Part shown: positions 1 through 64,000 of the stretch, in pieces
How positions within the stretch are numbered: position 1 is the stretch's first letter
Layout: the number at the start of each line of letters is the position of its first letter
Origin: a virus
Taxonomy: Duplodnaviria > Heunggongvirae > Uroviricota > Caudoviricetes
Virus record (IMG/VR): IMGVR_UViG_3300046507_000526
Coordinates: 70,193 to 134,192 of that record
Strand: one strand, 5' to 3'
Length of the DNA stretch: 64,000 bases
Notes under the pieces: generated by a model
What the model saw: only the letters and a program-made list of their open reading frames with translations
Databases searched by the model: none
What the model was told of the DNA's origin: nothing
Program-made: the position numbers and the translations under genes

Positions 1-1
1 G

Positions 2-2488
2 ATGCAAGTTCGTGGTCATAGCGAAGCTATCCTGAAACAGGAACATGTTGGCTGGTCTGATGGTGGTGTAGTAGCATATCTTGAAGCACTGGGTTTCGAT
101 GATGAAATCCTCGAAGCGTCGGGTCTTAAGAGTGGTAAGACGGGTCGTGATTTTCTTCCGTCCAGAGTGTTCATCTATCCTCATTATGTGAAAGGTCGTG
201 TCTCACACTTTACCTTCAAGGATCCTTTGAAGAAGCTTGCATATCAGCTTCCTAATAAGTATTCAATGAATGGTCATGAGTTCTGGGGTCAGGATACTGT
301 AAGTAAGAGCGACACGGTATATGTCGTAGAAGGTGAGAATGATCGCTTGAGCTTGCTGGATGTAGGCAAGGAAGCAGTTCTCGCAACCATCGGTCAGATT
401 TCTGGAAGCCAGCTCGATTGGCTGCGTGAAAACCTGTCCGATAAACACATCGTCACGTTCTTCGATAACGACAAGGCCGGTGGCAAGTACCGTGACAAAC
501 TTGAGAAGATTCGTAAATTCTTTAATAGCCTGACGCAAGTTGTGCCGGGAGCCGAAGACGATGACATTGATAAACTAATTCATGAAGGGGTGAATGTAGA
601 TGAACTCGTTACGGCGAGCAAAGGTACAACAAGAGAAGTCCCGGTATCAAATAACGAAGCAGCTGACACATATCTCGGACGCCTCGAAGCGGCGGCTGGT
701 GATGCTGGTGCTGGAGGGGACTCGGAAGTTTTTAGCGAAGCTGAAGATGCAGAAATCCTTCCTCCAGGTAAGGACCTTAGTCAAAATTCCGTTGTTCAAA
801 AGAAAAGTGCCTACTGGCGTGTAACGTTTAAAGACGGCGAACCGCAGTACAACAAGATCAGTGATTTTGTAATCGTTCTTAAGAACATCTACATCACTGA
901 AGATGGAGATAGACATCGTGAAGTCGTTATCATTCGGGAAGACGGACAGAAATCGAATCCCGTACTCATCGATTCAGAAACTAAGGTCAGCCTTAAGCCA
1001 TTTCGAACTTTACTCGCAAAAGCAGTCGATGCAGATTTTAAGGGTAACGAACGTGATATGTCAGGCGTATGGGACCTTGTATATGCTCAGTCCGCCGAAA
1101 CCCAGGTTCGTGTCACCCGCACAGTGGGAAGACATGAGGGAATGCGAGGGTGGATCTTCCGGAACAAGTTTATCTCCGATACAGGAGCTGTCATTGATCC
1201 AGACAAAGATGGCGTTTATTGGCTGGCCGGTAAAACAGTTGGAATTAGACCAGAGTCTCTCAACGTTGCCTCGAATCAGCCTAGTACAAATGGGGACAAC
1301 GCCGGGAAAGTCGATATCCCTTTCATTGACACAGCACTTAGTAGAGAAGATGTAGATGATCTGATGAAGGGTGTTGTAGAGAATCTTTCTAAGAATCTCA
1401 ATAATCCAGGTCAGGCTTTGAGTATTCTCGGTTGGATGTATTCCTGTATCTATTCGAACACGATCTTTTCCTTGAACAAGAGTTTCCCATTTCTATTCTT
1501 GTGGGGTACAAAGGGTAAGGGTAAAACGTCTATTGCGAAGTGGATTCAAGACTTCTACGATATGCGTGATTGCGGTTACACTTCTGTTTCGCAACTTAGG
1601 TCAGCTGTAGGTTGGGGGCGTAAGGTCGAATATTACTCGTCGCTCCCAGTGTTCATTGATGAGATTCGAGCTGACAAAGAGACAGGTGAGTATTTGAGCT
1701 TGTTCCGCAGTTATTTTGATAGAGCACCACGTACTATGGGGGTTAAAGATGGTTTTGGTGTCAAGACTCAGGAAGTTAGATCTTGCTTCATCTTCGTCGG
1801 TGAGGATCTATTTGACGACCCTGCGGCCCGTGAGCGCTGCATACCTGTGCGTATCCCGGTTAATAACCGTGAGTTGACTGATTCCTATCGCTGGCTGGAA
1901 GACCATCGTCATCTGTTTAGCGGCGCAGTCTATAATTGGATTATGGAATCTGCAGATGAAGATAAAGAGAAGTTGAAAGAGCAGATTCGTGAGCTGGATA
2001 AAGAACTTGTCCGTGAAGCAAAATGCTCCCAACGTACTTCAAAGAATTGGGCTGTAATTGGGGTATTCGCACAACGTCTTGCAGAACGTTACATGCCTGA
2101 CTTTGACTTTAAAAAGTACCTGTTTGAAGCATCGACTGAAGAAGCAAGTAGTCAGAAAGCGGATTCAACGGTCATGCAGTTTTTCGAGCACGTAGAAGCA
2201 ATGCAGGCTAATGAATTCTCCAAGGTTAATAATCAACATATTATGGCTGATGGTAATCTGGTTCACGTCTGGTTCCCAGCTGTGTATAAGGCAGTTGTCG
2301 ATGATAGTCGTGGCAAATTTCCATTCTCGAAAAATGCAGTCATTTCAGCTATTCGAGAAGAACCCTATTTTGTCAGTGATGATAGAAAGGTGAAAATGGG
2401 TATGAACGGTGCACGGAGAATCGTTTTAACCCTGGATATGGACAAGGCTCCGGATGTAATCAAGAACATTGGGAATTACAATGATTGA
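2..2488 (+). CDS. DNA primase-helicase (TOPRIM primase fused to D5/SF3-like P-loop NTPase); 5' end cut by window edge
   Basis: TOPRIM-like motifs VVEGENDRLS and FFDNDKAGG; downstream Walker A WGTKGKGKTS and Walker B VFIDEIR; zinc-binding N-terminus of primase presumably upstream of position 1. Confidence 0.8.
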   Translation: MQVRGHSEAILKQEHVGWSDGGVVAYLEALGFDDEILEASGLKSGKTGRDFLPSRVFIYPHYVKGRVSHFTFKDPLKKLAYQLPNKYSMNGHEFWGQDTVSKSDTVYVVEGENDRLSLLDVGKEAVLATIGQISGSQLDWLRENLSDKHIVTFFDNDKAGGKYRDKLEKIRKFFNSLTQVVPGAEDDDIDKLIHEGVNVDELVTASKGTTREVPVSNNEAADTYLGRLEAAAGDAGAGGDSEVFSEAEDAEILPPGKDLSQNSVVQKKSAYWRVTFKDGEPQYNKISDFVIVLKNIYITEDGDRHREVVIIREDGQKSNPVLIDSETKVSLKPFRTLLAKAVDADFKGNERDMSGVWDLVYAQSAETQVRVTRTVGRHEGMRGWIFRNKFISDTGAVIDPDKDGVYWLAGKTVGIRPESLNVASNQPSTNGDNAGKVDIPFIDTALSREDVDDLMKGVVENLSKNLNNPGQALSILGWMYSCIYSNTIFSLNKSFPFLFLWGTKGKGKTSIAKWIQDFYDMRDCGYTSVSQLRSAVGWGRKVEYYSSLPVFIDEIRADKETGEYLSLFRSYFDRAPRTMGVKDGFGVKTQEVRSCFIFVGEDLFDDPAARERCIPVRIPVNNRELTDSYRWLEDHRHLFSGAVYNWIMESADEDKEKLKEQIRELDKELVREAKCSQRTSKNWAVIGVFAQRLAERYMPDFDFKKYLFEASTEEASSQKADSTVMQFFEHVEAMQANEFSKVNNQHIMADGNLVHVWFPAVYKAVVDDSRGKFPFSKNAVISAIREEPYFVSDDRKVKMGMNGARRIVLTLDMDKAPDVIKNIGNYND

Positions 2489-2585
2489 CGCATTTGTATG
2501 TATCGGTATTATCTCTGTCGTGGCCGTCGGCTTTCTTATCGTGATTAAAGTTCTGGATTGGTTCGCAGATAGAAAAACGTTTTAA
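2481..2585 (+). CDS. small hydrophobic peptide (34 aa)
   Basis: ATG overlapping primase stop (ATGATTGA); hydrophobic stretch IGIISVVAVGFLIVI; not in ORF track (<60 aa). Confidence 0.25.
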   Translation: MIDAFVCIGIISVVAVGFLIVIKVLDWFADRKTF

Positions 2586-2601
2586 AAGTTATAAATAGTT
2601 G

Positions 2602-2636
2602 TTGACAGAAGACTTTGCTGATATTAAAGTAGAGTC
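2602..2636 (+). promoter_or_regulatory. sigma70-like promoter candidate (TTGACA-N17-TAAAGT)
   Basis: TTGACA at 2602 with 17-bp spacer to TAAAGT, upstream of ORF 2665. Confidence 0.3.
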
Positions 2637-2664
2637 TTCTAAACAACTTCTTGTCTAATAACAA

Positions 2665-2907
2665 ATGAACAAGACCTACAACGCGGAACGCCCGTTTCGC
2701 AAACCAAATCGCAGTTTTTACGGTCCAGGTAAATTCAAGTATGCTATTTACCCAGACTTTTGGAAGAATACCTGGGGTCAGAAACCGCTCCTAGGTTATG
2801 TTTGGGCGGATGATGAATTCTACGCCATCCGGGAAGCTTACTCGAAAAATCTGCTTACCTACAATTACACGTTTGGACCTAAAGCAGTAAAGATCCATTC
2901 GGCTTAA
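2665..2907 (+). CDS. hypothetical protein
   Basis: ATG ORF 80 aa, no recognisable motif. Confidence 0.45.
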   Translation: MNKTYNAERPFRKPNRSFYGPGKFKYAIYPDFWKNTWGQKPLLGYVWADDEFYAIREAYSKNLLTYNYTFGPKAVKIHSA

Positions 2908-2934
2908 CACTCTAGATATACAATTGGAAATTAA

Positions 2935-3210
2935 ATGACAACTAAAGCACAACTTATTAACTCTATCAGCGCAGACCTCGGTATCACCAAGAAGGCAGCA
3001 GCTGGTTTCCTCAACTCCTTTGCCAAGACGGTACAAACCGATCTCAGCGCAGGAGAAGCTCTGATTCCGGGTATCGGTAAACTGAAGACTCGTGATCGTG
3101 CAGCTCGTTCGGGCCGTAACCCTCGCACAGGTGAAGCTCTTCAGATCTCGGCTCGTAAGACTATTCGTCTTGCTGCTTCGAAGGGTCTCAAGGCGCTCGT
3201 TAACGCTTAA
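2935..3210 (+). CDS. HU/IHF-like histone-like DNA-binding protein
   Basis: 91 aa; C-terminal arm motif RNPRTGEALQISARKTIRLAASKGLK typical of HU/IHF beta-arm. Confidence 0.8.
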   Translation: MTTKAQLINSISADLGITKKAAAGFLNSFAKTVQTDLSAGEALIPGIGKLKTRDRAARSGRNPRTGEALQISARKTIRLAASKGLKALVNA

Positions 3211-3244
3211 AGAAAATACCAATTATTGGTATAAGAGTGTTGTA

Positions 3245-3270
3245 AGCCAGGCAATTGTCTGGCTTTTTTT
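3245..3270 (+). terminator. rho-independent terminator
   Basis: hairpin AGCCAGGCAATTGTCTGGCT followed by T7. Confidence 0.6.
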
Positions 3271-3282
3271 ATTGGTGTTTAA

Positions 3283-3642
3283 ATGCAAGATAAAGAATTA
3301 CTTTTGGTGTGGGCTCGTACAGAGCATAGCGAGTCGTTTACCGACAATGAAGGTACACCTTCGGGTGGGGCCGGTGGCAAAACAGAACTAAGAGGTGTCG
3401 CTTCGGATATGGTCTCTGCAATCGGATTGATATGGACAGACTATGCTCAGCTATTCGATGAAAGCGATCTGGACCAGAAAGACTTTCCCCTGGTGGAGAA
3501 ACAGAACGACGGAGAAGGGGATTATCTGGAAGTCGTAATAGAGCAAAATGTTTCAAATGAAGACGGCCAAGGTCACTATAAACAAACGATCCAGTGGTAC
3601 GTTGAAGAAATTACTTTAAATACTCTTATTGATGAAGATTGA
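3283..3642 (+). CDS. hypothetical acidic protein
   Basis: 119 aa ORF, D/E rich. Confidence 0.5.
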   Translation: MQDKELLLVWARTEHSESFTDNEGTPSGGAGGKTELRGVASDMVSAIGLIWTDYAQLFDESDLDQKDFPLVEKQNDGEGDYLEVVIEQNVSNEDGQGHYKQTIQWYVEEITLNTLIDED

Positions 3643-3645
3643 ACC

Positions 3646-4602
3646 ATGAAACTTAATCAGCCTTTCCGTCGTCCCTCTCTCAACTCTGAAGAACGTGTTG
3701 CTTTCAATACACCGGAGCCGGTTAAGGCTGAAGTTTCAGAACCGGTTATTCCTCCGCTCGTTTCAAATAAACCGGAAATGCCTTCTCTGGTAAAAACTGA
3801 GACTTCTGAACCGGCACTTCCTAAATTGGAACGAGTGCAAAAGAAACAAGTTGAACTATCGCCCCCACAATCCGCAGCGGAAGTTAAGGCTACGGCAGAA
3901 CCTGAAACTTCAGGCGGGGTGCCGAAACTTGTGAAAGAGGAAAAGCCTGCGGTAGCATGGCCTTTCTCAACAGATGAACAAAAGGATTTGCAAGAAGAGC
4001 TTCAGACAGAAATGGCTAAGCCTGCAGTTCCTGAACTTCAACAGCCCGTTGCTATTCCGAAGCTTGAAATCACTAAGGGCAATGGCGAGGTTAAGAAGGT
4101 CGACATCCCTGCACTCGATGCTTACAACAAGATGGAAGTCGTTCATCTGTTGATAGGGCGTTCTTCAGAGGACGAAGAAATCGTTTTGCTCCAATCTTTT
4201 TCGGAGAGATTCGTCAGAACAAAAAACAAGGATGAATTCAACCAGAGTGTCTATGCTCGTATCAGCGCTCACTACCAAGCGATGTTCTCTACTCATCAGT
4301 ACGATTTGTATGAGCGTCGAGCCCATCACAGTATACAAGTTCAAACTGTTACTCCTCAGCTCGCCAACAAGGGAGTCGAGTGGGTTGCGGCTTTGGCTGA
4401 TGATGGGCTACCTGCTGGAACCGATACTCAAGCATACGCAAACTCAGAAGGTATAAGCACGGAGGATGCGTTGACTGAAATCAGAGAATATGGTCTTTTC
4501 CGAAACCCCGCATCATTCATCTACACCTGGGCTTTGGTGAAAGTGAAAATCGGGCACGACTTCGGTTCATATCGACTCTCTGAGTTGATGCCGACTCTGT
4601 AA
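3646..4602 (+). CDS. hypothetical protein with Pro/Glu/Lys-rich N-terminal half
   Basis: 318 aa ORF; low-complexity PEP/PAL repeats then globular C-terminus. Confidence 0.5.
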   Translation: MKLNQPFRRPSLNSEERVAFNTPEPVKAEVSEPVIPPLVSNKPEMPSLVKTETSEPALPKLERVQKKQVELSPPQSAAEVKATAEPETSGGVPKLVKEEKPAVAWPFSTDEQKDLQEELQTEMAKPAVPELQQPVAIPKLEITKGNGEVKKVDIPALDAYNKMEVVHLLIGRSSEDEEIVLLQSFSERFVRTKNKDEFNQSVYARISAHYQAMFSTHQYDLYERRAHHSIQVQTVTPQLANKGVEWVAALADDGLPAGTDTQAYANSEGISTEDALTEIREYGLFRNPASFIYTWALVKVKIGHDFGSYRLSELMPTL

Positions 4603-4605
4603 CCA

Positions 4606-4636
4606 AGGAGGGGCCATTCGGCTCCTTCTTTTTTTA
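4606..4636 (+). terminator. rho-independent terminator
   Basis: GGGGCC-ATTC-GGCTCC hairpin followed by TTCTTTTTTT. Confidence 0.6.
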
Positions 4637-4779
4637 GCCGATCAGAGAGGCTGAAGAGACCTACCTTAGGTTGGGTATCAATTAGGCATAGCAGCCTGTC
4701 CTAGGCCTTGTACGCAAGCCTCAGATACATTCGTGTCCGATCTTTGTACTTCTTTTTCGGACATCAAATGAGATGTTTT

Positions 4780-5330
4780 AAAAACTGGACAGATGGCCAT
4801 TTCAAAATCTCCTTTAAAATCAACAACTTACGACAATGTGTCCAATTTGTCCAAAATCAAAAATAAAACTGGACAGCCGCAAACCCATACTGGGCTTGGC
4901 TTTCAGCGGATTTGTCCAATTGTCCTGGTTTTTTTTCAAACCATACCTCACTTTCTAATAGAGAAATAAAAAACAAAAAAAGAAAAACTTAGGGTTCACC
5001 CTAACAGTCACAGAATCCGGGGGTCTTATATATATATAATATTTGAACTTTTTAAAAAATATATTTATATATAAGAGAGGTATTTCTCTTTTTGCAAAAA
5101 GATGTGTGTTGCTATTTATAAGTGAGGTATGGTTTGAAAAAAAACCAGGACAATTGGACAAATCGTCTGAAAGCTAAGCTGGGCCTACGTTTGCGGCTGT
5201 CCAATTTCTAAATTTAAAAAGGACGTTTTTGGACACGTCTCATAAGCTCTTGATTTTAAAGAGAAATCTCAAAATAAAACTGGACACCATTTTTGGACAC
5301 ATTCAAAGTCATCATTCCTAGGGGTTTTTG
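4780..5330. repeat. iteron-rich palindromic element, copy 1 (TGGACA/TGTCCA iterons, about 95-bp inverted repeat arms 4869-4952 and 5121-5210, AT-rich core 4953-5120)
   Basis: about 10 TGGACA-type iterons; right arm is reverse complement of left arm (about 90 percent); core TATATATATAAT...TATATATAAG; copy 2 at 63741-63990. Confidence 0.6.
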
Positions 5331-5337
5331 GTATAAG
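5329..5337 (+). promoter_or_regulatory. TGGTATAAG promoter motif
   Basis: conserved extended -10-like box. Confidence 0.4.
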
Positions 5338-5434
5338 TAAAGTATGGAGAAGAACTGTTGATTTCGCCTTCAGCAATTCCTCTCAACCTTGAATAGGGTC
5401 TACGGTTTCGTAGGGCCTTGACAAGTTGGTCTTT

Positions 5435-5472
5435 TACCGGCAGCTGATCCCCAAGTCTTCAGCCGGTTTTTT
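5435..5472 (+). terminator. terminator/attenuator-like hairpin
   Basis: CCGGCAGCTG...CAGCCGG followed by T8, directly upstream of thg1-like start. Confidence 0.4.
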
Positions 5473-5484
5473 TTGGTAAATGAA

Positions 5485-6327
5485 ATGGACGACAACGTAC
5501 AATCTATTGAACAAATCCGTCACCTTGACTTTAACGCTCTCGGTGACCAGATGAAGATGTATGAGAAGAAGTACAACAGCGAATACCTGATGCCCGGTTT
5601 GCCGATTGTGATCAGATTCGATGGCAACGCTTTTCATACCTTTACGAAGCACATGCAAAAGCCTTACGACAAAGATCTTGCTCAGACTTTCCAGTGCACG
5701 GTCGATGATCTTATCAGGGAGTTGAATCCTGATCTTGCGTATCATCAAAGTGATGAGATCAGTCTGTTCTGGTTTAACCATGACACTACCAAGCAGTTGG
5801 CATTTGATGGCAAAGTACAGAAATGGCTCAGCGTATACGCAGCCAAATGTACAGCTATCTTTAATAGCTTCCTGCAAGGGTTCATGCCTGAAAGCTATTT
5901 GATGAGACCTGTGTTTGATGCCCGAGTTTTCCAGTTCCCACGCTGGGACTTTGCATACGACTATTTCGTGTGGCGTCAATGGGATGCTAGAAAGAATAGC
6001 GTAAGCATGGCTGCACATCACTACTTTACCAACTCAGAGCTTCACGGCGTGAATACTGCCGAGAAAATTGAGATGTTGCATAAGGTAGGCGTTAATTTTG
6101 CAGAGTATCCGGAATCTTTTAGACAAGGCACGTTCACCCGTAAGGTAAAACGTCTGATGCCTATTGATGACGAAACCTGGGCTCGTATCCCCGATAAGAA
6201 CAAACCTGAAAACAGATTTGTAGAACGTAGTTTCATCGGAGTAGTTAAAGGTGTACCTAAGCTTACTTCCCTGACAGTAAGCAACGGTAGTTTTCAAATC
6301 TTTCATTCTGACTATAGCGTTGCCTAA
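5485..6327 (+). CDS. Thg1-like protein (tRNA-His guanylyltransferase family 3'-5' nucleotidyltransferase)
   Basis: IVIRFDGNAFHTFTK and AYHQSDEISLFWF match Thg1 motifs vRiDGr.FhkF and gqSDEySFvf; FVWRQWDARKNS matches WRQ.D..NN; ORF track start 5473 is TTG, first ATG 5485. Confidence 0.8.
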   Translation: MDDNVQSIEQIRHLDFNALGDQMKMYEKKYNSEYLMPGLPIVIRFDGNAFHTFTKHMQKPYDKDLAQTFQCTVDDLIRELNPDLAYHQSDEISLFWFNHDTTKQLAFDGKVQKWLSVYAAKCTAIFNSFLQGFMPESYLMRPVFDARVFQFPRWDFAYDYFVWRQWDARKNSVSMAAHHYFTNSELHGVNTAEKIEMLHKVGVNFAEYPESFRQGTFTRKVKRLMPIDDETWARIPDKNKPENRFVERSFIGVVKGVPKLTSLTVSNGSFQIFHSDYSVA

Positions 6328-6344
6328 ATTAGTAGCAACAATTG

Positions 6345-6353
6345 CGGTATAAG
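6345..6353 (+). promoter_or_regulatory. CGGTATAAG promoter-like motif
   Basis: variant of TGGTATAAG box upstream of polymerase gene. Confidence 0.3.
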
Positions 6354-6424
6354 CGTACTACCAGGAAGATAGCCTGGTGGTACAATGTATTTTTAAGAGA
6401 GGTAACACAGTGGTAAAACTCGCC

Positions 6425-7666
6425 GACATGGCGCTAAACGACTTGTATGCAAAACCAAAGATTACAAGTACAGTAGAGGCGGTTATTCATGTTAAAGAAG
6501 ATTTCAGCAAAATCAGCCCGACGTATTGTGAACGGGTCTGTAAGCTGAAGTGCAAGAATTATGAATCTGTTTCTTTAGCCAAGAAAGAACTGGATATTCT
6601 GATTATTCAGGATCACGCTGCACCAGATGGTAAGTGGGATAAATACTCCGGTCAACAAGAGCAGCAAATGCAGGACATTATCTTCCATCTCTGTAAAGCA
6701 GCAGGGTTCGGAGATCTGAAGTATAAGCTGGTAGATTTATTGAAGTGCCCGCCAACGGAAGAGGACTTTCCTAAGGGTAAAGCGCCGACGGCAACGACGT
6801 TGATGAAATGTCGACCGTACTTGTGGCAGGAAATTGAATCGTGTAAACCTAAGATTATTATCAGCTTGGCCACTGCAGTGACTAAAGCGTTGGGTTACAA
6901 GAAACATAGTAATTCTGGGAACCGTGGTGAGTACGTGGATAATGTCGTAATCACGATCCATCCTAGGGCGTTGACAATGATTCGTCAGAACGCCTCAGGA
7001 GCATTTTGGGGTCAAGAGTTGTATGGGGTTATCCTTCGGGACTTCAAGAAGGCAGCAGCGATGGCCAGGGGTGAGTTGAATCCTCCGAAGCTGGAAGATG
7101 CGATCAAGTTTTACAAAGAGAATCGTATTCGAGTAGCAGAGTCGATTGAAGACGTAAAAGAGTACATGGGTATTCTTAATTCGTTACCAATATCTGCGAT
7201 TATTAGCGTAGATACTGAAACCGTAGGATTCGATGGGCTAGCCCCAGATGCAAAGCTATTGTGTATTCAATTTGGATATAGAGATCCGGTTGATAAAGTA
7301 GTTAAAGCATTGGTCGTTCCGTTGTGGCATAGAGAGAACACGTTCTATAGCGGTGATGAAGCTTGGACGTTGGTGAAACCGTTCTTAGAAGGTGAACAGC
7401 CGAAAGTTTTGCATAATGGCAAGTTCGATATACTGTATATATGGTTTACTACGAAGGTTAGAGTTAGAAATGTAGCGTTTGATACTCTTCTTCTTTTACA
7501 TAGTTTGGATTCAGGCGCACAAGGTACGTATTCGCTTAAAACTGCAGTTTGGGACATTGTTCCCTGGTCTGGGCTCGGAGGCTATGAAGATCTACTTCCC
7601 AAATTGACCAAAGCAAAAGATCTTGAAGAAGAAACAGAAGAAGAAGGTGAAGTAGATGGCGATTAA
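6425..7666 (+). CDS. DNA polymerase I-like, N-terminal polypeptide: UDG-like domain plus 3'-5' exonuclease Exo I and Exo II motifs
   Basis: IISVDTETVGFDG (Exo I) and KVLHNGKFDILYI (Exo II); N-terminal region with degenerate family-4 UDG-like layout (ITIHPRAL); ORF track begins at GTG 6377, first ATG 6425; acidic tail EEETEEEGEVDGD. Confidence 0.7.
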   Translation, partial: DMALNDLYAKPKITSTVEAVIHVKEDFSKISPTYCERVCKLKCKNYESVSLAKKELDILIIQDHAAPDGKWDKYSGQQEQQMQDIIFHLCKAAGFGDLKYKLVDLLKCPPTEEDFPKGKAPTATTLMKCRPYLWQEIESCKPKIIISLATAVTKALGYKKHSNSGNRGEYVDNVVITIHPRALTMIRQNASGAFWGQELYGVILRDFKKAAAMARGELNPPKLEDAIKFYKENRIRVAESIEDVKEYMGILNSLPISAIISVDTETVGFDGLAPDAKLLCIQFGYRDPVDKVVKALVVPLWHRENTFYSGDEAWTLVKPFLEGEQPKVLHNGKFDILYIWFTTKVRVRNVAFDTLLLLHSLDSGAQGTYSLKTAVWDIVPWSGLGGYEDLLPKLTKAKDLEEETEEEGEVDGD

Positions 7667-9362
7667 GCGTATAGCACCCAAGGCTAAGAAGCCAATTGCA
7701 GAAATGCTGGAAGAGAAGATTGTCGAAAAAGCAGTAGAAGCACCTGCAGAAAAGAAAGCGCGGAAGAAGAAAGAGCCAACCGTAGTTGAAGTGCCTGAAG
7801 AAAAGAAGATCTATCGTACATACGAAGATTATCCGTATGCTGACCTGATGACTTATGCTGGTATCGATAATATCGTAACGTCGGAAGTTCTAACAGCACT
7901 GTGGCCCGACTTGGTAAAGCCGCAAGAACTGTTGATGCCACAGAAGAACGGCCAGCCCAAGAAGATCAAGGCTCCTGGAATTATCAAGTCCGTTGTCGAG
8001 ACTGAAATGCTCTGTCATGAGTTCATTATCAATCTCGAAATTAACGGAATGCTTTATGACATAGCACGTAACCGTGCAATTTCGAAGCAGATGGTTGAGG
8101 AAGTAGCAGAGTTCGAAGAGAAGATCTTCAGCGCTATTGGGAAACGAATCAATCTTGATTCCGGTACAGAAGTAGGCAAGTACCTGTATGAAGAACTAGG
8201 GCTTGAGGCTCCATTCAAGACAAAGTCTGGTGACGATGCAACTGACGGTGCGGCACTTTTGACGCTGGCGGGTTTGAATCCGTTGGCTAACCAGTACACA
8301 GCTCCGGATCCAGCCAAGCAGTTTTTGGCGGATATGGCTAAGAGAAAGGATATTAATAGTGTCCATAACACCTTCATTAAAACGTATGTTGAAGACTTTG
8401 TTCGCTCGGATGGTCGCATTCATCCTAGCTACAACATGTTTGGTACTAGCAGCTTTCGGATCACTGGGGATAGCCCAAATCTTACACAGCTACCTAGGCC
8501 TAAGCACGGGTACAACGTACGTGAATGTTATACTGTGGCTGACGGGAATGTATTTATTGCATTTGACTTTAGCTCAGCGGAAGTAAAAATCCTCGGTGCA
8601 ATCTGCCGAGATAAGAACATGCTGAAGGCGATTTCTGAAGGTCTTGATTTTCACTCGTTCTCGGCAAGTGCAATGATGGGTGTGCCCTATGAAGAGTACA
8701 TTCATATTCTTGAAGACGATTCACATCCGCTGAAGAAAGAGTACAAGCGTATGCGACAAGTTGCAAAAGTTCTGACGTTCTCAATCCTTTATGGTTCGTC
8801 AGTAAACGGTATTGCAATGCAGTTGCAGTTAGAGAAGAGCGAAGCGGAACGTCTGGTTAATATGTACTTCAATGCGTATCCTGGTGTTAAGGACTATATT
8901 GATGAGTCGCATCAGATGGCACTGTTGAACCAGAAAGTATGGACACCTTTTGGTCAGTACAAGCACGAGTATGTTGCTCAGCCTGCGTTCAAGCGTACCG
9001 CAGCATATAACGCATCACTGCGCAATGCACAGAACGTTCGTATTCAAAGTGCAACGTCTACGCTGGGTCTGGTAACGTTTGCACATCTGGATCAGGCAAT
9101 TCAGAAGATTGACCCACGCTGCAAGAGTATCTGTACCGTGTATGACTCGGTGGAGTTCGAAGTGCCGCAGGAACGTGCAGCAGAAGTGATTGAAACAGCG
9201 TTCTATTACATGAACGAATGGCCTGTCCAACATTTCGATTGGCTTGATCTCCCGATTGGTGTTGAAGGTGAAATTGGATTTAACTGGGGTCAGGTGAAAG
9301 AAGTTAAGCCTGGCATTACGCAAGAAGCGGTAAATGAGATGTTAATGAAGATGAGAGCGTAA
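7656..9362 (+). CDS. DNA polymerase I-like, C-terminal polypeptide: Exo III motif plus family A polymerase domain
   Basis: YAGIDNIVT (Exo III, Y-x3-D); motif A FDFSSAEVKILG, motif B RMRQVAKVLTFSILYG, motif C TVYDSVEFEV; ATG overlaps upstream stop by 11 nt. Confidence 0.85.
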   Translation: MAIKRIAPKAKKPIAEMLEEKIVEKAVEAPAEKKARKKKEPTVVEVPEEKKIYRTYEDYPYADLMTYAGIDNIVTSEVLTALWPDLVKPQELLMPQKNGQPKKIKAPGIIKSVVETEMLCHEFIINLEINGMLYDIARNRAISKQMVEEVAEFEEKIFSAIGKRINLDSGTEVGKYLYEELGLEAPFKTKSGDDATDGAALLTLAGLNPLANQYTAPDPAKQFLADMAKRKDINSVHNTFIKTYVEDFVRSDGRIHPSYNMFGTSSFRITGDSPNLTQLPRPKHGYNVRECYTVADGNVFIAFDFSSAEVKILGAICRDKNMLKAISEGLDFHSFSASAMMGVPYEEYIHILEDDSHPLKKEYKRMRQVAKVLTFSILYGSSVNGIAMQLQLEKSEAERLVNMYFNAYPGVKDYIDESHQMALLNQKVWTPFGQYKHEYVAQPAFKRTAAYNASLRNAQNVRIQSATSTLGLVTFAHLDQAIQKIDPRCKSICTVYDSVEFEVPQERAAEVIETAFYYMNEWPVQHFDWLDLPIGVEGEIGFNWGQVKEVKPGITQEAVNEMLMKMRA

Positions 9363-9363
9363 A

Positions 9364-9816
9364 ATGGCTGAACAAGTAACTATCTATACAGACGGGGCTT
9401 GTTCAGGCAACCCTGGACCAGGCGGATTTGCATATTATGCAATCGATTCCCAAACTAATAAAATGATGGAGCAATGTTCTGGTGGCGAAAAAGCTACGAC
9501 TAATAATCGTATGGAATTAATGGCCGTCATTACAGCTTTGGAATCTTTTCTTCAAGGAAAACCGAACGAGATTCTGGTTGTAACAGATTCCAAATATGTG
9601 CTGCAAGGAATGACGGAATGGATCAAAGGTTGGAAAGCCAAAAATTGGATAGGTTCTAATAAGCAGCCTGTAAAGAATCGTGATTTATGGGAACGACTTG
9701 ATAAGGTTTGCGCACAACATCCTAATTTGAAATGGAAGTGGGTTAAAGGCCATTCCGGAGATGTGTACAACGAAATAGTTGATAAACTGGCGGTTGAAGC
9801 AATTCCAAAGGAGTAA
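9364..9816 (+). CDS. rnhA: ribonuclease H (RNase HI)
   Basis: TDGACSGNPGPGG, NNRMEL, VTDSKYV, VKGHSGDVYNEIVDKLA catalytic DEDD layout. Confidence 0.9.
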   Translation: MAEQVTIYTDGACSGNPGPGGFAYYAIDSQTNKMMEQCSGGEKATTNNRMELMAVITALESFLQGKPNEILVVTDSKYVLQGMTEWIKGWKAKNWIGSNKQPVKNRDLWERLDKVCAQHPNLKWKWVKGHSGDVYNEIVDKLAVEAIPKE

Positions 9817-9819
9817 GGC

Positions 9820-10563
9820 ATGATTGAGGTTGGCGTAACTATCACCGGTGCAGATGATCAGGTTGATCCTGATATTCTAGACGAGATCGGACATGAGTAC
9901 TCTGATGTTATCCAAGTAGAATGGGGTGTTCTGTTTTCTAAATCCCGAGAAGGCCAACCGCGTTATCCGACTGCTCAATGGCGAGAACAGTTTTATGGCG
10001 CAACGTTTAATCGCGGCAGCCTCTATTCTATTGCAGCACACTTGTGCGGTAAAAGCGTAGACGTTTTTCTTAGCTCATATGAACACTTCGAAAATGAAGT
10101 AACGATGGGCTTTAATGCAATTCAGTTCAACAAACTCACGGCTGAAAATAAGGAACAGATTTTCGACTTCGCTCATGAGCGCGGTGAAACCTGCGACATT
10201 ATCCTTCAGTACAACCAAAACACAGACGTACTTTTAAACGGGATGTTCGAAGATGAAGTTCCTAACGATATCAAAATCCTGCATGATGCTTCCGGTGGAC
10301 GCGGTACTTCTTATCTTGAGACTGGCGGTTGGCCAGACGCACCTGAACCGTTTGCGAGTAGGTTGGCAGTTGGCTACGCAGGCGGGATCGGACCAGAAAA
10401 CGTAGAGCAGACTTTGACTGAGCTTCTCCGGAAGTATAAAGGCAAAGATGGGTTCTTCTGGATTGACATGGAATCAGGAGTCCGGACTGAAGATCAGTTT
10501 GATATTGATAAAGTGATCGTTGTTCTTGAAAAAGCAAAGAAAATCGTAATGGAGAATAGATAA
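9820..10563 (+). CDS. TIM-barrel protein with phosphoribosylanthranilate isomerase (TrpF)-like phosphate-binding motifs
   Basis: GYAGGIGPENV resembles TrpF GGL.peNV; C-terminal IDMESGVRTEDQFDIDKV resembles TrpF D.nSgVE...G.KD; function unknown. Confidence 0.45.
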   Translation: MIEVGVTITGADDQVDPDILDEIGHEYSDVIQVEWGVLFSKSREGQPRYPTAQWREQFYGATFNRGSLYSIAAHLCGKSVDVFLSSYEHFENEVTMGFNAIQFNKLTAENKEQIFDFAHERGETCDIILQYNQNTDVLLNGMFEDEVPNDIKILHDASGGRGTSYLETGGWPDAPEPFASRLAVGYAGGIGPENVEQTLTELLRKYKGKDGFFWIDMESGVRTEDQFDIDKVIVVLEKAKKIVMENR

Positions 10564-10784
10564 TGGATTGGTATTTTTGCTTAGCGTTGATATTTTATGT
10601 AGTCTGGTGTGTCGGCGCACATGTTCTGCATCTTCGGAATAGATTAGATAAATTTGATGTAATCATGGCAAGCATACTTGGGGTTCCCTTCAGTGCGTTT
10701 TGGCCCATAGTAACAATAAGCTTTGTCATGTTTTGGGTAGTAAGATTTCTGGCAAAACTGGTTGTTAAATACACTAGAGGTTAG
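10563..10784 (+). CDS. small membrane protein
   Basis: 73 aa, two hydrophobic helices. Confidence 0.4.
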   Translation: MDWYFCLALIFYVVWCVGAHVLHLRNRLDKFDVIMASILGVPFSAFWPIVTISFVMFWVVRFLAKLVVKYTRG

Positions 10785-10786
10785 TA

Positions 10787-11791
10787 ATGGGCGGTAACGC
10801 ACTTAAACTTGAAACGGTTCGGCTTGAGAAGAAGTATTACGACCACGTAGCTGCTGGAACCGCCGAAGTACTTCAAACTGCATTTCCCAAAGCTAAAGTC
10901 GCAGTCATTCCGTCGTACGGAGAAAAGGAAAGTTTTGGAGATCTAGACGTTTTGATCTCTGGAATTTCTATGGATAAACTTCGGGAGTTCGTAACTCAGA
11001 AACTGAACTCTCCTGAATACTTCCAGAATGGCAATGTCCTTTCGTTTGGTTTAGAGATTACTGCCTTGCTTATGAAGAAGGCAATTTTCCAGATTGATTT
11101 CATTACGATACCAGAGGAAGACTTCGACTTTGCCTTGAACTACTTTGCCTATAACGATCTCGGAAACCTTATCGGTCAAACAGCTCATGGCATTGGATTG
11201 AAATTTGGGCATGATGGGCTCTGGTATAAATACATTATCGAAACACAGTTGGTTAAAGAAATCTGTATCACGAAAGACTTCGATACAGCTCTTCGTATTC
11301 TCGGATATAGTGTCTCCGATTACAAACGTGGTTTTCAAACTCTTGATGATATCTTTACATACGCTGTAAGTAGTGAGAATTTCAGCACATGGAATTATCA
11401 ACTTGAAAATCGGAATCACGTAGGTCGTATTCGAGATAAGAAACGAAAGACCTATATGGCATTTCTGGAGTGGATGGAGGACAAGGGCCTCCCTGGTGAA
11501 AGACAGGATAGAGATCTCGGTCTTGTATTGGCTGACTACAATGTCCCAGCAGTATCTTTCGAATTCATGATTACAACGCTGAATCACTTCAAAGTTGAAC
11601 GTGTCAAGAAGAAGTTTAGCGGAGAGAAAGTATCAGAGTGGACTGGACTTACCGGAAAAGAACTCGGTCAATTCATGAATGAATATCGAGGTCTTGATAG
11701 AGAACTGTTTATAAATCAAATGGATTTAACACCTACTGATAAAGTAGAAAAAGAAGTTAAAGAATTCTTTGAAAAATGGAGTAAGAAATGA
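10787..11791 (+). CDS. putative nucleotidyltransferase (Pol-beta superfamily-like G-x8-DLD motif)
   Basis: PSYGEKESFGDLDVLI fits hG[GS]...DhDh signature of Pol-beta NTases; no closer family assignable by eye. Confidence 0.4.
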   Translation: MGGNALKLETVRLEKKYYDHVAAGTAEVLQTAFPKAKVAVIPSYGEKESFGDLDVLISGISMDKLREFVTQKLNSPEYFQNGNVLSFGLEITALLMKKAIFQIDFITIPEEDFDFALNYFAYNDLGNLIGQTAHGIGLKFGHDGLWYKYIIETQLVKEICITKDFDTALRILGYSVSDYKRGFQTLDDIFTYAVSSENFSTWNYQLENRNHVGRIRDKKRKTYMAFLEWMEDKGLPGERQDRDLGLVLADYNVPAVSFEFMITTLNHFKVERVKKKFSGEKVSEWTGLTGKELGQFMNEYRGLDRELFINQMDLTPTDKVEKEVKEFFEKWSKK

Positions 11792-11979
11792 CGCTCACTG
11801 TTCACTTACAATGGTGGATGATCCCCGCTCTCATCACCATTCTTAGTTATTGCTGGGCTTTCTTTTGGCCTTTCAAAGACAACACTGGATTTATGGCTGG
11901 GCTTGTAAACCTGTTTGCACTTATTCCAGCTTCAGGGGTTTCTCTTATTGCATGGATTATTGCGGGATTTATGAAATGA
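11788..11979 (+). CDS. small membrane protein
   Basis: 63 aa, hydrophobic, start overlaps upstream stop. Confidence 0.4.
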   Translation: MTLTVHLQWWMIPALITILSYCWAFFWPFKDNTGFMAGLVNLFALIPASGVSLIAWIIAGFMK

Positions 11980-12209
11980 CTTGCGATCATATAATTCAAC
12001 TACCCGATAAATATGTTACCTGGACAGACGATTGGACCGGCGAAGAAATGAGCGAATGGGAATACAATCGTACAGAGAGTGCATTAACCGATATTGATAC
12101 TCATCGAATGAAGTGCTCTAAATGTGGCAAGATTGAATACTACTCTGGAGCAGCTCGTGCTTATTATACTGAAGGTAAACGTTCACCTGGAATTAGGGGA
12201 TTAGAATGA
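11976..12209 (+). CDS. small Cys-containing protein (possible zinc ribbon)
   Basis: internal ATG of ORF 11850; CDH...CSKCGK. Confidence 0.35.
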   Translation: MTCDHIIQLPDKYVTWTDDWTGEEMSEWEYNRTESALTDIDTHRMKCSKCGKIEYYSGAARAYYTEGKRSPGIRGLE

Positions 12210-12385
12210 CTGAAGCTCTCGAACATTGCCCTGAATGTGGCGAATCTAAAAAGTCTAATCTTGTCAACACGCCGGTATGGTTTGAATGTAAAACCTGTGG
12301 ATATTGCGAAGATGTCTTTAAAGGACCGGTAGCAACGTTTATTCGTATGCGTGATCCAGCAGGTCCACTTACTCAATACCTATAG
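12206..12385 (+). CDS. small zinc-ribbon protein (59 aa)
   Basis: CPECG...CKTCGYC; below ORF-track size cutoff. Confidence 0.3.
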   Translation: MTEALEHCPECGESKKSNLVNTPVWFECKTCGYCEDVFKGPVATFIRMRDPAGPLTQYL

Positions 12386-12390
12386 ATTTT

Positions 12391-12399
12391 TGGTATAAG
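12391..12399 (+). promoter_or_regulatory. TGGTATAAG promoter motif
   Basis: conserved box upstream of hen1. Confidence 0.4.
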
Positions 12400-12471
12400 A
12401 AAAGCATTAGGGGCAAGATACGTCTTGTCATTATATTGTTACTTTTAGCTCACTAACCACAAGGTGGAATA

Positions 12472-13773
12472 ATGGCCGTACTTACGATAGGTTCTTCGAA
12501 CCCTAAATTTTCCTGGATCATTTCCAAAAACCCTGCAACTATCCGGGAGAAAGGTGAGCCGTACAAAAAAGAGATCCGTCAAGGCAATGCATATGGCTGG
12601 TTTCTCACCAATGACCAGTCTTTTCGTCTCTGGTTTCGGGATAATCCTTTGACGTGTTCGTTTGCAGAAGGAATCAATGCGGAATTCGAGTATCTTGACC
12701 GCACTCGTTACGCTTCTCCTTACTTGCCGATTTCGTTGATCACGAACTGTCTGGCAACTGCATTCAAACAATCCCAAGAGGAAGATGAAGAAAAACCGTG
12801 GTCTGCATTTCTCACGACGACGGTAGAAATTCGAAGTGCTAGCATGCTTCGTCATCTCACAGAACACTTTAACGGGGCATTTGGATTTGACAAAGGGTAT
12901 AGCTTCACTGCTCAGAAATTAGCGGGCAACGCCTACGACGTCCATATTCAAGGCCCGAGCGTTCACAAGATGCTCAACGCTGCAATGGTTATTTTCCTGA
13001 TGTTCTGTGTTTCGACAAAAGGCATCTACATCAACCTCAAGGGGGATATCGTTGAGAAATACATTGCTGCAATTAACCGCATCAATGCTCCTTATTTTAT
13101 CCGGTATCTCTTTAAACGGAACGTGTTCTCAAATCGTGACACATTTCTTAAGAACAAATCGCTGCTTGATACGAACGAGATTTCGCTCTGGCACGGTGAC
13201 ACCCTTGCTCAGCGTAAAGAAGCTATCTTCCCCCACCTGGAAGGCGGAGCAATGCTTGTTGACATTGGGTGCGGTGAACTCAATTACACGCTCCCGCTCA
13301 GTTCGAAATATGAACAGGTCCTTGCGTTTGAAGCGGATGACGAACTCCGTGAAAACATGCTCGGAAAACTCAAAGGCCGAGAAGTCGAAAACGTTGTTCT
13401 CCGAGATGCTGCAACTCCCGAATCGATTGATGAGTGTTCCTCGCTCCTTAGCGGAGCAGACGTGCTCATCACAGAAGTTCTGGAGCACATTCCTCTTAAA
13501 GATGCAAGAGAGCTTGTTAATTCCGTTCTGAAAACTGAATTTAACAAGTTGGTTATCACGGTTCCGAACAAGGCTTTCAACGTGAACTATCTGATGGGAG
13601 AAGATGAGTTCCGTCACGATGATCACAAGTGGGAAATGACTCACGACGAATTTGAAGATTGGATTCTTCGTTCGAAATTCCCTGAATGGACTGAAGTTGA
13701 AATTAGAGGTATTGGCGATTCTGTCAACGGCACATTCACTTCCACGATGGTTGTTTTCTCCAAGAACAAATAA
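12472..13773 (+). CDS. hen1: Hen1-like RNA 3'-terminal 2'-O-methyltransferase (bacterial Hen1 architecture)
   Basis: C-terminal class I SAM MTase motifs MLVDIGCGELNY, VLAFEADDEL, DVLITEVLEHIP; about 430 aa with N-terminal non-MTase domain as in bacterial Hen1; directly upstream of pnkp. Confidence 0.7.
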   Translation: MAVLTIGSSNPKFSWIISKNPATIREKGEPYKKEIRQGNAYGWFLTNDQSFRLWFRDNPLTCSFAEGINAEFEYLDRTRYASPYLPISLITNCLATAFKQSQEEDEEKPWSAFLTTTVEIRSASMLRHLTEHFNGAFGFDKGYSFTAQKLAGNAYDVHIQGPSVHKMLNAAMVIFLMFCVSTKGIYINLKGDIVEKYIAAINRINAPYFIRYLFKRNVFSNRDTFLKNKSLLDTNEISLWHGDTLAQRKEAIFPHLEGGAMLVDIGCGELNYTLPLSSKYEQVLAFEADDELRENMLGKLKGREVENVVLRDAATPESIDECSSLLSGADVLITEVLEHIPLKDARELVNSVLKTEFNKLVITVPNKAFNVNYLMGEDEFRHDDHKWEMTHDEFEDWILRSKFPEWTEVEIRGIGDSVNGTFTSTMVVFSKNK

Positions 13774-13782
13774 GGACTTACC

Positions 13783-16203
13783 ATGAAAATTCAAACCAAG
13801 CTTCACACCGTGTTTATCCTGGTTGGCCCTTCTATGTGCGGCAAGTCGACGTTTTCCCTTGAGTTGCAGCACGCTCTAGGAGAACAGATGCGTAAAGCTG
13901 GACTGGGCGGTTCGTGTTCGATTCCCGTCATCAGTTCCGATGCGGAGCGAGAAAGTCTTTACGGCTACAAGAATCTCCATCGTTACGCACCTTTGATGAT
14001 GGAAGCCTCAGCTTCGGCCTTCGAAGTCCTTATGGCCAGGTACAAGGCAGCGATCTCGTTCCCGATCAATAGCGAATTCGTGATCATCGACACGACTGGC
14101 ATGAACGATACGTTCCGCAAGCAAATTCGTGAACTGGCCGAGGAAAAGGAATATCGTACTGAGTTGGTTACTTTCGAGTACTCCAACTATCAGTATTGGT
14201 CGGAATCCAATGCAGAAGAAAAGGTCATCGTCGAGTCGAGTGCCAAGCGATTCAAGCAGAGCGTCCTCCCGAATCTGGGGCGTAAAGATCACGACGGCTG
14301 TATCCGTGTGCGTGAACGTGACAAGAATTTCTGGCGTGACCTCGAAGTTGAGATTGAAGATCTGCAAAAGTACGCAGCTACTCAGTTGTATCTCAATAAG
14401 GACATGCAGATCAATATCATCGGAGATGTGCACGAACATGTCGAAGCGCTGGAAGAACTTCTTGTCAAACTCCCTGCTGGGAGCATCAACGTTATGGTGG
14501 GAGATTACATTGATAAGGGCAATGACACAGCAAATGCCATTGCTGCAGCTCGTAGGTTCCACGCTTCTGGTGGTATTATTGTTCACGGCAATCACGAGTC
14601 GTATGCTGTGAAACGTATCAAGGGAGAAATTAAGAACCCTGATCTGGAAATGGAAGCAAAGTACATGACTTCACTCAATGTACTGCTGAAAGATCCTGCG
14701 CTTGCAGCTGAGCTTGTAGATCTCTTCGACCTTTGTTCTGTACCTTTCCTCAAAATTCACGGTCATAACGTTCGTACCCTTTACGTTACCCATGCTCCTT
14801 GCGAGCAGAAATATCTGGGTAAGATGAGCCCTGCAGCACTTAAGGCTCAACGTAACCTGTACGGGGATCGTAAAGAAGACTACCGGAAGGCATATGACTT
14901 TATCTTTAAAGAAGCAGTTGGCAATTTCCCTTTGCATGTGTTTGGTCATGTTGCCCATAATGCTTCAAAGCTCGAATATCGGAACAAGATTTTTATCGAT
15001 ACCGGTGCTGTGTATGGCAATGCTCTTTCTGCTTTGTGCTATAAGGGAAACCGCTATTGGATCGAGTCTGTTAAGGCGACTGAAAAAGTAACGGTACATA
15101 AGGAACTTCAAAACTTCCTTACGCAACCTATTGCAGCTCCGGAAAAGCCCTTCAGCATCTACGACTATAAGTTGTCGCCTGATGATATGAAGTTCTTGAA
15201 GCGTACAATCGCAAACCGCGTTCAGTACATTTCCGGAACTATGGCACCAGCTCCGTCGACCAGCACTGAGATTGAAAGTCTGAAGGCTGGACTGGACTAT
15301 TTCCGTAACAAAGGCACGACGAAGGTAATTCTGGAACCGAAGTACATGGGTTCACGTTGCCAGATGTATCTGTTCCGTGGCCAACGCGAGAAATGCTTCC
15401 TGGTTTCCCGCAATGGTTTCAAGATTCGAATGAATGAAAAGCTTGACGCAATGCTTGACGCCGAGCTTGCGAAGTATGAAGCTTTGAGTCTTGATTTCTG
15501 GAATGAGTCAATGATTCTAGACGGCGAGCTTCTTCCTTGGACTACTCTCGGCGCTTCCTTGGTCGAAGAGCAATTCAAGGCGTATGAAGAGCTTGTACGT
15601 TACGAACTGGAAACTCTTGCAGGGGATGCGGAATTTGTGAAGCTTAACTTCAAGCAAAAGCCTGATTTATTAGCACGTCTGGCCGATCTGGCAACGTTCA
15701 AGAAAACCCTTGCAATCTACGGAGCAGAAGCCGATCCTTTCTATAAACCTTTTGCAATTCTGAAAATTGATAGCGAGGCCATGGGGAATAAATTTGAGGT
15801 TGCAGATTCGTTCGATACTCTCAACGAAGACGAATGTCGTGTCCTGCGTTTGGATAACGAATTCACTGACCAAACAGCGCAAGAATTCTTCGAAGCGTTG
15901 ACCGTAGATCGTAAAATGGAAGGCGTCGTCATTAAGCCTCTCGATGGTCCGGAAGATGTAGCACCGTACATGAAGGTTCGGAATGAGAATTATCTGACAC
16001 TTGTGTATGGCTACGACTATAAGAACCGTTACGAAGCTCTTTGCCGCCAGAAGAAGGTTGGTGGTAAACTACGTGTCTCCATTAAGGAGCATGATCTCGC
16101 AATGGCAATGCTTAATGTAGACAACGGCCCTGCCATGACTGAATTGATTGTGAAAATGATCTCACAACTCAATGAAGAAAAGGCTTTGGATCCTCGTCTG
16201 TAA
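13783..16203 (+). CDS. pnkp: bacterial-type polynucleotide kinase-phosphatase with C-terminal ligase-like adenylyltransferase domain (Pnkp)
   Basis: P-loop kinase VGPSMCGKST; calcineurin-like phosphoesterase GDVHEH...GDYIDKG...GNHES; C-terminal nucleotidyltransferase motif EPKYMGSRCQ; three-domain order matches bacterial Pnkp. Confidence 0.85.
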   Translation: MKIQTKLHTVFILVGPSMCGKSTFSLELQHALGEQMRKAGLGGSCSIPVISSDAERESLYGYKNLHRYAPLMMEASASAFEVLMARYKAAISFPINSEFVIIDTTGMNDTFRKQIRELAEEKEYRTELVTFEYSNYQYWSESNAEEKVIVESSAKRFKQSVLPNLGRKDHDGCIRVRERDKNFWRDLEVEIEDLQKYAATQLYLNKDMQINIIGDVHEHVEALEELLVKLPAGSINVMVGDYIDKGNDTANAIAAARRFHASGGIIVHGNHESYAVKRIKGEIKNPDLEMEAKYMTSLNVLLKDPALAAELVDLFDLCSVPFLKIHGHNVRTLYVTHAPCEQKYLGKMSPAALKAQRNLYGDRKEDYRKAYDFIFKEAVGNFPLHVFGHVAHNASKLEYRNKIFIDTGAVYGNALSALCYKGNRYWIESVKATEKVTVHKELQNFLTQPIAAPEKPFSIYDYKLSPDDMKFLKRTIANRVQYISGTMAPAPSTSTEIESLKAGLDYFRNKGTTKVILEPKYMGSRCQMYLFRGQREKCFLVSRNGFKIRMNEKLDAMLDAELAKYEALSLDFWNESMILDGELLPWTTLGASLVEEQFKAYEELVRYELETLAGDAEFVKLNFKQKPDLLARLADLATFKKTLAIYGAEADPFYKPFAILKIDSEAMGNKFEVADSFDTLNEDECRVLRLDNEFTDQTAQEFFEALTVDRKMEGVVIKPLDGPEDVAPYMKVRNENYLTLVYGYDYKNRYEALCRQKKVGGKLRVSIKEHDLAMAMLNVDNGPAMTELIVKMISQLNEEKALDPRL

Positions 16204-16223
16204 TTAAACAAATCTGTATTTCG

Positions 16224-16232
16224 TGGTATAAG
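16224..16232 (+). promoter_or_regulatory. TGGTATAAG promoter motif
   Basis: conserved box at start of structured 16.2-16.57 kb leader. Confidence 0.4.
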
Positions 16233-16570
16233 TAAGTTGGAATAACGTATGCATCACTTGCATTTTTTGTTAGTGTAAGGGGGGAGTAACTCTCTCCGTA
16301 TACGCTCTGGCTCCGATCTGTGAAAACAGATCTACGCCAGGGAAACGGGCTCCGCCCACGAGGTTATTCCAGTAACCAAATCGCCTGAAATCTAGGCGAG
16401 CTTCGCAAGTATCTATTCGCTTTAGCTTTACAAAGCCGAAGGCCAGCGAGTTACTTTCTGGTGATAAACTTCGGGATCACAATAGTACGGCTGCGCCGTC
16501 CTCGACCCGAGATACCCTGACGGGTGCGTGTTGCGAAGCACTTAACGTAACAACAAGGAGAAATAGGTTT

Positions 16571-16924
16571 GTGACTACCCAACGTAATGTGGAAGAGATT
16601 CGTCAGCATGAGACGAAACTCATTGAAGAACTAACAGCGGCTAACGCTGCTGGCGAAGCAATCGTGTATCCGATTGCAATTCGTACAAAGTATTGCGCAT
16701 GTAGTAGCTATGCGGAAACAGACTGTCGGTTCCATTCTCGAACAGAACCGGGTTGGGAAGTTTGCCCTGAAATTTCGGAAGCATCTCAGATCGGAAATCT
16801 CAAAAACGGTCGATGGCTTTACGTAACGACCGGTGAACCTCTAAACCAGGATGATCCAACTGAAGCTCAAGACAAGGCACTCGAAGAGCGTCTGTCAAAA
16901 GAGCTGATTAGCGCAGTCCAGTAA
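16571..16924 (+). CDS. hypothetical protein (GTG start)
   Basis: 117 aa; AGGAG 8 nt upstream of GTG. Confidence 0.45.
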   Translation: MTTQRNVEEIRQHETKLIEELTAANAAGEAIVYPIAIRTKYCACSSYAETDCRFHSRTEPGWEVCPEISEASQIGNLKNGRWLYVTTGEPLNQDDPTEAQDKALEERLSKELISAVQ

Positions 16925-16931
16925 CGAAAAG

Positions 16932-16958
16932 AGGGTGCCTAGCGCACCTTCTTTTTTT
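16932..16958 (+). terminator. rho-independent terminator
   Basis: GGTGCCTAGCGCACC hairpin plus T-run. Confidence 0.6.
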
Positions 16959-17107
16959 AGTCGAATAAAGAAACCTATACAGTACAATAGCTTCGAAAGA
17001 AGTTAAAAATTTCCTACGATATCATTGCTAACGGACTCTGAGAAACCGTTATACTAAGAATTCCCTCCAAGAATTCTGGCCAGGCATTCGGTCTGACCTA
17101 TAAGCAA

Positions 17108-17116
17108 TGGTATAAT
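17108..17116 (+). promoter_or_regulatory. TGGTATAAT promoter motif
   Basis: variant of conserved box just upstream of nrdA. Confidence 0.35.
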
Positions 17117-17117
17117 A

Positions 17118-19415
17118 ATGAACATACAAACAGAAAATATTGAAGCAAAGCATATGAAGTACGTAACAAAAAATGATGGCCGTAAAGAAGCGCAAGATCT
17201 GGACAAGCTGCATAAATTCGTAGCATTCGCCTGTGAAGATATTGAAGGAGTATCCCCTTCCGAACTGGAAATGGAGATCGCTCAACATTTGTACGATGGT
17301 ATCCCCACTAAGGAAATTAACGAGCAAGTAGTATCTGCATGTAAAAGCCTTATGACCGCGAGTAAATTTCACTATGACAAAGTGGGTGGCCGTGCAATTT
17401 CATACATTGTGCGTAAAGAAGCTTACGGCACTTTTAAAGCTCCGCATCTGCTTGATATCGTAACTCGCAATGTAGCAATCGGCAGATACGATCCGGCAAT
17501 TCCGGAGATGTATACTAATGAAGAATGGAATCAAATCAACGCAATGATTGATCACAACCGTGACGAGTTGTTCCGTCTCGCTGGTGCAGATCAGATGCGT
17601 ACGAAGTACCTTAGTAAGAATCGTGTAACCAAACAGATTTACGAAAGTTTTCAGATTCCGTTTATCCTTGTTCCTGCGGTCCTGTTTCGTAATGAGAAGA
17701 ATCGTTTGGAAGAAATCAAGAAGGCATACGATAATTTGAGTTTGTTTGATATCAGCGAACCAAGTCCGATTATGTCTGGTGTCCGTACCATCATGAAGCA
17801 ATTTTCGTCATGCGTTCTCGTGGACGTTGATGATGATCTGGATAGTATCGGTGCATCAAACCATGCAGTACAACGCTATGTAGCGAACAAAGCCGGTATG
17901 GGTATCAACATGGGCCGCAACCGTGGAATTGGAACTCCGATTCGTGGCGGCGAAGCGATTCATACAGGTGTTATTGGATTTATCAAACAGATCACTGCAA
18001 CTACCAAGAGCTGCTCACAAGGCGGTATGCGTGATGGTGCCTTGAACATCAACTTCCCGTTCTGGCATTATGAAACTCCTGAAGTTATCCTACTGAAGGA
18101 CTCTACACTTCCAGTGGAGCAAACGAATCGTCAGTCAGACTACACGATTCAGATGAACAGGTTTCTGTATAAGCGTGTCACTAGCAACAAGGAACTTTCG
18201 TTGTTTAGTCCGTACGACACTCCTGGGCTGTATGAAGCGTTCTTCAGCAACCAGTCGGAATTTGAGCGTCTGTATGAGAAGTATGAAGCTGATCCCAGTA
18301 TCCGTCGTCGTACGGTTTCGGCTCAAAAATTGTTTAACGATATGATTACCCAACGCAGTAATACGGGCCGTATTTATATCATGAACGTAGATCACGTGAA
18401 CGATAAATCTTCGTTCAAGGTACCGATCTACATGACGAACCTTTGCGTTGAAATTACGCTTCCGACTACACCCCTGCGAGATATTAAAGCAGGGTTCCCT
18501 TCGGAAATCAGTATCTGTACTCTAGGTGCTATTAACTGGGGCAAGATTAATAAACCTTCTGATTTTGAAGGTCCGTGCCGTACAGCCGTCCGTCTTGCAG
18601 ATGCAGTACTCGACTACCAGGACTATCCGGTAGAGGCTGCCAGGGTGTCTACGTTAGCTCGTAGGCCCATTGGCATTGGTATCATCGGTCTGGCTCACTT
18701 CCTTGCGAAGAAGGGTCTTCCGTATGGTCGTATGTCTCTTAACGTTATTGAGGAATACGCAGAGGCATGGTCGTACTATCTGATCAAGGCTTCAGTTGAA
18801 CTGGCGAAGGAAAAAGGTCCTTGTCCGCTGTGGAAAGAGACGAAATATTCGGACGGATGGGTTCCTCACGATACCCGTACTGCAGCACTTGATAAGCTGA
18901 TTCCTCACAAGGAACGTCTCGATTGGGATAGTCTGCGTGCAGATCTTAAGCAGTATGGTATTCGTAATAGTACCGTCATGGCAGGCATGCCGAGCGAAAC
19001 TAGCTCGCAACTGTCCAATGAAACTAATGGATTTGAACCGGCAATGGGTCCGGTGGTTGTTAAGACATCGAAGGATGTATCGACTCCGATTGCAGTGCCG
19101 GAAATCGATGATCTGTTTTACGCATACGACTGGTTGTGGGAACAACAGAGCCCGCGTGGGTATCTGGAAGTAACGGCAGTGATCCAGAAACATATGGATC
19201 AAGCTATGTCTATTAACACTTCGTATAATCCGAAATTCTTTACGGATGGTAAACTTGATACGGAAACTCTTGCTAAAGACCTTATCTATGGCTATAGTCT
19301 GGGTCATAAAAACTACTACTATCAAAATACTAAGAAACCTGGAGAAGCGGATATTCTCGGCTTCCTGGAAGACGCGGTAGATGATGGGTGTGCAGGCGGT
19401 GCTTGCAATATTTGA
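17118..19415 (+). CDS. nrdA: ribonucleotide reductase class Ia large subunit
   Basis: N-terminal ATP-cone; active-site NLCVEITLP; C-terminal GCAGGACNI redox tail like E. coli NrdA. Confidence 0.9.
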   Translation: MNIQTENIEAKHMKYVTKNDGRKEAQDLDKLHKFVAFACEDIEGVSPSELEMEIAQHLYDGIPTKEINEQVVSACKSLMTASKFHYDKVGGRAISYIVRKEAYGTFKAPHLLDIVTRNVAIGRYDPAIPEMYTNEEWNQINAMIDHNRDELFRLAGADQMRTKYLSKNRVTKQIYESFQIPFILVPAVLFRNEKNRLEEIKKAYDNLSLFDISEPSPIMSGVRTIMKQFSSCVLVDVDDDLDSIGASNHAVQRYVANKAGMGINMGRNRGIGTPIRGGEAIHTGVIGFIKQITATTKSCSQGGMRDGALNINFPFWHYETPEVILLKDSTLPVEQTNRQSDYTIQMNRFLYKRVTSNKELSLFSPYDTPGLYEAFFSNQSEFERLYEKYEADPSIRRRTVSAQKLFNDMITQRSNTGRIYIMNVDHVNDKSSFKVPIYMTNLCVEITLPTTPLRDIKAGFPSEISICTLGAINWGKINKPSDFEGPCRTAVRLADAVLDYQDYPVEAARVSTLARRPIGIGIIGLAHFLAKKGLPYGRMSLNVIEEYAEAWSYYLIKASVELAKEKGPCPLWKETKYSDGWVPHDTRTAALDKLIPHKERLDWDSLRADLKQYGIRNSTVMAGMPSETSSQLSNETNGFEPAMGPVVVKTSKDVSTPIAVPEIDDLFYAYDWLWEQQSPRGYLEVTAVIQKHMDQAMSINTSYNPKFFTDGKLDTETLAKDLIYGYSLGHKNYYYQNTKKPGEADILGFLEDAVDDGCAGGACNI

Positions 19416-19423
19416 GGTGAAAG

Positions 19424-19642
19424 ATGTACAATCTAGTTATAGTTAGGCATTTTGATAAGAATGAGCCTGACATGTATGACAAGGTCACTGTCGAGATGGA
19501 TGGTGAAACTCTCCATGAATTCGGAGACTATTATCACGACAAAGGCTATGAAAAAGCGTCTGCTTACACACTAGCGTTCTTTGATCTCTTCGGTACTGAT
19601 GAAGTAACAGTCAGAGACGAAGATAGAGGATCCGAAGAATAA
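19424..19642 (+). CDS. hypothetical protein
   Basis: 72 aa ORF between nrdA and nrdB. Confidence 0.4.
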   Translation: MYNLVIVRHFDKNEPDMYDKVTVEMDGETLHEFGDYYHDKGYEKASAYTLAFFDLFGTDEVTVRDEDRGSEE

Positions 19643-19647
19643 AACAC

Positions 19648-19669
19648 AGCCGGGGAAACCCGGCTTTTT
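19648..19669 (+). terminator. rho-independent terminator
   Basis: GCCGGGGAAACCCGGC hairpin plus T-run. Confidence 0.55.
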
Positions 19670-19673
19670 AATC

Positions 19674-19859
19674 ATGAAAAAGAAAGTAGCAGTTCTCCAG
19701 TATCTCGATTCAGAAGACCACCCTGAATACTACGAGATCGTTATGGACGGTAACGTTTTAAAAAAGTACGACGATCTTAGAAGGGTCCCTGGCTTTATTG
19801 ATGCGCTTAAAGTTATCTACGGCGAAGATAACCTAGAATGTGAATTGGAATACGATTAA
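19674..19859 (+). CDS. hypothetical protein
   Basis: 61 aa ORF. Confidence 0.4.
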   Translation: MKKKVAVLQYLDSEDHPEYYEIVMDGNVLKKYDDLRRVPGFIDALKVIYGEDNLECELEYD

Positions 19860-20965
19860 TGAGCAATCCGGAATTACACATTTTTAACCCTCGTAGTAAA
19901 TCACCATTGGACGTTAAGCTGTTCCTTGACGAATCAGGGACAGTTGATATCTCTCGCTCTGACCTTGTAAAGTACAAGATCTTTGAGAAACAGGCAGACG
20001 CGATGATGGCTGCGCGATGGGAACATACCGAGATTAATCTTACTCGGGACAAGATTGATTTTTATGATGTGTTGAATGAGAACGAACAGTTCATCTTCAC
20101 ATCAAATCTTAAACGTCAGATGATGCTGGATACGGTCCAGAGTCTGGGACTTGCTGAAGCTTTGCTTCCGCTCGCATCTGATCCAATGATTAAACGTTGT
20201 ATTAACGTTATTACATTCTTTGAAGAATTGCACAACATCACGTATGAGCACATTCTCAAGAACGTGTATAATGATCCTGCAGAAGTTAATGATAGTATCC
20301 GTGATATCGAGCTTATTGTAGAGTGTGGCAAAAGCATCAGTAAGTACTATGATGATCTTTTGATGGAAACTGCGAAATATCGGTTGAATATGACCACGCT
20401 TCATGAGCTGAAGAAGAAACTCTGGCTTGCCTTACATTCTATCAATGCACTGGAGGGTATCCGATTCTTCATTTCATTTGCATGTAGTTTTTCGTTTGGC
20501 CAGACTGGCCGGATGATTGGTAACTCCAGTCTAATCAAGCTTATTGCTAACGATGAATTGATGCATGTGGCATGGACTACCGCTCTAATTCGGATGCTTC
20601 CAACCGATGATGAAGAGTTTGCAGTCATTGCCCGTGAATGTGCGGAAGAAGCGCTTCATATCTTCATGGAAGTAGTTGATGATGAAAAGCGTTGGTCGAA
20701 GTACCTGTTCAAGGATGGTTCGCTTATCGGCTTGAACCAGCAGATGCTTGATCTGGAAATCGACTTTGATGCTGCCAAGAAGTGTCATGCAATCGGTCTA
20801 GTTTATCCGAACGACGCTCCTAAGAATCGTCCACTTCCGTGGATGAGCAAGTGGCTCAACGAAGGGGATATGCAACCTGCTCCGCAAGAGACAGAGAAAA
20901 CTTCGTATGTTAAGGGTATTGTGAATACCATGAATGAGAGTTCGTTCGATGACATCGACTTCTGA
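19859..20965 (+). CDS. nrdB: ribonucleotide reductase class Ia small subunit
   Basis: di-iron ligand motifs FFEELHNITY and FACSFSFGQTG...IANDELMHV. Confidence 0.9.
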   Translation: MSNPELHIFNPRSKSPLDVKLFLDESGTVDISRSDLVKYKIFEKQADAMMAARWEHTEINLTRDKIDFYDVLNENEQFIFTSNLKRQMMLDTVQSLGLAEALLPLASDPMIKRCINVITFFEELHNITYEHILKNVYNDPAEVNDSIRDIELIVECGKSISKYYDDLLMETAKYRLNMTTLHELKKKLWLALHSINALEGIRFFISFACSFSFGQTGRMIGNSSLIKLIANDELMHVAWTTALIRMLPTDDEEFAVIARECAEEALHIFMEVVDDEKRWSKYLFKDGSLIGLNQQMLDLEIDFDAAKKCHAIGLVYPNDAPKNRPLPWMSKWLNEGDMQPAPQETEKTSYVKGIVNTMNESSFDDIDF

Positions 20966-21197
20966 CACAGTTAAACAACTAGAAAGCCCTAATCTCAAAA
21001 CCCTGGAGTCAGTAGTCAGGGTTTTTGTAGAAGGTGTCTGGAAAGGAACAATGCCCGCTGAGGCTCTTAATAACCTGCAACAAGGTATTGCTGTTGCGGC
21101 TATTGAAGCCTTTTACGGAGAGAATTTTACAATGACGCTTGCAAATAAAGCGTTGGAAAGATTTAAGGAATTAGTAAATGACGATAGCGATGAATGA
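20934..21197 (+). CDS. hypothetical protein
   Basis: 87 aa ORF. Confidence 0.4.
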   Translation: MRVRSMTSTSDTVKQLESPNLKTLESVVRVFVEGVWKGTMPAEALNNLQQGIAVAAIEAFYGENFTMTLANKALERFKELVNDDSDE

Positions 21198-21459
21198 TGG
21201 GGAAAAGGACGTAGGTGTTCCTAATCAATTGGAAAATCCCGATTGGGCACAAGTACAAGACCTGGCTTTCCAGGCAGCAGCGTTTACGATGCAAGGTGAT
21301 ATGACTAAGGCAAACGATGTATATCAAAGCCTTGCAATTGAAGTGATGCATACACTGTATGGTCCTAATGCAGTCTTGAATTTCATCAAGTTTGCGATGG
21401 ATCAGGAAGCTCGTAAGGCTGGGATTATCGAACTGGATCCTTACCGGTTTAGAGTATGA
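21178..21459 (+). CDS. hypothetical protein
   Basis: 93 aa ORF. Confidence 0.4.
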   Translation: MTIAMNDGEKDVGVPNQLENPDWAQVQDLAFQAAAFTMQGDMTKANDVYQSLAIEVMHTLYGPNAVLNFIKFAMDQEARKAGIIELDPYRFRV

Positions 21460-21989
21460 CGTACGAGTATGGAATCGGGATTGATCCTGGATGGAAGAAT
21501 CTGGGACTTGCAGTTGTATGTAGAGAAGTTGGTAAAGAAGACATTCAACTTGTCCATTCAAGCACATTGAACCCTGCTGAGCTAGGCGGTATTTTACCGA
21601 CTCTAAAGAAGATCTGTGAACTTGTTGAGCCATTACTTGTCGGTGCAGATAGAGTATGCACAGGCATTGAACGATATGTAGCCTATGGCGATACAGTTAC
21701 GCACGAATCAGAAAACATCTTGATGATGATCGGGGCTTTGGTAGTAGGAATGAACTACTTCAATAAGGCTACCGACGGAACTAAAATGGTCCGGGCTATT
21801 GAGTGGAAGACAGGTTTAGTTAAAGCGTTGTTCAAGTGGAAAAAATTCAATAACCCAAGCACTAAGCTCGATAAGAAGTTTAGCGTTGCCGCCGCAGAAT
21901 CTATTCTAGAAGGAGTTAAAGTTGAAACTAATCACGAAAGCGATGCAATTTGTATCGCAGCTCTTCCGTTCATCCCAGGTTTCAAATAA
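21456..21989 (+). CDS. RuvC-like Holliday junction resolvase
   Basis: N-terminal GIGIDPGWKNLGLAVV resembles RuvC GIDPGsr.tGygv; C-terminal ESDAICIAA resembles RuvC DAADALAIA. Confidence 0.75.
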   Translation: MTYEYGIGIDPGWKNLGLAVVCREVGKEDIQLVHSSTLNPAELGGILPTLKKICELVEPLLVGADRVCTGIERYVAYGDTVTHESENILMMIGALVVGMNYFNKATDGTKMVRAIEWKTGLVKALFKWKKFNNPSTKLDKKFSVAAAESILEGVKVETNHESDAICIAALPFIPGFK

Positions 21990-22011
21990 GGACACTGAAG
22001 CGCTTTGGGCT

Positions 22012-22323
22012 ATGCACCAGGTCCTTGTTGATCACGAAATGGATCGATTCAATCGACCTCTAGAGCAGATTATCAATGAGGGAAGTCACGGAGAAGTTGA
22101 AAACAAGACGCCTGTTAAGTCTCAAACAGATCTTGACTACGAACTGATGGTTACAAAGTTCAATCCTAAAAGTGATATCATTGTTATGAGTCCGGAAAGA
22201 CTAGCAGGAATCATGGAAGCTCATCCGGTTTATCCTATTCCTGAAGGCGTAAGCATTAATGAGTTTCTGAGACACATCATTGTCTTCGACGGCGTTATGA
22301 ATATCGGCATCATAAAATCTTGA
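22012..22323 (+). CDS. hypothetical protein
   Basis: first ATG after ruvC stop within ORF 21922..22323. Confidence 0.35.
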   Translation: MHQVLVDHEMDRFNRPLEQIINEGSHGEVENKTPVKSQTDLDYELMVTKFNPKSDIIVMSPERLAGIMEAHPVYPIPEGVSINEFLRHIIVFDGVMNIGIIKS

Positions 22324-22328
22324 TTATT

Positions 22329-22337
22329 TGGTATAAG
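22329..22337 (+). promoter_or_regulatory. TGGTATAAG promoter motif
   Basis: conserved box upstream of tRNA-Leu. Confidence 0.4.
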
Positions 22338-22378
22338 AAAATTAGGAGAAACAATTTCTCCTCCTCTTAGCCTTTGAA

Positions 22379-22463
22379 GGCCCCGTGGTGAAATAGGCAG
22401 ACACAGCAGACTTAAAATCTGCCGCCGTTAGGCGTACCGGTTCAAGTCCGGTCGGGGCTACCA
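22379..22463 (+). tRNA. tRNA-Leu(UAA), type II, CCA encoded
   Basis: acceptor GGCCCCG/CGGGGCT, anticodon loop CTTAAAA, long variable arm, T-loop TTCAAGT. Confidence 0.8.
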
Positions 22464-22489
22464 CTAAACATAATTCTTTTAGGCTTGTC

Positions 22490-22855
22490 ATGGCACTTAG
22501 CAAACAACAAGTATTCGACAAGGTTGCACTGCATCTGTTGAAACAGAACAAGAGAAGTGAAGAAAGCGCAAATGGAGCCTGTCTATATCGAGGCCCTAAC
22601 GGAACAATGTGTGCAGTCGGATGCTTAATTCCAGATGAGCTTTACGATTCTACTGCCGAAGAGACTGCTGCGCATTACGTAATCACTGGAGATGACCGGC
22701 TTAAAGCACTATTTGAGCCTGATGTTATCAGGGACTTCTTTTTGGACAAGCTACAAATGATTCATGATGTAGACCCTATTGAAGGGTGGTACTTCAGCCT
22801 TATTGACTTTGCAGGACAGAGGGGCTTGAATACGGATGTCCTTACAAAGTCATGA
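22490..22855 (+). CDS. hypothetical protein
   Basis: 121 aa ORF. Confidence 0.45.
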   Translation: MALSKQQVFDKVALHLLKQNKRSEESANGACLYRGPNGTMCAVGCLIPDELYDSTAEETAAHYVITGDDRLKALFEPDVIRDFFLDKLQMIHDVDPIEGWYFSLIDFAGQRGLNTDVLTKS

Positions 22856-23000
22856 GACTGTTCAGCGACGATGAGGAATTGAATCCTCCGGATCCAGATT
22901 ATGACCCAATGGCAGGCATTCGCTTTTTTAGAGATGAGATGCCTGCACCTAATTTGCCGTATAAAGACGACGGCGATCCTAATTTTTTTGGACGTGAAAA

Positions 23001-23261
23001 ATGAAAGTTGTTTTTGCCCCTGGTGCTCTTGACGGAGTTCCTGAAGAAGACCGTGAAGAACTCATGAATGAGATTCTCAAGGCAGTTGAGAGCGGTGCTA
23101 TTTTTACTGATTCCGAACCTGTCGATTTCGACAAACTTGCGGAAGAAGACCCTGAAGCTTACGATGCCGTCGTAAGCAACATTGAACGTGAAGTGGTTGA
23201 AGGCGAAGGCCAAACGTTTGAAGTTGATGTCAAATCGTCGGCTGGACAAACGGTGCACTAA
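23001..23261 (+). CDS. hypothetical acidic protein
   Basis: 86 aa ORF. Confidence 0.4.
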   Translation: MKVVFAPGALDGVPEEDREELMNEILKAVESGAIFTDSEPVDFDKLAEEDPEAYDAVVSNIEREVVEGEGQTFEVDVKSSAGQTVH

Positions 23262-23659
23262 TGAAGGTAGCTCCGTCAAACAAACGGGGCGGCAAGAAGG
23301 GAAAATGGGCCTGCTTTAATTGCAGGCTTTGTTTTAAGGAAACTACCGTTTGCCCTTCTTGCAAAGCAGAGATGTACGACGTAGGTCCTAGGTTTAGAGC
23401 CCCGCCTAGAAGAGATGTAAAAGAATGGGCTATCATGAAAGTCTGGTGGATTGATACCCGAGTTGTTAGAGGTAGAAACGGAATTTGGCTAGGACATGGC
23501 CCTAAGCAGAACACGTTGCGAGAACAGAAACAACAATTAGCTAAAGATAGAGAATATTCCCACAGCCATAAGATTCCAAGTAAAAGAAGATGGGAATACA
23601 AAGACCCACTTTATAAACGTTTGAACCAGGAACGTTTCCCATATGTGACATTTAAATAG
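23261..23659 (+). CDS. hypothetical zinc-finger protein
   Basis: CFNCRLC...CPSCK motif; basic. Confidence 0.45.
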   Translation: MKVAPSNKRGGKKGKWACFNCRLCFKETTVCPSCKAEMYDVGPRFRAPPRRDVKEWAIMKVWWIDTRVVRGRNGIWLGHGPKQNTLREQKQQLAKDREYSHSHKIPSKRRWEYKDPLYKRLNQERFPYVTFK

Positions 23660-23671
23660 CGCGGGGTTAAA

Positions 23672-23932
23672 ATGACAGATACTATGAAATACATTATTAT
23701 CGAAGATCACTTCGCCGTAGTATTCCCAGCAGCTGTTTATCACAGCGACGCAGCTAGCATGATCGGTCAAGGGATCGGCTCCAATCATGTCACCGGCGCT
23801 GGATACATCGGCGCTGATGAGCAAGGAAAACTCTACGTGTATGGCCGTTCTGAGGGCTTTAATATGGACGCCAAGCCTGAAGATCTGGAGATCGTGATGG
23901 GAGCGTTGCATAGGCCTTGTAAGCCAATGTGA
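23672..23932 (+). CDS. hypothetical protein
   Basis: 86 aa ORF. Confidence 0.4.
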   Translation: MTDTMKYIIIEDHFAVVFPAAVYHSDAASMIGQGIGSNHVTGAGYIGADEQGKLYVYGRSEGFNMDAKPEDLEIVMGALHRPCKPM

Positions 23933-23940
23933 AATAATTG

Positions 23941-23975
23941 TTGACACATATACGTTTCCGTATTAAAATCATTTT
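23941..23975 (+). promoter_or_regulatory. sigma70-like promoter (TTGACA-N17-TAAAAT) ahead of tRNA cluster
   Basis: TTGACACATATACGTTTCCGTATTAAAAT. Confidence 0.45.
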
Positions 23976-23993
23976 TACCTGTCGGTGCTTTGT

Positions 23994-24067
23994 TCCGGAA
24001 TAGCTCAGTTGGTAGAAGCGCTTTACTGTTAATAAAGAGGTCCTTGGTTCGAGCCCAAGTTTCGGAG
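23994..24067 (+). tRNA. tRNA-Asn(GUU)
   Basis: acceptor TCCGGAA/TTTCGGA, anticodon loop CTGTTAA, T-arm CTTGGTTCGAGCCCAAG. Confidence 0.75.
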
Positions 24068-24100
24068 CACAGCATCGATAGGTTTAAGGAAAATTCTGGA

Positions 24101-24174
24101 GGGGATGTAGCTCCAATTGGTAGAGCAACTGCTTTGCAAGCAGAGGGTTATCGGTTCAAATCCGATCTTCTCCA
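24101..24174 (+). tRNA. tRNA-Ala(UGC)
   Basis: 74 nt; acceptor GGGGATG/CTTCTCC with G3:U70 wobble; anticodon loop TTTGCAA; T-arm ATCGGTTCAAATCCGAT. Confidence 0.75.
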
Positions 24175-24187
24175 GAATTTTCTTTAT

Positions 24188-24274
24188 GGGACTGTGGTGA
24201 AATTGGCTATACACGTCAGCCTTAGAAGCTGATGCCCTTGAGGCGTGTGGGTTCGACTCCCACCAGTCCTACCA
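24188..24274 (+). tRNA. tRNA-Leu(UAG), type II, CCA encoded
   Basis: acceptor GGGACTG/CAGTCCT, anticodon loop CTTAGAA, long variable arm. Confidence 0.8.
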
Positions 24275-24282
24275 CTATCTGT

Positions 24283-24358
24283 TGCGGTGTAGTTCAGTTG
24301 GTAGAACAACGGATTTTGATTCCGTGTGTCACAGGTTCGAGTCCTGTCGCCGTTGCCA
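24283..24358 (+). tRNA. tRNA-Gln(UUG), CCA encoded
   Basis: D-arm GTTCAGTTGGTAGAAC, anticodon stem ACGGA/TCCGT, loop TTTTGAT; U1-U72 mismatch. Confidence 0.7.
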
Positions 24359-24369
24359 GTGTACTTTAC

Positions 24370-24460
24370 GGAAGATTGGCAGAGTCCGGCTTATTGCACT
24401 AGTCTTGAAAACTAGCAGCCTCTTGACGGGGGTTCATCCGTTCAAATCGGATATCTTCCT
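24370..24460 (+). tRNA. tRNA-Ser(UGA), type II
   Basis: acceptor GGAAGAT/ATCTTCC, anticodon stem CTAGT/ACTAG, loop CTTGAAA, long variable arm; flanked by 8-bp leader/trailer pairing GTACTTTA/TAAAGTAC. Confidence 0.8.
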
Positions 24461-24470
24461 AAAGTACATT

Positions 24471-24545
24471 GTCACATTCGACTATCGATTAGGTCAACAC
24501 CCTTTCACGGTGTAGAGATGGGTTTGATTCCCATATGTGACTCCA
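24471..24545 (+). tRNA. tRNA-Glu(UUC), CCA encoded
   Basis: acceptor GTCACAT/ATGTGAC, anticodon stem ACACC/GGTGT, loop CTTTCAC. Confidence 0.8.
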
Positions 24546-24554
24546 TTAACAAAT

Positions 24555-24644
24555 AGTAGCTTGGGGGAGCGGTTTAACCCAGCATCCTGCTAAGATGCCA
24601 ACTCCGCAAGGGGTTCTCAGGTTCAAATCCTGAAGCTACTGCCA
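24555..24644 (+). tRNA. tRNA-Ser(GCU), type II, CCA encoded
   Basis: acceptor AGTAGCT/AGCTACT, anticodon stem GCATC/GATGC, loop CTGCTAA, long variable arm. Confidence 0.75.
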
Positions 24645-24659
24645 CATGAAGGATCCAAC

Positions 24660-24968
24660 GTGTCCAAATACGTTACTCGTACGTTTCCCAAGAAAGTGCT
24701 TCAAGATTTGCTACGGGAAGATATTGAGGATTTTGAAAATCTACCAATCGAAATTGTAGAAGATGAAGTCTATGACAATGGTCGATGGACAGTTCATCAT
24801 AGATTGATTTTTAGTCATGGAAATAAACACTATCAAGTTGACTACCAACGAGGCTCAACTGAGTACCAGGATGAACGTCCGTTTGAATACGATAGTAATG
24901 ATATTGTCTGTATTCTAGTAGAGAAGAAAGAAGTAACAGTGACCAGGTTTATGCCGGTCAACGAATAA
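24660..24968 (+). CDS. hypothetical protein
   Basis: 102 aa ORF inside tRNA region. Confidence 0.45.
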   Translation: MSKYVTRTFPKKVLQDLLREDIEDFENLPIEIVEDEVYDNGRWTVHHRLIFSHGNKHYQVDYQRGSTEYQDERPFEYDSNDIVCILVEKKEVTVTRFMPVNE

Positions 24969-24972
24969 CCAT

Positions 24973-25057
24973 GGGGTTGCGGCAAAGTTGGAGAGTTGCG
25001 GCTGACTGTAAATCAGTTCCTTCGGGTGAGTAGATTCGAATTCTACCAACCTCACCA
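24973..25057 (+). tRNA. tRNA-Tyr(GUA), type II, CCA encoded
   Basis: acceptor GGGGTTG/CAACCTC, anticodon stem GCTGA/TCAGT, loop CTGTAAA, long variable arm. Confidence 0.75.
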
Positions 25058-25071
25058 AACAGAGAAGAATT

Positions 25072-25257
25072 ATGTCTTCTAAAACAACGCAGTACAAGGA
25101 CATGGTCCTATCTACCAACACAGATCTTTTCAAAGCAGTTCAGGACGGTGAAACTGAAAAAGCTGCTCAGATGTACAAAGATCTGAATGACGCCTTCTAT
25201 AAGGCTAACCCTGGGTGGAAGCCCTATCCTTCGAAGGTGAAGCATGACGGATCGTAA
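25072..25257 (+). CDS. hypothetical protein
   Basis: 61 aa ORF. Confidence 0.35.
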   Translation: MSSKTTQYKDMVLSTNTDLFKAVQDGETEKAAQMYKDLNDAFYKANPGWKPYPSKVKHDGS

Positions 25258-25633
25258 GATAGCAGTATTGTTCTCTAATGAGCACTACGACAGATACGAC
25301 AATTATCGTGAAATTATAGAAGCAATAACGGAGTGGACAGTTGTTTCTGAAGAAGAGTTTAAACTGTTAACCCAGTACAGTTACGAAAAAGGATTTCATA
25401 TACTTGAAGTTCCTTTGAATCAAACTGAGTTCATTCGAAATACAGTGACGACTCTTCTTGAAGAAGCCAAGGCTAAAAAAGAAGCGGAAGAAAAACGTAA
25501 GGCTAAACAAAAGGCCGAACGAGAAGCTAACCGCGCCAAACAAGCCGAGAGAGATCGTGCTAATAAGCTTAAGCAACTTGAGAAGTTACAGAAGGAACTA
25601 GGCTTAGCCCCGGAGAGCGACAATGTCACATAA
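25244..25633 (+). CDS. hypothetical protein with Lys/Glu-rich coiled-coil tail
   Basis: 129 aa ORF. Confidence 0.45.
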   Translation: MTDRKIAVLFSNEHYDRYDNYREIIEAITEWTVVSEEEFKLLTQYSYEKGFHILEVPLNQTEFIRNTVTTLLEEAKAKKEAEEKRKAKQKAEREANRAKQAERDRANKLKQLEKLQKELGLAPESDNVT

Positions 25634-26054
25634 ACAAGTAATCGTAATGCGCAAAGATCTCGGAATGCGCAAAGGGAAAATGATTGCTCAAGGTGCGCAT
25701 GCAAGTCTTGCGGCGATTTTGAATGCCTTTTCTGAAGAAGTGAGTACGTACCCGGAAGGGTATTTCCAAAATACGGGACCTTTTCAAAGAATAGAATACA
25801 CATTTACGGATCTTAAAGGTGGCGTTATTCCCTGGCTCACAGGCAACTTCAAAAAAGTGTGTGTATATGTAAATTCGGAAGAAGAACTGCTCGCACTCTA
25901 TGAAAAAGCAAAAGCTTCTGGTATCATTACTTCATTGATTACCGATTCAGGATTGACCGAGTTTAACGGAGTTCCGACCAATACCTGCATCGCGGTTGGT
26001 CCGGATTTTGAAGATAAGATAAATGAAGTGACCGGTGGGTTGCCACTTCTATAG
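25623..26054 (+). CDS. pth2: peptidyl-tRNA hydrolase, Pth2 family
   Basis: VIVMRKDLGMRKGKMIAQGAHAS and ITDSGLTEFNGVPTNTCIAVGPD closely follow Pth2 (PTRH2) motifs. Confidence 0.85.
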   Translation: MSHKQVIVMRKDLGMRKGKMIAQGAHASLAAILNAFSEEVSTYPEGYFQNTGPFQRIEYTFTDLKGGVIPWLTGNFKKVCVYVNSEEELLALYEKAKASGIITSLITDSGLTEFNGVPTNTCIAVGPDFEDKINEVTGGLPLL

Positions 26055-26066
26055 AGGAAATGTATA

Positions 26067-26339
26067 ATGAGTTTTGTTCAAACAGTTGAAGACGAAGTTA
26101 AAAGCATCGTTGCAAAGATTGAAGGTTTTTTCCACAGCAAGACTGCTGAAGAGATCAAGGCGGAGCTAGAAGCAGAAGTCAAGAAGATTCAAGACGCTGC
26201 TGAAGCAAAGATTGAGGCACTACGTGCCAAGATCCAGCCGAAGATTGAAGCTAAGCTTGCCGAAGTTAAGGCCGATGTTGCAGCCGCAGTTTCGACAGCA
26301 GTTGCAGATGGCGTAAAGAGCGCAATCGAAAAGGCTTAA
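26067..26339 (+). CDS. hypothetical coiled-coil protein
   Basis: 90 aa, heptad-like AEAK repeats. Confidence 0.45.
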   Translation: MSFVQTVEDEVKSIVAKIEGFFHSKTAEEIKAELEAEVKKIQDAAEAKIEALRAKIQPKIEAKLAEVKADVAAAVSTAVADGVKSAIEKA

Positions 26340-26348
26340 AGTTTCAAT

Positions 26349-26423
26349 GTCGGGGTGGCCGAGCGATTTAGGCAGAGAGCTGCAACCTCTCCCAGGTGGG
26401 TTTGATTCCTTCCCTCGACTCCA
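26349..26423 (+). tRNA. tRNA-Cys(GCA), CCA encoded
   Basis: acceptor GTCGGGG/CCTCGAC, anticodon stem GAGAG/CTCTC, loop CTGCAAC; T-loop TTTGATT with one T-stem mismatch. Confidence 0.6.
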
Positions 26424-26466
26424 AATAACAGGTCAGCTGCTACCTGAAACAGAAAGCAGCCAAATG

Positions 26467-26541
26467 GGTCTAATCATATAACGGTTATTATGCTGGACTG
26501 TCTATCCGGACACTGGGGTTCAACTCCCCATTAGATCGCCA
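26467..26541 (+). tRNA. tRNA-Asp(GUC), CCA encoded (CCA overlaps next start codon)
   Basis: acceptor GGTCTAA/TTAGATC, anticodon stem CTGGA/TCCGG, loop CTGTCTA, T-arm TGGGGTTCAACTCCCCA. Confidence 0.7.
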
Positions 26542-26810
26542 TGAAACATAAACCGTATTTAGCGTGGATTGTGATGAGTAAAATCACAGATATTGTAAAA
26601 GCCGGAAAACCGGTAAAGTTTGTCAAGTATCAGAAGAATGAACTTTGGTATGTAACGGATTGCGGTTTCGAATTCCCCGTACCAATCTCGGACACAGGCG
26701 ATGCAGCATTTTTACCTGAAGATAAGCCGATGTTGTTTATGCGCTGGATGAATGCGCATATGAAGACGATTGAAAAAGCAAAGCAAGAACAAGAAGTAAG
26801 CATTGATTAA
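26541..26810 (+). CDS. hypothetical protein
   Basis: 89 aa ORF. Confidence 0.4.
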   Translation: MKHKPYLAWIVMSKITDIVKAGKPVKFVKYQKNELWYVTDCGFEFPVPISDTGDAAFLPEDKPMLFMRWMNAHMKTIEKAKQEQEVSID

Positions 26811-26912
26811 AAGAACCTCCTCCGTTAGGTTGCGCAGTGCCCCATACGGATCGCATTCCCTCGGGATGGGAAATTCGTCGACAGCCAGCGAATTAAAACA
26901 ATTGGCCCAAAT

Positions 26913-26990
26913 GCCCGTATAGCTCAGTTGGTAGTAGCACTCGCCTTGTAAGCGAGAGGTCACTGGTTCGAATCCTAGTTACGGGCACCA
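26913..26990 (+). tRNA. tRNA-Thr(UGU), CCA encoded
   Basis: acceptor GCCCGTA/TACGGGC, anticodon stem CTCGC/GCGAG, loop CTTGTAA; T-arm parse slightly irregular. Confidence 0.65.
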
Positions 26991-26996
26991 GTATTT

Positions 26997-27073
26997 CCCC
27001 CAGGTAGCTCAGTTGGTAGAGCGGCATGTTGAAGCCTTGCGCGTCGGAGGTTCGAGTCCTTCTCTGGGGACCA
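26997..27073 (+). tRNA. tRNA-Phe(GAA), CCA encoded
   Basis: acceptor CCCCAGG/TCTGGGG, loop TTGAAGC, T-arm GGAGGTTCGAGTCCTTC. Confidence 0.65.
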
Positions 27074-27120
27074 ATAACAAATAACGACCAAATCGGGGAT
27101 TTCTTTTAAGGATCCAAGTA

Positions 27121-28053
27121 ATGTTTTATGGTGTAAATGGTCATTATGATTATAATCAATCGATTGCTCAGCAAGTAGCTGACGTAAAAATGATGGGTTT
27201 CACGAGTTATCGTGCTACCTATGAAGGTAACGACGCAAGTCTTACTTATCTTAAAAATATCGCTACAGCATTGAAAGGCACGGGTATTACGCTAGTCTGC
27301 TGTATCGATTTAAGCATGTGCGATTCTACGGGTGCATTGTTTACCAGCGAAGCTTTGGCGTATCAAACTGGTTTCAATGAAGGACTACTCGTAGCTCAGG
27401 CGTTGGTTCCGCTTGGTGTTACTATTTTCGAATGCGGTAATGAGCTTGATTCCAAGAACAATATTCGAACTTACGTCGGCGAACAAGGCGGCGTTGCAGT
27501 TGATTTTCAGAACTCAGTATTCCCTGCGCTACGTGGGGTAATGAATGGTTGTATGACGGCTGTTCGTCTGGTTGGCGGCTCTAAGGTAAAATGCGCATCG
27601 AATGGCTTTACGGCAGCATCGATTGCGGTAGCAGATATGCTTTGGGATGGTACTCAACCTGATGGCACTTCTGGCCATATGCCGGTGCGTTGGGATATTA
27701 CCTCCTGGCACAACTATGAAGATTACGGTAATCCCTTTGATGGCACCATGTCGATGGATTATCAGAAACCAAACATTAACCTTTGTGATCACCTGAAGGC
27801 AAAATTTGGTAAACCAATTCTATTCACTGAGTGGAATTCCAAAGCGAGTAACACCGATGCTGAGCGTTCAGCGTGGGCAACCCAGTTTATGACAGGTGCT
27901 CGCAATGCAAAGGATGTTTTTGGCATAATGGGTATTATGGTTTATCAACTCTATTGCGGTGATCCATGGGGCGTGGTAAACTTTGACCTTACAATTAAAC
28001 AATCGTTTGGACAAACAGTTAAGAACTTTATCGCTGCAAATCCTGTAGCGTAA
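27121..28053 (+). CDS. putative glycoside hydrolase (clan GH-A-like TIM barrel)
   Basis: candidate catalytic pair FECGNELD (acid/base NE) and FTEWNSK (nucleophile TE) with spacing typical of GH5-like enzymes; no signal peptide. Confidence 0.45.
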   Translation: MFYGVNGHYDYNQSIAQQVADVKMMGFTSYRATYEGNDASLTYLKNIATALKGTGITLVCCIDLSMCDSTGALFTSEALAYQTGFNEGLLVAQALVPLGVTIFECGNELDSKNNIRTYVGEQGGVAVDFQNSVFPALRGVMNGCMTAVRLVGGSKVKCASNGFTAASIAVADMLWDGTQPDGTSGHMPVRWDITSWHNYEDYGNPFDGTMSMDYQKPNINLCDHLKAKFGKPILFTEWNSKASNTDAERSAWATQFMTGARNAKDVFGIMGIMVYQLYCGDPWGVVNFDLTIKQSFGQTVKNFIAANPVA

Positions 28054-28060
28054 AGTCTGG

Positions 28061-28137
28061 TGCGGGGTAGAGCAGTCCGGTAGCTCAGCAGGCTCATAAC
28101 CTGAAGGTCACGGGTTCAAATCCCGTCCCCGCTACCA
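28061..28137 (+). tRNA. tRNA-Met(CAU), CCA encoded
   Basis: D-arm GAGCAGTCCGGTAGCTC, anticodon loop CTCATAA, T-arm ACGGGTTCAAATCCCGT; U1-U72 mismatch. Confidence 0.65.
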
Positions 28138-28154
28138 AATAAACTTAAAAAGAT

Positions 28155-28331
28155 ATGACAGAAATAACATTTGTTAGAATGACGTACGATCTTGTGCCTA
28201 CTGAATTTGGAAGTGCATATATTCAGATAGGAGAAGCGAATCGATATTACCCAAATAATCCACTTGCAGCTTGGGCCGCTATGAGAATGCTAGCACAAAC
28301 TCTAGGCGTAGAAGTTGAATTTGTAGAATAA
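28155..28331 (+). CDS. hypothetical small protein (58 aa)
   Basis: ATG ORF below track cutoff between tRNA genes. Confidence 0.3.
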   Translation: MTEITFVRMTYDLVPTEFGSAYIQIGEANRYYPNNPLAAWAAMRMLAQTLGVEVEFVE

Positions 28332-28332
28332 C

Positions 28333-28408
28333 GGGACCTTAGCTCAGTTGGTAGAGCGCTTCTCTTACACAGAAGATGTCGGCGGTTCAAACCCGTCAGG
28401 TCCTACCA
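28333..28408 (+). tRNA. tRNA-Val(UAC), CCA encoded
   Basis: acceptor GGGACCT/AGGTCCT, D-arm GCTCAGTTGGTAGAGC, anticodon stem CTTCT/AGAAG, loop CTTACAC. Confidence 0.8.
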
Positions 28409-28409
28409 T

Positions 28410-28498
28410 CGAAACGAAGTACTTAAAGTGACTATGGGTTGGTTAGCCTGATATTTTTCAGGTGTACTTTATAGGTTCAACTCCTATCGTTTCGACCA
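28410..28498 (+). ncRNA. atypical tRNA-like element (89 nt) with CCA
   Basis: acceptor CGAAACG/CGTTTCG plus 6 further bp AAGTAC/GTACTT, canonical T-arm ATAGGTTCAACTCCTAT, ACCA 3' end; internal 45 nt does not fold as standard D/anticodon arms. Confidence 0.4.
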
Positions 28499-28516
28499 AA
28501 CAACAACGAGGTAAGC

Positions 28517-28720
28517 ATGGCAGATAGTAAAGAAATCATCCGCGTATTTCGTAGTTACAATAAAGAGAAAGGTTGGCCGATGGCTCATGAGGCCGCTGAC
28601 CTTATCGAGAAGTTAGAGAAAGAAAACGCAGACTTGAAGGTTGGATTTGAACTTGTCTGCAAACAACTAGGCGAAGCTAATCGTAAGCATCTTGCACATC
28701 TAGTTGGGCAATTGAAATAG
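28517..28720 (+). CDS. hypothetical protein
   Basis: 67 aa ORF. Confidence 0.4.
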   Translation: MADSKEIIRVFRSYNKEKGWPMAHEAADLIEKLEKENADLKVGFELVCKQLGEANRKHLAHLVGQLK

Positions 28721-28726
28721 ATTTAC

Positions 28727-28801
28727 CCCTGTGTAGCACAGCGGTAGTGCAACGTCTTGATAAGGCGTAGGTCAGTGGTTCGAATCCACTCGCAGGGACC
28801 A
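28727..28801 (+). tRNA. tRNA-Ile(GAU), CCA encoded
   Basis: acceptor CCCTGTG/CGCAGGG, anticodon stem ACGTC/GGCGT, loop TTGATAA, T-arm CAGTGGTTCGAATCCACT. Confidence 0.75.
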
Positions 28802-28937
28802 AACAAAGCAAAATGAACCACCTAGAAGAAGAAGCTGCCTGGTGTAGAGCACAGCTCAAAGAAACGGTCGGAGACAGGAAGTACAAATGTAGTTGCTGGA
28901 TTTTGCATACAGATGAATGTGAAAGAAGGAACAAAGA

Positions 28938-29201
28938 ATGTTTAATCGATCAGAACGTAGACACCACATCGAACGGTTAAAAGAAGCACGCAAAGGTTAC
29001 TGGGGGTATGGCAATCCTCGGGCTAGAGGTTCAGATAATATGGACGCTAGACAGTTAGGCCAAGTTACTCAACACCCGCAAATGTGTTCCTGCGCTGCGT
29101 GTGGAAATCCTCGCAGACACAAGTGGTTTAAAGGCGAGTGTTTGACTCTTCAGGAACGTTCACAATTAGAAGCTCTGAAAACTTACGAGTTTGAAGAGTA
29201 A
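28938..29201 (+). CDS. hypothetical protein
   Basis: 87 aa ORF with CSCAACGNPRRH. Confidence 0.4.
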   Translation: MFNRSERRHHIERLKEARKGYWGYGNPRARGSDNMDARQLGQVTQHPQMCSCAACGNPRRHKWFKGECLTLQERSQLEALKTYEFEE

Positions 29202-29209
29202 ACATCAAC

Positions 29210-29287
29210 CTCTCGTTCGCCTAGCCTGGTATGGCACCTGATTTGGGATCAGGCATAACGCAGGTTCAAATCCTGCACGAGAGACCA
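29210..29287 (+). tRNA. tRNA-Pro(UGG), CCA encoded
   Basis: acceptor CTCTCGT/ACGAGAG, anticodon stem CCTGA/TCAGG, loop TTTGGGA. Confidence 0.75.
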
Positions 29288-29295
29288 TTTTATAA

Positions 29296-29694
29296 ATGTC
29301 CGCACTGAGAAAATGTAAAAAATGCGGCGAGCAATACCCAGAAGAACAGTACCCATTAGCAGGACGTAAAATTAAGCTTAGTTTTAGTGGAACGCCTTAT
29401 AGGAGACATATTTGTTCAAAGTGTTACTACTCGTCAAAAAATGAAGCCAGATTAGCAAAGCTTCAATTATGGAATGAATACAAAAAGACTCTTAGATGTA
29501 ATCGGTGTGGACTTGCTGATCACAGAGTATTAGACTTCCATCATAAAGATCCGTCCCAAAAAGAATTCAATCTAAGTATTATGGCAGGTCGTAATCCTAA
29601 TTTTCAAACTCTATTAGACGAAGTGTCAAAGTGTGAAGTGCTTTGTTCAAATTGTCATCGTATTCATCACTACGAAGAAAGGTTCAATAAGTGA
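29296..29694 (+). CDS. HNH homing endonuclease
   Basis: CGLADHRVLDFHHKD...LCSNCHRIHH HNH motif; inserted within tRNA region. Confidence 0.8.
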   Translation: MSALRKCKKCGEQYPEEQYPLAGRKIKLSFSGTPYRRHICSKCYYSSKNEARLAKLQLWNEYKKTLRCNRCGLADHRVLDFHHKDPSQKEFNLSIMAGRNPNFQTLLDEVSKCEVLCSNCHRIHHYEERFNK

Positions 29695-29957
29695 CAACTG
29701 TAGCAGATATCAAGCGTGTTCTTGAGCGGGTATGTAGCGATTACGTAGCCGACACAGTTGGATTCATCGATGGCCTCAATGCCAGGAACACCATGACTCT
29801 TGAAGGTTTTGACCTCGATAGTCTGGATCTTCTGGAAATGGCAATGTCTATTGAAGATGAATTCGATGTAGATTTAGATGACTACAAACTGCAGAAGATT
29901 TCGAATGAAACTCTTCTCCAGGATCTTCCTGAACTTCTCTATAAAGCTATCTTTTAA
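29691..29957 (+). CDS. acyl carrier protein-like small acidic protein (GTG start)
   Basis: LDSLDLLEMAMSIEDEFDVDL resembles ACP DSLD...EEEF phosphopantetheine-attachment helix. Confidence 0.45.
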   Translation: MTTVADIKRVLERVCSDYVADTVGFIDGLNARNTMTLEGFDLDSLDLLEMAMSIEDEFDVDLDDYKLQKISNETLLQDLPELLYKAIF

Positions 29958-29966
29958 TGTTTAACG

Positions 29967-30398
29967 ATGCTTACTTTCACAACTGGCATATATGTAACTC
30001 AATGGAGACCATACATGTCACGCACTTACCGCCGTCAGAAAGGGTACATTCCGAACTACGTTAAGGAAGCTGCGCTTCCGATAGAGCCGCACAAATGCAT
30101 TGGCTACGATACGGAATGCTTCCGTTTCAGCCGATTCAAATTCTATCGCTGCATGGACTACCGAGACGGGCAATGGTTTGATTACAACGCCGTGTCTTTG
30201 GCCCAGCATAACGCCCGTTGGTTCGGAGATCACGGCTACGCCTGGCGTCGTACTTACGGCAAGGACACGACAAAGTTCACCCGTAACCACACGCAAGTGA
30301 AGTACCGAGCCGAAGCCCGTATGGAACTTAAGCGTTTCGAGAAGAACCCTGACTACGAAGTACAAATTCCCCGCAAGAATCTCTTGCCGTGGGACTAA
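29967..30398 (+). CDS. hypothetical basic protein
   Basis: 143 aa ORF. Confidence 0.45.
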   Translation: MLTFTTGIYVTQWRPYMSRTYRRQKGYIPNYVKEAALPIEPHKCIGYDTECFRFSRFKFYRCMDYRDGQWFDYNAVSLAQHNARWFGDHGYAWRRTYGKDTTKFTRNHTQVKYRAEARMELKRFEKNPDYEVQIPRKNLLPWD

Positions 30399-30404
30399 AC
30401 AAAC

Positions 30405-30428
30405 GCCCAGCTTCGGCTGGGTTTTTTT
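30405..30428 (+). terminator. rho-independent terminator
   Basis: CCCAGCTTCGGCTGGG hairpin plus T8. Confidence 0.65.
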
Positions 30429-30441
30429 ATTTGGAAGAAAC

Positions 30442-30615
30442 ATGGAAGTAATTGTAAAACTAACTGCTGATGAAATCAAAACGGCAGTTACCCGGTATAT
30501 CGCAACTCTAAGTATGAACCTGGATGTTAAAGAAGTAACATTTGACTCTCAAGGTAATGCAGTGGCCAAATGTGAAAAAGCTAAAGCTCCCAGTTTCAGC
30601 TATCAGGATCGTTAA
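30442..30615 (+). CDS. hypothetical small protein (57 aa)
   Basis: ATG ORF below cutoff. Confidence 0.3.
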   Translation: MEVIVKLTADEIKTAVTRYIATLSMNLDVKEVTFDSQGNAVAKCEKAKAPSFSYQDR

Positions 30616-30629
30616 TTCGATACGTAACT

Positions 30630-30638
30630 TGGTATAAG
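30630..30638 (+). promoter_or_regulatory. TGGTATAAG promoter motif
   Basis: conserved box. Confidence 0.4.
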
Positions 30639-30840
30639 AGTATTGGTAATAGCAATATTTTTATAGGAGTCTAGTATGTTTGCTCATCCGTATCTTTGGA
30701 TTACAGGTATTACAGTAGCTCTGATTGTATGGGCAAAGGTGGGTCCATGAGTTGGCCAGAAGCTTTCGTAGCCGCAGTCGTTGCAATTTGTCTGGCGTAT
30801 GTATTGACACACTGATTGTATACTTTTAAACTATCCGTAT

Positions 30841-30916
30841 GGGAACATAGCTCAATTGGCAGAGTAGCGGTCTTCAAAACCGTTGGTTTCGGGTTCGAGT
30901 CCCGATGTTCTCACCA
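30841..30916 (+). tRNA. tRNA with anticodon UCA (UGA reader; opal-suppressor / tRNA-Trp-like), CCA encoded
   Basis: canonical 76-nt cloverleaf: acceptor GGGAACA/TGTTCTC, D-arm GCTCAATTGGCAGAGT, anticodon stem GCGGT/ACCGT, loop CTTCAAA, T-arm TCGGGTTCGAGTCCCGA; resembles tRNA-Trp with C34 to U. Confidence 0.75.
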
Positions 30917-31040
30917 TTAACTAAGGAGTTACAAATGAAAAAGCAAAAACTATACGAGTTGTGAGTCATTGAGCCTCCGTAAGACATTCCTTACTTAAAA
31001 GAACCGTTGTATCTATATTTTTTACTTAAGGAAATTAATC

Positions 31041-31352
31041 ATGTCTTACATTTATTCAATCATTCGCAAAGATATCCCCCTCGCAGATCAAATTGTTCAG
31101 ACTGCGCATTCAGCTTTCCATGCTGGAAACGAAACCAAAGATTTGGATGGCAACGTGCCCTCCTTGATCTTGTTGGAAATTACCGACAAAGAATCTCTTC
31201 TGGCTTTGTCAAAGAAACTGTTTGACGCCCATATCCTGTATCACATGTTTTATGAGCCCGACGATGATTTTGGGTATACCTCGCTAACGACTCAGCCTCT
31301 AAACGAGGACCAACGCAAGCTCTTTAGCAATCTCCGTCTGTGGAGGCCGTAA
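31041..31352 (+). CDS. divergent Pth2-like paralog (putative peptidyl-tRNA hydrolase fold)
   Basis: IIRKDIPLADQIVQTAHSA and LILLEITDKESLLALSKK parallel the Pth2 motifs of ORF 25623. Confidence 0.45.
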   Translation: MSYIYSIIRKDIPLADQIVQTAHSAFHAGNETKDLDGNVPSLILLEITDKESLLALSKKLFDAHILYHMFYEPDDDFGYTSLTTQPLNEDQRKLFSNLRLWRP

Positions 31353-31582
31353 TGAGCGACAAGATCCTGATTTTTTATAATAAGGCGCATAATGCTGATT
31401 CCTCGATACCGCCGTGGGTCTGTCAATCTAAAGGTCAGACGCACAATGTCAATCACGTTACAATCGGAAGTGGTATTGGCTTCTCAACCAAGGAGAGACC
31501 CGACCACGCTAGTACCAAAGCGTGTCTCGTTGTCAAAGGTACGCTAACGATCAAAGACGGCGAAGCCAATATTACCCCGTAG
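31340..31582 (+). CDS. hypothetical protein
   Basis: 80 aa ORF. Confidence 0.4.
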   Translation: MEAVMSDKILIFYNKAHNADSSIPPWVCQSKGQTHNVNHVTIGSGIGFSTKERPDHASTKACLVVKGTLTIKDGEANITP

Positions 31583-31585
31583 TCT

Positions 31586-31594
31586 TGGTATAAG
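31586..31594 (+). promoter_or_regulatory. TGGTATAAG promoter motif
   Basis: conserved box. Confidence 0.4.
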
Positions 31595-31620
31595 AGAATT
31601 GTGAAAGAACATTTCTTTTA

Positions 31621-31688
31621 TAAACAATAGCTCAATCGGTAGAGCACACATCCATGTGAAGCTGGGGGTTCGAGTCCCCCTTGTTTTA
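31621..31688 (+). ncRNA. short tRNA-like gene (68 nt) with truncated anticodon arm; possible tRNA pseudogene or minimal tRNA
   Basis: acceptor TAAACAA/TTGTTTT (U1-U72 mismatch), D-arm GCTCAATCGGTAGAGC, T-arm GGGGGTTCGAGTCCCCC, but only 12 nt (CACATCCATGTG) where the 17-nt anticodon arm should be. Confidence 0.35.
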
Positions 31689-31691
31689 GTT

Positions 31692-31768
31692 GGGCCATTA
31701 GCTCAGTTGGTAAGAGCAGCGAACTCATAATTCGTTGGTCGCTGGTTCAAGTCCAGCATGGCCCACCA
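31692..31768 (+). tRNA. tRNA-Met or Ile2 (CAU), CCA encoded
   Basis: acceptor GGGCCAT/ATGGCCC, anticodon stem GCGAA/TTCGT, loop CTCATAA. Confidence 0.75.
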
Positions 31769-31780
31769 GCATTCCTCAAG

Positions 31781-31810
31781 CCCCTCTGAAGTTTAGAGGG
31801 GTTTTCTTTT
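31781..31810 (+). terminator. rho-independent terminator
   Basis: CCCCTCTGAAGTTTAGAGGGG hairpin plus T-run. Confidence 0.65.
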
Positions 31811-31853
31811 GCAGCACTTTTTGTAGCCCCTAAGCCTAATAGGCATAATCGAT

Positions 31854-33905
31854 ATGGAAACGAAGGAAATCAACGTGAGCGAAATTCAAGAAACCATCGC
31901 GGAATCGAATGCAGGCGCAGCTGTTTCGGCAGCTCCCGCAGTCACCCCGGCTACAGAACAGGTGGATCAGGCTGCTCTTATCGGTCAATCGATCAAGGCA
32001 GCTCTGGAAGGTCTCGGATTCAAGAAGCCTGAAGATCCCATCGTAGCAGCAGCAAAGGAAGAACTGCAGGAAGAACTGGCAATCGAGCATCGCCCTTCCG
32101 CAGACATCACCAAAACCCGTGCAGGGCAGATCAAAGTTTATATCCCCTTCGACATCCGTCAGGATATGAACGGAATCGGCCACATCATCGGTAGTGGTTA
32201 CCTTCGTCAGGACGTTAACGAGTTCAAGTATCTTTTGAACCCGGCGCAATTCGAAATCGGTAAGACCCTGGTCTCCGTCAAAGGCCTGGATGTGTTCCAC
32301 TCCAAAGCCAAGATTCAGGACTATCTCGAAGAACTCGAATGCTACCACGACGATGAAGAGTTCATCGGCCGTATCCGCAAAGAGATGACGAAAGTCCTGG
32401 AAGAAGTCAATGCTTTCTATGCGGCAACGCTTGGGAACATCGATAATCTTTCGCTGACCGACGAGTTTTCCTACGATGAACTCGTAGTTCTGCTCTCGCA
32501 AGCAGGGGTAAAGCTCGCCATCGAAGACGCTTACGCAACGATCTGTCTCAGCACGGTGACTGCAACTCAACGAGTCAGCATGATGGGCGGCCCGTACATC
32601 GAAGCAATCGGCACGATGCATGCCCGCAATGGCCAGGAAATTCAACAGTTCAAGCACACGTACTACTTCGGTGGATACGAAGGTAAGAAGTCGTTGAAGG
32701 AACTGGGCATCCAGCCGGTCATGAACAACCCGGAACTGAAGGCTAAGTTCCTGGAACGTGGCAAGCGCGCAGTTGAAGTTACCGCTTCGTCGTCGTATAT
32801 GTCCTACAAGGGTGACGTTATCCGTAAGGGCTGGTTCAGCGATTCGGCATTCCGTTCGACGGGTCGTGTGATGGTTGACTTCCAGGCTATGCGCGTCATG
32901 GATACGAACTACCGCAAGTATTTCGGCGGTACGCAGGATCGTGAATCGTACGGCTATACGCCGAAGTCGGAAACCGTGACTATCAGCGAAGACGTCTATC
33001 TGACGTTCTCTCCGTATGTCTACGGCTTTTCGTTCACTTCCAAGGTCTGGGGTGAAATGCTGGTCGACAACATCAGCCCGATTGTCTTCCGTGAAGATGC
33101 GTATGGCAAGCTGGTGATGGAAGAAAGTCAGAAGGAAATGATCGTGTCTCTGGTTGAAACCCAGCTGCAAGGTCGCAAGGTCGACATCATCGATGGCAAG
33201 GGTGGTGGTACGATTTTCCTGCTGGCAGGCGAACCGGGTACCGGCAAGACGCTCACTGCAGAAGTTACGGCAGAGCATCTGAAGCGTCCGTTGTACATGG
33301 TTGGCGTCGGTGAACTCGGTACGAGCGCATCGGAGCTGGAAGAAAATCTCCGTCAGGTTCTGGACATTGCCTCGACGTGGAATGCAGTGCTGCTGCTGGA
33401 TGAATGCGACATCTTCATGGAAGCCCGTACGGATAGCAATATCCAGCGGAATGCCATGGTCGGTGTTTTCCTTCGTCTGCTGGAATATTACCAAGGTGTT
33501 CTGTTCCTGACGTCGAATCGTGCTAACAACATCGACAAGGCGTTCTACTCCCGTATCAGCATGGCGATTAACTTCCCTGCGCTGACTACGGCAGACCGTG
33601 TTCAAATCTGGGAAAACAACCTCAGTATGAATTCGGTGAACCTCACGGACACTGAAATTCTTTACCTTGCTGAAAACTACGAGATCAATGGTCGTCAGAT
33701 CAAGACGGCTACTCGTAACGCTTCGGCACTGGCACTGAAGGGTAAGCGTTCGGTGAACATCCAGGACTTCCAGTTGATTCTCAACAAGGGTCTTGAGTTC
33801 CAGAAGGCAGTGTTCTCGCGTGGCGCTACTAACGACATGTCGTTGCTCGGCATGCACAAAGACGCACACGTTGTGGCTGACGTCGAATTCAAAGACGTTA
33901 AGTAA
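31854..33905 (+). CDS. AAA+ ATPase (classic clade) with large N-terminal domain
   Basis: Walker A GEPGTGKT, Walker B LLLDECD, SRH TSNRANNIDKAFYSR; GC-richer codon usage. Confidence 0.75.
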   Translation: METKEINVSEIQETIAESNAGAAVSAAPAVTPATEQVDQAALIGQSIKAALEGLGFKKPEDPIVAAAKEELQEELAIEHRPSADITKTRAGQIKVYIPFDIRQDMNGIGHIIGSGYLRQDVNEFKYLLNPAQFEIGKTLVSVKGLDVFHSKAKIQDYLEELECYHDDEEFIGRIRKEMTKVLEEVNAFYAATLGNIDNLSLTDEFSYDELVVLLSQAGVKLAIEDAYATICLSTVTATQRVSMMGGPYIEAIGTMHARNGQEIQQFKHTYYFGGYEGKKSLKELGIQPVMNNPELKAKFLERGKRAVEVTASSSYMSYKGDVIRKGWFSDSAFRSTGRVMVDFQAMRVMDTNYRKYFGGTQDRESYGYTPKSETVTISEDVYLTFSPYVYGFSFTSKVWGEMLVDNISPIVFREDAYGKLVMEESQKEMIVSLVETQLQGRKVDIIDGKGGGTIFLLAGEPGTGKTLTAEVTAEHLKRPLYMVGVGELGTSASELEENLRQVLDIASTWNAVLLLDECDIFMEARTDSNIQRNAMVGVFLRLLEYYQGVLFLTSNRANNIDKAFYSRISMAINFPALTTADRVQIWENNLSMNSVNLTDTEILYLAENYEINGRQIKTATRNASALALKGKRSVNIQDFQLILNKGLEFQKAVFSRGATNDMSLLGMHKDAHVVADVEFKDVK

Positions 33906-33956
33906 TTTGTGATGAAGGCCGGGAGAAATCCCGGCTTTCCCTTTAAGGAGAAAGAA

Positions 33957-34331
33957 ATGAGTACACTTAAAAAGCTTAAAAACCTTCGTCGCCAGATTAA
34001 GATGATTCCTAAAAAGAACATCGATCTCGATGCTTATGTGACCAGAGAAGCTACGAAGAAAAGCTTCCGAGACGCCATCATGTGCCCTGCTGGTTGGGCG
34101 GCTACAAATACCTGGAACGGAAAAGGTCTCTCCCTAACAAGCGAGGGCGAAGGCAGTTTCGAAATTTACAAGGGAGATTTGTATGGTTTCGAAGCTCTAG
34201 CCGAACAGTTCGGACTGGAGTATACTGACGCTCAATCCCTGTTTGGTCGTCGCAAGGAGTCAGACTGGGCCGGGAGAAGTGACAAGAAAGTCTTTCTCGA
34301 ACGTCTTGACAATATTATTGCTAAATACTAA
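33957..34331 (+). CDS. hypothetical protein
   Basis: internal ATG with AAGGAG RBS in ORF 33909. Confidence 0.45.
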   Translation: MSTLKKLKNLRRQIKMIPKKNIDLDAYVTREATKKSFRDAIMCPAGWAATNTWNGKGLSLTSEGEGSFEIYKGDLYGFEALAEQFGLEYTDAQSLFGRRKESDWAGRSDKKVFLERLDNIIAKY

Positions 34332-34335
34332 GGCA

Positions 34336-34539
34336 ATGTTTAAAAAAATCACAGCAGTTGCATACGGGATTCTCGCAACGCTTTACCTGCTCTTTCTGCT
34401 GTTACCCGTAACACAGCAGTTGGTCAATAACGGCGGAGACTTGATCTATTTCGTGCCTCTGCTGTGGTTGACCATTCCGCTAATCGCTTTTGGCGGTTGG
34501 TACTTCTTTCTCAAACCCAAGAAACAAAAAACACAATGA
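34336..34539 (+). CDS. small membrane protein
   Basis: two hydrophobic helices. Confidence 0.4.
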   Translation: MFKKITAVAYGILATLYLLFLLLPVTQQLVNNGGDLIYFVPLLWLTIPLIAFGGWYFFLKPKKQKTQ

Positions 34540-35378
34540 AGAAACTTCTTCTTATCGCACTGGTGTTCATGCTTGGTGCATGTACTCGTGTTGGTGCAGG
34601 CTTCGTAGGTGTTCAGGTTGACAACTACGGCAGCGACCGTGGCGTCCAGAACAAGGTCCTGGGTCCTGGCTCGTACTTCACGGGCTGGAATACTACCGTG
34701 TACGAGTATCCTACGTTCACGGAAAACTATGTGTACAGCAAGGCTCCGGAAGAAGGCCATCCGGCTGACGAGTCGATCACGTTCCAGGCAAAGGGCGGTG
34801 TTGCGATCAACGCTGACTTCGGTATTGCGTATCACATCAATCCGGATAACGCTCCGCTCGTGTTCCAGAAATATCACAAAGACCTGAATGGTATTACCGA
34901 CGGGCCTTTGCGTAATCTGATCCGGGATAGTCTGAACGAAGTCGCTGGTGGAATGTCTTTCGAAGACATCAGCAACAACATTCCAGAATTCATGACGAAA
35001 GTCAATCAAGAACTTTCGAAACGTGCAGCTCCGAATGGTTTGTCAGTGGAACTTCTTTCTAACGTCGGCGCGTTCCGCTGGCCTGAAGCGATCCAAGCTT
35101 CCATCAATGCACAGCAGCAAGCAAAGATGGATGCGATTACTTCGCAGAATCAATTGCAGAAAACGCAAGCTGACGCTGCAAAGCGTATCGCCAACTCGGA
35201 TGCAGATCTGAAGATTGCGACGAATGAAGCACAAGCTACGGCTATTCGTGGTCAGGCTCTGGCGAAGAATCCGGAAGTTCTTCAGCAAATGTGGATCGAG
35301 AAGTGGAATGGTCAACTGCCGGTGTATCAACTCGGCGGTGGGTCTTCGACACAGATTCAGCTCCCCGCTATTAAGTAA
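34536..35378 (+). CDS. SPFH (band-7/prohibitin-like) domain lipoprotein
   Basis: lipoprotein signal LIALVFMLGAC; SPFH-like core. Confidence 0.6.
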   Translation: MKKLLLIALVFMLGACTRVGAGFVGVQVDNYGSDRGVQNKVLGPGSYFTGWNTTVYEYPTFTENYVYSKAPEEGHPADESITFQAKGGVAINADFGIAYHINPDNAPLVFQKYHKDLNGITDGPLRNLIRDSLNEVAGGMSFEDISNNIPEFMTKVNQELSKRAAPNGLSVELLSNVGAFRWPEAIQASINAQQQAKMDAITSQNQLQKTQADAAKRIANSDADLKIATNEAQATAIRGQALAKNPEVLQQMWIEKWNGQLPVYQLGGGSSTQIQLPAIK

Positions 35379-35387
35379 GAGACTGTG

Positions 35388-35558
35388 ATGTTAGACTTTC
35401 TGATCTTCGCAGCTGGAAGCTTTGCAAAAGGGTCAATTGAGCACTATGAGAAGCTCACCCCTGAAGAACGTGAGGCTCTTAAAAAAGAGCTGAAGGAACT
35501 TAAGGAAAGTGCTGTGGAGAAAGGGAAGTCTTTAATCGACAAGTTCAAGGAGAAGTGA
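35388..35558 (+). CDS. hypothetical small protein (56 aa)
   Basis: ATG ORF below cutoff. Confidence 0.3.
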   Translation: MLDFLIFAAGSFAKGSIEHYEKLTPEEREALKKELKELKESAVEKGKSLIDKFKEK

Positions 35559-35559
35559 A

Positions 35560-35832
35560 ATGCATAAACTCATCGGTGGCATGATTGTTGGCGCAGCAAG
35601 CGCAGCTCTTCTTGCTGTAATAAGCGGGCTAGCAGTACTCGCAGGATTTCTTGCGTCGTTACTCATCGGCACGGTGGCATACTTTCTGTGGCACTGGGCA
35701 GCTCCGTTATACTTCGATTTTCTCCCAGTGAAGTATCTCGTGATTCCGTGGTTTCATGTCGTTCTTCTGACGTGGCTGTTCATGATCCTCGGAACCGTTT
35801 TGTTTCGGGATACAACAAGCTCGAAGTCCTGA
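35560..35832 (+). CDS. membrane protein
   Basis: 90 aa, three hydrophobic segments. Confidence 0.45.
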   Translation: MHKLIGGMIVGAASAALLAVISGLAVLAGFLASLLIGTVAYFLWHWAAPLYFDFLPVKYLVIPWFHVVLLTWLFMILGTVLFRDTTSSKS

Positions 35833-35853
35833 TTCAAATTTCCGCATGTGACT

Positions 35854-35862
35854 TGGTATAAG
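35854..35862 (+). promoter_or_regulatory. TGGTATAAG promoter motif
   Basis: conserved box. Confidence 0.4.
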
Positions 35863-36173
35863 AATATTACGGAACATACATAGTATTTTTATTATGTTTC
35901 GTAACCAACTTGTCAGGCATAACATGTTCCTTCCAAAATGCATTCGTGACCTTTTCAGGATCGACACAAACCCGGTTCTGTCAATAGACGAATCCAGTAT
36001 CCCTCAAGGTTGCAAGAAAGACCGCAGCAGAGTGATTCTGGATAACCAGACGGCATCCCCGGTCCTGGTCCACTACCGCAAGCGATATAAGGTAGTGGTA
36101 CAGCAAAAGTAGTACCTGTTTTTTCCCTCGTCAAAACTCGTTGAAGTTGTAATACTAAATGGAGAGTATCAAA

Positions 36174-36566
36174 ATGGCTGAAAACCGCCAAGCAAAGACC
36201 AACGCTCAAGGCAAAAAGTCCTTCGGCAACAAGGCGAATAGCAACGACAAAGAAATCGTTGTGAAAGACGGTCACAAGACCATTGTCACCAAGGGCGAAA
36301 AAGTGACGGTGTTCTGGAAAGGCATGGAAGTCACGGATTCGACGCACAGCCGTCCCCGTGTCGGAAAGACTTTGAAGGATCGTCTGGCCAATGCCCAACG
36401 CCGCAATGCCGATAACAAGGCTAGCCGCGCTCAGTGGCAGGGTGACAACCGCGCTTCGATCTCGAATTTCCCGTTCAATTCGTGCAACGGCAAGCGCAAC
36501 CGCACTGTTGTTACCGGCAAGGGTAACGAACGTGTGACGATCAGCTACAAGGCTAGCGGCAAGTAA
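36174..36566 (+). CDS. hypothetical basic (Lys/Arg/Asn-rich) protein
   Basis: GGAGAG RBS; followed by hairpin GCCAGGCAAAAGCCTGGC. Confidence 0.5.
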   Translation: MAENRQAKTNAQGKKSFGNKANSNDKEIVVKDGHKTIVTKGEKVTVFWKGMEVTDSTHSRPRVGKTLKDRLANAQRRNADNKASRAQWQGDNRASISNFPFNSCNGKRNRTVVTGKGNERVTISYKASGK

Positions 36567-36619
36567 CGTAGGGCCAGGCAAAAGCCTGGCTTCATAAATA
36601 AACCATACTGGAGTTGTAA

Positions 36620-36832
36620 ATGAAGAAAGTTTGGATCATTCGTGGCACGAACGGTGAACATCACCACGAGCAAAAGCAGGAACTGAAAAAAGTCCGTGAC
36701 CAACTGAACAAGGAAGCGGGTTTCGATCTGAACAAGGCAATCGCTGAGAACGGTGGAAACATCGGCAAAGCAACTGCTCTGATGCCCTTCAAAATCAAGA
36801 AGGGTCCAGATCATCCCCGTAGCGCTGTTTAA
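36620..36832 (+). CDS. hypothetical protein
   Basis: 70 aa ORF. Confidence 0.45.
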   Translation: MKKVWIIRGTNGEHHHEQKQELKKVRDQLNKEAGFDLNKAIAENGGNIGKATALMPFKIKKGPDHPRSAV

Positions 36833-36920
36833 GCGTCTGAAGTAAAACACTGCACTGGAACTAGCATTAGCTGGTTTCGGTGCATCTACCTTCTAATCCT
36901 TATTTTTTGTATGAGGCGGT

Positions 36921-37136
36921 ATGAATCAATGCGACGGATGTAGAGCCAAGATCCCTCTTAAGAAGACAGCCTTCGGAGGAGAACTTCACAAAGGTGACGA
37001 CTACAACAGCACATTCGGCTGTGATGCGTATCGTTACACAGAAGCTTTTAACGAGGAGTTTGAAAATGGATTTGAGCGAAGCACTGAAATTTGCAGAAGA
37101 ATGCAAGAAGAACGGAAACATCAGCACATCGGCTAA
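36921..37136 (+). CDS. hypothetical Cys-containing protein
   Basis: 71 aa; overlaps next ORF by 70 nt so end uncertain. Confidence 0.3.
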   Translation: MNQCDGCRAKIPLKKTAFGGELHKGDDYNSTFGCDAYRYTEAFNEEFENGFERSTEICRRMQEERKHQHIG

Positions 37137-37353
37137 GGCGGTTATCGCTCTAGCAGAAGCTTATGGAAAAGAGCGTGAACGATTTGCAAATCTCGACCGT
37201 TGGTTGAGCGCAAAGCCAGGTTGGTATGTGCATGACTATGCTGACGGCTGGATCTTTCACGATAACGAAAGCGATGCACGAATACTTGCCGCCGATATGG
37301 GTGGCGCAGCAATTAGAGAGGTAAAGGATGGAGTCTGTAGGCTCGTTGGGTGA
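37066..37353 (+). CDS. hypothetical protein
   Basis: GAGGAG RBS before internal ATG of ORF 36994. Confidence 0.4.
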   Translation: MDLSEALKFAEECKKNGNISTSAKAVIALAEAYGKERERFANLDRWLSAKPGWYVHDYADGWIFHDNESDARILAADMGGAAIREVKDGVCRLVG

Positions 37354-37699
37354 AGCTAACGGAGTTATTCTTCGATACGCTTTGCTTAAGACTGTGAACC
37401 GCCTGACTTTCGATATTATCGAACAGGCGGAATTCACACGGTATAGAGGTGAGGACGATGGTCCTTACTTCAAGTTTGTCGCATCAAATGGCTATGAGGT
37501 GTATTCCCGTAGCCGTATGGACATTCAGACGGAACGTCTTTGGCTTCTGGGAGCTAAAGAGCAGGACCGCTCTGGAAGCATGGTATTTTCCTCGAATGAT
37601 AAAAGAGATAAAGCTTATTCTGAATTCAAGACTGCCTTGAACGAATGGGCAGAAACGAATTTTGGAGTTGCACAAGATGTCAATGACGCTCGATCCTAA
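37328..37699 (+). CDS. hypothetical protein
   Basis: 123 aa ORF. Confidence 0.45.
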
Positions 37700-38339
37700 A
37701 GATATCCGCCTGGACTCGTTTGGTCATCAGCATGGTGGTCAAAGAGTAGGTATGGATACAGGTGTTAGGGCTACCCACCTACCTAGTGGGATTTCAACTG
37801 AATGTAACGATGACCGCAGCCAGCATCGTAATAAAGAAAAAGCCTTAAAAGAATTGGCTGAGTTGGTTAATGTTTGGAGCGAAAGTCTAGTTCGGAAGGC
37901 TACTCTTTTTGAAGTTTTGGATTACGGTTGGGCCTGCGGGTTTGATATTAAGCAAACTCTAGATGATTGTAAAGATGCCGGATACGAGGTACCAGAGGGA
38001 TTTGTAAAACGATATTGGACTGGCTGGGACCAGCAAGCCGAAAAAGACCTGCAACACAGCGATGATGTAGCAGTCGACAAGTTCGCAGCGATGATGAAAG
38101 TGAAGCTTGCCAAGTCTCGTGAGAAGGGTCGTGGTGGCTGGGACGATCCGGAACAATGCAGCGTTGAATTCTTGGCCAAGCTTCTAGTCGAGCATGTGGC
38201 TAAAGGGGATCCCGTGGACGTTGCAAATCTAGCTATGATGTTGACACTGAGAGAAGCTACCTCTGAATCGCTTAAAAACGCATTTGCCGATGAAGCTATG
38301 AAGATGATGGAGCGAGAAGGCTGGTCTTCAGGTGGCTAA
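37677..38339 (+). CDS. GGQ-motif peptidyl-tRNA hydrolase domain protein (ArfB/ICT1/RF-1 domain-like) with extra C-terminal domain
   Basis: [45 protein letters not shown] matches release-factor GGQ catalytic domain; no codon-recognition domains. Confidence 0.75.
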
Positions 38340-38355
38340 TTTAAAGGTTCATTTT

Positions 38356-38364
38356 TGGTATAAG
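38356..38364 (+). promoter_or_regulatory. TGGTATAAG promoter motif
   Basis: conserved box before paralog array. Confidence 0.4.
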
Positions 38365-38522
38365 AGAGTTGTATAAGAAGTAGCTTTTAATTCTGCATCT
38401 CTTTTTTGGCTGGTCAAAATGCGTCGTCGTAATACCCTCAAACTCGCAGGCTACGTAATGTCTATCGTAGTTGGACTTTCCTGCGTTCTACTAACAGCAA
38501 AGCTTGGAATAACGAGATAAAT

Positions 38523-38933
38523 ATGAATCCTGAGATCAAAGCCAAATGGGTAGCCGCTCTTCGTAGTGAAGAATACAAGCAAGGTAAGAAGGTTCTGAAT
38601 AACGGGGTTGGAAATTTCTGCTGCCTCGGCGTTCTTTGTGATTTATACGCAAAGGAAAATTCCGTGCAGTGGACGGATGTTTTAGGAGGCCACGAAGAAG
38701 AGACGCTTCAGGAATTTCTAGGAAACATAGCTGTACTTCCTGATGAGGTACAGAACTGGGCAGGTCTTTCAGGAAAAAACCCGTACGTTAAACATAATCG
38801 GAATCTGAATGAAGTGAACCAAGAGATCTATAAATTTGGACCTCTTGAGAAAGAGGAGAACCTGGTCACTCTTAACGACAGTGGGAAGTTCACCTTTAAC
38901 GATATTGCAGATCTTATCGAGGCACAATTATGA
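38523..38933 (+). CDS. paralog 1 of 4 (KWVAALRS...CCLGVLC family, unknown function)
   Basis: shares N-terminal motif and C-terminal F.F..IAD.IE with next three ORFs. Confidence 0.55.
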   Translation: MNPEIKAKWVAALRSEEYKQGKKVLNNGVGNFCCLGVLCDLYAKENSVQWTDVLGGHEEETLQEFLGNIAVLPDEVQNWAGLSGKNPYVKHNRNLNEVNQEIYKFGPLEKEENLVTLNDSGKFTFNDIADLIEAQL

Positions 38934-39349
38934 ACACCGAAATCAAAGCCAAATGGGTAGCTGCTCTTCGTAGTGGCAAGTATCGTCAGGCAAAGCACGT
39001 TCTCAAAGGTGACGACGGAATGTGTTGCCTGGGTGTGCTCTGTGACTTGTACATTCAGGAAACTGAGGGCAAGGAATGGAAGGAAAGACCTATTGACAAT
39101 ATAGATCCTACGACCTTCCAAAAGTATAAGGCTATCGGTACTTTCGGAGGAAGCGATGTAGTTCCTCCTGTGGAAGTGGTGAAATGGGCGAATCTTCCTA
39201 AAGAAAATCCCTACACGGGTATCACAACGTGGGGATCGGTTCTTTTTACGGCAAATCAAGATTTCGAGCAAAGCTATAGCCTCGCTGATCTCAATGATAA
39301 TGGTCTGACTTTCTCTCAGATCGCCGACGTTATTGAGTTTGTACTGTGA
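38930..39349 (+). CDS. paralog 2 of 4
   Basis: MNTEIKAKWVAALRSGKYRQ...CCLGVLCDLY; ATGA overlap. Confidence 0.55.
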   Translation: MNTEIKAKWVAALRSGKYRQAKHVLKGDDGMCCLGVLCDLYIQETEGKEWKERPIDNIDPTTFQKYKAIGTFGGSDVVPPVEVVKWANLPKENPYTGITTWGSVLFTANQDFEQSYSLADLNDNGLTFSQIADVIEFVL

Positions 39350-39702
39350 ATCCAGAAGTTAAAACCAAGTGGCTCGCTGCTCTTCGAAGCGGTGAGTTTG
39401 AGCAGGGTGCAGTGAGGCTCAAAACAGAAGTAAGGGACGGGACATCGAAGTTTTGTTGTCTAGGTGTTCTGTGTGAATTGCATGACAAAGAACATGGTTG
39501 CGAACAATCGTACGAAAGCATTTCAGGAGAATTGCCAGATCACGTAAGAGACTGGGCAGGACTTTCCGAAAACAATCCGTATATGAATCAACCTGTTTCG
39601 TTTGCTTATCCGAAAGAATGGAGAACCCATATTTCTGTTCTTAACGACATCAAGCAATTTTCTTTCAACCAACTAGCTGATCTTATTGAAGCACAACTGT
39701 AA
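39346..39702 (+). CDS. paralog 3 of 4
   Basis: MNPEVKTKWLAALRSGEFEQ...CCLGVLCELH. Confidence 0.55.
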   Translation: MNPEVKTKWLAALRSGEFEQGAVRLKTEVRDGTSKFCCLGVLCELHDKEHGCEQSYESISGELPDHVRDWAGLSENNPYMNQPVSFAYPKEWRTHISVLNDIKQFSFNQLADLIEAQL

Positions 39703-40070
39703 TGAAAAAGCGAATCAAAAACAAGTGGATCAAAGCGCTGCGTAGCGGTGATTATAAACAAACTGAGGGTGCTTTGCGGGCAGGCGATGCATTCTGCTGC
39801 CTCGGAGTTCTTTGTAATATCCATGCTCAGGAACATCCTGAAATTGCTGCGAAGGAAAAGAGTCCTCGATATTACATGGGCGCTCATGGATTGCTTCCCC
39901 CGGCAGTAGTTGAATGGGCGGGGCTTACAAATGTAGCCACCGAAGAGAATGGAGATCCTACGGACATCAAAGTAACCTACCGCGACAAAGAAACTACTCT
40001 CTCAAATCTTAATGACTCTGAGGAACTCAGTTTCAAGAAGATTGCAAAAGTTATTGAGCGCTGTTTGTAG
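39702..40070 (+). CDS. paralog 4 of 4
   Basis: MKKRIKNKWIKALRSGDYKQ...CCLGVLCNIH. Confidence 0.55.
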   Translation: MKKRIKNKWIKALRSGDYKQTEGALRAGDAFCCLGVLCNIHAQEHPEIAAKEKSPRYYMGAHGLLPPAVVEWAGLTNVATEENGDPTDIKVTYRDKETTLSNLNDSEELSFKKIAKVIERCL

Positions 40071-40098
40071 TCTGCGATTCAATTCTGTATATGCAGAT

Positions 40099-40107
40099 TG
40101 GTATAAG
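40099..40107 (+). promoter_or_regulatory. TGGTATAAG promoter motif
   Basis: conserved box. Confidence 0.4.
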
Positions 40108-40172
40108 CTAAATAGGAAGCAGTGTAATTTTATACAGTTTCCTTTTTTCAGCCTTTTTAAAAAAACAAAGAA

Positions 40173-40448
40173 ATGAAGAACTCGATTCTTGCCGTTGCAG
40201 CTATCGTCATCGCTACCACTCAGGCAGCATTCGGTGTTACTGTTTCGGCTCATGCCGTAGCCTCCGCTCATCCGGTTGCAGTCTCGCATTCTTCGAACAC
40301 TGCTCCGGTCCACGTTGTTGCAGTTCACGAGTCTGAAGCGCCTACGACGGCAGTACACGTCGTAAAACCGGCCCCGGTTGTAATGCCTATCGGTCACGTG
40401 TCTGCGGCAAGCCCTTCAAGCAGCGCTTCTGCTGTGAAGGGAAAGTAG
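40173..40448 (+). CDS. secreted His/Val/Ala-rich repeat protein
   Basis: signal peptide; repeats AHAVASAHPVAVSH, HVVAVHE, AVHVVKP. Confidence 0.5.
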   Translation: MKNSILAVAAIVIATTQAAFGVTVSAHAVASAHPVAVSHSSNTAPVHVVAVHESEAPTTAVHVVKPAPVVMPIGHVSAASPSSSASAVKGK

Positions 40449-40952
40449 TACTTCGTACCTTGCTGTACGCTTTGCGAGAAGGCGTGTTGTAACGATGACT
40501 GTCCCAGTGATCACGCGACGGTGTGAAAATCACCATAGACCCTCGTGGCCTTACTAACTGCAGCAATGCAGAGAAAGTCGCGTCGAGTAGTCCGAAGTTA
40601 AACGTTTGGATGTGGACAAAGATGTACAGTAGCCTACTCTGATACGAAGGCAATCTGTTCTATTGGCGACAGTAGAAGTCAATCCAGATAGGCTGTCACA
40701 GTCCGAGGAAAAGTGTGACTAGGTGTTTGGACCACCGAAACTAGACCGCGGAACCCCCGTAGTCCAGTACGGGTTTCCTCTTGAAGGGCTACTGTAGACC
40801 TTCCATTCTGGATGACGGAATGAAATGTGAGTACTTGATCGAAAGGTCGAGAGACAGGTGAATTAACACTGGCGAAGCATTTTAGAGGAATTCAACGCTT
40901 AAGCTTTGCGTGCTTGAGCAGAACTTAAACGTTGTGAATAAAGGAGAGAGAA

Positions 40953-41696
40953 ATGCAGACTTGTGGCGAATGCGCAAAGAACGTAGGCGGAACTTGCAAG
41001 GACACAAACACGAACGGGCTGAAACTGAATATGCCCGTAGATGACGATGATGGATCTTGTACTCCTGGTTTTGGTGGCTGGGAGGGATTCAAACCACGTG
41101 CAGTCGTCGAGGTCAAATCCGTCGGTAAACTCCTGAAAGAAAAGCTTTACGGTGAAACTTCACATCACCCGTATAGAGTTGTAGCAGAAGCATTTGAATC
41201 TGAAACCCTTCATAACAAGGAAACCGGCATCATGAGCAACGCAATCATTCGTTTGGCGGATTCGCAACTGAACAAGCAGATCGAAGACTTCGGCGGTCTG
41301 AGCCTCGACATCAAGGATGCCCTGGCTGACCTGCAAGCCCAGGAACGCAAGGAATCGGCTCAGGCTGCGGCGAAGGAAATCGTCGAAGTCCTGAAGCTGG
41401 CGAATTCCCAAATCGAGTATCAGGTCGGCTTCATCCGCGAGGCTCGTCGCCAGGAAGAGGCCGCGAAGAAAAAGATCGAAGCGGTCAATCGCGCCAAGGC
41501 TTACGGCCTCGAAACGAACAACTTCGTTCCGCTTGGCGTCGTCGTCGGCACGGTCTACCCGCATCAAGTCCACAACAAGGACCTGATCGAAGTGCCGAAG
41601 GACTGGGCTCCGAAGCCCAAACTTGATCTGCAAGCGAGCATTGCTAGCGGCCTCGCAGCTGATCGCCAGGGGTTGGAATTGGAAGGCAAGCTGTAA
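40953..41696 (+). CDS. hypothetical protein (Cys-rich N-terminus, coiled-coil middle)
   Basis: 247 aa, GC-rich codon usage. Confidence 0.5.
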   Translation: MQTCGECAKNVGGTCKDTNTNGLKLNMPVDDDDGSCTPGFGGWEGFKPRAVVEVKSVGKLLKEKLYGETSHHPYRVVAEAFESETLHNKETGIMSNAIIRLADSQLNKQIEDFGGLSLDIKDALADLQAQERKESAQAAAKEIVEVLKLANSQIEYQVGFIREARRQEEAAKKKIEAVNRAKAYGLETNNFVPLGVVVGTVYPHQVHNKDLIEVPKDWAPKPKLDLQASIASGLAADRQGLELEGKL

Positions 41697-42072
41697 AGTC
41701 AGCTAGGTAGTACCCTGTGTGACTCAGGGTCGGAGGGGGCGCTCTCACACGTCTCTTCCGCTACGCTTAATGACTTGTCTTACTGGTGCGAGTTACGTGT
41801 CCCGAAAGGGTTCTACTAGAAAGCCAGTATTTAAACTACTATTTGGATTAATTAACGGTGCTAGCTACCGGAACAAAGTAACTCTCGTCTATAACTAATT
41901 CGGCAAGAGTGAAAGCTTCAAATGAGAACTCATTGCAGACGGCTTGACCGCACGTAGTGAGAGCAAGGTTTCCTGGAGCAGTAAATGCACAGGAGCCTTG
42001 CAATGTAGTACCCGTTCTTCTTTTCCCGTTTCAAAAAACAACTCAACCAACCTGTTTCAAGGAAGCAAGAAA

Positions 42073-42840
42073 ATGCAAAACCTGTTCAACGCTAAGGGCC
42101 TGAATAAGCTGATTCGTAAGGTCGAAACGCTCGTGTGGGATCTGTCCAGTGGCAAGCTGGGCATTCAATCGCTCGACGGCATCATCACGCTGGAAACGGC
42201 TGGCGAAGGCTCGGCGCAAACCTTCAACGTGTCTCTCAACCCGTTCGACGCTTTCGCTCATCGCATTCCGGCCTACGCTGTGAACACGCCGAATGCAGAC
42301 ATCGAACTCGGCGACATCATCGTCGGTGCAAACGAAATCCTCGGCTGGGTTGTGAAGAAGAACCAGGCTTCGCTGGAGATCCTGAAGAAGGACGGTCAGA
42401 TCACGCGCTATTCGCCGGTGAAGACGCAAATCTTCGGCACGAACGGCTACATGGTCGTGAAGAATCTGTTCAATCTCCTCGGCACCGACGGCGCATCGAA
42501 CATGCAAAGCCAGCTTCTGCCGCTCATGATGATGGGCAGCGATTCGGGCATCGACATGGAATCGATTCTGCCGATGATGCTCATGCAGAGCCAGACTGGC
42601 CAAGGCGGCACGGGCATGAACCTGCAAGGCATCCTTCCGCTTCTGATGATGAAGGGCGGCATGGGTGGCGGCAAGAAGGACATGCTGATGATGCTGGCAA
42701 TGACCGGTGGCCTCGGTGGCGGTCAAGCCCAAGGCGGTCTGGGTGGCCTGCTTCCGCTGCTCATGATGGGCGGTCTCGACGACGAGCCTGAGGTCAAGCA
42801 ACAGCAGCCGCTGGTTCCGTCGCTGCGTCAAACGCGTTAA
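42073..42840 (+). CDS. hypothetical protein with Met/Gly/Leu-rich repetitive C-terminus
   Basis: AAGGAAG RBS then ATG; repeats LLPLMMMG, ILPMMLMQ, ILPLLMMKGGMGGG. Confidence 0.5.
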   Translation: MQNLFNAKGLNKLIRKVETLVWDLSSGKLGIQSLDGIITLETAGEGSAQTFNVSLNPFDAFAHRIPAYAVNTPNADIELGDIIVGANEILGWVVKKNQASLEILKKDGQITRYSPVKTQIFGTNGYMVVKNLFNLLGTDGASNMQSQLLPLMMMGSDSGIDMESILPMMLMQSQTGQGGTGMNLQGILPLLMMKGGMGGGKKDMLMMLAMTGGLGGGQAQGGLGGLLPLLMMGGLDDEPEVKQQQPLVPSLRQTR

Positions 42841-43015
42841 GCAACAAAACGACTGGGCTCACGAGGCCTAGTCTGTTTTGGAAAGGTCTTGAAGGCCTTT
42901 TCAAAGCAGTGTATAATTGCTTCTCTTTGGGGTTAAAGCTTTAAGGTGAAGCAACGGACTTTTAATCCGTAGAATAGGGGTCAGTACCCTGTAGCCCTAC
43001 CAATAATTTCTAATA

Positions 43016-43228
43016 GTGAGGTCCACCTTGGACGAAATCGTCGATAGCAATTCTTACTACCCGATTGAAATCCGGATGCACTCTGGCGAGATCAAAGTTT
43101 GTGCTACTCCTGAAGACGTTCCTTCCGGAGAAGCTTTCCGAGTTCTTCGTACGAAAGTGGAAACCTCCATCATTATCAACACCGGCATTGCTCACGTCTG
43201 GCCTTCCAGCATAGTCAGTGCCCCTTAA
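43016..43228 (+). CDS. hypothetical protein
   Basis: 70 aa ORF. Confidence 0.3.
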   Translation: MRSTLDEIVDSNSYYPIEIRMHSGEIKVCATPEDVPSGEAFRVLRTKVETSIIINTGIAHVWPSSIVSAP

Positions 43229-43240
43229 GGAAAAGAAGAA

Positions 43241-43639
43241 ATGATGACAAGTCGTGAACGTTCGGTTACGGTTGATCGTATTAAGCTGATCGAACAGCTG
43301 AAGCTCAATCTGGCTACACACAAAGCTGACTACGCTGAAGCAGTAGTCGGGTACAAGATTAAACTTGTGGCTGATCTGGAGGATAAGCTTTCAGCTGTCA
43401 AAATGCTTTCTGAAGAAAGGGTTCTTGACATTAAAGCAGTTCCCTTCAATCCTCCTCATAGCTACGAGAAGGAATACCTCGACGCTATCGAAATGCTTGA
43501 ATGGTCCACCGATGCGTCCATCACTCTCGACCAGGCTACGTTCAAGCAATACGTCCAGGACGAATGGAACTGGAAACAGTCGTTCGACGTGATGAACACA
43601 ACGTACAAGAGCTTCGCCGTGGGTGCTTCGTTGGGCTAA
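43241..43639 (+). CDS. hypothetical protein
   Basis: 132 aa ORF with AAGGAAAAGAAGAA RBS region. Confidence 0.45.
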   Translation: MMTSRERSVTVDRIKLIEQLKLNLATHKADYAEAVVGYKIKLVADLEDKLSAVKMLSEERVLDIKAVPFNPPHSYEKEYLDAIEMLEWSTDASITLDQATFKQYVQDEWNWKQSFDVMNTTYKSFAVGASLG

Positions 43640-43739
43640 CAAGTTTACAGAGCGGCTAAGCACAAGGTGTGTCGCCAGCCTTCCAAGCTGTGCAGAGTGG
43701 AATTCGATTTTCCCTAGCCGCTCCAACAGAATCTTTAAG

Positions 43740-43811
43740 AGGACCATAGGATAAAGGATAATCTCGCGGTCTTCTAAACCGCTCATCTGGGTTCAATTCC
43801 CGGTGGTCCTA
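43740..43811 (+). tRNA. tRNA-Arg(UCU)
   Basis: acceptor AGGACCA/TGGTCCT perfect 7 bp, anticodon stem GCGGT/ACCGC, loop CTTCTAA, T-arm CTGGGTTCAATTCCCGG. Confidence 0.7.
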
Positions 43812-43850
43812 CTAAAGTTTCTCCCTGGAGAATTAAATTGGAAACCAATC

Positions 43851-44009
43851 ATGAAACTCAGAGCAATCTTCCTGTTTGTGGTAACAATGATGACGATGGC
43901 AAGCTGCGCAATGGAGCCAGCCCACGTCCCGAATTACGCAAGGGCTTCAAACTCGCATGGTCTCTCAACGAAAACGAACCCGACCCCCTCGTCACGAATC
44001 CTTGAATGA
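43851..44009 (+). CDS. possible small lipoprotein
   Basis: LFVVTMMTMASC lipobox-like; alternative overlapping frame exists. Confidence 0.3.
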   Translation: MKLRAIFLFVVTMMTMASCAMEPAHVPNYARASNSHGLSTKTNPTPSSRILE

Positions 44010-44115
44010 AGTTCTTCTCGCCAAAGCCAAAGGCGGCGGTGAGCATAGGAATCGCAAGGATAAACGCACAACCAGAAAACAACTCGAAAAAGAGTTGCAG
44101 AAGGAGTTGGAGTAA

Positions 44116-44514
44116 ATGTGCAATCACGAATTACGTTCGTACGAGGAACTCAACGTAAAAAGAATCGTCTGTGTACAATGCGGGTGGGATACTTCTAGAG
44201 GAAAGTCTCTCAGGGCCTATACGTTGTTGAGTCATCATGAACGAATAAGACTTGGAATGAAAACTGAAATGAACAAGCAAGTTAAAGAGCTTAAGTTTGC
44301 TGATATCGGCTTTGCAGGCAAAGAAGAAACGCCTGTTCAGAAAGCGAATCGCCTCGGTGTTCCTTTGATCCCCAAGAAGGATCGTATCCCCTTCCAGGAA
44401 CCCAACCCCGTAATTGCAGTGTGTGGTCAATGCGGTCATGAGGTTCGCAGTATGGACCATCGTTCTTGTCCGCAAGGTGAATGTCCTTTCGGAAGTAACG
44501 TCACGCTGAACTGA
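44116..44514 (+). CDS. hypothetical zinc-ribbon protein
   Basis: CVQCGW...CGQCGHE...CPQGECP. Confidence 0.45.
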   Translation: MCNHELRSYEELNVKRIVCVQCGWDTSRGKSLRAYTLLSHHERIRLGMKTEMNKQVKELKFADIGFAGKEETPVQKANRLGVPLIPKKDRIPFQEPNPVIAVCGQCGHEVRSMDHRSCPQGECPFGSNVTLN

Positions 44515-44555
44515 TTTTTGTTGTAGGCAGTTGTTGTACATGGTCCTCCCCTTTT

Positions 44556-44583
44556 GGAGCTAGATGCCTAGCTCCTTTTTTTT
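44556..44583 (+). terminator. rho-independent terminator
   Basis: GGAGCTAGATGCCTAGCTCC plus T9. Confidence 0.7.
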
Positions 44584-44602
44584 GATTCTACAAGTTCTTA
44601 TT

Positions 44603-44611
44603 TGGTATAAG
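44603..44611 (+). promoter_or_regulatory. TGGTATAAG promoter motif
   Basis: conserved box. Confidence 0.4.
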
Positions 44612-44686
44612 AATAATGGAAATAAGTTGGACAATATACCTATAATAGAGGCGACTCTCAATCCACTTACAAGTAAAGAGGTAGCT

Positions 44687-44914
44687 ATGAGCATCAACTG
44701 TACACTAAAGCAGCAAACCGCTCTGGATGCAAAATTCAATGCGGTACGGATGAGTCGCAGTCTTCGGAATAAGAAGTCTAAAGCAGAAGGCGGACACGGT
44801 CAGTATAAAGCGTACTGCTGCAAAGAGTGCGGAGCGTGGCACGTTACCGAACATCCCGTGGTACAATCTCAACCCAAGCATCATCACGATGTCTTAATAC
44901 CAGCTATAACATAA
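44687..44914 (+). CDS. hypothetical protein
   Basis: internal ATG with AAAGAGG RBS in ORF 44564; CCKECGAWH. Confidence 0.4.
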   Translation: MSINCTLKQQTALDAKFNAVRMSRSLRNKKSKAEGGHGQYKAYCCKECGAWHVTEHPVVQSQPKHHHDVLIPAIT

Positions 44915-46309
44915 ATGAAAATCATCATCCAATCTCTAGCGAATGCGGAAGACAATGCAATGCTTCAAGCACTGTACTCCCGCAGCGCTGAATCTGTCAC
45001 GACCCATCTTGAAAGAGTTGAGAAAGCTGGGTCTGGCAAATTTATGGCCCAGTATTATCTGGGATATGGCCATGCGTCAATTGGCGATTGTGGAAGCGAC
45101 ACCGTCTTTATCGAAGGTGTTTCTATGCTTGCCGCAAAGGCCATCGAGGATAACCCTCTCTTTGTCGGTCAGGAATGCAGCTCCAGATATATCGACTTTA
45201 GCACGCAGGAATTTTATGTGCCCTGTGCTAAAGTGGAGATCATGGAGGAAATCCATCAACTGTACAACAAATTCCGGGCGTTCTACACTGCAAGCCTAGA
45301 GCCTTTGAAGGCTGCACTCCGTGAAAGATTTCCTAAGAAAGAAGATGACAAAGATACGGTTTACGAAAAAGCTATTGCTGCTAGGGCTTTTGATATCCTT
45401 CGTGGCTTTCTCCCTGCAGGTGCTACTACCAATGTGGCTTGGTCATTCCGACTTAGCAACGCTGATGAGCATCTCCGGTGGATGATGCATCACCCGTTGG
45501 AAGAGGTAAAACGAATCGGGGCATTGGTATATGAAATGCTTCATAAGAAATACCCTAATTCATTTCATAAAGACTACGCCGATGTTGTCCATGCGATGAA
45601 AGAACTGGACGATGGCGACGGGTTGCTTCTGGAAATAGAAGGTGACGCTACCTTCACGTATCTTTCTCAGATGGAGCATTTCTATACAGAGTTTAAAGAC
45701 TCTGGAAAGTTCAGTAAAATCGCCAGCGCCGAAGACGTATACACAGAAGTTGAATTCGACGAAGATTTGTCTATTCACCTCAAGTATTTCCAAGGGTATA
45801 AGGCTCGTCAGCGTAAAACTCGGCTTCCGAAGCATTCGCTTGTTCGCATTCAGAGCGTATATGTGTCTACGATGATTGACTTCGGCTCGTTCCGGGATAT
45901 TCAAAGGCACCGTAATGGATACTGCAACATGCCCATGTTGACATGTGACTACGGTATCCACCCGTGGTACTACGAAAATCTCACGGAAGAATTGCGGAAA
46001 GACGCATACATACTTCTGAATGAAATCGAGAAGGTGTATACTGAACTTCGCAAGACTGAAGAAGTTGTTCAGCTTCAGTACATTCTTCCTATGGGTTTCA
46101 TCGTACCAACGATGCTCAAGTATGATGTAGGTCAAGCTGTGTACGTGGCTGAGCTTCGTTCCGGAAAGACTGTCCATGCTACTCTACGTCCTGTTGCACA
46201 GAAACTTGCTGCTTCTCTTGAGGAACTCGGTATTCCGGTTTTTTATGACAAAGAGGAAAGTGACTGGACTGTGAAGCGCGGCGAGCAGGATATCGTTTCG
46301 AAGAGTTAA
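44915..46309 (+). CDS. possible tandem-domain ThyX-like (flavin-dependent thymidylate synthase fold) protein
   Basis: QECSSRYIDFSTQEFYVP resembles ThyX NELSGRYSKLSYEFYIP; second half has FRDIQRHRNGY (RHR) and ELRSGKTVHATLRPVAQ resembling ThyX LR.d.hAQwEI; assignment tentative. Confidence 0.4.
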   Translation: MKIIIQSLANAEDNAMLQALYSRSAESVTTHLERVEKAGSGKFMAQYYLGYGHASIGDCGSDTVFIEGVSMLAAKAIEDNPLFVGQECSSRYIDFSTQEFYVPCAKVEIMEEIHQLYNKFRAFYTASLEPLKAALRERFPKKEDDKDTVYEKAIAARAFDILRGFLPAGATTNVAWSFRLSNADEHLRWMMHHPLEEVKRIGALVYEMLHKKYPNSFHKDYADVVHAMKELDDGDGLLLEIEGDATFTYLSQMEHFYTEFKDSGKFSKIASAEDVYTEVEFDEDLSIHLKYFQGYKARQRKTRLPKHSLVRIQSVYVSTMIDFGSFRDIQRHRNGYCNMPMLTCDYGIHPWYYENLTEELRKDAYILLNEIEKVYTELRKTEEVVQLQYILPMGFIVPTMLKYDVGQAVYVAELRSGKTVHATLRPVAQKLAASLEELGIPVFYDKEESDWTVKRGEQDIVSKS

Positions 46310-46325
46310 ACAAACGTAGCAATTG

Positions 46326-46334
46326 TGGTATAAG
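46326..46334 (+). promoter_or_regulatory. TGGTATAAG promoter motif
   Basis: conserved box. Confidence 0.4.
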
Positions 46335-46390
46335 CAAGGTGTCGAGGGATAATATCTCGGCACCTTTTTTCTTTAGTCAGGAGATTTAAA

Positions 46391-46873
46391 ATGCAAGAAC
46401 TTGAAAACGGCCGCTTTACCATTATCCCTATCGAACTTCTCAGCCTTATTGTTGAAAAGACAGAAAATGGTTTGAAGCACATCGGAGCACCTGAAGATAT
46501 CTCGGTAGAAGATACGCTGAACGAAGTCCGGATTGCCATTAATTTTCAGATTCAGGATCAACGATCCAAAAGTGAAACTGTGAATCGCCTCTGGAAACGC
46601 TTTCAGGCTACGAAAGAATTCATGGATCCTCGTGAACTTCAGATGAATGAAGCTATGTGGGCTGGTTTCGACCATAAGAAGTACGAAGGCGATAAGACCA
46701 GAATTATTTCCGGACTTGAGAAGAGCATGTTCGAACTTACTGAAGTAATGCTGGATAACAATGTTCCTATCCATGCGCTTGATAGTATTGACGGCGAAGA
46801 CCCCGTAGAGATTCGTACGACTAGTCTTGAGGAAATCAAGAATATGTTTGACGGATTTGGCAAGAAAGAGTAA
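46391..46873 (+). CDS. hypothetical protein
   Basis: 160 aa with CAGGAG RBS. Confidence 0.5.
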   Translation: MQELENGRFTIIPIELLSLIVEKTENGLKHIGAPEDISVEDTLNEVRIAINFQIQDQRSKSETVNRLWKRFQATKEFMDPRELQMNEAMWAGFDHKKYEGDKTRIISGLEKSMFELTEVMLDNNVPIHALDSIDGEDPVEIRTTSLEEIKNMFDGFGKKE

Positions 46874-46884
46874 TATAGGTTTGT

Positions 46885-46915
46885 GCGGTAACAAAGAGTT
46901 GCCGCTTTCTTTTAC
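46885..46915 (+). terminator. rho-independent terminator
   Basis: GCGGTAACAAAGAGTTGCCGC plus T-run. Confidence 0.55.
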
Positions 46916-46931
46916 ATTCGAGAGGCTCGAA

Positions 46932-48014
46932 ATGTCACTAAAAACTGAAATATCCAAGTTGTACAAAGACGTTCCGTCGGAACGCGCAGAACCAGAATAT
47001 GAACTCGCAGTCGTGATTGGTAGATTTGAACCTCCGCACGTAGGCCATGGCATTCTTTTCAACAAAGCGTCCATGGTAGCAAAGAAGGTTCTTATCCTGA
47101 TCGGATCTTCCTATTCTCCACGTACGATAAAGAATCCATTTACGTTTGAAGAACGGGCTCAGATGATTTCTGAATCTCTACCTTCGGAGAACATCATTTG
47201 TATGCCTTTGGTGGATAACCTTTATTCGGATGACGATTGGGTTAACTCCGTCCAACGTAGCATTGCAGAATGTGTTCCTGCAGGTTCGAAGGTAGCCATC
47301 GTTGGCAACAAGAAAGACGAAAGTTCTTACTATCTCGATCTCTTTCCGCAATACAACTACGTAGCAGTGGATGAAGTGAAGCTCGGTTTCGATGCTACGA
47401 CTGTTCGTGAAGTTCTTTTTGAAAAGCCTGGTCTTGTAGATCTGCTTAAGAGCGTAGTGCCTGCTAATGTATTCGAATTCTTCAAAGAGTTCATGAAGAC
47501 GAGTGAGTATGTACGACTTCAGAAAGAGTGCTTCATGATCCGGAAATACAAAGAGGCGTGGTCAGTAGCTCCGTATGCACCTACGTTCGTAACAGTAGAT
47601 GCTGTTGTAAAGAAATCCGGACACATCTACCTAGTCAAACGTAAACATGCTCCGGGTCAAGGGCTTTGGGCACTCCCAGGGGGATTCGTAGAACCAAATG
47701 AAAGACTTAAAACTGCAGCGTTTCGTGAACTCATGGAAGAGACCAACATTGACCTTCCTCCTGGTCTGTTGCTTGGTTCTATGGGCGAAGGCGTTGTGTT
47801 TGATCATCCTGGGCGTAGCCTTCGTGGGCGCACTTTTTCGCATGCTTTCCTTTTTGACCTCGATAAGGCAGACAAGAAACCAGGCTTGCCGAAAGTGAAG
47901 GCAGCAGATGATGCATCGGACTGCAAGCCTTTCACGTATGATGAAATTCTGAGCATGCCCGAGCAGATTTTCGAAGATCACTTGTCCATCATCCGTAAGC
48001 TGGTGGGTATTTAA
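46932..48014 (+). CDS. natV: bifunctional NMN adenylyltransferase / Nudix hydrolase (NadM-Nudix, NatV-like)
   Basis: VIGRFEPPHVGH nucleotidyltransferase (H/T)xGH motif; C-terminal Nudix box LPGGFVEPNERLKTAAFRELMEETNI. Confidence 0.8.
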   Translation: MSLKTEISKLYKDVPSERAEPEYELAVVIGRFEPPHVGHGILFNKASMVAKKVLILIGSSYSPRTIKNPFTFEERAQMISESLPSENIICMPLVDNLYSDDDWVNSVQRSIAECVPAGSKVAIVGNKKDESSYYLDLFPQYNYVAVDEVKLGFDATTVREVLFEKPGLVDLLKSVVPANVFEFFKEFMKTSEYVRLQKECFMIRKYKEAWSVAPYAPTFVTVDAVVKKSGHIYLVKRKHAPGQGLWALPGGFVEPNERLKTAAFRELMEETNIDLPPGLLLGSMGEGVVFDHPGRSLRGRTFSHAFLFDLDKADKKPGLPKVKAADDASDCKPFTYDEILSMPEQIFEDHLSIIRKLVGI

Positions 48015-48568
48015 TGGGTTCAAAACCTTCTATTGGCGGTGGACAGGTTTTTAACTATCTGACTGTAGAAGGTTATGATAAGAAAACTAAAAGATATGTT
48101 TGCAATTGTATATGCGGCAATAAGACATTGGTAAGTAGTTTTAGTCTAAAGTCTGGAAAGTCTAAATCATGCGGTTGCGCAAGGGCTGAACTTGTATCTA
48201 AGTTGGTATATAAACCAAATTTTGAAGCTGCAAAAAACAAAGTTGTAGATCAATATAAGAGAGATGCGGTTAGACGAAACATAGAATTTTGCTTAACCAA
48301 GTCTGAAGTGGTTGAACTTATATCTAGGCCGTGTAAGTACTGCGGAACTGAAAATTCAAATAAAGTACTACCTCCTAAACCATATAAGATAGTTTCAAAT
48401 GAGCCTTTCAAATATAACGGAATAGATAGGGTGGATAATAATCTGGGGTATATACCGGATAACTGTGTGCCATGCTGTCGTATTTGCAATAGAGCTAAGA
48501 ATAATCTATCTGAAAAAGAATGGCTTGATTGGATAGATAAATTGTGTAAATTTAACTCAAAGTCTTAA
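48014..48568 (+). CDS. HNH endonuclease (homing endonuclease inserted between natV and nadV)
   Basis: GIDRVDNNLGYIPDNCVPCCRICNRAKNN HNH-like; AT-rich codon usage; TAATG overlap with natV stop. Confidence 0.65.
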   Translation: MGSKPSIGGGQVFNYLTVEGYDKKTKRYVCNCICGNKTLVSSFSLKSGKSKSCGCARAELVSKLVYKPNFEAAKNKVVDQYKRDAVRRNIEFCLTKSEVVELISRPCKYCGTENSNKVLPPKPYKIVSNEPFKYNGIDRVDNNLGYIPDNCVPCCRICNRAKNNLSEKEWLDWIDKLCKFNSKS

Positions 48569-48609
48569 GAATAGACCTTAAGCATTTTAATTAACGAGGC
48601 GTTAATATC

Positions 48610-50001
48610 ATGAAAGCAAATAAAATCCTTATCGGGGATAGTTACAAATATTCTCATGCCCCTCAGTACCCCCTAGGTACAGTAGGCATGCAGTCGTACG
48701 TAGAAGCTCGGAAAAACAACAGTGGATTCCCGATTGATAAAGTTTCATTTTTCGGACTGCAGGCTTTTATTAAAGAATATTTGCTAGACCCAATCACTCG
48801 GGATGACCTCAAAGAAGCGGAAGAAGTAACAAGGGCACAGGGAATTCCTTTTAATAAACAGGGATTTCAAGATATCATCGAAAAACATGATGGATATTAC
48901 CCTGCCGTTATCAGTGCGGTACCTGAAGGTAGTCAAGTAGAAATCGGGAACGTGCTGCTCACTGCGGAGTCTACTGATAGCTTGCTTCCTTGGGTAGAAA
49001 GCTTTCTAGAAACCCCTTTGCTTCAAGCAGCTTGGTATGGAACTACCGTTGCTACGATTTCACGTCATTGTAAAGAAGTGATTTTTGAGTTTCTAAAAGA
49101 AACCAGTGATGTGCCTATCAACGAGATTCCCTGGAAATTAGCCGATTTTGGATACCGTGGAAATAGTTCTCAAGAAAGTGCGGCTATTGCAGGGGCGGCG
49201 CATTTGACTAACTTTCTCGGGACCGACACTATCAATGCAATGCTGTTTGCTCGCAGGTACTACGGCGCTTCGCTTGAGCATTTAGGGTATAGCGTCCCTG
49301 CCAGCGAACACTCCACTACTACTAGTTGGGGCAAAGATGGGGAACGTGATTTTTACAGTCACGCCATTAAAACTTATGCAGGGAAATACCCGATTGTCAG
49401 TCTAGTAGCGGACTCATATGATATCGATAACTCTATTCAGAATATTTTTGGTAAAGACCTGAAAGAACAGATCGTAAACTGCGGATCTACCGTAGTTATT
49501 CGATTGGACAGCGGAGAACCTGTGGAAGGAGTTACCAAGGCACTTGGATATCTTGACGCAGCATTCGGATCAGTTCCAAATAGTAGGGGGTTTAAAGTCC
49601 TCAAAAACGTACGTGTACTTCAAGGAGACGGCGTAAATCCTACCTCTATTAAGAGAATTCTTACGGCTATGAAGTTGCAAGGCTTTAGCGCGGAAAATAT
49701 CGTGTTCGGTATGGGGGGTGGGTTACATTCCGCGTGGGATAGAGACACTTTTAGTTTTGCAATGAAGTGTTCCGCTATCAACGTAGAGGGTCAGTGGAGA
49801 GATGTGTATAAAGACCCTAAAGCTGGCGGTAAGACAAGTAAGCGGGGCAGACTTGCGCTTATTGAAGACGATGGTAAACTGGTGACCATCCGAGAAGATG
49901 CTTTGATGGGTCGAACTAGTCTTCTGGAACCTGTGTACGCCAATGGCGTTCTTATCCGTGACCAGTCGTTTAACGATGTTCGCAGGCTGGCTGCTATCTA
50001 A
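48610..50001 (+). CDS. nadV: nicotinamide phosphoribosyltransferase (Nampt/NadV)
   Basis: LIGDSYKYSH and ADFGYRGNSSQESAAIAGAAH match Nampt motifs. Confidence 0.85.
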   Translation: MKANKILIGDSYKYSHAPQYPLGTVGMQSYVEARKNNSGFPIDKVSFFGLQAFIKEYLLDPITRDDLKEAEEVTRAQGIPFNKQGFQDIIEKHDGYYPAVISAVPEGSQVEIGNVLLTAESTDSLLPWVESFLETPLLQAAWYGTTVATISRHCKEVIFEFLKETSDVPINEIPWKLADFGYRGNSSQESAAIAGAAHLTNFLGTDTINAMLFARRYYGASLEHLGYSVPASEHSTTTSWGKDGERDFYSHAIKTYAGKYPIVSLVADSYDIDNSIQNIFGKDLKEQIVNCGSTVVIRLDSGEPVEGVTKALGYLDAAFGSVPNSRGFKVLKNVRVLQGDGVNPTSIKRILTAMKLQGFSAENIVFGMGGGLHSAWDRDTFSFAMKCSAINVEGQWRDVYKDPKAGGKTSKRGRLALIEDDGKLVTIREDALMGRTSLLEPVYANGVLIRDQSFNDVRRLAAI

Positions 50002-50030
50002 GGGGAGATCAACCATGAAGTAACTCTACT

Positions 50031-50267
50031 ATGGAGGCTTTATGGCTTTTGACAACCACTATCCGAATCGCAAAGACAACCGTCGTAATTACAAGTACAG
50101 CTACGCCAAAAGCGTTTGCCGTTCATGCCGTAACCACGGTGGTTGCAACTATTGTGTCTCGAATAGACGAATTCACTGGCTACGTGAACTATTACGTACC
50201 CAGGTGGACCTTGACGAAGTTTGAACAACGGGGCTTTATGCCCCGTTTTAATTGGAGAAGAGAATGA
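50031..50267 (+). CDS. hypothetical protein
   Basis: two overlapping small ORFs; frame uncertain. Confidence 0.25.
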   Translation: MEALWLLTTTIRIAKTTVVITSTATPKAFAVHAVTTVVATIVSRIDEFTGYVNYYVPRWTLTKFEQRGFMPRFNWRRE

Positions 50268-50737
50268 CACATACCATGATTGAACTTTACTGGATTACAC
50301 GTCTGATTTACATGCATGACGTGTTCGGTAACCTGTTTGCCTTCGCTTGCTTCATAACGGCTTTTAGTACGGTTGTCTTTGTAGTAGCTGAACTGAATAA
50401 TGAAAAACATTTCATAATCAGAGCCTTTTGGGGGATTTTCCTTTTTCTTTGGATCTTCTCAGGCCTCGTTAACGTCTTCACTCCAACCAAGGAAGAAGCA
50501 GCGTTCATCGTAGCTGGCGGAGCAGTTGTAGCTGCTGCTCAAAGTGACGCTGGACAACGTATTGCTAGTAAGTCTGTGGCAGTACTGGAAGGTAGCCTTG
50601 ATACGATTCTCGGTAAGGAAGCTGTGGCTAAGGCTCAGCTCGATGTAGAGAAACGCGTTGTGGATGCGGTTAAGAATCAAATGGGGATTAAAGATGAAAG
50701 CAAAGGATCTGAAAAAGCTTCTGGAAACGGTAAGTGA
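50252..50737 (+). CDS. membrane protein
   Basis: 161 aa, three TM segments. Confidence 0.45.
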   Translation: MEKRMTHTMIELYWITRLIYMHDVFGNLFAFACFITAFSTVVFVVAELNNEKHFIIRAFWGIFLFLWIFSGLVNVFTPTKEEAAFIVAGGAVVAAAQSDAGQRIASKSVAVLEGSLDTILGKEAVAKAQLDVEKRVVDAVKNQMGIKDESKGSEKASGNGK

Positions 50738-50888
50738 TGACGTAGAGGTGGTTATTCGAGCAAGTGATCATAATTACCGAACCTGTTCCGTGGATATTGA
50801 ATCCGCAGAAGACTATGGTCATGGTGAATTCGGAGAGCTTGCAGATCCTAAACATCCAGATGTAAAAGATGTATTGGTGTTCTGGTAG
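50694..50888 (+). CDS. hypothetical protein
   Basis: internal ATG of ORF 50658. Confidence 0.4.
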   Translation: MKAKDLKKLLETVSDDVEVVIRASDHNYRTCSVDIESAEDYGHGEFGELADPKHPDVKDVLVFW

Positions 50889-50894
50889 AAGAGA

Positions 50895-50920
50895 GGCCGG
50901 GTTACGACTCGGCTTTTTTT
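50895..50920 (+). terminator. rho-independent terminator
   Basis: GGCCGGGTTACGACTCGGC plus T8. Confidence 0.6.
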
Positions 50921-50938
50921 ACTTTTCCTAAGCCTTTT

Positions 50939-50947
50939 TGGTATAAG
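50939..50947 (+). promoter_or_regulatory. TGGTATAAG promoter motif
   Basis: conserved box. Confidence 0.4.
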
Positions 50948-50998
50948 AAATTTGTAGTAGGAATAATTATACATTTTATAACCAAGGAAAAACGTACC

Positions 50999-51361
50999 AT
51001 GCAGACCACTTTTTTGATCGCTGTTATTTTCATGGCGGTCTCTCTTGCTGTAGCATCGGGATGCTCGATAATGTTTCAACGAAACACGGTGTTCATCTGG
51101 AAAGAAGAAATTGCAGATGAGCTTGTTCGCAGCTTCAACGTTGACTATCTTGAAGCATTCCGTATGGTAGACTCCATGTTCCCATTCAGGTCTGTGATGT
51201 ACCGGACAGAAGACATGGATCAACCGAATGCAATCGCTCTTAAATTGTTCTGGCATCGTGCCGATAATTCCGGCTGGATGCCGCATCACTTCAACAGTCA
51301 CCAGCTTCCGGAGGTTCTGTATAACCATCGCAGCTGGGGTGGAATCATAGTCGAGGCCTAA
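50999..51361 (+). CDS. putative lipoprotein
   Basis: signal/lipobox AVSLAVASGC. Confidence 0.45.
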   Translation: MQTTFLIAVIFMAVSLAVASGCSIMFQRNTVFIWKEEIADELVRSFNVDYLEAFRMVDSMFPFRSVMYRTEDMDQPNAIALKLFWHRADNSGWMPHHFNSHQLPEVLYNHRSWGGIIVEA

Positions 51362-51399
51362 CAAGAGGGGCGTAATGCCCCAGCTTCAGGAAAACAACA

Positions 51400-51750
51400 A
51401 TGCTTACTTTGATCTTTCTCTTAATCACGAAGCATTTTTTCGTGGACTTCCTTCTGCAGTCTAACTGGATGGCTTTCAACAAGCATAACTTCAAGCATCC
51501 AGGCGGGTACGTCCATGCAGGAATGCACGGAGCGGTTACGACTTTAATCCTCTGGGGTAGACCCGAATTCTGGGTCATGGGATTATTCGAAACTGCAGTG
51601 CATTACCTCATTGACAATGGGAAAATGAATCTCTCAAGAGCTTTGGAATTAACCCCAAAGACTAAGGGATTCTGGTATGCTCTTGGGTTCGATCAGTGGC
51701 TGCATTATTGTACGTACCTGCTGATTCTGTATTATTACTTCGGAACATAG
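51400..51750 (+). CDS. membrane protein
   Basis: 116 aa, multiple TM helices. Confidence 0.45.
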   Translation: MLTLIFLLITKHFFVDFLLQSNWMAFNKHNFKHPGGYVHAGMHGAVTTLILWGRPEFWVMGLFETAVHYLIDNGKMNLSRALELTPKTKGFWYALGFDQWLHYCTYLLILYYYFGT

Positions 51751-51751
51751 T

Positions 51752-51934
51752 ATGGCCGGTAACAAGAGTAAACTTCCTGAGGTAAGACCTCTTCAGTATG
51801 CGCTTCCTTGTCCTCTCTGTAAATCCGAACAAGTCCAGGTCTGCATGGACGCAAACAATCCTCTCAAGGACTTTGCCAAGTGCAGACTTTGTCATTGCCA
51901 GGCTCCTCTGAAGATCTGGAATCAACCGCGCTAA
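51752..51934 (+). CDS. small zinc-ribbon protein
   Basis: CPLCKS...CRLCHC. Confidence 0.35.
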   Translation: MAGNKSKLPEVRPLQYALPCPLCKSEQVQVCMDANNPLKDFAKCRLCHCQAPLKIWNQPR

Positions 51935-51978
51935 TTGCGCATGGAAGCTTCACGCTTCCTTTTTACATTTTCGAAATA

Positions 51979-52176
51979 ATGCTAACTAAAATCTCTGCCA
52001 CTCTTAAAGGCTTCTTCGACATCCCAGCCGTTTTGTATATCTGGGTTATCCTCCTGAGCATGGGTCTTCTTAATGCTCTTCAAAGCCATCAATATTACTG
52101 GGCTGCGTTCACGGCTTTATGTCTATTCATGGAATACATTGATTTCATTATCACCAATAAAGGTCGTGCAGTATGA
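51979..52176 (+). CDS. small membrane protein
   Basis: internal ATG of ORF 51880. Confidence 0.4.
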   Translation: MLTKISATLKGFFDIPAVLYIWVILLSMGLLNALQSHQYYWAAFTALCLFMEYIDFIITNKGRAV

Positions 52177-52778
52177 ATCGTAAAGTCATTCTTCTAATTG
52201 ATATGGACGGTGTTATTGCTGGCTGGTATCCCGGCCTTGTGAATCTGTACAAGGAAAAGTATCCAGACCGTTCGACGGTTCCTGCGGAAGAAGTAACACA
52301 GTTCTTCGTGGAAGGCTTCTATCCTGAAGAACATCGTGAAGACGTGCTCCGCATTGCACGCACCCGAGGCTTTTACACAAGTCTTCCTGTAATTGATGGT
52401 GCAAAGGAAGCCTTGAAAGACATTGAAGAAAACTGCCTGGACTTTATCGAGCCGTTTATCTGCACAGCGCCTGAAATGGAATTCGATGACCTCATGTGTC
52501 ATTCCGAGAAGGTGCAATGGCTCAACGATCATTTCGGCGAGTTCTGGGCTACTCGGGCGATTATCACCAAAGATAAGACTTTGGTTATGGGCGATTACCT
52601 TATCGACGATAAGCCAAAAGTCAAGGGAGTTAGACTGCCTGACTGGCAGCATATCCATTACGCTCAGCCCTACAATAATTCCACATTGATCGCTGATTAC
52701 CGGTTCACATGGGATCAGTGGAATGATCTAAAAATGGATCTCTACAAAGATTCCAATGCAAGGAAATTCCTCGTATGA
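52173..52778 (+). CDS. HAD-family 5'(3')-deoxyribonucleotidase-like phosphatase
   Basis: LIDMDGVIA DxDGV nucleophile motif; size and layout of 5'-nucleotidase family. Confidence 0.6.
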   Translation: MNRKVILLIDMDGVIAGWYPGLVNLYKEKYPDRSTVPAEEVTQFFVEGFYPEEHREDVLRIARTRGFYTSLPVIDGAKEALKDIEENCLDFIEPFICTAPEMEFDDLMCHSEKVQWLNDHFGEFWATRAIITKDKTLVMGDYLIDDKPKVKGVRLPDWQHIHYAQPYNNSTLIADYRFTWDQWNDLKMDLYKDSNARKFLV

Positions 52779-52933
52779 AAACTGCTAACTACGGTTTTCT
52801 GGCATTCCTGTTGATTAACGTTGCCATGGCTGCATTTTCATATGCTAAGGGTCTCGACGCCATTTATACATTCGTAGATGTATTCCTAGCTTTGATATGT
52901 CTGCTTGGAACCATTGCCGAGTTTAAGGAGTAA
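52775..52933 (+). CDS. small membrane protein (52 aa)
   Basis: ATG overlapping upstream stop. Confidence 0.3.
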   Translation: MKTANYGFLAFLLINVAMAAFSYAKGLDAIYTFVDVFLALICLLGTIAEFKE

Positions 52934-52949
52934 TTTACGATACTCTTTT

Positions 52950-52958
52950 TGGTATAAG
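52950..52958 (+). promoter_or_regulatory. TGGTATAAG promoter motif
   Basis: conserved box. Confidence 0.4.
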
Positions 52959-53119
52959 AGTATTAGTAGGACAATACTTTAGCCAAGGAGAGGTTGTGAA
53001 GGAAAAGCAAAGACTTTCTTTAATTGAAAAGCTTGCAGTTGCAGCTGTCTGGATCGGTATTGCATGCAATGTGTATACGATCTATGCTGTAAGCAGCCTT
53101 CCCTAACCGAGGAGAGATA

Positions 53120-53386
53120 GTGAAAGAACAACTAGATGTAGTCTTCAGAAGGGATGGCTTGCCTGCAGCTCTTGACTACGCAAAGCAGACGTTAGAAATA
53201 TACCGGAAATGTGCAAGACCTCAACGGGATGGTAGAAAGCATTTTGCACATGCTGTTCCGTTCCGCCCGCATTTTGTCAGGTCCATTATTCATCTTCGCG
53301 GTTTACTGAAACAGGAAAAGTTCTTGAGAGAGAATGAAGCCTTGATCATGACTGCACTTTTACACACCGAAGGAACCTTGCCGTGA
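53120..53386 (+). CDS. hypothetical protein
   Basis: 88 aa ORF. Confidence 0.4.
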   Translation: MKEQLDVVFRRDGLPAALDYAKQTLEIYRKCARPQRDGRKHFAHAVPFRPHFVRSIIHLRGLLKQEKFLRENEALIMTALLHTEGTLP

Positions 53387-54153
53387 ACGACATCGATTTG
53401 AAACGTAAGAAGTTTGCAGGGATTGTAAAAATCGCAATCGGAGCATTGGCAATTGCGGTCTTGGCTCCTGCTATCATGCTTTTGGTTAAGGGCATTATCG
53501 GCATTGCGATAGCCGGTACCGTGGGTCTGCTAATCGTCAATGGCGCTCCGGTGATTTCCATGAAACTGGCTAACTGGAAGGTCAAGGCGATTGTCTCCGA
53601 AGCCAAGACTAACCCGATTGAAACAATGGTCAACATTGCCAATGATCGGGCTGACAAGCTTAAGGAAGCGCTCCAGCGAATCGGAGACCTCTCTGCAAGC
53701 GTCAAAAACTTCGCAGATAAGGTTGTTGGGTTCAAGAAGCAGTGGCCCAACGATGCTGCGATGTTCGATCAGGCAGTGGCTAATGCCAACAAGGTATTGG
53801 AAAAGTGGAAAGGTGACTACAAGGTTGCGAAGCAAGCCTTGGAAGCTTATCTGCTTGAAATCGAGAAGTGCCGTGCTGTAAATGAGATGGCCGTAGAAAT
53901 GGCCGCTCTGAACAAAATGGCGCAGATGGATTCCGACAAGCTGATGGAAGAGTTGAAGTCCAAGACTGCTATCGACGAAGTAAGCCGTCGCATGAACAGT
54001 GCAATGGCTCAGCTTGAAACGTCGCTTCTGGAAGAGGTTAATTTCTCGGTAGCTCCTGGAAAGACGGAAGAAAAGCCCTTGGGACTGCAATATGTTGACG
54101 GCGACGTTCCGGAAATGAGAACCCTTTCTGTTAAACAACAGGTTAAAGTATGA
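53383..54153 (+). CDS. membrane-anchored coiled-coil protein
   Basis: two N-terminal TM helices then coiled-coil. Confidence 0.5.
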   Translation: MNDIDLKRKKFAGIVKIAIGALAIAVLAPAIMLLVKGIIGIAIAGTVGLLIVNGAPVISMKLANWKVKAIVSEAKTNPIETMVNIANDRADKLKEALQRIGDLSASVKNFADKVVGFKKQWPNDAAMFDQAVANANKVLEKWKGDYKVAKQALEAYLLEIEKCRAVNEMAVEMAALNKMAQMDSDKLMEELKSKTAIDEVSRRMNSAMAQLETSLLEEVNFSVAPGKTEEKPLGLQYVDGDVPEMRTLSVKQQVKV

Positions 54154-54875
54154 GCAAAGATTGGAGCGGAATCAATGATCGAAACGTTGCCCGCCAGCCT
54201 GTCGCTATCGACAAGCAATGCACATGCAAAGGTGTGTTCGGGCACAGTCGCCAATGCGCGATGTTCGATGAGTCGATGATGAGTATCGCCGCCCCGCTCG
54301 CCAATGAAGCAAGCAAGCCTATGCCATCGGTCGAGCAGGACGAGCGCGGAGAGTTGTTGCCGTGTCCCTTCTGTGGCGATAAAGCTGAATACAAGTACAA
54401 CGCCTTCCATGGGAATAATTCCTTGGCGGTGTGTAGGGGTTGCGGAGCCCAGGCTTTCTGGAGTAAATGGCAAGCCCGCGCCGCATCAACTTCCGCCAAT
54501 GTGGCGCAGGGGTCGAAGTTGTCGGTGTGGTACGGTTCGATGCCAGAGAGCAACGGCAAGACCAACTGGACCGCAATTCTGCATCGTGGCGATGTAACGA
54601 GCGGCATCACCATTGACATGAGCGAATACCCGGATCGTGTTCGCTACGAAGCTGACCGCATGCGCTGGATGATTGGAGAGCTTGACAAGGAACCGTTCAT
54701 TCTTGATTACGACGCCGACAAGCACAGCGGCTACGTTGCCAATGCAGGACCTAACGAAGGCTACGAGAACTGGTTTCACGATGCCATCTCTACTGGGAAG
54801 GTGTCGGCTGGACATGATGACCAGTTTAAGCTGTGTTGGGCTGCTGCGCTTGATTACGCCAAATCATTGAGGTGA
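54150..54875 (+). CDS. hypothetical protein with Lar-like zinc ribbon
   Basis: CPFCGDKAEY...CRGCGAQ. Confidence 0.45.
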   Translation: MSKDWSGINDRNVARQPVAIDKQCTCKGVFGHSRQCAMFDESMMSIAAPLANEASKPMPSVEQDERGELLPCPFCGDKAEYKYNAFHGNNSLAVCRGCGAQAFWSKWQARAASTSANVAQGSKLSVWYGSMPESNGKTNWTAILHRGDVTSGITIDMSEYPDRVRYEADRMRWMIGELDKEPFILDYDADKHSGYVANAGPNEGYENWFHDAISTGKVSAGHDDQFKLCWAAALDYAKSLR

Positions 54876-54878
54876 AAC

Positions 54879-55073
54879 ATGGTAAAAGTAGTTGGTCAGG
54901 ATACATCCGTCGTTAAGCGGGCAACCTGCAGACAATGCGGAGCTGTCAACGAATACCTGCCTAATGAAGTACGGGAGCTGTATCGGGGCAAAGACATAAG
55001 CGGTTGTAGAGAGGGCCAGGATGGCTTCAACTGCGGCCAGTGCGGAAACCAGGTCATAACCAGGAGTTGGTAA
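54879..55073 (+). CDS. small zinc-ribbon protein
   Basis: CRQCGA...CGQCGN. Confidence 0.4.
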   Translation: MVKVVGQDTSVVKRATCRQCGAVNEYLPNEVRELYRGKDISGCREGQDGFNCGQCGNQVITRSW

Positions 55074-55075
55074 GC

Positions 55076-55354
55076 ATGAGCACGAAAGAGGTTATCTGCA
55101 AACATTGTAACGTTAAGCTTGTGTTGGGCAGATTGATGCCAAGTCGCACCAATACCTGGCTTAATGAAAATCCCGGCCCTCTTTCCCAGTACTGTTGGGC
55201 TGACCCTGTACTCGGCTCCCAACTCCATGAACCCGTCGAACCGGATCTGAATGCCGAGATCACAAAAATCTGGGAGAAGTACGATCACACGACGTTCAAT
55301 CAACAATCCGTGGCAATCGCTTTCGCAAAGGAAGTGAGGGCTATCAAAGTTTGA
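55076..55354 (+). CDS. hypothetical protein
   Basis: AGGAG RBS; CKHCN. Confidence 0.45.
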   Translation: MSTKEVICKHCNVKLVLGRLMPSRTNTWLNENPGPLSQYCWADPVLGSQLHEPVEPDLNAEITKIWEKYDHTTFNQQSVAIAFAKEVRAIKV

Positions 55355-55492
55355 GGTAAACGTGTACACAAAAGAATACGATTTGCAAAACGATTGGTGG
55401 GAGATCCTCGATCCGGATGGTAATTTCATTGTTCCGGTAAAGATTGAATCTCAAGCGGACGCTTTGTTGTCTCATCTCAACCGAGGTTAAAA

Positions 55493-55672
55493 ATGCTGTA
55501 TAGAATCATTGGCAGCGTCTTGGTGGTCGTCGTCTGTGTGGGTGGCTATCTCGCCTTTGGCAGAGACTCTGCATCCGCTCAGACAGGCTCTGACGCAGTC
55601 CAAACCCAATCCGCAGCTCCTGCTGCAGCCCCGTCGGATGATCTTCCGCAAATCAACATCAACAACAAGTAA
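55493..55672 (+). CDS. small membrane protein (59 aa)
   Basis: hydrophobic N-terminus. Confidence 0.3.
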   Translation: MLYRIIGSVLVVVVCVGGYLAFGRDSASAQTGSDAVQTQSAAPAAAPSDDLPQININNK

Positions 55673-55681
55673 GGATCAGAA

Positions 55682-56599
55682 ATGAAAAGCAAGGTTACAA
55701 ACTTCCTGGGCATGTTTGCAGTGTTTTTCGCACTGTGCACGTTCTTCTCCCACGCGCAAGCCCAAACCCTCATCGTTGCCACTGGTGGCGTGAAGGGTTC
55801 GACGTACTCAGCAGTCTTTCAGGAGTTGAACAAGTACTGCGGTCAGAATGGTGAAATCACCGAAATGCATTCCGGAGGCTCGAATGACAACATCGACAAA
55901 CTCGTCGGCAACCAGGTCAACGCCGCCCTCGTCCAAACCGATGTCGTCTTCTTCCGTTCAGCCACCGAAGATCTCAGCAAGATCAAAACTGTGTTCGCCC
56001 TCTTCCCCGAACAAGTCCACTTCGTGGCTCGTGCGGAAGGTCAACAGGAAGGCGGCGTCCTCGGATTCGGCGGAAAGACAATCCACTTCAACACTATTGC
56101 TGACCTCGCAGGCCGAAATGTTGGTGCGGCTGGTGGATCTGTCCTCACATCGAAGGTTGTTTCCAAGTACGCAAAGCTGAACTACAACACTGTCGAATTC
56201 AAGACCAACGACGAAGCTCTGGCTGCGTTGCAGGACAAGAAGGTCGATGCGGTTGTCATTGTCGGCGGTCAACCGATGGCTGCGATTTCGGCGCTGTCGG
56301 CTGCATACAAGCTTCTGTCCGTGGGACCTGCCCAGATGACGGCCTTGAGTGGCGTGTATCAGCCTAGCCGTGCGAACTACCGTAACGTCAACGCGGCTGG
56401 TGTCCAGACGATTTCGACTCAGGCTATCCTGATTTCGCGTGAGTATCACTCGCCGAAGTTTGTGAATGCCTTATCGCAGTATCGTGCATGTTTCTACAAG
56501 AACCTGCAGGACATTCAGGACACGACGGGTACGCATCCGGCATTCCAGGAAATCGATCCGAACAATCACGGAAAGTGGGCCTGGATGGATCTGAAATGA
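55682..56599 (+). CDS. secreted TAXI-family-like solute-binding protein
   Basis: signal peptide; LIVATGGVKGSTYSAVFQEL resembles TAXI TRAP-SBP TGGTGGvYY motif; GC-rich codons. Confidence 0.45.
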   Translation: MKSKVTNFLGMFAVFFALCTFFSHAQAQTLIVATGGVKGSTYSAVFQELNKYCGQNGEITEMHSGGSNDNIDKLVGNQVNAALVQTDVVFFRSATEDLSKIKTVFALFPEQVHFVARAEGQQEGGVLGFGGKTIHFNTIADLAGRNVGAAGGSVLTSKVVSKYAKLNYNTVEFKTNDEALAALQDKKVDAVVIVGGQPMAAISALSAAYKLLSVGPAQMTALSGVYQPSRANYRNVNAAGVQTISTQAILISREYHSPKFVNALSQYRACFYKNLQDIQDTTGTHPAFQEIDPNNHGKWAWMDLK

Positions 56600-56796
56600 G
56601 CCTTACAAGTATTATGCTGCACATTTACGCCGCTGGTGTCTTGCTTCTCGGAGGTATCAATATCGGCTCATTCCTGATGACGGATGATGGGTATAGTTCC
56701 GCTGTCTTTCGGGAAATTGTGCAGGCTATCATAATTACCGTTCTCTGGCCTGTTACGTTCCCAGTAGTGCTTGTGCTCTGGGCGCTAGGGCTGTGA
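56596..56796 (+). CDS. small membrane protein
   Basis: ATGA overlap with upstream stop. Confidence 0.4.
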   Translation: MSLTSIMLHIYAAGVLLLGGINIGSFLMTDDGYSSAVFREIVQAIIITVLWPVTFPVVLVLWALGL

Positions 56797-56801
56797 CCGC
56801 A

Positions 56802-56828
56802 GGGGTGCTTTTACAGGCCCCTTTTTTC
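56802..56828 (+). terminator. rho-independent terminator
   Basis: GGGGTGCTTTTACAGGCCCC plus T-run. Confidence 0.55.
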
Positions 56829-56833
56829 TTTAG

Positions 56834-57025
56834 ATGGAACAAATCAAAAACAATATGAACAAACTTCAAAAACAGAATTTGAACGAGGCAATTGCTAAAA
56901 CTTTGTCTCAAGTCCGGAATGATTGGACCAAAATGGGGGGCGTGACCAAGACCTTGAAAAAAGCAGCGCATAAAGCTAGAATGAAGGCCTTTGAACAAAA
57001 TGCATTTAACAAGGATAAGAAATGA
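56834..57025 (+). CDS. hypothetical protein
   Basis: 63 aa ORF. Confidence 0.4.
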   Translation: MEQIKNNMNKLQKQNLNEAIAKTLSQVRNDWTKMGGVTKTLKKAAHKARMKAFEQNAFNKDKK

Positions 57026-57312
57026 GTGACGATAATTTTGAAAAGGTAGAACCGGTCCTTCCGGAAGACATGAAGATGTCATACGAAGATCCCAATGAGT
57101 ACTTCATTTATCGGCCAGATACCGATGTTGTGAAACTCAGCATGGGTATCCATGGTTCGGGCGTTCCCTTTGAAGTAGTGGAATTCGAAGGTACACGATT
57201 CTACGAAATCCAGAATGAACTCTGGCAAAGGGCAGATGTTGGTGTCGATGCGCTTGGCGTATACGTAGTATTTTATCGAATGAAGAAAGAGTTCAAAGGC
57301 TACGGAGTTTAA
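57022..57312 (+). CDS. hypothetical protein
   Basis: 96 aa ORF. Confidence 0.4.
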   Translation: MSDDNFEKVEPVLPEDMKMSYEDPNEYFIYRPDTDVVKLSMGIHGSGVPFEVVEFEGTRFYEIQNELWQRADVGVDALGVYVVFYRMKKEFKGYGV

Positions 57313-57313
57313 A

Positions 57314-57535
57314 GTGCATATTTTGTACTACATCATCGGTGCAGTGGTATCCTACTTTATCATCGTAGGTGTGGTGGCCAAATTCGTAGGTATTGACCCC
57401 AGAGACGCTGATGAATTCATGCCTGCGCTTTTGATACCGATGCTTCTTTCATGCGTATGGCCTATTGTATTGCCTCTTACCTTGTCAGGGTTCGGAGGCT
57501 ACGCAATTATCAAACACTTCAATAAGAAAAGGTAA
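57314..57535 (+). CDS. small membrane protein
   Basis: 73 aa, two TM helices. Confidence 0.4.
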   Translation: MHILYYIIGAVVSYFIIVGVVAKFVGIDPRDADEFMPALLIPMLLSCVWPIVLPLTLSGFGGYAIIKHFNKKR

Positions 57536-57537
57536 AC

Positions 57538-57966
57538 ATGACAACTCTGTATCAACATCTTAATGAACTGAAGACCGACGCTTTGAAACGCGGGGACTCT
57601 TTTACATTCACCAAGCTTGGTACTATCCTTGGTGAAGCCAAACAGGTTGCCACGAAGAAAGAAAATCGTGATCCTACCGATGAAGAAGTCATATCGATCA
57701 TCAAGAAAGGTCTCGAAGGCATTGCTGAAATGCTTAAGCATGAGAAGGAATATGACAAAGCCCACGTTTTGATTGTGGAACGTGATCTGCTTACCAAGTT
57801 CATGCCTACGCAGTTGTCTGAGCTTGAAATCAAGACTTTGATCGAGAATGCCGCTTTGGATAATCTCGGTAAGATCATGGGTCTGTTCAAGAAGAACTTC
57901 CAGGGAAAATATGATGGAAACGTTGTCCGAAATCTTGCCGAACAATTTTTGGCAAAGAGTGCTTGA
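57538..57966 (+). CDS. YqeY/GatB-domain protein
   Basis: PTDEEVISIIKK, DLLTKFMPTQLSELEIKTLIE, LGKIMGLFKKNFQGKYDG follow the YqeY pattern. Confidence 0.7.
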   Translation: MTTLYQHLNELKTDALKRGDSFTFTKLGTILGEAKQVATKKENRDPTDEEVISIIKKGLEGIAEMLKHEKEYDKAHVLIVERDLLTKFMPTQLSELEIKTLIENAALDNLGKIMGLFKKNFQGKYDGNVVRNLAEQFLAKSA

Positions 57967-58031
57967 CCAAGAAAAACAACGCTGCCCCGAGTGCGGATGT
58001 ATCGGGGCTCATTTCTGTGTAGGGAGGCAAA

Positions 58032-58763
58032 TTGACGAACGAGATTTCTACGAAGACTCTCAGGAAAGAAGCACCGGAGCTTGATACAGAGAAAGTGCGT
58101 TTGATTTTCCTGGATATCGATGGAGTCGTAATCTCTGCTAAGACCGCGCTTCTTGCAGGTGGATGGGGTAGACTTTTTGTAGACTATTCCATGTACGACG
58201 GAGGATGGTTCAATTCTTCCGAGAAGAAAGTGCTCTGCCCGCCGTATGTGCGCAACCTGGAGTCGGTTGATAAGCATGCAGTTGGGCTTATCAATCAACT
58301 TTGTAAGGTGACAAATGCACACATTGTTCTTTCATCAACGTGGAGGCTTGGAATAGATGTCTACCAGATTCGGCAAGTTCTCGAAGCGATGGGAATCGAC
58401 CCATACCGTGTCATTGGTAAAACGCACAGCGGTGGATCTAATCGCGGGGAGGAGATATTCCATTTCTTACAGGGAATTGGCGAGAAGCGGTCGCATCAGG
58501 ATCCAGACTTTTTTGTATCTCAAGGGCGTCTCCTCGAATCACTTAGCAAAGTTGTGCTCGAAGTCGAAAGTTATACCATTATCGACGATGTGCAAGCGTT
58601 CTTACCAGATCAACAGGCGCATTTTGTACAGACAGATGAAACCGAAGGATTTGGCCTTACAGATTGTCTACTAGCAGGGTATATTCTTACGGGCAAGGAC
58701 TTCGGTATCCCTCAGCTTCAGAGCGGAGAGGACTATGAGGGCAAACTGATTCTATCGACATGA
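58032..58763 (+). CDS. HAD-like phosphatase (DxDGV)
   Basis: LIFLDIDGVVISAKT motif. Confidence 0.5.
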   Translation: MTNEISTKTLRKEAPELDTEKVRLIFLDIDGVVISAKTALLAGGWGRLFVDYSMYDGGWFNSSEKKVLCPPYVRNLESVDKHAVGLINQLCKVTNAHIVLSSTWRLGIDVYQIRQVLEAMGIDPYRVIGKTHSGGSNRGEEIFHFLQGIGEKRSHQDPDFFVSQGRLLESLSKVVLEVESYTIIDDVQAFLPDQQAHFVQTDETEGFGLTDCLLAGYILTGKDFGIPQLQSGEDYEGKLILST

Positions 58764-58945
58764 AAGAACCTGTTCTTTGGCAATACTACGAGGATAGAGC
58801 GCCTGCTCCATGTTGGAAAACTATACCTGAGCATACGGTTGAAGGGTATAACCAGAGAGGTTACAAAACCAGGAGTCTAGGTGTTCTGGAAGAATTTGAC
58901 CCAGTCAAGATCTCTATGCCTTGGCCATTCCCTGTCGGTGTTTAA
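58760..58945 (+). CDS. hypothetical protein
   Basis: 61 aa ORF. Confidence 0.35.
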   Translation: MKEPVLWQYYEDRAPAPCWKTIPEHTVEGYNQRGYKTRSLGVLEEFDPVKISMPWPFPVGV

Positions 58946-58966
58946 TTTCAATAATTTTCTGTTTGT

Positions 58967-58975
58967 TGGTATAAG
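58967..58975 (+). promoter_or_regulatory. TGGTATAAG promoter motif
   Basis: conserved box. Confidence 0.4.
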
Positions 58976-58981
58976 CAAATT

Positions 58982-59317
58982 GTGAGGGAAGTCATAGCCG
59001 CGTTGACTTTCCTCATTTCTATTATTAGCGGCTTTTGTTTAGGTTCTACAAAGATGTCTACGATTTCTCTTCAAGCAGCAGCACGTACTTTTGTTCGTAA
59101 CACTACGAATCTCCGTAAGGAAAGCGATATCTCCATCGCTGATATGGCAGCAGCAACCAAGCTGTCGATTTCGACTCTCAAGCGTATTGAAAAATATGCA
59201 CGACTCGGCGCACTCGCGGGCAATTATCGTCCGACTCTGGCTACCGTCGTTAAGATTGCAAACGTTGCACAAGTAACGCCTGATGAACTTCTGCAACTTG
59301 AGTTGGAAGTTGCTTAA
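58982..59317 (+). CDS. helix-turn-helix (XRE-like) DNA-binding protein
   Basis: MAAATKLSISTLKRIEKY and ATVVKIANVAQVTPDEL HTH pattern; immediately upstream of ncRNA array. Confidence 0.5.
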   Translation: MREVIAALTFLISIISGFCLGSTKMSTISLQAAARTFVRNTTNLRKESDISIADMAAATKLSISTLKRIEKYARLGALAGNYRPTLATVVKIANVAQVTPDELLQLELEVA

Positions 59318-60085
59318 GCTTCGCTAAAGCAGTACAATTAAGGCGTAGGTTACGCTGCGCCTTTCTGTTAATCTCGGTACAACAGAGGCGATCATGATGA
59401 ACGAAGTTATTAGCGTTGCAGAGTATGAAGAAGGGTTTGCCCTCATCGAAGATACGCAGGGCAAGTATATGGTTACAAGAGACAGTCCCGAGATCACTGA
59501 AATCCAGTTTCCTCGGTGTTTTTTGACAGACCGTGATCGCCAGGCCCTTTTAACGTAAAGAACAATATGCACCGGAAGTAAGGTCCGTTTCTCCTGCCCC
59601 GAATGAGCAACCTGGGTTAACCTTACAGAATTGCTTCCATGACTTAGTATTTTAGTAATGGCAACATTGCTAGAGGAATTGTAACAATCCTCTAACGTTG
59701 TCTCGGCTGCGCCGAGATGAGGTGATGAGATGTCGTCGACCGAGACGCCGACGTCCTTGAGCTGGGATCCGTATAGGTACCATCCCAGTAGCTCGTGAAC
59801 CGAGCATGAGTCCGTCATGGACAACCAGAGTTTACCGCTCTGGTAGCAGAAGTTTGAAGTGCTCAAGCTGACCTTGTTAACCTTTACCCTTAAAGGTAGA
59901 GCGAAACTAAAGGACAGAGGGTATCTGTAACAGTACTCTACGCTTCCTTCGCACACCGCGAAAAGCAAAACCATTACCCAGCTGGGGCTGGGTAAAACTG
60001 ATTCTGCTCTTGGCCAGAACCTGGTTTATAGTTAGTTAACTTTAGATGCTAACCAGGCGTATTCTTAGCAGAATGTGTTCAAACA

Positions 60086-60175
60086 TTGAGAGCCGACGTG
60101 ATTGGGTTATCTCCAAAAATTACTCCACTCCAAATTTTGCTTTCAACAATTTCTGTATTAATGGTATAATAGTTT
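60086..60175 (+). ncRNA. Y-RNA-like repeat unit 0 (GAGCCG 60090, GGTTATCT 60105)
   Basis: conserved 5' box GAGCCG-N9-GGTTATCT. Confidence 0.4.
60162..60170 (+). promoter_or_regulatory. TGGTATAAT promoter motif about 10 nt upstream of unit 1 GAGCCG box
   Basis: places a likely transcription start at the conserved box. Confidence 0.4.
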
Positions 60176-60295
60176 TAGTGAGCCGTCTTATCTGGGTTAT
60201 CTCAATTGGTGAACTCTACCCCAGGTTACTCTTTAGTTCACTCTCCGCTTTAATCCTGAAGTGTCTTAGTGCCACAAGACATTTTGGAATTAAAG
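60176..60295 (+). ncRNA. Y-RNA-like repeat unit 1
   Basis: GAGCCG 60180, GGTTATCTCAATTGGTGAACTC 60195; recalled from memory, vertebrate hY1 reads GGUCCGA...GUGAGUUAUCUCAAUUGAUUGUUCAC. Confidence 0.45.
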
Positions 60296-60296
60296 T

Positions 60297-60371
60297 TCAC
60301 GGACCGCTCGAATCTCGGTTATCTATTGCTAAGAAACCTCCGAGTTTCATTTATTTGTCCGTTCCAGTTTT
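60297..60371 (+). ncRNA. Y-RNA-like repeat unit 2
   Basis: GGACCG 60301, GGTTATCT 60317. Confidence 0.4.
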
Positions 60372-60519
60372 AGTTGAACCGTAGAAATAGGTTATCAAGC
60401 CCAAATCGCCATTCACAGGTTCGAATCCTGTAACCCGTCGGTAGTTAGACGTCGGGTTTAGCCAAGCTGGCAAGGCAGCGATTCCGAAGTCTATTTCGAT
60501 CCTTTGTTCAACACCCAGT
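60372..60519 (+). ncRNA. Y-RNA-like repeat unit 3 with tRNA-like module
   Basis: GAACCG 60376, GGTTATCA 60390; T-arm ACAGGTTCGAATCCTGT (60415-60431), acceptor-like hairpin AACCCG.../...CGGGTT (60432-60458), TA, D-arm GCCAAGCTGGCAAGGC (60461-60476). Confidence 0.5.
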
Positions 60520-60682
60520 TTCATCGAGCCGATAGCTAAGGGTTATCTACTATGGAAGTTAAACGACGGTTACTCTGCATTACTCCGAAAGGAGAGAGTT
60601 TCAAGAGGGTTAACAAACTAGCTGTACCTCTGGTCTTAGGTTGAAGACTATCTCCCTTGCACTCCTTGCTCGTTTCAAGTTT
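60520..60682 (+). ncRNA. Y-RNA-like repeat unit 4
   Basis: GAGCCG 60524, GGTTATCT 60540. Confidence 0.4.
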
Positions 60683-60841
60683 CGCTGAGCCGTTAGTATT
60701 GCGTTACCTTCCTGTTAAGAACGAGTTTCAGGTTCGAACCCTGACGGCAGGGCTAAGAGTATATAGTGCTTTTAGTCCTGCTGTAGTTAAATCGGTATAA
60801 CACGCAAATTTCGCAGTACACCTTTTGTTCAGCATTAAATT
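60683..60841 (+). ncRNA. Y-RNA-like repeat unit 5 with tRNA-like module
   Basis: GAGCCG 60687; T-arm TCAGGTTCGAACCCTGA (60728-60744), 3' acceptor strand CGGCAGG (60745-60751) pairs 7/7 with CCTGCTG (60777-60783) across a 25-nt loop, then TA and D-arm GTTAAATCGGTATAAC. Confidence 0.5.
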
Positions 60842-60911
60842 TGTGAGCCGTTCAGGTTTGGATTATCCTTTTAAGATTTCCTCCAGATCAATTCTTTTGC
60901 TCACTTCATCT
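60842..60911 (+). ncRNA. Y-RNA-like repeat unit 6
   Basis: GAGCCG 60845, GGATTATC variant. Confidence 0.35.
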
Positions 60912-61141
60912 TTACGGACCGTTAGTATTAGGTTATCTACTTATGGGAAGTCGGGGTCGGGGGTTCGAATCCCTCCAGTGGCAATGCTACTGTAGCTCAG
61001 TGGTAGAGCACGAAAAATCTCCTAGTACGCCTTTTGTCCGTTTCAATTTTTTCACCTAGACGGTCATCTTGGAAAATGGGTCGCAACCTAATCTGAGAGA
61101 TTCGAGACAAACCCTATAGAAGGGCGGTGAAAGTTCAAAAT
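60912..61141 (+). ncRNA. Y-RNA-like repeat unit 7 with tRNA-like module
   Basis: GGACCG 60916, GGTTATCT 60931; T-arm GGGGGTTCGAATCCCTC (60959-60975), CAGTGGC (60976-60982) pairs 7/7 with GCTACTG (60986-60992) across AAT loop, then TA and D-arm GCTCAGTGGTAGAGC (60995-61009). Confidence 0.5.
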
Positions 61142-61300
61142 ATAGAGCCGCTAGAATTAGGTTACCGCTCCATTACTGCGGACGCCAGAAGGTCTGGATT
61201 ATCATTGGTTCGATTCCAATCGTCTATCCCTAGTTCATCTTTTGCTCTATTCCTAGATTACCTTTCGTATACTCAAGTTGCATGTTGAGAACATAGAGCA
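61142..61300 (+). ncRNA. Y-RNA-like repeat unit 8 (3' boundary uncertain)
   Basis: GAGCCG 61146, GGTTACCG variant; T-arm ATTGGTTCGATTCCAAT (61204-61220). Confidence 0.35.
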
Positions 61301-61641
61301 ACTCTATGGTTATTTCTCCACGGGATCCGCTCCACTACGGGTTACGGGCTTTGCCCTTCACCCTACGTTGCGCTACTCCCGAGGTCTTCTTTCGAGATCC
61401 CAGAAGGACCTCGATGAGGAAAGGTAGCTTTATCCATGACTTACGTATTATTGTTCTTCGAACATAGTGTAGAGTAACTCTACAGTTTATGCTTCGACTC
61501 TTCGTCCTACGGACTATCGAGTCGAGGAGCTGGGATGTTCTTCCCAGGTACCCTGGTGAAGAGCTGCAGGGCTCCAGCACCTCCAACCCAGCATGAGGTA
61601 AGTCGTTTTCAAATCCTGCCACCAAGCAGGGATTGCGTTTA

Positions 61642-61677
61642 AAGGTCTGTTAACTTCGGTTTCAGACCTTTCTTTTT
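61642..61677 (+). terminator. rho-independent terminator closing the ncRNA array
   Basis: AAGGTCTG...CAGACCTT hairpin plus TCTTTTTT, 22 nt before rsr start. Confidence 0.65.
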
Positions 61678-61699
61678 TAGTCCTTTAAGGAGCCGTAAC

Positions 61700-64000: not shown

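Follow-up and report, generated by a model that had tools for sequence, protein, structure and literature searches.

A long iteron-bearing palindrome, three copies per genome, as a probable replication origin in a family of ~130-200-kb phages

The 64-kb stretch of viral DNA analysed here (the window, 64,000 nucleotides) carries an imperfect 520-bp palindrome that is probably a phage replication origin, one of three per genome in a family of phages of ~130-200 kb. Origin function itself is what we infer for the element; this reading, already put forward in a preliminary description of the sequence next to a mobile-element and a packaging-site reading, is now favoured by an easily melted core, mirror-symmetric iterons, purifying selection, fixed syntenic positions and a candidate initiator encoded upstream. 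To our knowledge, experiments have located replication origins in only a handful of phages and in almost none of the large uncultured ones, and no description of these palindromic elements was found in the literature searched.

The window comes from a large phage genome with at least 20 tRNAs and with coding on the + strand, and its PolA is 48% identical to that of Salmonella phage Arash and 44% identical to that of Vibrio phage D69. The palindrome (copy 1) sits within the replication module, downstream of the primase gene, an HU/IHF-like gene and three ORFs of unassigned function, and upstream of Thg1-like, UDG-exonuclease, PolA and RNase H genes. The surrounding landmarks are as follows.

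2 to 2488, + strand: 3' part of the primase / self-loading helicase gene, with a Toprim domain (full protein P0001, 977 aa)
2935 to 3210, + strand: gene for a 91-aa HU/IHF-like DNA-binding protein (phrog_379, E = 2.4e-21)
4605 to 4630, + strand: intrinsic terminator that closes the upstream operon and bounds the gene-free gap on the left
5328 to 5337, + strand: TTGGTATAAG phage promoter, which restarts transcription rightward of the element

The gene-free gap between the terminator and the Thg1-like gene, described before as 900 bp, spans ~870 bp from the stop codon at 4602 and the terminator to the start of the Thg1-like gene (5473-6327). The TTGGTATAAG promoter occurs in 14 exact copies in the window, on the + strand only. 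The 318-aa protein encoded next to the element had no sequence match in Pfam, PHROG or PDB and no tblastn match in 50,697 phage records; its structural model has a confident C-terminal domain, yet no fold match was obtained (best E = 0.57). For the Thg1-like protein no relatives were found among viral contigs.

The anatomy of the element was drawn from 18 copies, 14 of them distinct, in the window and in close relatives. Copy 1 consists of the following parts.

4781 to 5303, no strand assigned: whole element, an imperfect 520-bp palindrome of iteron fields, boxes and asymmetric core (inverted pairs I1, I2 and I9)
4781 to 4925: left iteron field, with TGGACA-type iterons at 4786(+), 4839(-), 4848(-), 4870(+) and 4913(-)
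4921, - strand: variant iteron GTCCT of the left field
4939 to 4953, - strand: left 15-bp box AACCATACCTCACTT (reverse complement AAGTGAGGTATGGTT), invariant across all close relatives
4954 to 5119, + strand: asymmetric core with an A-tract, the TTAGGGTTCACCCTAA hairpin, GGGGGT, (TA)n runs and T5A6
5025 to 5084, no strand assigned: proposed DNA-unwinding element, from the duplex-stability scan
5043 to 5075, + strand: sigma70-like promoter candidate (TTGAAC, 17-nt spacer, TATATA, overlapping TATAAG), from sequence inspection
5120 to 5134, + strand: right 15-bp box AAGTGAGGTATGGTT, paired with the left box in inverted orientation
5145 to 5303: right iteron field, mirror of the left, with TGGACA-type iterons at 5155(+), 5198(-), 5230(+), 5281(+) and 5294(+)
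5147, + strand: variant iteron AGGACA of the right field

Ten exact TGGACA/TGTCCA sites lie between 4786 and 5299, in agreement with the earlier count of about ten over roughly 550 bp. They represent 10 of the 44 such sites in the window, whereas 100 first-order Markov simulations gave at most 4 TGGACA sites in any 550 bp, with a mean of 2.6. Across the 14 distinct copies the iterons follow the consensus AAAAYTGGACA, number 5-7 per arm and occupy mirror-symmetric positions on the two arms, with adjacent iterons spaced 9-10 bp apart, that is, by one helical turn. The inverted arms that had been described, each containing GGACAGCCGCAAAC and GTCCAATTGTCCTGGTTTTTTTTCAAACC, were found again, but their complementarity, given then as about 90%, amounts to 85% over 96 nt (4866-4961 and 5112-5207, separated by 150 nt). 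Outer inverted pairs (4812-4833/5240-5261 and 4844-4856/5291-5303) widen the palindrome to ~4781-5303, and the single-stranded DNA fold of copy 1 has a z score of -15. The inner end of each arm carries a mini-palindrome of a T-run and an A-run and the invariant 15-bp box, and the interval from box to box is 166 nt. Perfect dyad symmetry through the centre, as expected of a telomere-resolution or hairpin-end site, is missing, the 150-166-nt core being asymmetric and of defined orientation.

Read outwards, both arms present the same sequence, beginning with the invariant AAGTGAGGTATGG, an arrangement that would also fit a pair of divergently transcribed genes for structured non-coding RNAs, one per arm. 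We consider this highly improbable: Rfam searches at gathering and at permissive thresholds returned only tRNAs and sub-threshold chance matches, RNAalifold on 19 arms recovered only the invariant TGGACA/TGTCCA pairing without supported covariation, and no conserved promoter was found upstream of the boxes.

Several functions for individual words of the element were considered and rejected. The invariant GAGGTATG does not appear to be a ribosome-binding site with a start codon, as the frames downstream are unconserved and run for 2 to 14 codons. The boxes were discarded as promoters of the T7/T3 type (CCTCACT), this word being confined to the elements apart from one weak match at 5335, and the TTAGGGTTCACCCTAA hairpin was discarded as a terminator since its 5' half is invariant and its 3' half varies without compensation.

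The core between the boxes, in which the runs TATATATATAAT and TATATATAAG were present as described, also holds TAGGGTT, and its (TA)n runs are two in number. No other duplex in the 64 kb is less stable than this core at any scan size between 40 and 150 bp, and its stability lies about 5 SD off the mean. A consensus promoter scan returned nothing in the element region; the promoter candidate in the core escaped it because the scan demands T at position 6 of the -10 hexamer. This promoter-like site is kept in the close group of relatives and in the more distant relative L027.

A search for further copies, which had been suggested as a check, revealed a second copy at ~63646 of the window that had been overlooked before, and three copies per genome in relatives.

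63646 to 64000, no strand assigned: copy 2 (left arm and core; the right arm lies past the window end)
63659(+), 63669(-), 63720(-), 63752(+) and 63795(-): iterons of copy 2
63700 to 63712: IHF-like site of copy 2
63821 to 63835: box of copy 2

Copy 2 lies 58,882 bp downstream of copy 1 in direct orientation and is 91% identical to it over 300 nt, with almost no differences in the core sequence. It is preceded by a Ro60-like gene and a small ORF, and copies 1 and 2 fall in replication and nucleotide-metabolism regions. An exact 22-nt word of the core was found at 16 loci in IMG/VR, and the contigs of close relatives hold three copies per genome at conserved positions.

Contig 3300046507_000371 (181,435 bp): copies at 172,732(-), 113,833(-) and 67,618(+)
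Contig 3300046474_000237 (117,159 bp): copies at 8,763(+), 67,553(+) and 115,856(-)
Contig 3300046524_000229 (107,134 bp): copies at 146(+), 49,658(-) and 107,040(-)

Copies 1 and 2 are 58.8-58.9 kb apart in two of these contigs and 57.4 kb apart in the third, and copy 3 follows 46-50 kb beyond copy 2, in inverted orientation and flanked by divergently oriented genes. The arm-specific differences of copy 3 follow its core, which implies that the whole unit has been turned, and the orientation of each copy is unchanged across four genomes. Several contigs start or stop within an element, as expected of a repeated palindrome.

The cultured Vibrio phage D69 carries its own version of the element 650 bp 3' of its primase gene, with TGYWACAT iterons. 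Its complete genome of 186,708 bp contains exactly three copies, at ~67.5, 125.2 and 185.4 kb, with intervals of 57.7, 60.2 and 68.8 kb between them. Among these copies the asymmetric core is nearly identical, the arms are more diverged and one copy is inverted, and the copies rank 2nd to 6th among the least stable 60-100-bp stretches of the genome.

Between the window and three relatives (L003, L004 and L005) the core from box to box is 82-86% identical at the nucleotide level, whereas identity in the same genomes falls to 66-75% for the flanking genes and to 64-77% for the outer arms. Core identity thus exceeds that of the flanking genes, which indicates that the non-coding core is under stronger constraint than the adjacent coding DNA. 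These comparisons show the element to be under purifying selection. It was found, moreover, 3' of homologues of the 318-aa protein that share merely 38-50% identity.

These data bear on the proposal that the element is a MITE-like or otherwise selfish palindromic repeat, multiplied within the genome and passively carried. Long inverted arms are present as the terminal inverted repeats of such an element would be, even though the whole element is a palindrome and does not have short terminal repeats; each genome has multiple copies, of which one is reversed, arms and core together, and contigs frequently break within the element. Against this stand the retention of three fixed locations even where genomes have drifted apart to 38-50% protein identity, conservation of the core beyond that of coding DNA, the lack of a transposase gene nearby and the fact that no target-site duplications were seen at the element edges. 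The pattern of two boxes was absent from 185,579 genomes of bacteria and archaea and matched metagenomes at only four loci, all in the same phage group, and a blastn search with the element in 50,697 phage records was likewise negative. With extra copies confined to related phages at conserved places, the mobile-element option of the preliminary description has become improbable.

Inverted repeats around an asymmetric, promoter-like core would also be the layout of an inverton, in which recombination between the arms flips the core and thereby redirects a promoter. Both core orientations do occur, in copy 3 as opposed to copies 1 and 2 and in L027 as opposed to the window. However, the arms of copy 3 turn with its core, so that the whole unit and not the segment between the repeats is inverted, the orientation per copy is constant in four genomes, and no recombinase gene adjoins the element among the genes examined; we give this explanation very little credence.

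The wider family offers a further view of the probable origin. Homologues of the primase number more than 200, many of them on contigs of 100-200 kb, and in five relatives whose primases are 43-62% identical to that of the window (L027, L028, L030, L032 and L029) a palindrome centred on (TA)n occupies the corresponding gap, which separates the primase/HU cluster from UDG-exo/PolA.

L027: arms of 188 nt, TGGACA iterons, IHF-like sites and the same core, inverted with respect to the window
L028: arms of 117 nt that are 99% complementary, with TGACA-type repeats
L030 and L032: TGGACA iterons
L029: a smaller palindrome with TGGCCA repeats

At the syntenic site of L031, L033, L034, L035 and phage Arash there is neither a gap nor an element despite the same primase, which counts against the origin reading.

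The same comparisons weigh on an unlikely alternative in which the element is a hub of transcription control, with one or more early promoters in the core and the iterons as operators for a phage regulator or for the HU-like protein. The three copies would, in this view, head three transcription units. The TTGAAC-17-TATATA/TATAAG site is conserved in the core, the only minus-strand TATAAGA words of the window are those in the two cores, each copy is flanked by a terminator or gene end and by a promoter, and the promoter-like site of copy 3 faces a block of genes that has no TTGGTATAAG promoter of its own. Nevertheless, the core of L027 is inverted relative to the genes downstream, the distant relatives retain the palindrome and its (TA)n centre but not the -35/-10 words, and the genes downstream have TTGGTATAAG promoters of their own. 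Furthermore, 12-14 sites in exact mirror symmetry are atypical of an operator, and the TGGACA motif is not above background elsewhere in the genome.

Both arms of copy 1 also carry a site that matches the consensus for integration host factor (IHF).

4818 to 4830, + strand: IHF-consensus site AATCAACAACTTA in the left arm, matching WATCAANNNNTTR
5243 to 5255, - strand: right-arm IHF-consensus site AATCAAGAGCTTA, symmetric to the one at 4818-4830

The consensus WATCAANNNNTTR has 11 matches in the window against 3.85 expected, and 3 of the 11 lie inside the elements; in L004 and L005, copy 1 has two such sites per arm. The syntenic HU/IHF-like genes of relatives encode a Bac_DNA_binding domain, and the 91-aa HU/IHF-like protein of the window is a candidate architectural factor at these sites.

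In the pac site of phage P1, hexamer repeats lie on both sides of a centre with an IHF site and flank the packaging cut; it is a single copy next to the packaging genes and is regulated by methylation. The element resembles P1 pac in its hexamers on either side of a central region and in its IHF-consensus sites, and a role as a packaging site of this type, or as another DNA-processing site such as an entry point for recombination or a nuclease, is a second unlikely explanation, to which we attach little weight. Unlike P1 pac, a single site, the element is present in three copies per genome, none of which is associated with a terminase, and copy 1 is located within the replication module. A scan of large ORFs in the window brought up no terminase, and in D69, where the terminase gene occupies 1-1506, the nearest copy lies ~1.1 kb away across the record junction with other genes in between. 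The packaging-site option raised in the preliminary description is weakened accordingly by copy number and location.

The protein that might read the probable origin is the primase encoded upstream of copy 1. An AlphaFold2 model of full-length P0001, built on 64 homologues, has a mean pLDDT of 87, and in Foldseek comparisons with the PDB its N-terminal half matches DnaG primases. The C-terminal half matches, over ~600 aligned columns, the SCCmec helicase Cch (5dgk, E = 1.5e-12), and also the SaPIbov1 Rep initiator-helicase (8tch, E = 1.6e-11, TM-score 0.63 on the target); further matches were PriRep1/PriRep5 (7pds/7ola), NrS-1 and poxvirus D5/E5. Residues ~890-977 are predicted to form helix-helix-strand-strand, which, from inspection of the predicted secondary structure and from Foldseek alignments that are near-full-length and not domain-level, we read as winged-helix-like; the Foldseek matches are at fold level only. 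The putative recognition helix of this region and the repeat word of the element pair up as follows.

SKNAV(I/L/M)SA with repeat TGGACA: five lineages
TKHALLSS with repeat TGACA: L028
SNRAIREA with repeat TGGCCA: L029
SKGAVRDA with repeat TGYWACAT: D69

The putative helix seems to vary along with the repeat word, a correspondence that is suggestive only, with four classes confounded by phylogeny. On the basis of the predicted structure, P0001 is a candidate initiator that may read the element.

The closest functional match to the element is the Rep/ori system of the SaPIs. SaPI Reps are self-loading helicases that read iterons of five or six nucleotides through a C-terminal winged helix, and the SaPI origin comprises 6-12 iterons just 3' of rep, half on each side of an AT-rich centre (PMC9371898). 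At least two iterons lie on each side, in opposite directions across the centre, and two hexamers are thought to load, one from each side (PMC9371898). The element has 5-6 TGGACA-type sites per arm in mirror image around an AT-rich centre of least stability, and the same phage encodes a protein that, at fold level, is predicted to be a Rep-type initiator helicase with a winged-helix-like C-terminus. As in the SaPIs, the presumed origin lies downstream of the gene for the initiator helicase, the helicase is primase-linked and there are no DnaA boxes. In contrast to the SaPI origin, the element is a 520-bp palindrome with arms of 96-190 nt and with two invariant 15-bp boxes around an ultra-conserved asymmetric core; it occurs in three copies per genome on a large replicon of a lytic-type phage, and the phage primase is of the DnaG type (zinc ribbon and Toprim). 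Nor is it immediately 3' of the rep-like gene, from which it is separated by 2.3 kb (0.65 kb in D69).

Further observations concern how well the element conforms to an origin. The 2.3 kb between the 3' end of the helicase gene and the element contain four small ORFs, an arrangement unlike that of the SaPIs that counts against an origin; in relatives other than D69 the primase and the element are 1.7-3.1 kb apart. GC skew does not shift where the elements lie, either in the window or in D69, which also counts against an origin; it simply tracks gene orientation. In addition, the asymmetric conserved core, the invariant 15-bp boxes and the fixed orientation of the core are surplus to a simple model of iterons plus an unwinding region, and this too counts against the reading. 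DnaA boxes (TTATNCACA, up to one mismatch) are absent from 4781-5303 and 63646-64000, and their total over the window is at or below chance; a DnaA-dependent origin was rejected for want of a DnaA-box cluster in the elements.

For a set of three palindromic origins the nearest analogies are the multi-origin chromosomes of archaea and the oriL/oriS set of herpes simplex virus (HSV). Sulfolobus has three origins per chromosome and an initiator, Orc1/Cdc6, that is separate from the helicase. By analogy, the element may be compared with archaeal origins in its inverted boxes flanking an A/T-rich unwinding element, in the presence of several origins and in a ring of the MCM type that would be loaded symmetrically, whereas the separate archaeal initiator and the lack of any sequence relation set the two apart. 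HSV likewise has three origins per genome, with palindromes of 45-144 bp and the SF2 helicase UL9. The likeness to oriL/oriS, which is again one of analogy, would lie in an A/T-centred palindrome with inverted boxes for a virus-encoded helicase and in three origins, one of them between replication genes; the HSV helicase belongs to SF2, however, the palindromes are much shorter and the virus is eukaryotic.

In the core origin of SV40 and the polyomaviruses (GAGGC) and in ori/crr of phage P4 (TGTTCACC), short words are the recognition sequences of an origin-binding domain that is fused to an SF3 helicase. The P4 helicase is also primase-fused, and the repeat clusters of P4 are direct and 4.5 kb apart. 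The element may resemble these systems in its short repeated words and in a double hexamer at a symmetric site, but SV40 and P4 have one origin each, without a long palindrome and without an IHF-type site.

A more detailed model, which we offer tentatively as possible for a family of large phages that includes D69, combines three roughly evenly spaced, long palindromic origins with symmetric loading of a DnaG-primase fused to an MCM/Rep-like self-loading helicase, in the manner of origins of archaea and eukaryotic viruses, and with an ultra-conserved asymmetric core whose promoter-like site sets a fixed polarity. In the mechanism that we regard as most likely for the probable origin, the C-terminal DNA-binding domain of the primase/self-loading helicase would bind the AAAAYTGGACA iterons on both arms, while the phage HU/IHF-like protein would bend the arms at the IHF-consensus sites. 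Two rings would then assemble face to face and melt the (TA)n/T5A6 centre, whose computed stability is low and which might open in vivo, and the first primers would be laid by the fused DnaG-type primase. The promoter-like site in the core may supply transcriptional activation and origin polarity, synthesis would be taken over by PolA, its exonuclease and RNase H, all encoded nearby, and three roughly evenly spaced origins would shorten the replication of a large genome of ~180 kb.

If the origin reading is correct, mirror-image iterons and a (TA)n centre in a long palindrome present in three copies would provide an origin signature for phages of ~130-200 kb, together with a candidate initiator in which a primase is fused to a Rep/Cch-like self-loading helicase. 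It would also account for the breaks that assemblies of these phages have at the elements. The cultured Vibrio phage D69 would allow the prediction to be tested directly, and a phage chromosome with multiple origins and helicase loading in the symmetric, archaeal style might serve as a useful small model.

The palindromic element recurs within the window. Its second copy, which the preliminary description did not include, lies 58,882 bp from copy 1, directly 3' of the Ro60-like gene and an 81-codon ORF. The cultured relative Vibrio phage D69 has a palindromic element of its own, present three times and built on the iteron TGYWACAT (OZ195729.1; copies covered by the set of loci L039, L037 and L040); the asymmetric core is common to the copies and one of the three is inverted. 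Several tiny annotated D69 ORFs lying within or directly adjoining these elements (e.g. VPHD69_0230, 0231, 0322 and 0323) are probably not genes.

Element copies in the window and in D69
Window 63646-64000, running on past the window end, direct orientation relative to copy 1: copy 2
OZ195729.1, about 67,350-67,690: D69 copy
OZ195729.1, about 125,040-125,420: D69 copy
OZ195729.1, about 185,250-185,590: D69 copy

Directly to the left of copy 1 (window 4729-4766) the variant words GTGTCCGA and TCGGACAT form a short inverted pair, perhaps two outlying iterons in degenerate form; a comparable inverted pair, AGTCCGAAG with CAGACAG, was observed in the close phage relative L003. The N-terminal half of the 318-aa protein whose gene adjoins the element (window 3646-4602) is disordered and rich in proline; the protein's predicted C-terminal domain (residues ~160-305) was modelled confidently. 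Neither a sequence-family match nor a PDB fold match was found for this protein, and its homologues are limited to the close phage group.

The window also encodes a set of RNA repair and quality-control proteins, namely a Thg1-like guanylyltransferase, Hen1 with Pnkp and a Ro60 homologue of TROVE and vWA architecture (window 5473-6327, 12472-16203 and 61700-63322). Y RNAs are the usual partners of Ro60 proteins; Rfam detected none in the window. About 22 tRNA genes occupy window 22379-43812. Four paralogous units of about 410 nt each stand in tandem at 38519-39836 (repeat families D2 and D3) and appear to be a small duplicated-gene array.

Individual tRNA calls
30841-30916: tRNA with anticodon TCA, called tRNA-SeC by ARAGORN
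31621-31688 and 42929-42999: two tRNA genes detected by Rfam only

Directly 5' of the Thg1-like gene, window 5328-5470 holds a TTGGTATAAGTAAAGTATGG promoter and, after it, an untranslated RNA of ~128 nt (fold z = -2.7) in which three hairpins and an intrinsic terminator occur. It has no match in Rfam and is conserved in the relatives L003, L004 and L005; a small RNA and a regulatory leader are both possible readings of it. The extended -10-like word TTGGTATAAG occurs upstream of genes at 14 sites in the window, invariably on the + strand.

Examples of the 14 TTGGTATAAG sites
3226, 5328, 12390, 22328, 30629, 38355, 50938 and 58966, all + strand

In relatives, a gene for a sigma70-family factor is located upstream of the primase, and this factor may read the TTGGTATAAG promoter class.

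Follow-up and report, generated by a model that had tools for sequence, protein, structure and literature searches.

What does the phage gene at positions 5485 to 6327 encode, on which RNA would its product act, and how would it be expressed? An earlier note on this DNA had read it as a Thg1-like 3'-5' nucleotidyltransferase that repairs tRNA 5' ends, placed behind a possible attenuator and perhaps forming part of a complete kit for maintaining tRNA ends. The explanation that we favor, and consider fairly probable as a whole, is that the gene encodes a Thg1-like protein (TLP) of the TLP clade, that 5'-end repair of tRNAs is its most likely job, and that it has its own promoter-like element and a leader ending in a terminator-like hairpin and U8. 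The window in what follows is the whole 64-kb stretch of DNA that was analyzed.

Family, predicted fold and catalytic residues

5485 to 6327, + strand: TLP gene, 280 aa, assigned from PF04446, PHROG 4717, PDB 4kgk and an AF2 model

The reading frame runs from an ATG at 5485 to a TAA at 6325 to 6327. An alternative in-frame TTG at 5473 falls within a run of T, and the TLP genes of relatives start at the equivalent ATG. The assignment to the Thg1-like nucleotidyltransferases is borne out by family matches far beyond chance: the protein matches Pfam PF04446 (Thg1) with 96.7 bits against a cutoff of 29.2 (E = 1.3e-27; profile positions 2 to 130 of 130), PHROG 4717 with an E value of 4e-73, and BtTLP, the TLP of Bacillus thuringiensis (PDB 4kgk), over residues 17 to 215 with an E value of 1.7e-35. 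The yeast and Candida Thg1 structures are matched at E values of ~1e-12, and human Thg1 and a Methanosarcina TLP at ~1e-9. The second Pfam family against which the earlier note had proposed to check the protein, Thg1C (PF14413), reached 20.9 bits, under its threshold of 26.3, so only the PF04446 part of that check came out positive. The AF2 model (pLDDT 87.5) has BtTLP chains as its top Foldseek matches (E = 1e-16; ~31 to 38% identity in the alignments), and all 32 matches at E ≤ 0.001 are Thg1 or TLP chains. By sequence and predicted fold, then, the product of 5485 to 6327 is a member of the Thg1 superfamily and of its TLP clade.

The three peptides that had been singled out as catalytic motifs are all found in the translation (IVIRFDGNAFHTFTK, residues 41 to 55; AYHQSDEISLFWF, residues 85 to 97; FVWRQWDARKNS, residues 161 to 172). 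D46 and D90 align with D30 and D75 of BtTLP, which have been named as its two metal ligands (PMC3701042). Residues K24, E27, R44, D46, G47, S89-D90-E91, K113, R147, W163-R164, D167, and N171 are invariant among 27 homologues. At the position of the eukaryotic HINNLYN motif, which is absent, TLP has R169-K-N-S-V-S-M175 and BtTLP has SKNSISM. Here, R169 aligns with H154 of yeast Thg1, and M175 aligns with BtTLP M158, whose role has been described (PMC3701042) and which occupies the position of N161 in the yeast enzyme and N158 in the human enzyme. The intact metal and catalytic residues, together with RKNSVSM in place of HINNLYN, point to a 3'-5' polymerase of the TLP clade, and the product is predicted to be an active, template-dependent one that acts on RNA. 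An insertion of ~30 residues in the C-terminal beta-hairpin region (about 221 to 250, ...IPDKNKPEN...) is common to TLP and homologues P0019 to P0038; within the present homologue set, this subgroup occurs only in phage or phage-like contexts.

An initial protein scan of IMG/VR with TLP gave zero matches, and no exact DNA relatives of 3000 to 14000 were found among GenBank phages; relatives were obtained through a protein database and a DNA pattern. Sixteen of them share 69 to 84% identity with TLP and have kept its length, which indicates that the gene is under selection. More widely, 162 GenBank phage records contain TLP homologues. Phage TLPs are thus already known from GenBank annotation and the literature, and in this respect the TLP gene is ordinary.

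Neighboring genes and the tRNA array

Whether the gene belongs to a repair set depends in part on its surroundings, of which these features are relevant:

6345 to 6383, + strand: next promoter-like element, GCGGTATAAG, and a conserved 5' hairpin; the PolA exonuclease gene follows, probably starting at GTG 6410
10787 to 11791, + strand: nucleotidyltransferase (NTase), 334 aa, with a palm and thumb like those of family X polymerases; not CCA type
12472 to 13773, + strand: Hen1-like RNA 3'-terminal 2'-O-methyltransferase (Hen1_N, E = 4.8e-50, plus a methyltransferase region)
13783 to 16203, + strand: Pnkp, a single protein that combines polynucleotide kinase, phosphatase, and ligase modules (Pfam AAA_33, Metallophos, and PNKP_ligase)
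22379 to 43812, + strand: tRNA array of 21 tRNA genes and one tRNA-like gene (20 found by ARAGORN; Rfam adds 31621 to 31688 and 42929 to 42999)

The order TLP, UDG/exo, PolA, RNase H, a 247-aa protein, an NTase of ~335 aa, Hen1, and Pnkp is conserved in four relatives (L002, L003, L008, and L010), and its proximal part is visible in three more (L004, L005, and L007). A repeat-rich, AT-centered intergenic region lies upstream of TLP, and the genes directly downstream are for DNA replication, not RNA repair. The element at 6345 to 6383 is kept in L002, L008, L010, and L009, and its hairpin covaries, which suggests that the replication genes are independent of the TLP promoter. With a conserved promoter of their own, their adjacency to TLP need not be functional. 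In other phage lineages, TLP has no consistent neighbors that we could find, of RNA repair or any other kind, and polymerase genes do not adjoin it in the phages examined.

The complete tRNA-end maintenance kit proposed for this phage proves to be overstated. Pnkp and Hen1 are real: their genes adjoin each other 6 to 7 kb downstream of TLP, and their products match the NCBIfam models partially (bacter_Hen1, E = 2.4e-16; bacter_Pnkp), with scores so far under the equivalog cutoffs that they must be distant members. The phage also encodes a Ro60 homologue. The NTase, which had been offered as a possible enzyme for tRNA 3' ends, is not supported in that role. It resembles family X DNA polymerases rather than tRNA nucleotidyltransferases, so that a CCA-adding enzyme was rejected, as was RlaP; a Pfam search at E ≤ 10 returned no family for it, RlaP (PF10127) included.

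The tRNA array lacks only two specificities, tRNA-His and tRNA-Gly, and the equivalent arrays of L030, L033, and L034 also lack both. (An AAA ATPase at 31854 to 33905 worked as the anchor for locating these arrays; the protein at 27121 to 28053 was a poor one.) Even at an Rfam E value of ≤1, no weak match to tRNA-His appeared between 20 and 46 kb. The tRNA-like gene at 31621 to 31688 is conserved, contains AUGUGAA, and has no normal anticodon arm; it was considered as a hidden tRNA-His and rejected because a His anticodon arm cannot form. Separately, a crude read-through scan for stop codon recoding by a UCA or CUA suppressor tRNA was uninformative. Its one tidy candidate, 3283 to 3642 plus 3646 to 4602, in frame across a TGA, is not in frame in relative L002.

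Predicted promoter, leader and terminator-like hairpin ahead of the gene

The region ahead of the start codon contains three elements:

5328 to 5337, + strand: predicted extended -10 promoter, TTGGTATAAG, a recurrent motif; transcript start expected near 5344
5344 to 5484, + strand: conserved leader RNA of ~141 nt, with two 5' hairpins, an invariant single-stranded UUGGUCUUU(U/G)ACC, and then the terminator-like element
5436 to 5474, + strand: intrinsic-terminator-like element, composed of a hairpin (5436 to 5467, ACCGGC...GCCGGU) and U8 (5467 to 5474), 10 nt before the ATG

We infer promoter function for 5328 to 5337. The motif TGGTATAAG has ~15 copies in the window, all on the + strand and all intergenic, and the block TTGGTATAAGTA.A.T.TGGA is invariant 5' of the TLP gene in all relatives. 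The leader has a minimum free energy (MFE) of -42.6 kcal/mol (z = -2.0), and its nucleotide identity to L008, L002, and L010 is 79 to 93%, versus 70 to 78% for the adjoining coding sequence. A search of 4600 to 5520 against Rfam at E ≤ 10 found no T-box, riboswitch, or other leader family. Of the elements treated here, this conserved leader with its terminator-like hairpin alone has no counterpart among described families.

A strong hairpin followed by T8 had been reported at 5435 to 5472. The structure exists, at slightly shifted coordinates, and it is only moderately stable: in the window it has six G+C-rich pairs under an imperfect 20-nt top, with a dG of -12 kcal/mol (z = -1.06 versus shuffles), and a simple terminator scan did not pick it up. 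Its reality is accepted on the basis of conservation and covariation in relatives, not of its stability in the window. Hairpin and U8 are present in six sequence variants (window/L008, L002, L010, L005, L013/L041, and L009), with a dG of -10 to -19 kcal/mol. The stem base ACCGG/CCGGU is kept and U8GG is invariant; the sixth stem pair is C-G, A-U, G-C, or U-A depending on the relative, within these six distinct variants only, and the upper stems are unrelated in sequence between variants, yet all pair. A metagenome scan for further leader variants returned a single contig that was already in the set.

TLP would be transcribed from the promoter-like element at 5328 to 5337 through the 141-nt leader. 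Because that leader ends in the hairpin and U8 10 nt before the ATG, expression appears to need read-through of the putative terminator, and attenuation of the TLP gene, as the earlier note had suggested, is plausible. The hairpin lies ~90 nt 3' of the promoter-like motif, which is itself predicted only. Neither the MFE fold nor the consensus fold of the leader contains an alternative, antiterminator pairing, and there is no conserved leader peptide, His rich or otherwise, since the short 5' frame varies in length and sequence among relatives. A hairpin and T-run also follow three other promoters in the window, and the arrangement may therefore not be a control specific to TLP.

There is a considerable chance, if one somewhat short of even, that the hairpin and U8 end a separate RNA, either a small RNA (sRNA) of ~130 nt made from 5328 to 5337 or intergenic transcripts, and that TLP is expressed by leakage. 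Bacterial sRNAs usually end in a single-stranded segment, then a terminator hairpin, then a long run of U, and the single-stranded UUGGUCUUU, the hairpin, and the U8 tail follow this layout. The higher conservation of the leader than of the coding sequence in the closest relatives also fits such an RNA, as does the lack of an antiterminator pairing and of any Rfam leader or riboswitch. On the other side, the gap of 10 nt between U8 and the ATG is free of promoters. Since the TLP gene is under selection, read-through must occur, it being the only visible route to expression. Termination of an sRNA and attenuation of TLP can also hold together. A more far-reaching reading, that the leader is a new cis-regulatory RNA in which a signal of tRNA or translational damage switches on read-through, seems to us quite unlikely. 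If it were true, the signal might be, for example, a tRNA that is broken or uncharged, or a protein of the phage or host, and the repair enzyme would be made only under attack on tRNAs.

RNA substrate of the enzyme and comparison with known systems

In the favored explanation, 5'-end repair of tRNAs, the enzyme would activate a 5'-monophosphate RNA end with ATP or GTP, or use a 5'-triphosphate end directly. An incoming nucleoside triphosphate (NTP) would form a Watson-Crick pair with the opposite 3' strand, and its 3'-OH would attack the activated 5' phosphate. Pyrophosphate would be released and the cycle repeated. In this way a helix with a shortened 5' strand, in most cases the acceptor stem of a tRNA, would be rebuilt in the 3'-5' direction with the help of two metal ions bound by D46, D90, and E91. 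The targets would be host or phage-encoded tRNAs short of 5' nucleotides, and TLP would act beside the Pnkp/Hen1 break repair pair, the Ro60 homologue, and the 22 tRNA and tRNA-like genes. We know of no tRNA 5'-trimming nuclease that acts on the host of this phage. In vitro, every characterized TLP from bacteria or archaea favors the repair of tRNA that is truncated at its 5' end, although the physiological substrate of bacterial TLPs is still not established (PMC6471195), and the literature searched contains no measured activity or substrate for any phage TLP.

Homologues are called tRNA-His guanylyltransferase in database sources and GenBank records, and bacterial TLPs can add a templated G-1 opposite C73 (PMC6471195). 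TLP could accordingly be a true tRNA-His guanylyltransferase, which would add G-1 to a phage tRNA-His encoded elsewhere in the genome, or to that of the host, and sustain histidine charging during infection. The absence of tRNA-His as one of only two missing specificities would make the phage depend on the tRNA-His of its host. The same absence, from the window and from the arrays of the relatives, speaks against an involvement in the maturation of a phage tRNA-His, and it may mean nothing, since tRNA-Gly is missing too. The protein itself lacks the anticodon-reading motif of G-1-adding Thg1, has a subthreshold Thg1C match, and is much nearer to the repair-type BtTLP than to eukaryotic Thg1. 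G-1 is gene encoded in most bacteria (PMC3061083), and the TLP-bearing phage XacN1 has a tRNA-His with an encoded G-1 opposite C73. We consider it unlikely that the enzyme serves as a guanylyltransferase of tRNA-His. A substrate other than tRNA is likewise doubtful, whether the 5' ends of phage transcripts, the tRNA-like RNA at 31621 to 31688, a Ro60-associated RNA, or RNA primers at the replication fork. Primers would explain why TLP consistently leads the replication block, beside an origin-like region: in all close relatives it is directly upstream of UDG/exo, PolA, and RNase H, and the repeat-rich region precedes it. However, the replication genes have their own conserved promoter, and TLP does not adjoin polymerase genes in other phages. 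Ro60 and a conserved tRNA-like RNA with an abnormal anticodon arm are at hand in this phage, and Dictyostelium TLP4 works on non-tRNA RNAs, but all TLPs tested in vitro accept tRNA (PMC6471195).

The phage tRNAs themselves suggest a third role, 5' editing, in which nucleotide 1 is replaced with U72 as the template, as in amoebal mitochondria. Position 1:72 is G.U or U.U, always with U72, in 7 of the 22 tRNA and tRNA-like genes, and the non-Watson-Crick pairs of four, Leu(UAG), Lys, Gln, and initiator-like Met, are kept in relatives; DdiTLP3 performs such editing in Dictyostelium mitochondria (PMC6471195). However, phage T5 has the same pattern in 4 of 23 tRNAs (including Gln U.U, initiator-like Met U.U, and Val G.U), and relatives of T5 are not among the 162 TLP matches, whereas TLP-bearing XacN1 has it in only 2 of 28. 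A 1:72 mismatch is normal in initiator tRNA, and a weak 1:72 pair is normal in tRNA-Gln. The conservation of the mismatches suggests that they are used as encoded, and because T5 has an equivalent pattern without a TLP, editing is rejected as very improbable.

The nearest known enzyme, the repair-type BtTLP (PDB 4kgk/4kgm), is the best match in sequence and fold, is of similar length, and shares the two metal-binding aspartates (D30/D75, equivalent to D46/D90), the SDE motif, and the WRQ.DA.KNS.SM motif, in which Met replaces the eukaryotic Asn; it differs in that the phage subgroup has the C-terminal insertion. Eukaryotic Thg1 (yeast, human, and Candida; PDB 3otb, 3wbz, and 5xox) has the same palm fold, two-metal site, and three-step chemistry. 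However, HINNLYN, with which eukaryotic Thg1 reads the GUG anticodon, is missing from TLP, whose Thg1C match is below threshold and whose E values to eukaryotic Thg1 are weaker than those to BtTLP by at least 20 orders of magnitude. Nontemplated addition of G-1 opposite A73 is therefore not expected of it.

The Thg1 homologues of large phages (201phi2-1 gp319, RsoM2USA, CcrBL9, and XacN1 ORF126/585) belong to the same family, at 34 to 44% identity. The hosts of these phages are Pseudomonas (201phi2-1), Ralstonia (RsoM2USA), Caulobacter (CcrBL9), and Xanthomonas (XacN1). Genome analyses have already placed Thg1 in phage tRNA repair sets, including that of XacN1 (Thg1, CCA enzyme, Pnkp, and Hen1), and have proposed that it restores 5' ends within them (PMC7824862, PMC5852040). 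Like the phage described here, XacN1 has Pnkp and a Hen1-like methyltransferase in addition to Thg1, as well as numerous tRNA genes and, within the tRNA region, a Band 7 protein; it differs in having tRNA-His, which was found neither in the window nor in the arrays of the present family. Large phages with TLPs are mostly jumbo phages of 300 to 630 kb, whereas the contig of the phage described here is ~134 kb and its family is ~107 to 181 kb. Unlike in the large phages, the TLP gene is found here at a constant position, leading the replication block, and behind a conserved leader that contains the terminator-like element. That leader resembles bacterial and phage attenuators and terminator-ended sRNAs in its sequence of predicted promoter, ~90 nt of structured RNA, G+C-rich hairpin with U8, and start codon, and it differs in that no conserved leader peptide, antiterminator alternative, or Rfam match was seen.

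This phage is one more well-supported case in which several RNA-mending enzymes (TLP, Pnkp/Hen1, and Ro60) are encoded beside a near-complete set of tRNAs, and it fits the view of tRNAs as a battleground between phages and bacterial defenses. TLP seems to form a unit of one gene that is served by a promoter of its own. Compared with the jumbo phages, this family of smaller phages, with its fixed gene order, would suit the study of the role of TLP in vivo.

The Thg1-like gene and its clade

The gene that the earlier note had read as Thg1-like encodes a protein referred to here as TLP, after the bacterial and archaeal clade of Thg1-like proteins:

ATG 5485 to TAA 6325-6327, + strand, TLP gene, 280 aa

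An in-frame TTG at 5473, the start in the automatic ORF list, was rejected, as this codon falls within the T-run of the upstream hairpin; all TLP relatives use the equivalent of the ATG (MDDNVQSIEQIRHLDF...). The three motif peptides cited in the note are found in the translation (residues 41-55, 85-97, and 161-172), and the Pfam Thg1 profile (PF04446) matches over its full length (96.7 bits against a cutoff of 29.2; E = 1.3e-27). The profile for the C-terminal domain family, Thg1C, stayed below threshold (20.9 bits against 26.3). PHROG 4717 (“tRNA-His guanylyltransferase”) matches with an E value of 4e-73. The solved structure closest in sequence is that of the Bacillus thuringiensis Thg1-like protein (BtTLP; PDB 4kgk; E = 1.7e-35); yeast and Candida Thg1 match at ~1e-12 and human Thg1 and the Methanosarcina TLP at ~1e-9. 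An AlphaFold model with 27 homologues as input has a pLDDT of 87.5, and its 32 significant Foldseek matches to PDB entries are all chains of Thg1 or TLP proteins, BtTLP ranking first (E = 1e-16).

D46 and D90 align with D30 and D75 of BtTLP in the HMMER alignment. The invariant residues among the 27 aligned homologues are K24, E27, R44, D46, G47, F50, P60, Q88, S89, D90, E91, K113, S116, F144, D145, R147, W163, R164, D167, N171, and G215. The HINNLYN motif is eukaryote specific, and its histidine stacks on anticodon base G36 (PMC6471195). The phage protein has RKNSVSM at this position (SKNSISM in BtTLP) and a Met at the position of BtTLP M158, which by sequence places it in the TLP clade as a predicted active enzyme and not as a eukaryote-type tRNA-His guanylyltransferase. 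The assignment to family and clade is secure, as is the predicted chemistry. The homologue alignment also reveals a subgroup, including this protein, with ~30 extra residues in the C-terminal beta-hairpin region, and all members examined are on phage or phage-like contigs. An identical protein is recorded on a 134-kb JGI contig, and 16 relatives, 69 to 84% identical, lie on contigs as long as 181 kb.

Predicted leader RNA and promoter-like motif

The motif TGGTATAAG, which looks from its sequence like an extended -10 promoter, has about 15 copies in the window, all on the + strand and ahead of genes or tRNA genes. The copy at about 5329-5337 precedes the TLP gene and lies in a block that is unchanged in every relative. 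Intergenic copies of the promoter-like motif (T)TTGGTATAAG are as follows:

3229, 5331, 12393, 16226, 22331, 30632, 31588, 35856, + strand
38358, 40101, 44605, 46328, 50941, 52952, 58969, + strand

Many of these have a stem-loop directly after them, and no -35 consensus is evident for the motif in the window. The + strand carries 24 copies of GTATAAG and the - strand none.

With its start predicted near 5344, the leader RNA would fold into two hairpins, followed by the invariant UUGGUCUUU(U/G)ACC and a terminator-like hairpin with U8GG. This last hairpin occurs in six sequence variants that share the base ACCGG/CCGGU; the upper stems keep their pairing despite different sequences, with C-G, A-U, G-C, or U-A as the sixth pair. 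Of the six, only one is weaker than the window hairpin (-12 kcal/mol). Leader identity to the three closest relatives is 79 to 93%, versus 70 to 78% for the coding sequence. The gap from U8 to the ATG is only 10 nt, and expression of TLP therefore seems to require read-through of the hairpin. For the earlier suggestion of an attenuator, the comparison across relatives supports the structure but not the mechanism. Leader folding and the relatives' variants gave no antiterminator alternative, and the leader contains no conserved leader peptide and has no Rfam match. Three other promoters in the window have a hairpin and T-run right at the transcript start, and the next gene after TLP comes with a conserved promoter-like element and 5' hairpin of its own. 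The TLP leader may act as an attenuator, a small RNA, or both.

Upstream of this leader lie ~730 bp of noncoding DNA (4602-5330), parts of which are conserved in relatives. The region contains a 96-nt imperfect inverted repeat (arms 4866-4961 and 5112-5207, 85% complementary) around an (AT)n-rich center (5024-5078) and at least 14 GGACA/TGTCC motifs (e.g., AAAACTGGACAG and TTTTTGGACAC). In five relatives the contig stops 217 to 407 nt ahead of the TLP gene, suggesting either an assembly break in the repeat region or a genome end.

tRNA genes and the probable role of TLP

ARAGORN places 20 tRNA genes in the interval 22379-43812, and two further genes come from Rfam: a tRNA-Lys(UUU) (42929-42999) and a tRNA-like gene (31621-31688). 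Neither tRNA-His nor tRNA-Gly is present in the window array, even at Rfam E ≤ 1, and the same ordered array, also without them, is found in three relatives (contig loci L030, L033, and L034); between them, the tRNAs of the conserved array serve 18 amino acids. The absence of tRNA-His from all four arrays speaks against a role for TLP in maturing a phage tRNA-His. Xanthomonas phage XacN1 has Thg1 genes together with a phage tRNA-His in which G-1, opposite C73, is encoded. Editing of tRNA 5' ends was also considered, as the 1:72 pair is G.U or U.U in 7 of the 22 tRNA and tRNA-like genes and is conserved for several tRNAs. However, T5 shows the same pattern in 4 of 23 tRNAs, against 2 of 28 in XacN1, and T5-like phages are not among the TLP matches, because Escherichia phages make up at most a handful of the 162 GenBank phage records with homologues (tblastn, each <60% identity); editing was therefore rejected. 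Repair of tRNA 5' ends is the best-supported inference for the physiological role of TLP.

The tRNA-like gene (+ strand; Rfam tRNA, 52 bits; rejected by ARAGORN) has an anticodon arm of only 12 nt (CACAU-CC-AUGUG), U1.U72, A73, and no encoded CCA. Its own TGGTATAAG promoter lies 35 nt upstream, and the next tRNA begins 3 nt downstream. Relatives keep the gene with a 6-nt “anticodon” loop (L030, ~9750-9825; L034, 9739-9811), and “tRNA-like stable RNAs” are also annotated in the tRNA region of T5. The “Met(CAU)” tRNA at 31692 has a T arm and anticodon region that we take to resemble those of E. coli tRNA-Ile2 (ileX), which would hint at a proteobacterial host. A tRNA-Trp(CCA) is found in two relatives and is absent from the window.

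A suppressor-type tRNA (30841-30916, + strand) has anticodon UCA, reading UGA; at the same position, relatives have CUA, reading UAG (L030, 8373-8448; L033, 8193-8268; L034, 8503-8578). A crude scan for stop-codon recoding yielded no clear signal. ORFs 3283-3642 and 3646-4602 (+ strand) are adjacent in the same frame, separated by TGA and one codon, and in principle could be fused by this tRNA; their counterparts in relative L002 are in different frames.

Neighboring genes and comparison with known phages

The earlier note proposed a complete kit for tRNA-end maintenance. Relevant genes are as follows:

12472-13773, Hen1 (Hen1_N, E = 4.8e-50, plus a methyltransferase region)
13783-16203, Pnkp (AAA_33 kinase, Metallophos, and PNKP_ligase domains)
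61700-63322, + strand, Ro60/Rsr homologue, 540 aa (TROVE, E = 5e-39; Ro60 vWA domain, E = 6e-56)

The domains of Pnkp and Hen1 bear out that part of the proposal, but the claim of a complete kit fails at the nucleotidyltransferase (10787-11791), the possible 3'-end enzyme. Searches of Pfam, NCBIfam, and PDB sequences gave no match for this protein, which belongs to a family of >1,400 uncharacterized proteins. Its model (pLDDT 93.7) is closest to family X DNA polymerases (top Foldseek matches, Pol lambda, beta, and mu), which identifies it, at the level of the model, as a minimal Pol X-like enzyme with a helical C-terminal half. Readings of it as a CCA-adding enzyme or as RlaP (PF10127) were rejected. 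Bacterial Ro proteins partner Y RNAs that have a tRNA-like part; no Y RNA was identified in the window, where YrlA matches were weak (31641-31744, E = 0.28; 24246-24307, E = 0.7).

In relatives L002, L003, L008, and L010, a long noncoding region is followed by TLP, the UDG-like/3'-5' exonuclease, PolA, RNase H, a 247-aa protein, a 335-aa nucleotidyltransferase, Hen1, and Pnkp. The proximal part of this order is seen in L004, L005, and L007, and L009 has a shorter kinase-phosphatase without Hen1. The family A DNA polymerase is split (6410-7666 and 7656-9362, + strand) into a protein with a UDG-superfamily domain and the 3'-5' exonuclease and a separate polymerase-domain protein, between whose genes some relatives have a 210-aa ORF. 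The 247-aa protein (9820-10563, + strand), between RNase H and the nucleotidyltransferase in all close relatives, has only a subthreshold match to PRAI (TIM barrel; E = 4.5e-4). Farther downstream, nucleotide and NAD metabolism genes (44915-50001, + strand) encode a ThyX-like protein that is long for ThyX (464 aa), a cytidylyltransferase-like/Nudix fusion, annotated in similar phages as nicotinamide-nucleotide adenylyltransferase, and NAMPT. The set resembles an NAD+ salvage pair of the sort known from phages countering NAD-depleting defenses.

Other phage lineages have no constant TLP neighbor, and the gene there sits amid small hypothetical genes. The phages with GenBank homologues are mostly those of Bacillus, Prevotella, Caulobacter, Mycobacterium, Brevundimonas, and Erwinia, along with others; many homologues are already annotated as tRNA-His guanylyltransferase, and 201phi2-1 gp319 (“putative Thg1”) is among the matches. 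A literature search found no experimental work on any phage TLP. Phage TLPs are of a kind already known: Iyer et al. (2021) place Thg1 among the jumbo-phage enzymes that restore RNA ends (PMC7824862), and XacN1 combines two Thg1 genes, a CCA enzyme, Pnkp, and a Hen1-like methyltransferase in one phage (PMC5852040).

Follow-up and report, generated by a model that had tools for sequence, protein, structure and literature searches.

A UDG-PolA replicase probably encoded as two genes in a phage clade, with the proofreading exonuclease motifs divided between the two chains

The window, meaning the whole 64,000-nucleotide stretch of phage DNA that was analysed, contains two overlapping genes on the plus strand, part 1 (ORF1, 429 aa counted from the first GTG) and part 2 (ORF2, 568 aa), with the following features:

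6377..7666, plus strand: part 1 gene, comprising the UDG-like domain, the N-terminal three-quarters or so of the 3'-5' exonuclease domain and an acidic tail
6398..6403, plus strand: Shine-Dalgarno-like AGAGGT, 6 nt upstream of GTG 6410
6431..7081, plus strand: family-4-like UDG domain, ORF1 residues ~19-235
6524-6541, plus strand: conserved cysteines C51/C55
6602-6631, plus strand: position of UDG motif A, reading IIQDHAAPDG
6740-6754, plus strand: conserved cysteine C124
6803-6817, plus strand: conserved cysteine C145
6950-6973, plus strand: UDG motif B-like ITIHPRAL
6977-7000, plus strand: clade-specific MIRQNASG loop, after motif B
7148..7609, plus strand: N-terminal portion of the 3'-5' exonuclease domain (DEDD type), made up of the beta-sheet core and the first helices, ORF1 residues ~258-411
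7610..7666, plus strand: part 1 C-terminal tail, acidic and disordered (residues 412-429), with the TAA
7645..7650, plus strand: Shine-Dalgarno-like AGGTGA, 5 nt upstream of the part 2 ATG, within the sequence coding for the part 1 tail
7653..7666, plus strand: junction TAG-ATG-GCG-ATT-AA, with the stop in the part 2 frame, the part 2 start, the 11-nt overlap and the part 1 TAA
7656..9362, plus strand: part 2 gene, comprising a basic leader, the C-terminal exonuclease helices with Exo III and the complete polymerase domain
7656..7811, plus strand: disordered N-terminal leader of part 2 (residues 1-52), rich in Lys/Glu and net basic
7818..7916, plus strand: C-terminal exonuclease piece on part 2, with the conserved TYEDYP (7818-7835) and helix 61-87
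8073..9293, plus strand: family A polymerase domain (thumb, palm and fingers)
8565-8594, plus strand: polymerase motif A DFSSAEVKIL, ORF2 residues 304-313
8754-8795, plus strand: polymerase motif B RQVAKVLTFSILYG, ORF2 residues 367-380
9138-9161, plus strand: polymerase motif C VYDSVEFE, ORF2 residues 495-502

The residue numbers of ORF1 refer to the longest ORF, counted from the first GTG at 6377. The true start is probably the GTG at 6410, giving a protein of 418 aa; the corresponding codon is where the homologues P0001 and P0002 start, and the disorder of residues 1-12 in the AF2 model fits this start. At the other end, ORF1 closes with DLEEETEEEGEVDGD-TAA (stop codon 7664-7666), and the ATG of ATGGCGATTAA, 8 nt before this stop codon, opens ORF2, so that the ORFs overlap by 11 nt and ORF2 is read in the +1 frame with respect to ORF1. 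Going upstream, the frame of ORF2 meets its first stop in the TAG at 7653-7655, immediately 5' of the ATG; hence, both frames are open together for only 11 nt. Purine runs of the Shine-Dalgarno type are found at the equivalent place in the related loci L007, L008, and L009. Part 2 would start from its own Shine-Dalgarno sequence and ATG near the stop of part 1, and the coupled translation may yield the two chains in roughly equal amounts. Such coupling, proposed in a sequence-only reading of this DNA, fits the stop/start overlaps of the window and about ten relatives, but is no general requirement of the system.

The N-terminal domain of part 1 resembles the family-4 UDGs. ORF1 matches the UDG family PF03167 of Pfam over residues 90-206 (36.5 bits, cutoff 24.3), the profile of the part 1 family matches the family-4 UDGs 4zbx, 1vk2, and 1ui0 of the PDB with E-values of 2e-11 to 1e-6, and the ORF1 model superposes in Foldseek on family-4 UDGs and UdgX with target-normalised TM-scores of 0.56-0.63; the alpha/beta fold of family 4 is thus recovered by Pfam, profile, and Foldseek alike. 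The catalytic GE[AG]PG of family 4 is absent in the window, and the aligned position varies across the clade. The earlier reading of a degenerate family-4 UDG fold is supported. In motif B, the histidine of HPR (H195) is invariant in close homologues, but distant clade members have D, N, E, or V in its place. The cysteines C51, C55, C124, and C145 are invariant or nearly so among homologues, and C124 and C145 align with the KCRP and C-x-PY cysteines of solved family-4 UDGs. The domain keeps the fold and appears to keep four cysteines of the Fe-S type for a putative cluster and the motif B histidine; a role in sensing DNA or bases or in processivity is more probable for it than canonical uracil glycosylase activity.

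The 3'-5' exonuclease domain is distributed over both chains. Part 1 contains Exo I (DTET, residues 279-282, nt 7211-7222) and Exo II (HNGKFD, residues 346-351, nt 7412-7429), and its match to DNA_pol_A_exo1 in Pfam (29.2 bits, cutoff 23.6) covers only positions 11-105 of the 173 in the profile. The profile of the part 1 family aligns to positions 16-132 of the Klenow chain, including Exo I and Exo II, and the ORF1 model superposes on Klenow over 152 columns with an rmsd of 2.5 Å in Foldseek. The acidic residues D279, E281, and D351 are invariant in the homologue alignments. Exo III (YAGIDNIVT, residues 67-75, nt 7854-7880) is located on part 2, with the core YAGID at 7854-7868 containing Y67 and D71. 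ORF2 residues 46-547 align to positions 153-604 of the Klenow chain, and Y67 falls at chain position 174, corresponding to Y497, by coordinate arithmetic that assumes no gap before the motif. The Exo III-bearing helix 61-87 is confident in the AF2 model, and all part 2 sequences examined retain Y[AG]G[ILV]D. All three DEDD motifs are present and conserved, spread over two polypeptides, and neither half holds a complete DEDD fold according to Pfam, AF2, and Foldseek.

Downstream of Exo III, ORF2 matches DNA_pol_A (PF00476) of Pfam over residues 140-546 with 209.6 bits (cutoff 34.3), the Taq large fragment with E=1.7e-41 in a phmmer search of the PDB, and, as a model, the Bst and Taq large fragments with a TM-score of ~0.68 in Foldseek. 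With motifs A, B, and C all lying in the polymerase domain, ORF2 is a predicted family A polymerase, and its motif C contains YDS in place of the usual HDE. The gene contents given in the sequence-only reading, namely Exo I, Exo II, the acidic tail, and TAA on ORF1, and another frame, the 11-nt overlap, the Lys/Glu-rich leader, Exo III, and the three polymerase motifs on ORF2, are all found in the sequence, and the division of the exonuclease residues between two chains is borne out by their conservation on both.

The two parts were modelled separately with AF2, and both models are confident, with a mean pLDDT of 87.4 and a pTM of 0.83 for part 1, and 86.3 and 0.81 for part 2, disorder being limited to the new termini. 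The tail of part 1 (residues 412-429) and the leader of part 2 (residues 1-52) both show a pLDDT <50. The last 18 residues of part 1 include 10 D/E and 2 K/R, and the leader includes 15 K/R and 10 D/E. Of 40 distinct related loci, 38 have a tail with a net acidic charge; exceptions to the charge pattern include a tail of just 2 residues in L071, a basic tail in L052, and several short or neutral leaders. The charge complementarity of tail and leader across the related loci is only a trend.

Megablast finds no match to the region among 50,697 phage records, and relatives are found at the protein level only. The best 120 homologue clusters of ORF1, from independent projects, are all 289-498 aa long, and PF00476 is present in none of them. 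A search of the 50%-identity library gives 37 hits with E<=1e-30, of which P0145 (858 aa) and P0150 (717 aa) are the only ones longer than 600 aa, and hits at about 30% identity are mostly single-chain UDG-PolAs of 650-1500 aa; a UDG domain fused to exonuclease and polymerase in one chain thus exists in P0145, P0150, and the remote hits, but not in the window. Across about 40 related loci, the cut lies in the same surface loop, between the conserved GLGGYEDxL and TYEDFP...YAGID. The spacing of the halves is a 1-14 nt overlap, 0.3-1.3 kb, or >4 kb, and all three frame relations occur. The 11-nt junction architecture of the window recurs in L007 and L008, and other overlaps measure 8 nt (L030), 14 nt (L009), 4 nt (L051 and L042), and 1 nt (L069). 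In Vibrio phage D69 and others, the halves are 0.3-1.3 kb apart with unrelated ORFs between them, and the distance reaches ~8 kb in Salmonella phage Arash and 9 kb in L054. Most of the inserted ORFs have no Pfam family; on inspection only, the insert of L040 gives the impression of an HNH/AP2-type homing endonuclease. Both halves are found in one genome wherever enough sequence is available. The clade consists of phages of roughly 170-190 kb, with Arash and the Vibrio phages D69, D148, and D181 as cultured members. The fused relative P0145 (the same as L064/L066/L067) reads through the cut as GLGGYEDELGKLPAGKTYEDFPLDKLQIYAGID, without tail and without leader, and the split forms carry about 70 extra residues in comparison. 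The alignment rows for ORF2 come from a word-indexed search with P0145 and include few clade members, generic PolA words having dominated the candidates. In a neighbour-joining tree, a crude method, the fused P0145 and P0150 fall inside the split clade, a placement that would mean re-fusion or repeated fission; the tree is not relied on.

The comparison with homologous phage polymerases therefore recovers the same split, in the best 120 clusters and in about 40 loci, and supports the earlier view that two separate polypeptides are made. This conserved cut bears directly on the two alternatives that had been raised with that view, a sequencing or assembly indel that artificially breaks one continuous polA gene, and a programmed frameshift. 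The +1 offset and the overlap of the ORFs are what a single-base error would give; however, the break is common to all of the best 120 clusters from independent projects, about 40 loci show varied frame relations and spacings, a stop closes each frame at the junction (TAG ahead of the ATG, TAA for ORF1), part 2 has its own Shine-Dalgarno sequence and ATG, and the tail and leader of about 70 residues are missing from the fused relative. The indel is effectively refuted.

Programmed +1 frameshifting or bypassing would produce a single fused UDG-exonuclease-polymerase, alone or beside the separate products, and the presence of part 2 in the +1 frame in five adjacent loci (window, L006, L007, L008, and L009) agrees with it, although this shared frame is explained by inheritance of one junction architecture. 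On inspection, no slippery or prfB-like site is seen in the 11 doubly open nucleotides, and relatives with frame relation 0 or +2, with intervening genes, or with a gap of 4-9 kb share the same cut. Frameshifting cannot make a fusion where the halves are kilobases apart or separated by genes, and it is considered very improbable for the window.

Joining of the halves after transcription or translation, through a group I or II intron, trans-splicing, or a split intein, is suggested by the intron-rich polymerase genes of the relatives, in which Rfam places group I introns (RF00028) at the motif B site of part 2 (Arash, D69, L034, and L057). Rfam finds none, however, between part 1 and part 2 in D69, L034, L040, L057, L058, and L060; the window has no Rfam match and, since its ORFs overlap, no room for an intron at the junction. 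With 2-60 aa, the tail and the leader fall short of the length of a split intein; they vary strongly, disorder is predicted for them, and on inspection the conserved Cys/Ser and His-Asn junction residues are not seen in them. Such joining can be given hardly any credence.

The data are most probably explained by a genuine, inherited fission of a SPO1-type UDG-PolA replicase into two separately translated subunits that reassemble a composite exonuclease site. Part 1 would supply the UDG-like domain and the DEDD beta-sheet core with Exo I and Exo II, and part 2 would supply the last exonuclease helices with Exo III and the whole polymerase domain. We infer that the two chains physically dock and thereby rebuild one exonuclease domain, in which Asp279, Glu281, and Asp351 of part 1 would be combined with Tyr67 and Asp71 of part 2. 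The UDG-like domain may pack against the exonuclease and the polymerase as in single-chain UDG-PolAs. More speculatively, the acidic tail and the basic leader would represent scars of the fission and may aid electrostatic pairing of the halves.

The halves might instead not reassemble, part 1 working on its own, for example in DNA binding or repair as a UDG-like factor whose half-exonuclease is dead, and part 2 being a polymerase that lacks proofreading. The genes are far apart in several relatives and could be expressed at different times, the Arash homologue of part 1 (gp168) is annotated as 'uracil DNA glycosylase' and was detected by mass spectrometry as a separate protein (PMC10585845), a detection that also fits the fission with reassembly, and PolAs with only the last exonuclease helices exist, such as CCPol (PMC10201439). 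Against this, Exo I, Exo II, and the Tyr and Asp of Exo III are strictly conserved in the clade down to about 35% identity, which is not expected of two dead half-sites; furthermore, the complete DEDD fold is missing from either half, and the halves accompany each other in every genome with enough sequence. Separation without reassembly is accordingly regarded as quite unlikely.

The fission may also be functional rather than neutral, with proofreading and base-sensing set independently of polymerisation, a reading that is unlikely, if slightly less so than two unassembled halves. Early in infection, or on templates that are modified or damaged, part 2 alone could then, for example, polymerise without proofreading, and docking of part 1, with the charged tails as the docking device, would switch editing on. 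If true, the exonuclease site of a family A replicase would be both composite and regulated. The unlinked halves of the relatives make separate or additional roles for each half possible.

Returning to the inherited fission with reassembly, the arrangement is not confined to one contig and defines a large phage clade. The public labels of the halves are 'uracil DNA glycosylase', 'DNA polymerase nu', 'DNA polymerase theta', or 'hypothetical', so that replication modules are misread and surveys with polA as a marker see a truncated enzyme. Since split and fused relatives both exist, they offer a natural system for testing how far an editing domain tolerates breakage, and the split PolA may be a natural model from which split polymerases could be engineered.

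Among known systems, the closest are the published UDG-PolA fusions, including gp31 of Bacillus phage SPO1 and its relatives and the N4-like cluster #17 (Czernecki et al. 2023, PMC10201439). The window proteins match SPO1-like polymerases at about 25% identity, and their nearest relatives are SPO1-like, not T7-like. The order of a family-4-type UDG, a DEDD exonuclease, and PolA is shared with the SPO1-type enzymes, and a UDG domain without the canonical catalytic motif A with some UDG-PolAs (PMC10201439). SPO1 gp31 is, however, one chain interrupted only by an intron, whereas the window has two genes for the enzyme, with the cut lying within the exonuclease domain. The UDG-PolA architecture, already published for SPO1-like and N4-like polymerases, is shared in the domain order but not in the chain, which in the window is broken after Exo II. 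The invariant MIRQNASG insertion after motif B is also the clade's own, unlike in other UDG-PolAs.

In the case of the S-SBP1-like cyanopodoviruses, a T7-type PolA is split, with loose new termini and predicted reassembly (PMC10201439), and, as in the window, the stop of an upstream gene bearing the exonuclease overlaps the start of the polymerase gene downstream. The S-SBP1 exonuclease gene (L075, 2274-2789) holds Exo I, Exo II, and Exo III (YCIQD); hence, its cut lies at the boundary between exonuclease and polymerase, and the exonuclease site is on one chain. In the window, by contrast, the cut precedes Exo III, which is on the polymerase chain. S-SBP1 also belongs to a different, T7-like PolA subfamily without a UDG domain, and its genes are adjacent, whereas the halves of the window's relatives are often unlinked. 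In the literature searched, the S-SBP1-like split is the only published PolA fission found, and no earlier PolA with a cut through the proofreading domain and a DEDD site from two polypeptides was found; the present case would be the second, independent fission of a family A replicase.

Part 2 also resembles CCPol of staphylococcal mobile elements in being a PolA chain that keeps only the last helices of the exonuclease domain. For CCPol, no complementary exonuclease fragment was found and MP is the proposed partner (PMC10201439), whereas the window has the missing piece in part 1, whose catalytic residues are conserved. An experimentally validated precedent for a composite site is the split PolB of the chimallivirus PhiKZ, a family B and not a family A enzyme, in which DNAP-N and DNAP-C, encoded by two unlinked genes, form a stable 1:1 complex seen by cryo-EM, and the polymerase active site is built from both chains, with motif A on one and motif C on the other (PMC13648687). 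In PhiKZ, the polymerase site is divided and the exonuclease site lies wholly on DNAP-N, whereas in the window it is the exonuclease site that is divided.

The split polymerase of the window consists of two overlapping genes and carries every motif quoted in the sequence-only reading at its implied position. The ORF calls and motif locations are as follows.

Window 6377–7666, + strand: ORF1 (part 1)
Window 7656–9362, + strand: ORF2 (part 2)
ORF1 residues 279–282, + strand: Exo I, DTET
ORF1 residues 346–351, + strand: Exo II, HNGKFD
ORF2 residues 67–75, + strand: Exo III, YAGIDNIVT
ORF2 residues 304–313, + strand: polymerase motif A
ORF2 residues 367–380, + strand: polymerase motif B
ORF2 residues 495–502 (window 9138–9161), + strand: polymerase motif C, VYDSVEFE

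In Pfam, ORF1 matches UDG (36.5 bits, cutoff 24.3) and the PolA exonuclease profile only in its first part (positions 11–105 of 173), and ORF2 matches DNA_pol_A with 209.6 bits. The ORF1 family profile aligns with solved family-4 UDGs (E = 2e-11) and also with Klenow chain positions 16–132, the Exo I and Exo II region; ORF2 residues 46–547 align with Klenow chain positions 153–604. The cut therefore divides the exonuclease domain after Exo II and before Exo III, in agreement with the division of the exonuclease motifs first read from the sequence. By coordinate arithmetic, assuming a gap-free alignment before the motif, Y67 and D71 of ORF2 correspond to Klenow Y497 and D501 of Exo III. D279, E281 and D351 of part 1 are invariant across homologues, and the Exo III Tyr and Asp are present in every part 2, with Exo I and Exo II kept on the other chain; neither chain holds a complete DEDD fold. 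Motif C reads Y-D-S where Klenow and Taq carry H-D-E; the fused relative P0145 also has YDS, so this is a clade feature.

At the junction, ORF1 ends in GAA GTA GAT GGC GAT TAA, and ORF2 starts at the ATG within TAG-ATG-GCG-ATT-AAG, giving the 11-nt overlap and change of frame (+1) already noticed. A TAG (7653–7655) lies directly 5' of this ATG in the ORF2 frame, and the hexamer AGGTGA (7645–7650), which matches the extended Shine–Dalgarno consensus from the 16S 3' end, is located 5 nt upstream of it. The real start of ORF1 is likely GTG 6410, because AGAGGT precedes it, homologues begin there and residues 1–12 are disordered in the predicted model. The two genes each possess independent initiation signals. 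Just upstream of the probable part 1 start, a perfect 6-bp inverted repeat (ACCAGG-n7-CCTGGT, window 6360–6378) overlaps the GTG that opens the long form of ORF1 and may fold into a small hairpin that separates the Thg1-like gene from the polymerase gene.

The same cut is inherited across relatives. The 120 homologue clusters closest to ORF1, drawn from a 5.8-billion-protein collection, are 289–498 aa long and none contains a polymerase domain. Among 50%-identity representatives scanned exhaustively with HMMER, only two of the 37 matches with E ≤ 1e-30 exceed 600 aa, and remoter matches (~30% identity) are mostly single-chain UDG-exonuclease-polymerases (UDG-PolAs) of 650–1500 aa. Both halves were mapped in ~70 related loci, ~40 of them distinct close relatives; in every case the conserved GLGGYEDxL precedes the cut and the conserved TYEDFP..YAGID follows it. 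Stop and start overlap by 1–14 nt in one class: 11 nt in L007 and L008, the same design as the window, 8 nt in L030, 14 nt in L009, an ATGA overlap in L051 and L042, and 1 nt in L069. The halves are 0.3–1.3 kb apart, with unrelated ORFs between them, in Vibrio phage D69, L034, L038, L040, L053, L055, L057, L058 and L060, and more than 4 kb apart in Salmonella phage Arash (~8 kb), L054 (9 kb), L068 (4.2 kb) and L071 (5.3 kb). Each of the three frame relations is represented. A sequencing error or a programmed frameshift had been offered as alternatives to two genuine chains; since the same cut recurs with varied overlaps, distances and frames, the split is on sequence evidence neither artefact nor frameshift, and the two-chain interpretation is supported.

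In relatives, the interval between the halves is a hotspot for insertions. In L053 it contains a DHH/DHHA1 phosphoesterase (11268–12185, Pfam); judged by eye, a PrkA/YeaH/SpoVR-like trio lies there in L071 (1536–6365), a possible HNH/AP2-type endonuclease in L040 (3351–3938), and mutually similar ORFs of 167–186 aa in D69 (L002 6184–6744) and L057 (5623–6126). Rfam found no group I intron at the junction in relatives with separated halves. Their part 2 genes contain such introns elsewhere, mainly at motif B after K-x-x-T-F: Arash (L003 3916–4187), D69 (L004 2402–2920, with an HNH-like ORF inside, by eye), L034 (4132–4352) and L057 (7319–7529 and 7835–8520). No intron was found by Rfam in the window, and its ORF2 is intron-free. 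Judged by inspection, the shortness, variability and disorder of the tail of part 1 and the leader of part 2 rule out split-intein halves.

AlphaFold2 with family alignments gave confident models for ORF1 (mean pLDDT 87.4, pTM 0.83; disordered residues 1–12 and 412–429) and ORF2 (86.3 and 0.81; disordered residues 1–52). In Foldseek, the ORF1 model matches the Klenow exonuclease domain over 152 columns (rmsd 2.5 Å) and family-4 UDG/UdgX structures (target-normalised TM ~0.6), and the ORF2 model matches the Bst and Taq large fragments (TM ~0.68), with Y67 and D71 on helix 61–87. Since the models are confident, with disorder at the new termini, each of these termini is predicted to be a flexible end located in a loop, which is also how the fission in S-SBP1 is described (PMC10201439).

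Fused relatives exist. The P0145 lineage (L064/L066/L067; 858 aa, 36–40% identity) reads ...GLGGYEDELGKLPAGKTYEDFPLDKLQIYAGID... across the join, and P0150 is also fused as far as the motif B intron site. Compared with these, split forms carry an extra tail at the C-terminus of part 1, with a net acidic charge at 38 of the 40 distinct loci (10 D/E and 2 K/R in the window), and an extra N-terminal leader on part 2, usually basic (52 residues in the window, 15 K/R and 10 D/E). In a crude NJ tree, P0145 and P0150 fall within a split subclade with P0147, P0149, P0154 and L071, which suggests that a split gene fused again or that fission struck this loop more than once.

The UDG fold of the N-terminal domain is confirmed by profile, Pfam and Foldseek. 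At the position of motif A (GE[AG]PG) the window has IIQDHAAPDG, variable across the clade; the window keeps the motif B His, which is not universal among clade members. Four cysteines are conserved at the family-4 Fe-S positions, and an invariant clade-specific loop, MIRQNASG, comes directly after motif B in the chain. These features fit the degenerate family-4 UDG proposed earlier. UDG domains of UDG-PolAs have been proposed as possible sensors or processivity modules (PMC10201439), a role that by analogy would fit here. In L030 (5303–6517), the closest complete relative (76–80% identity), a single in-frame stop (CAPN*EDFPKG) interrupts this domain; it is a sequencing error of the metagenome or else a genuine nonsense/recoding event.

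Elsewhere, the window is unusually rich in genes for RNA repair and quality control (5473–6327, 12472–16203, 22379–43811, 61700–63322). They include a Thg1-like tRNA-His guanylyltransferase (96.7 bits), the pair formed by a bacterial-type Hen1 (N-terminal domain, 170 bits) and a Pnkp kinase/phosphatase/ligase, a Ro60/TROVE-vWA protein (189 and 135 bits) and 20 tRNA genes; Rfam gave no Y RNA above its gathering threshold. At 44915–46309, 46827–48014 and 48610–50001 the window encodes a 464-aa ThyX-like protein, with Thy1 only at residues 14–215 and a long C-terminal extension, and two proteins of NAD salvage (NMNAT/NUDIX and NAMPT) that Arash has as well.

We infer that the two chains dock into a single exonuclease domain whose active site is a composite of both, with the UDG-like domain packing against the exonuclease and polymerase as in single-chain UDG-PolAs. 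The overlapping stop and start would couple translation of both parts in the window; more speculatively, tail and leader might help assembly because they are oppositely charged.

Public annotations of Arash and D69 miss the split architecture. In Arash (OQ632216), gp168 (L001 4941–6287) was named 'uracil DNA glycosylase' and detected by mass spectrometry, with the split unmentioned (PMC10585845); its polymerase exons, gp154 and gp152 (L003 2980–4807), are 'DNA polymerase nu' and 'DNA polymerase theta' in GenBank. In D69 (OZ195729, L002), the last polymerase exon stands under 'hypothetical protein' calls. The separate 'nu', 'theta' and 'hypothetical' annotations arise because group I introns interrupt part 2. 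The literature searched contained no description of this split clade. The split is conserved, widespread, mis-annotated and easily tested.

Split phage polymerases have precedents. UDG-PolAs are described in SPO1, SP-10 and N4-like phages, and the S-SBP1-like fission of T7-like PolAs was termed the first seen in PolAs (Czernecki et al. 2023, PMC10201439). The S-SBP1 exo gene product, checked directly, holds Exo I, Exo II and Exo III (YCIQD), so its cut is at a domain boundary, whereas the window cut is within the proofreading domain. In PhiKZ PolB, the polymerase site is common to two subunits (PMC13648687), an experimental precedent for a composite active site, whereas here we infer reassembly. 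UDG-PolAs and split PolAs being already known, the novelty is the cut through the proofreading domain and the frequent unlinking of the halves.
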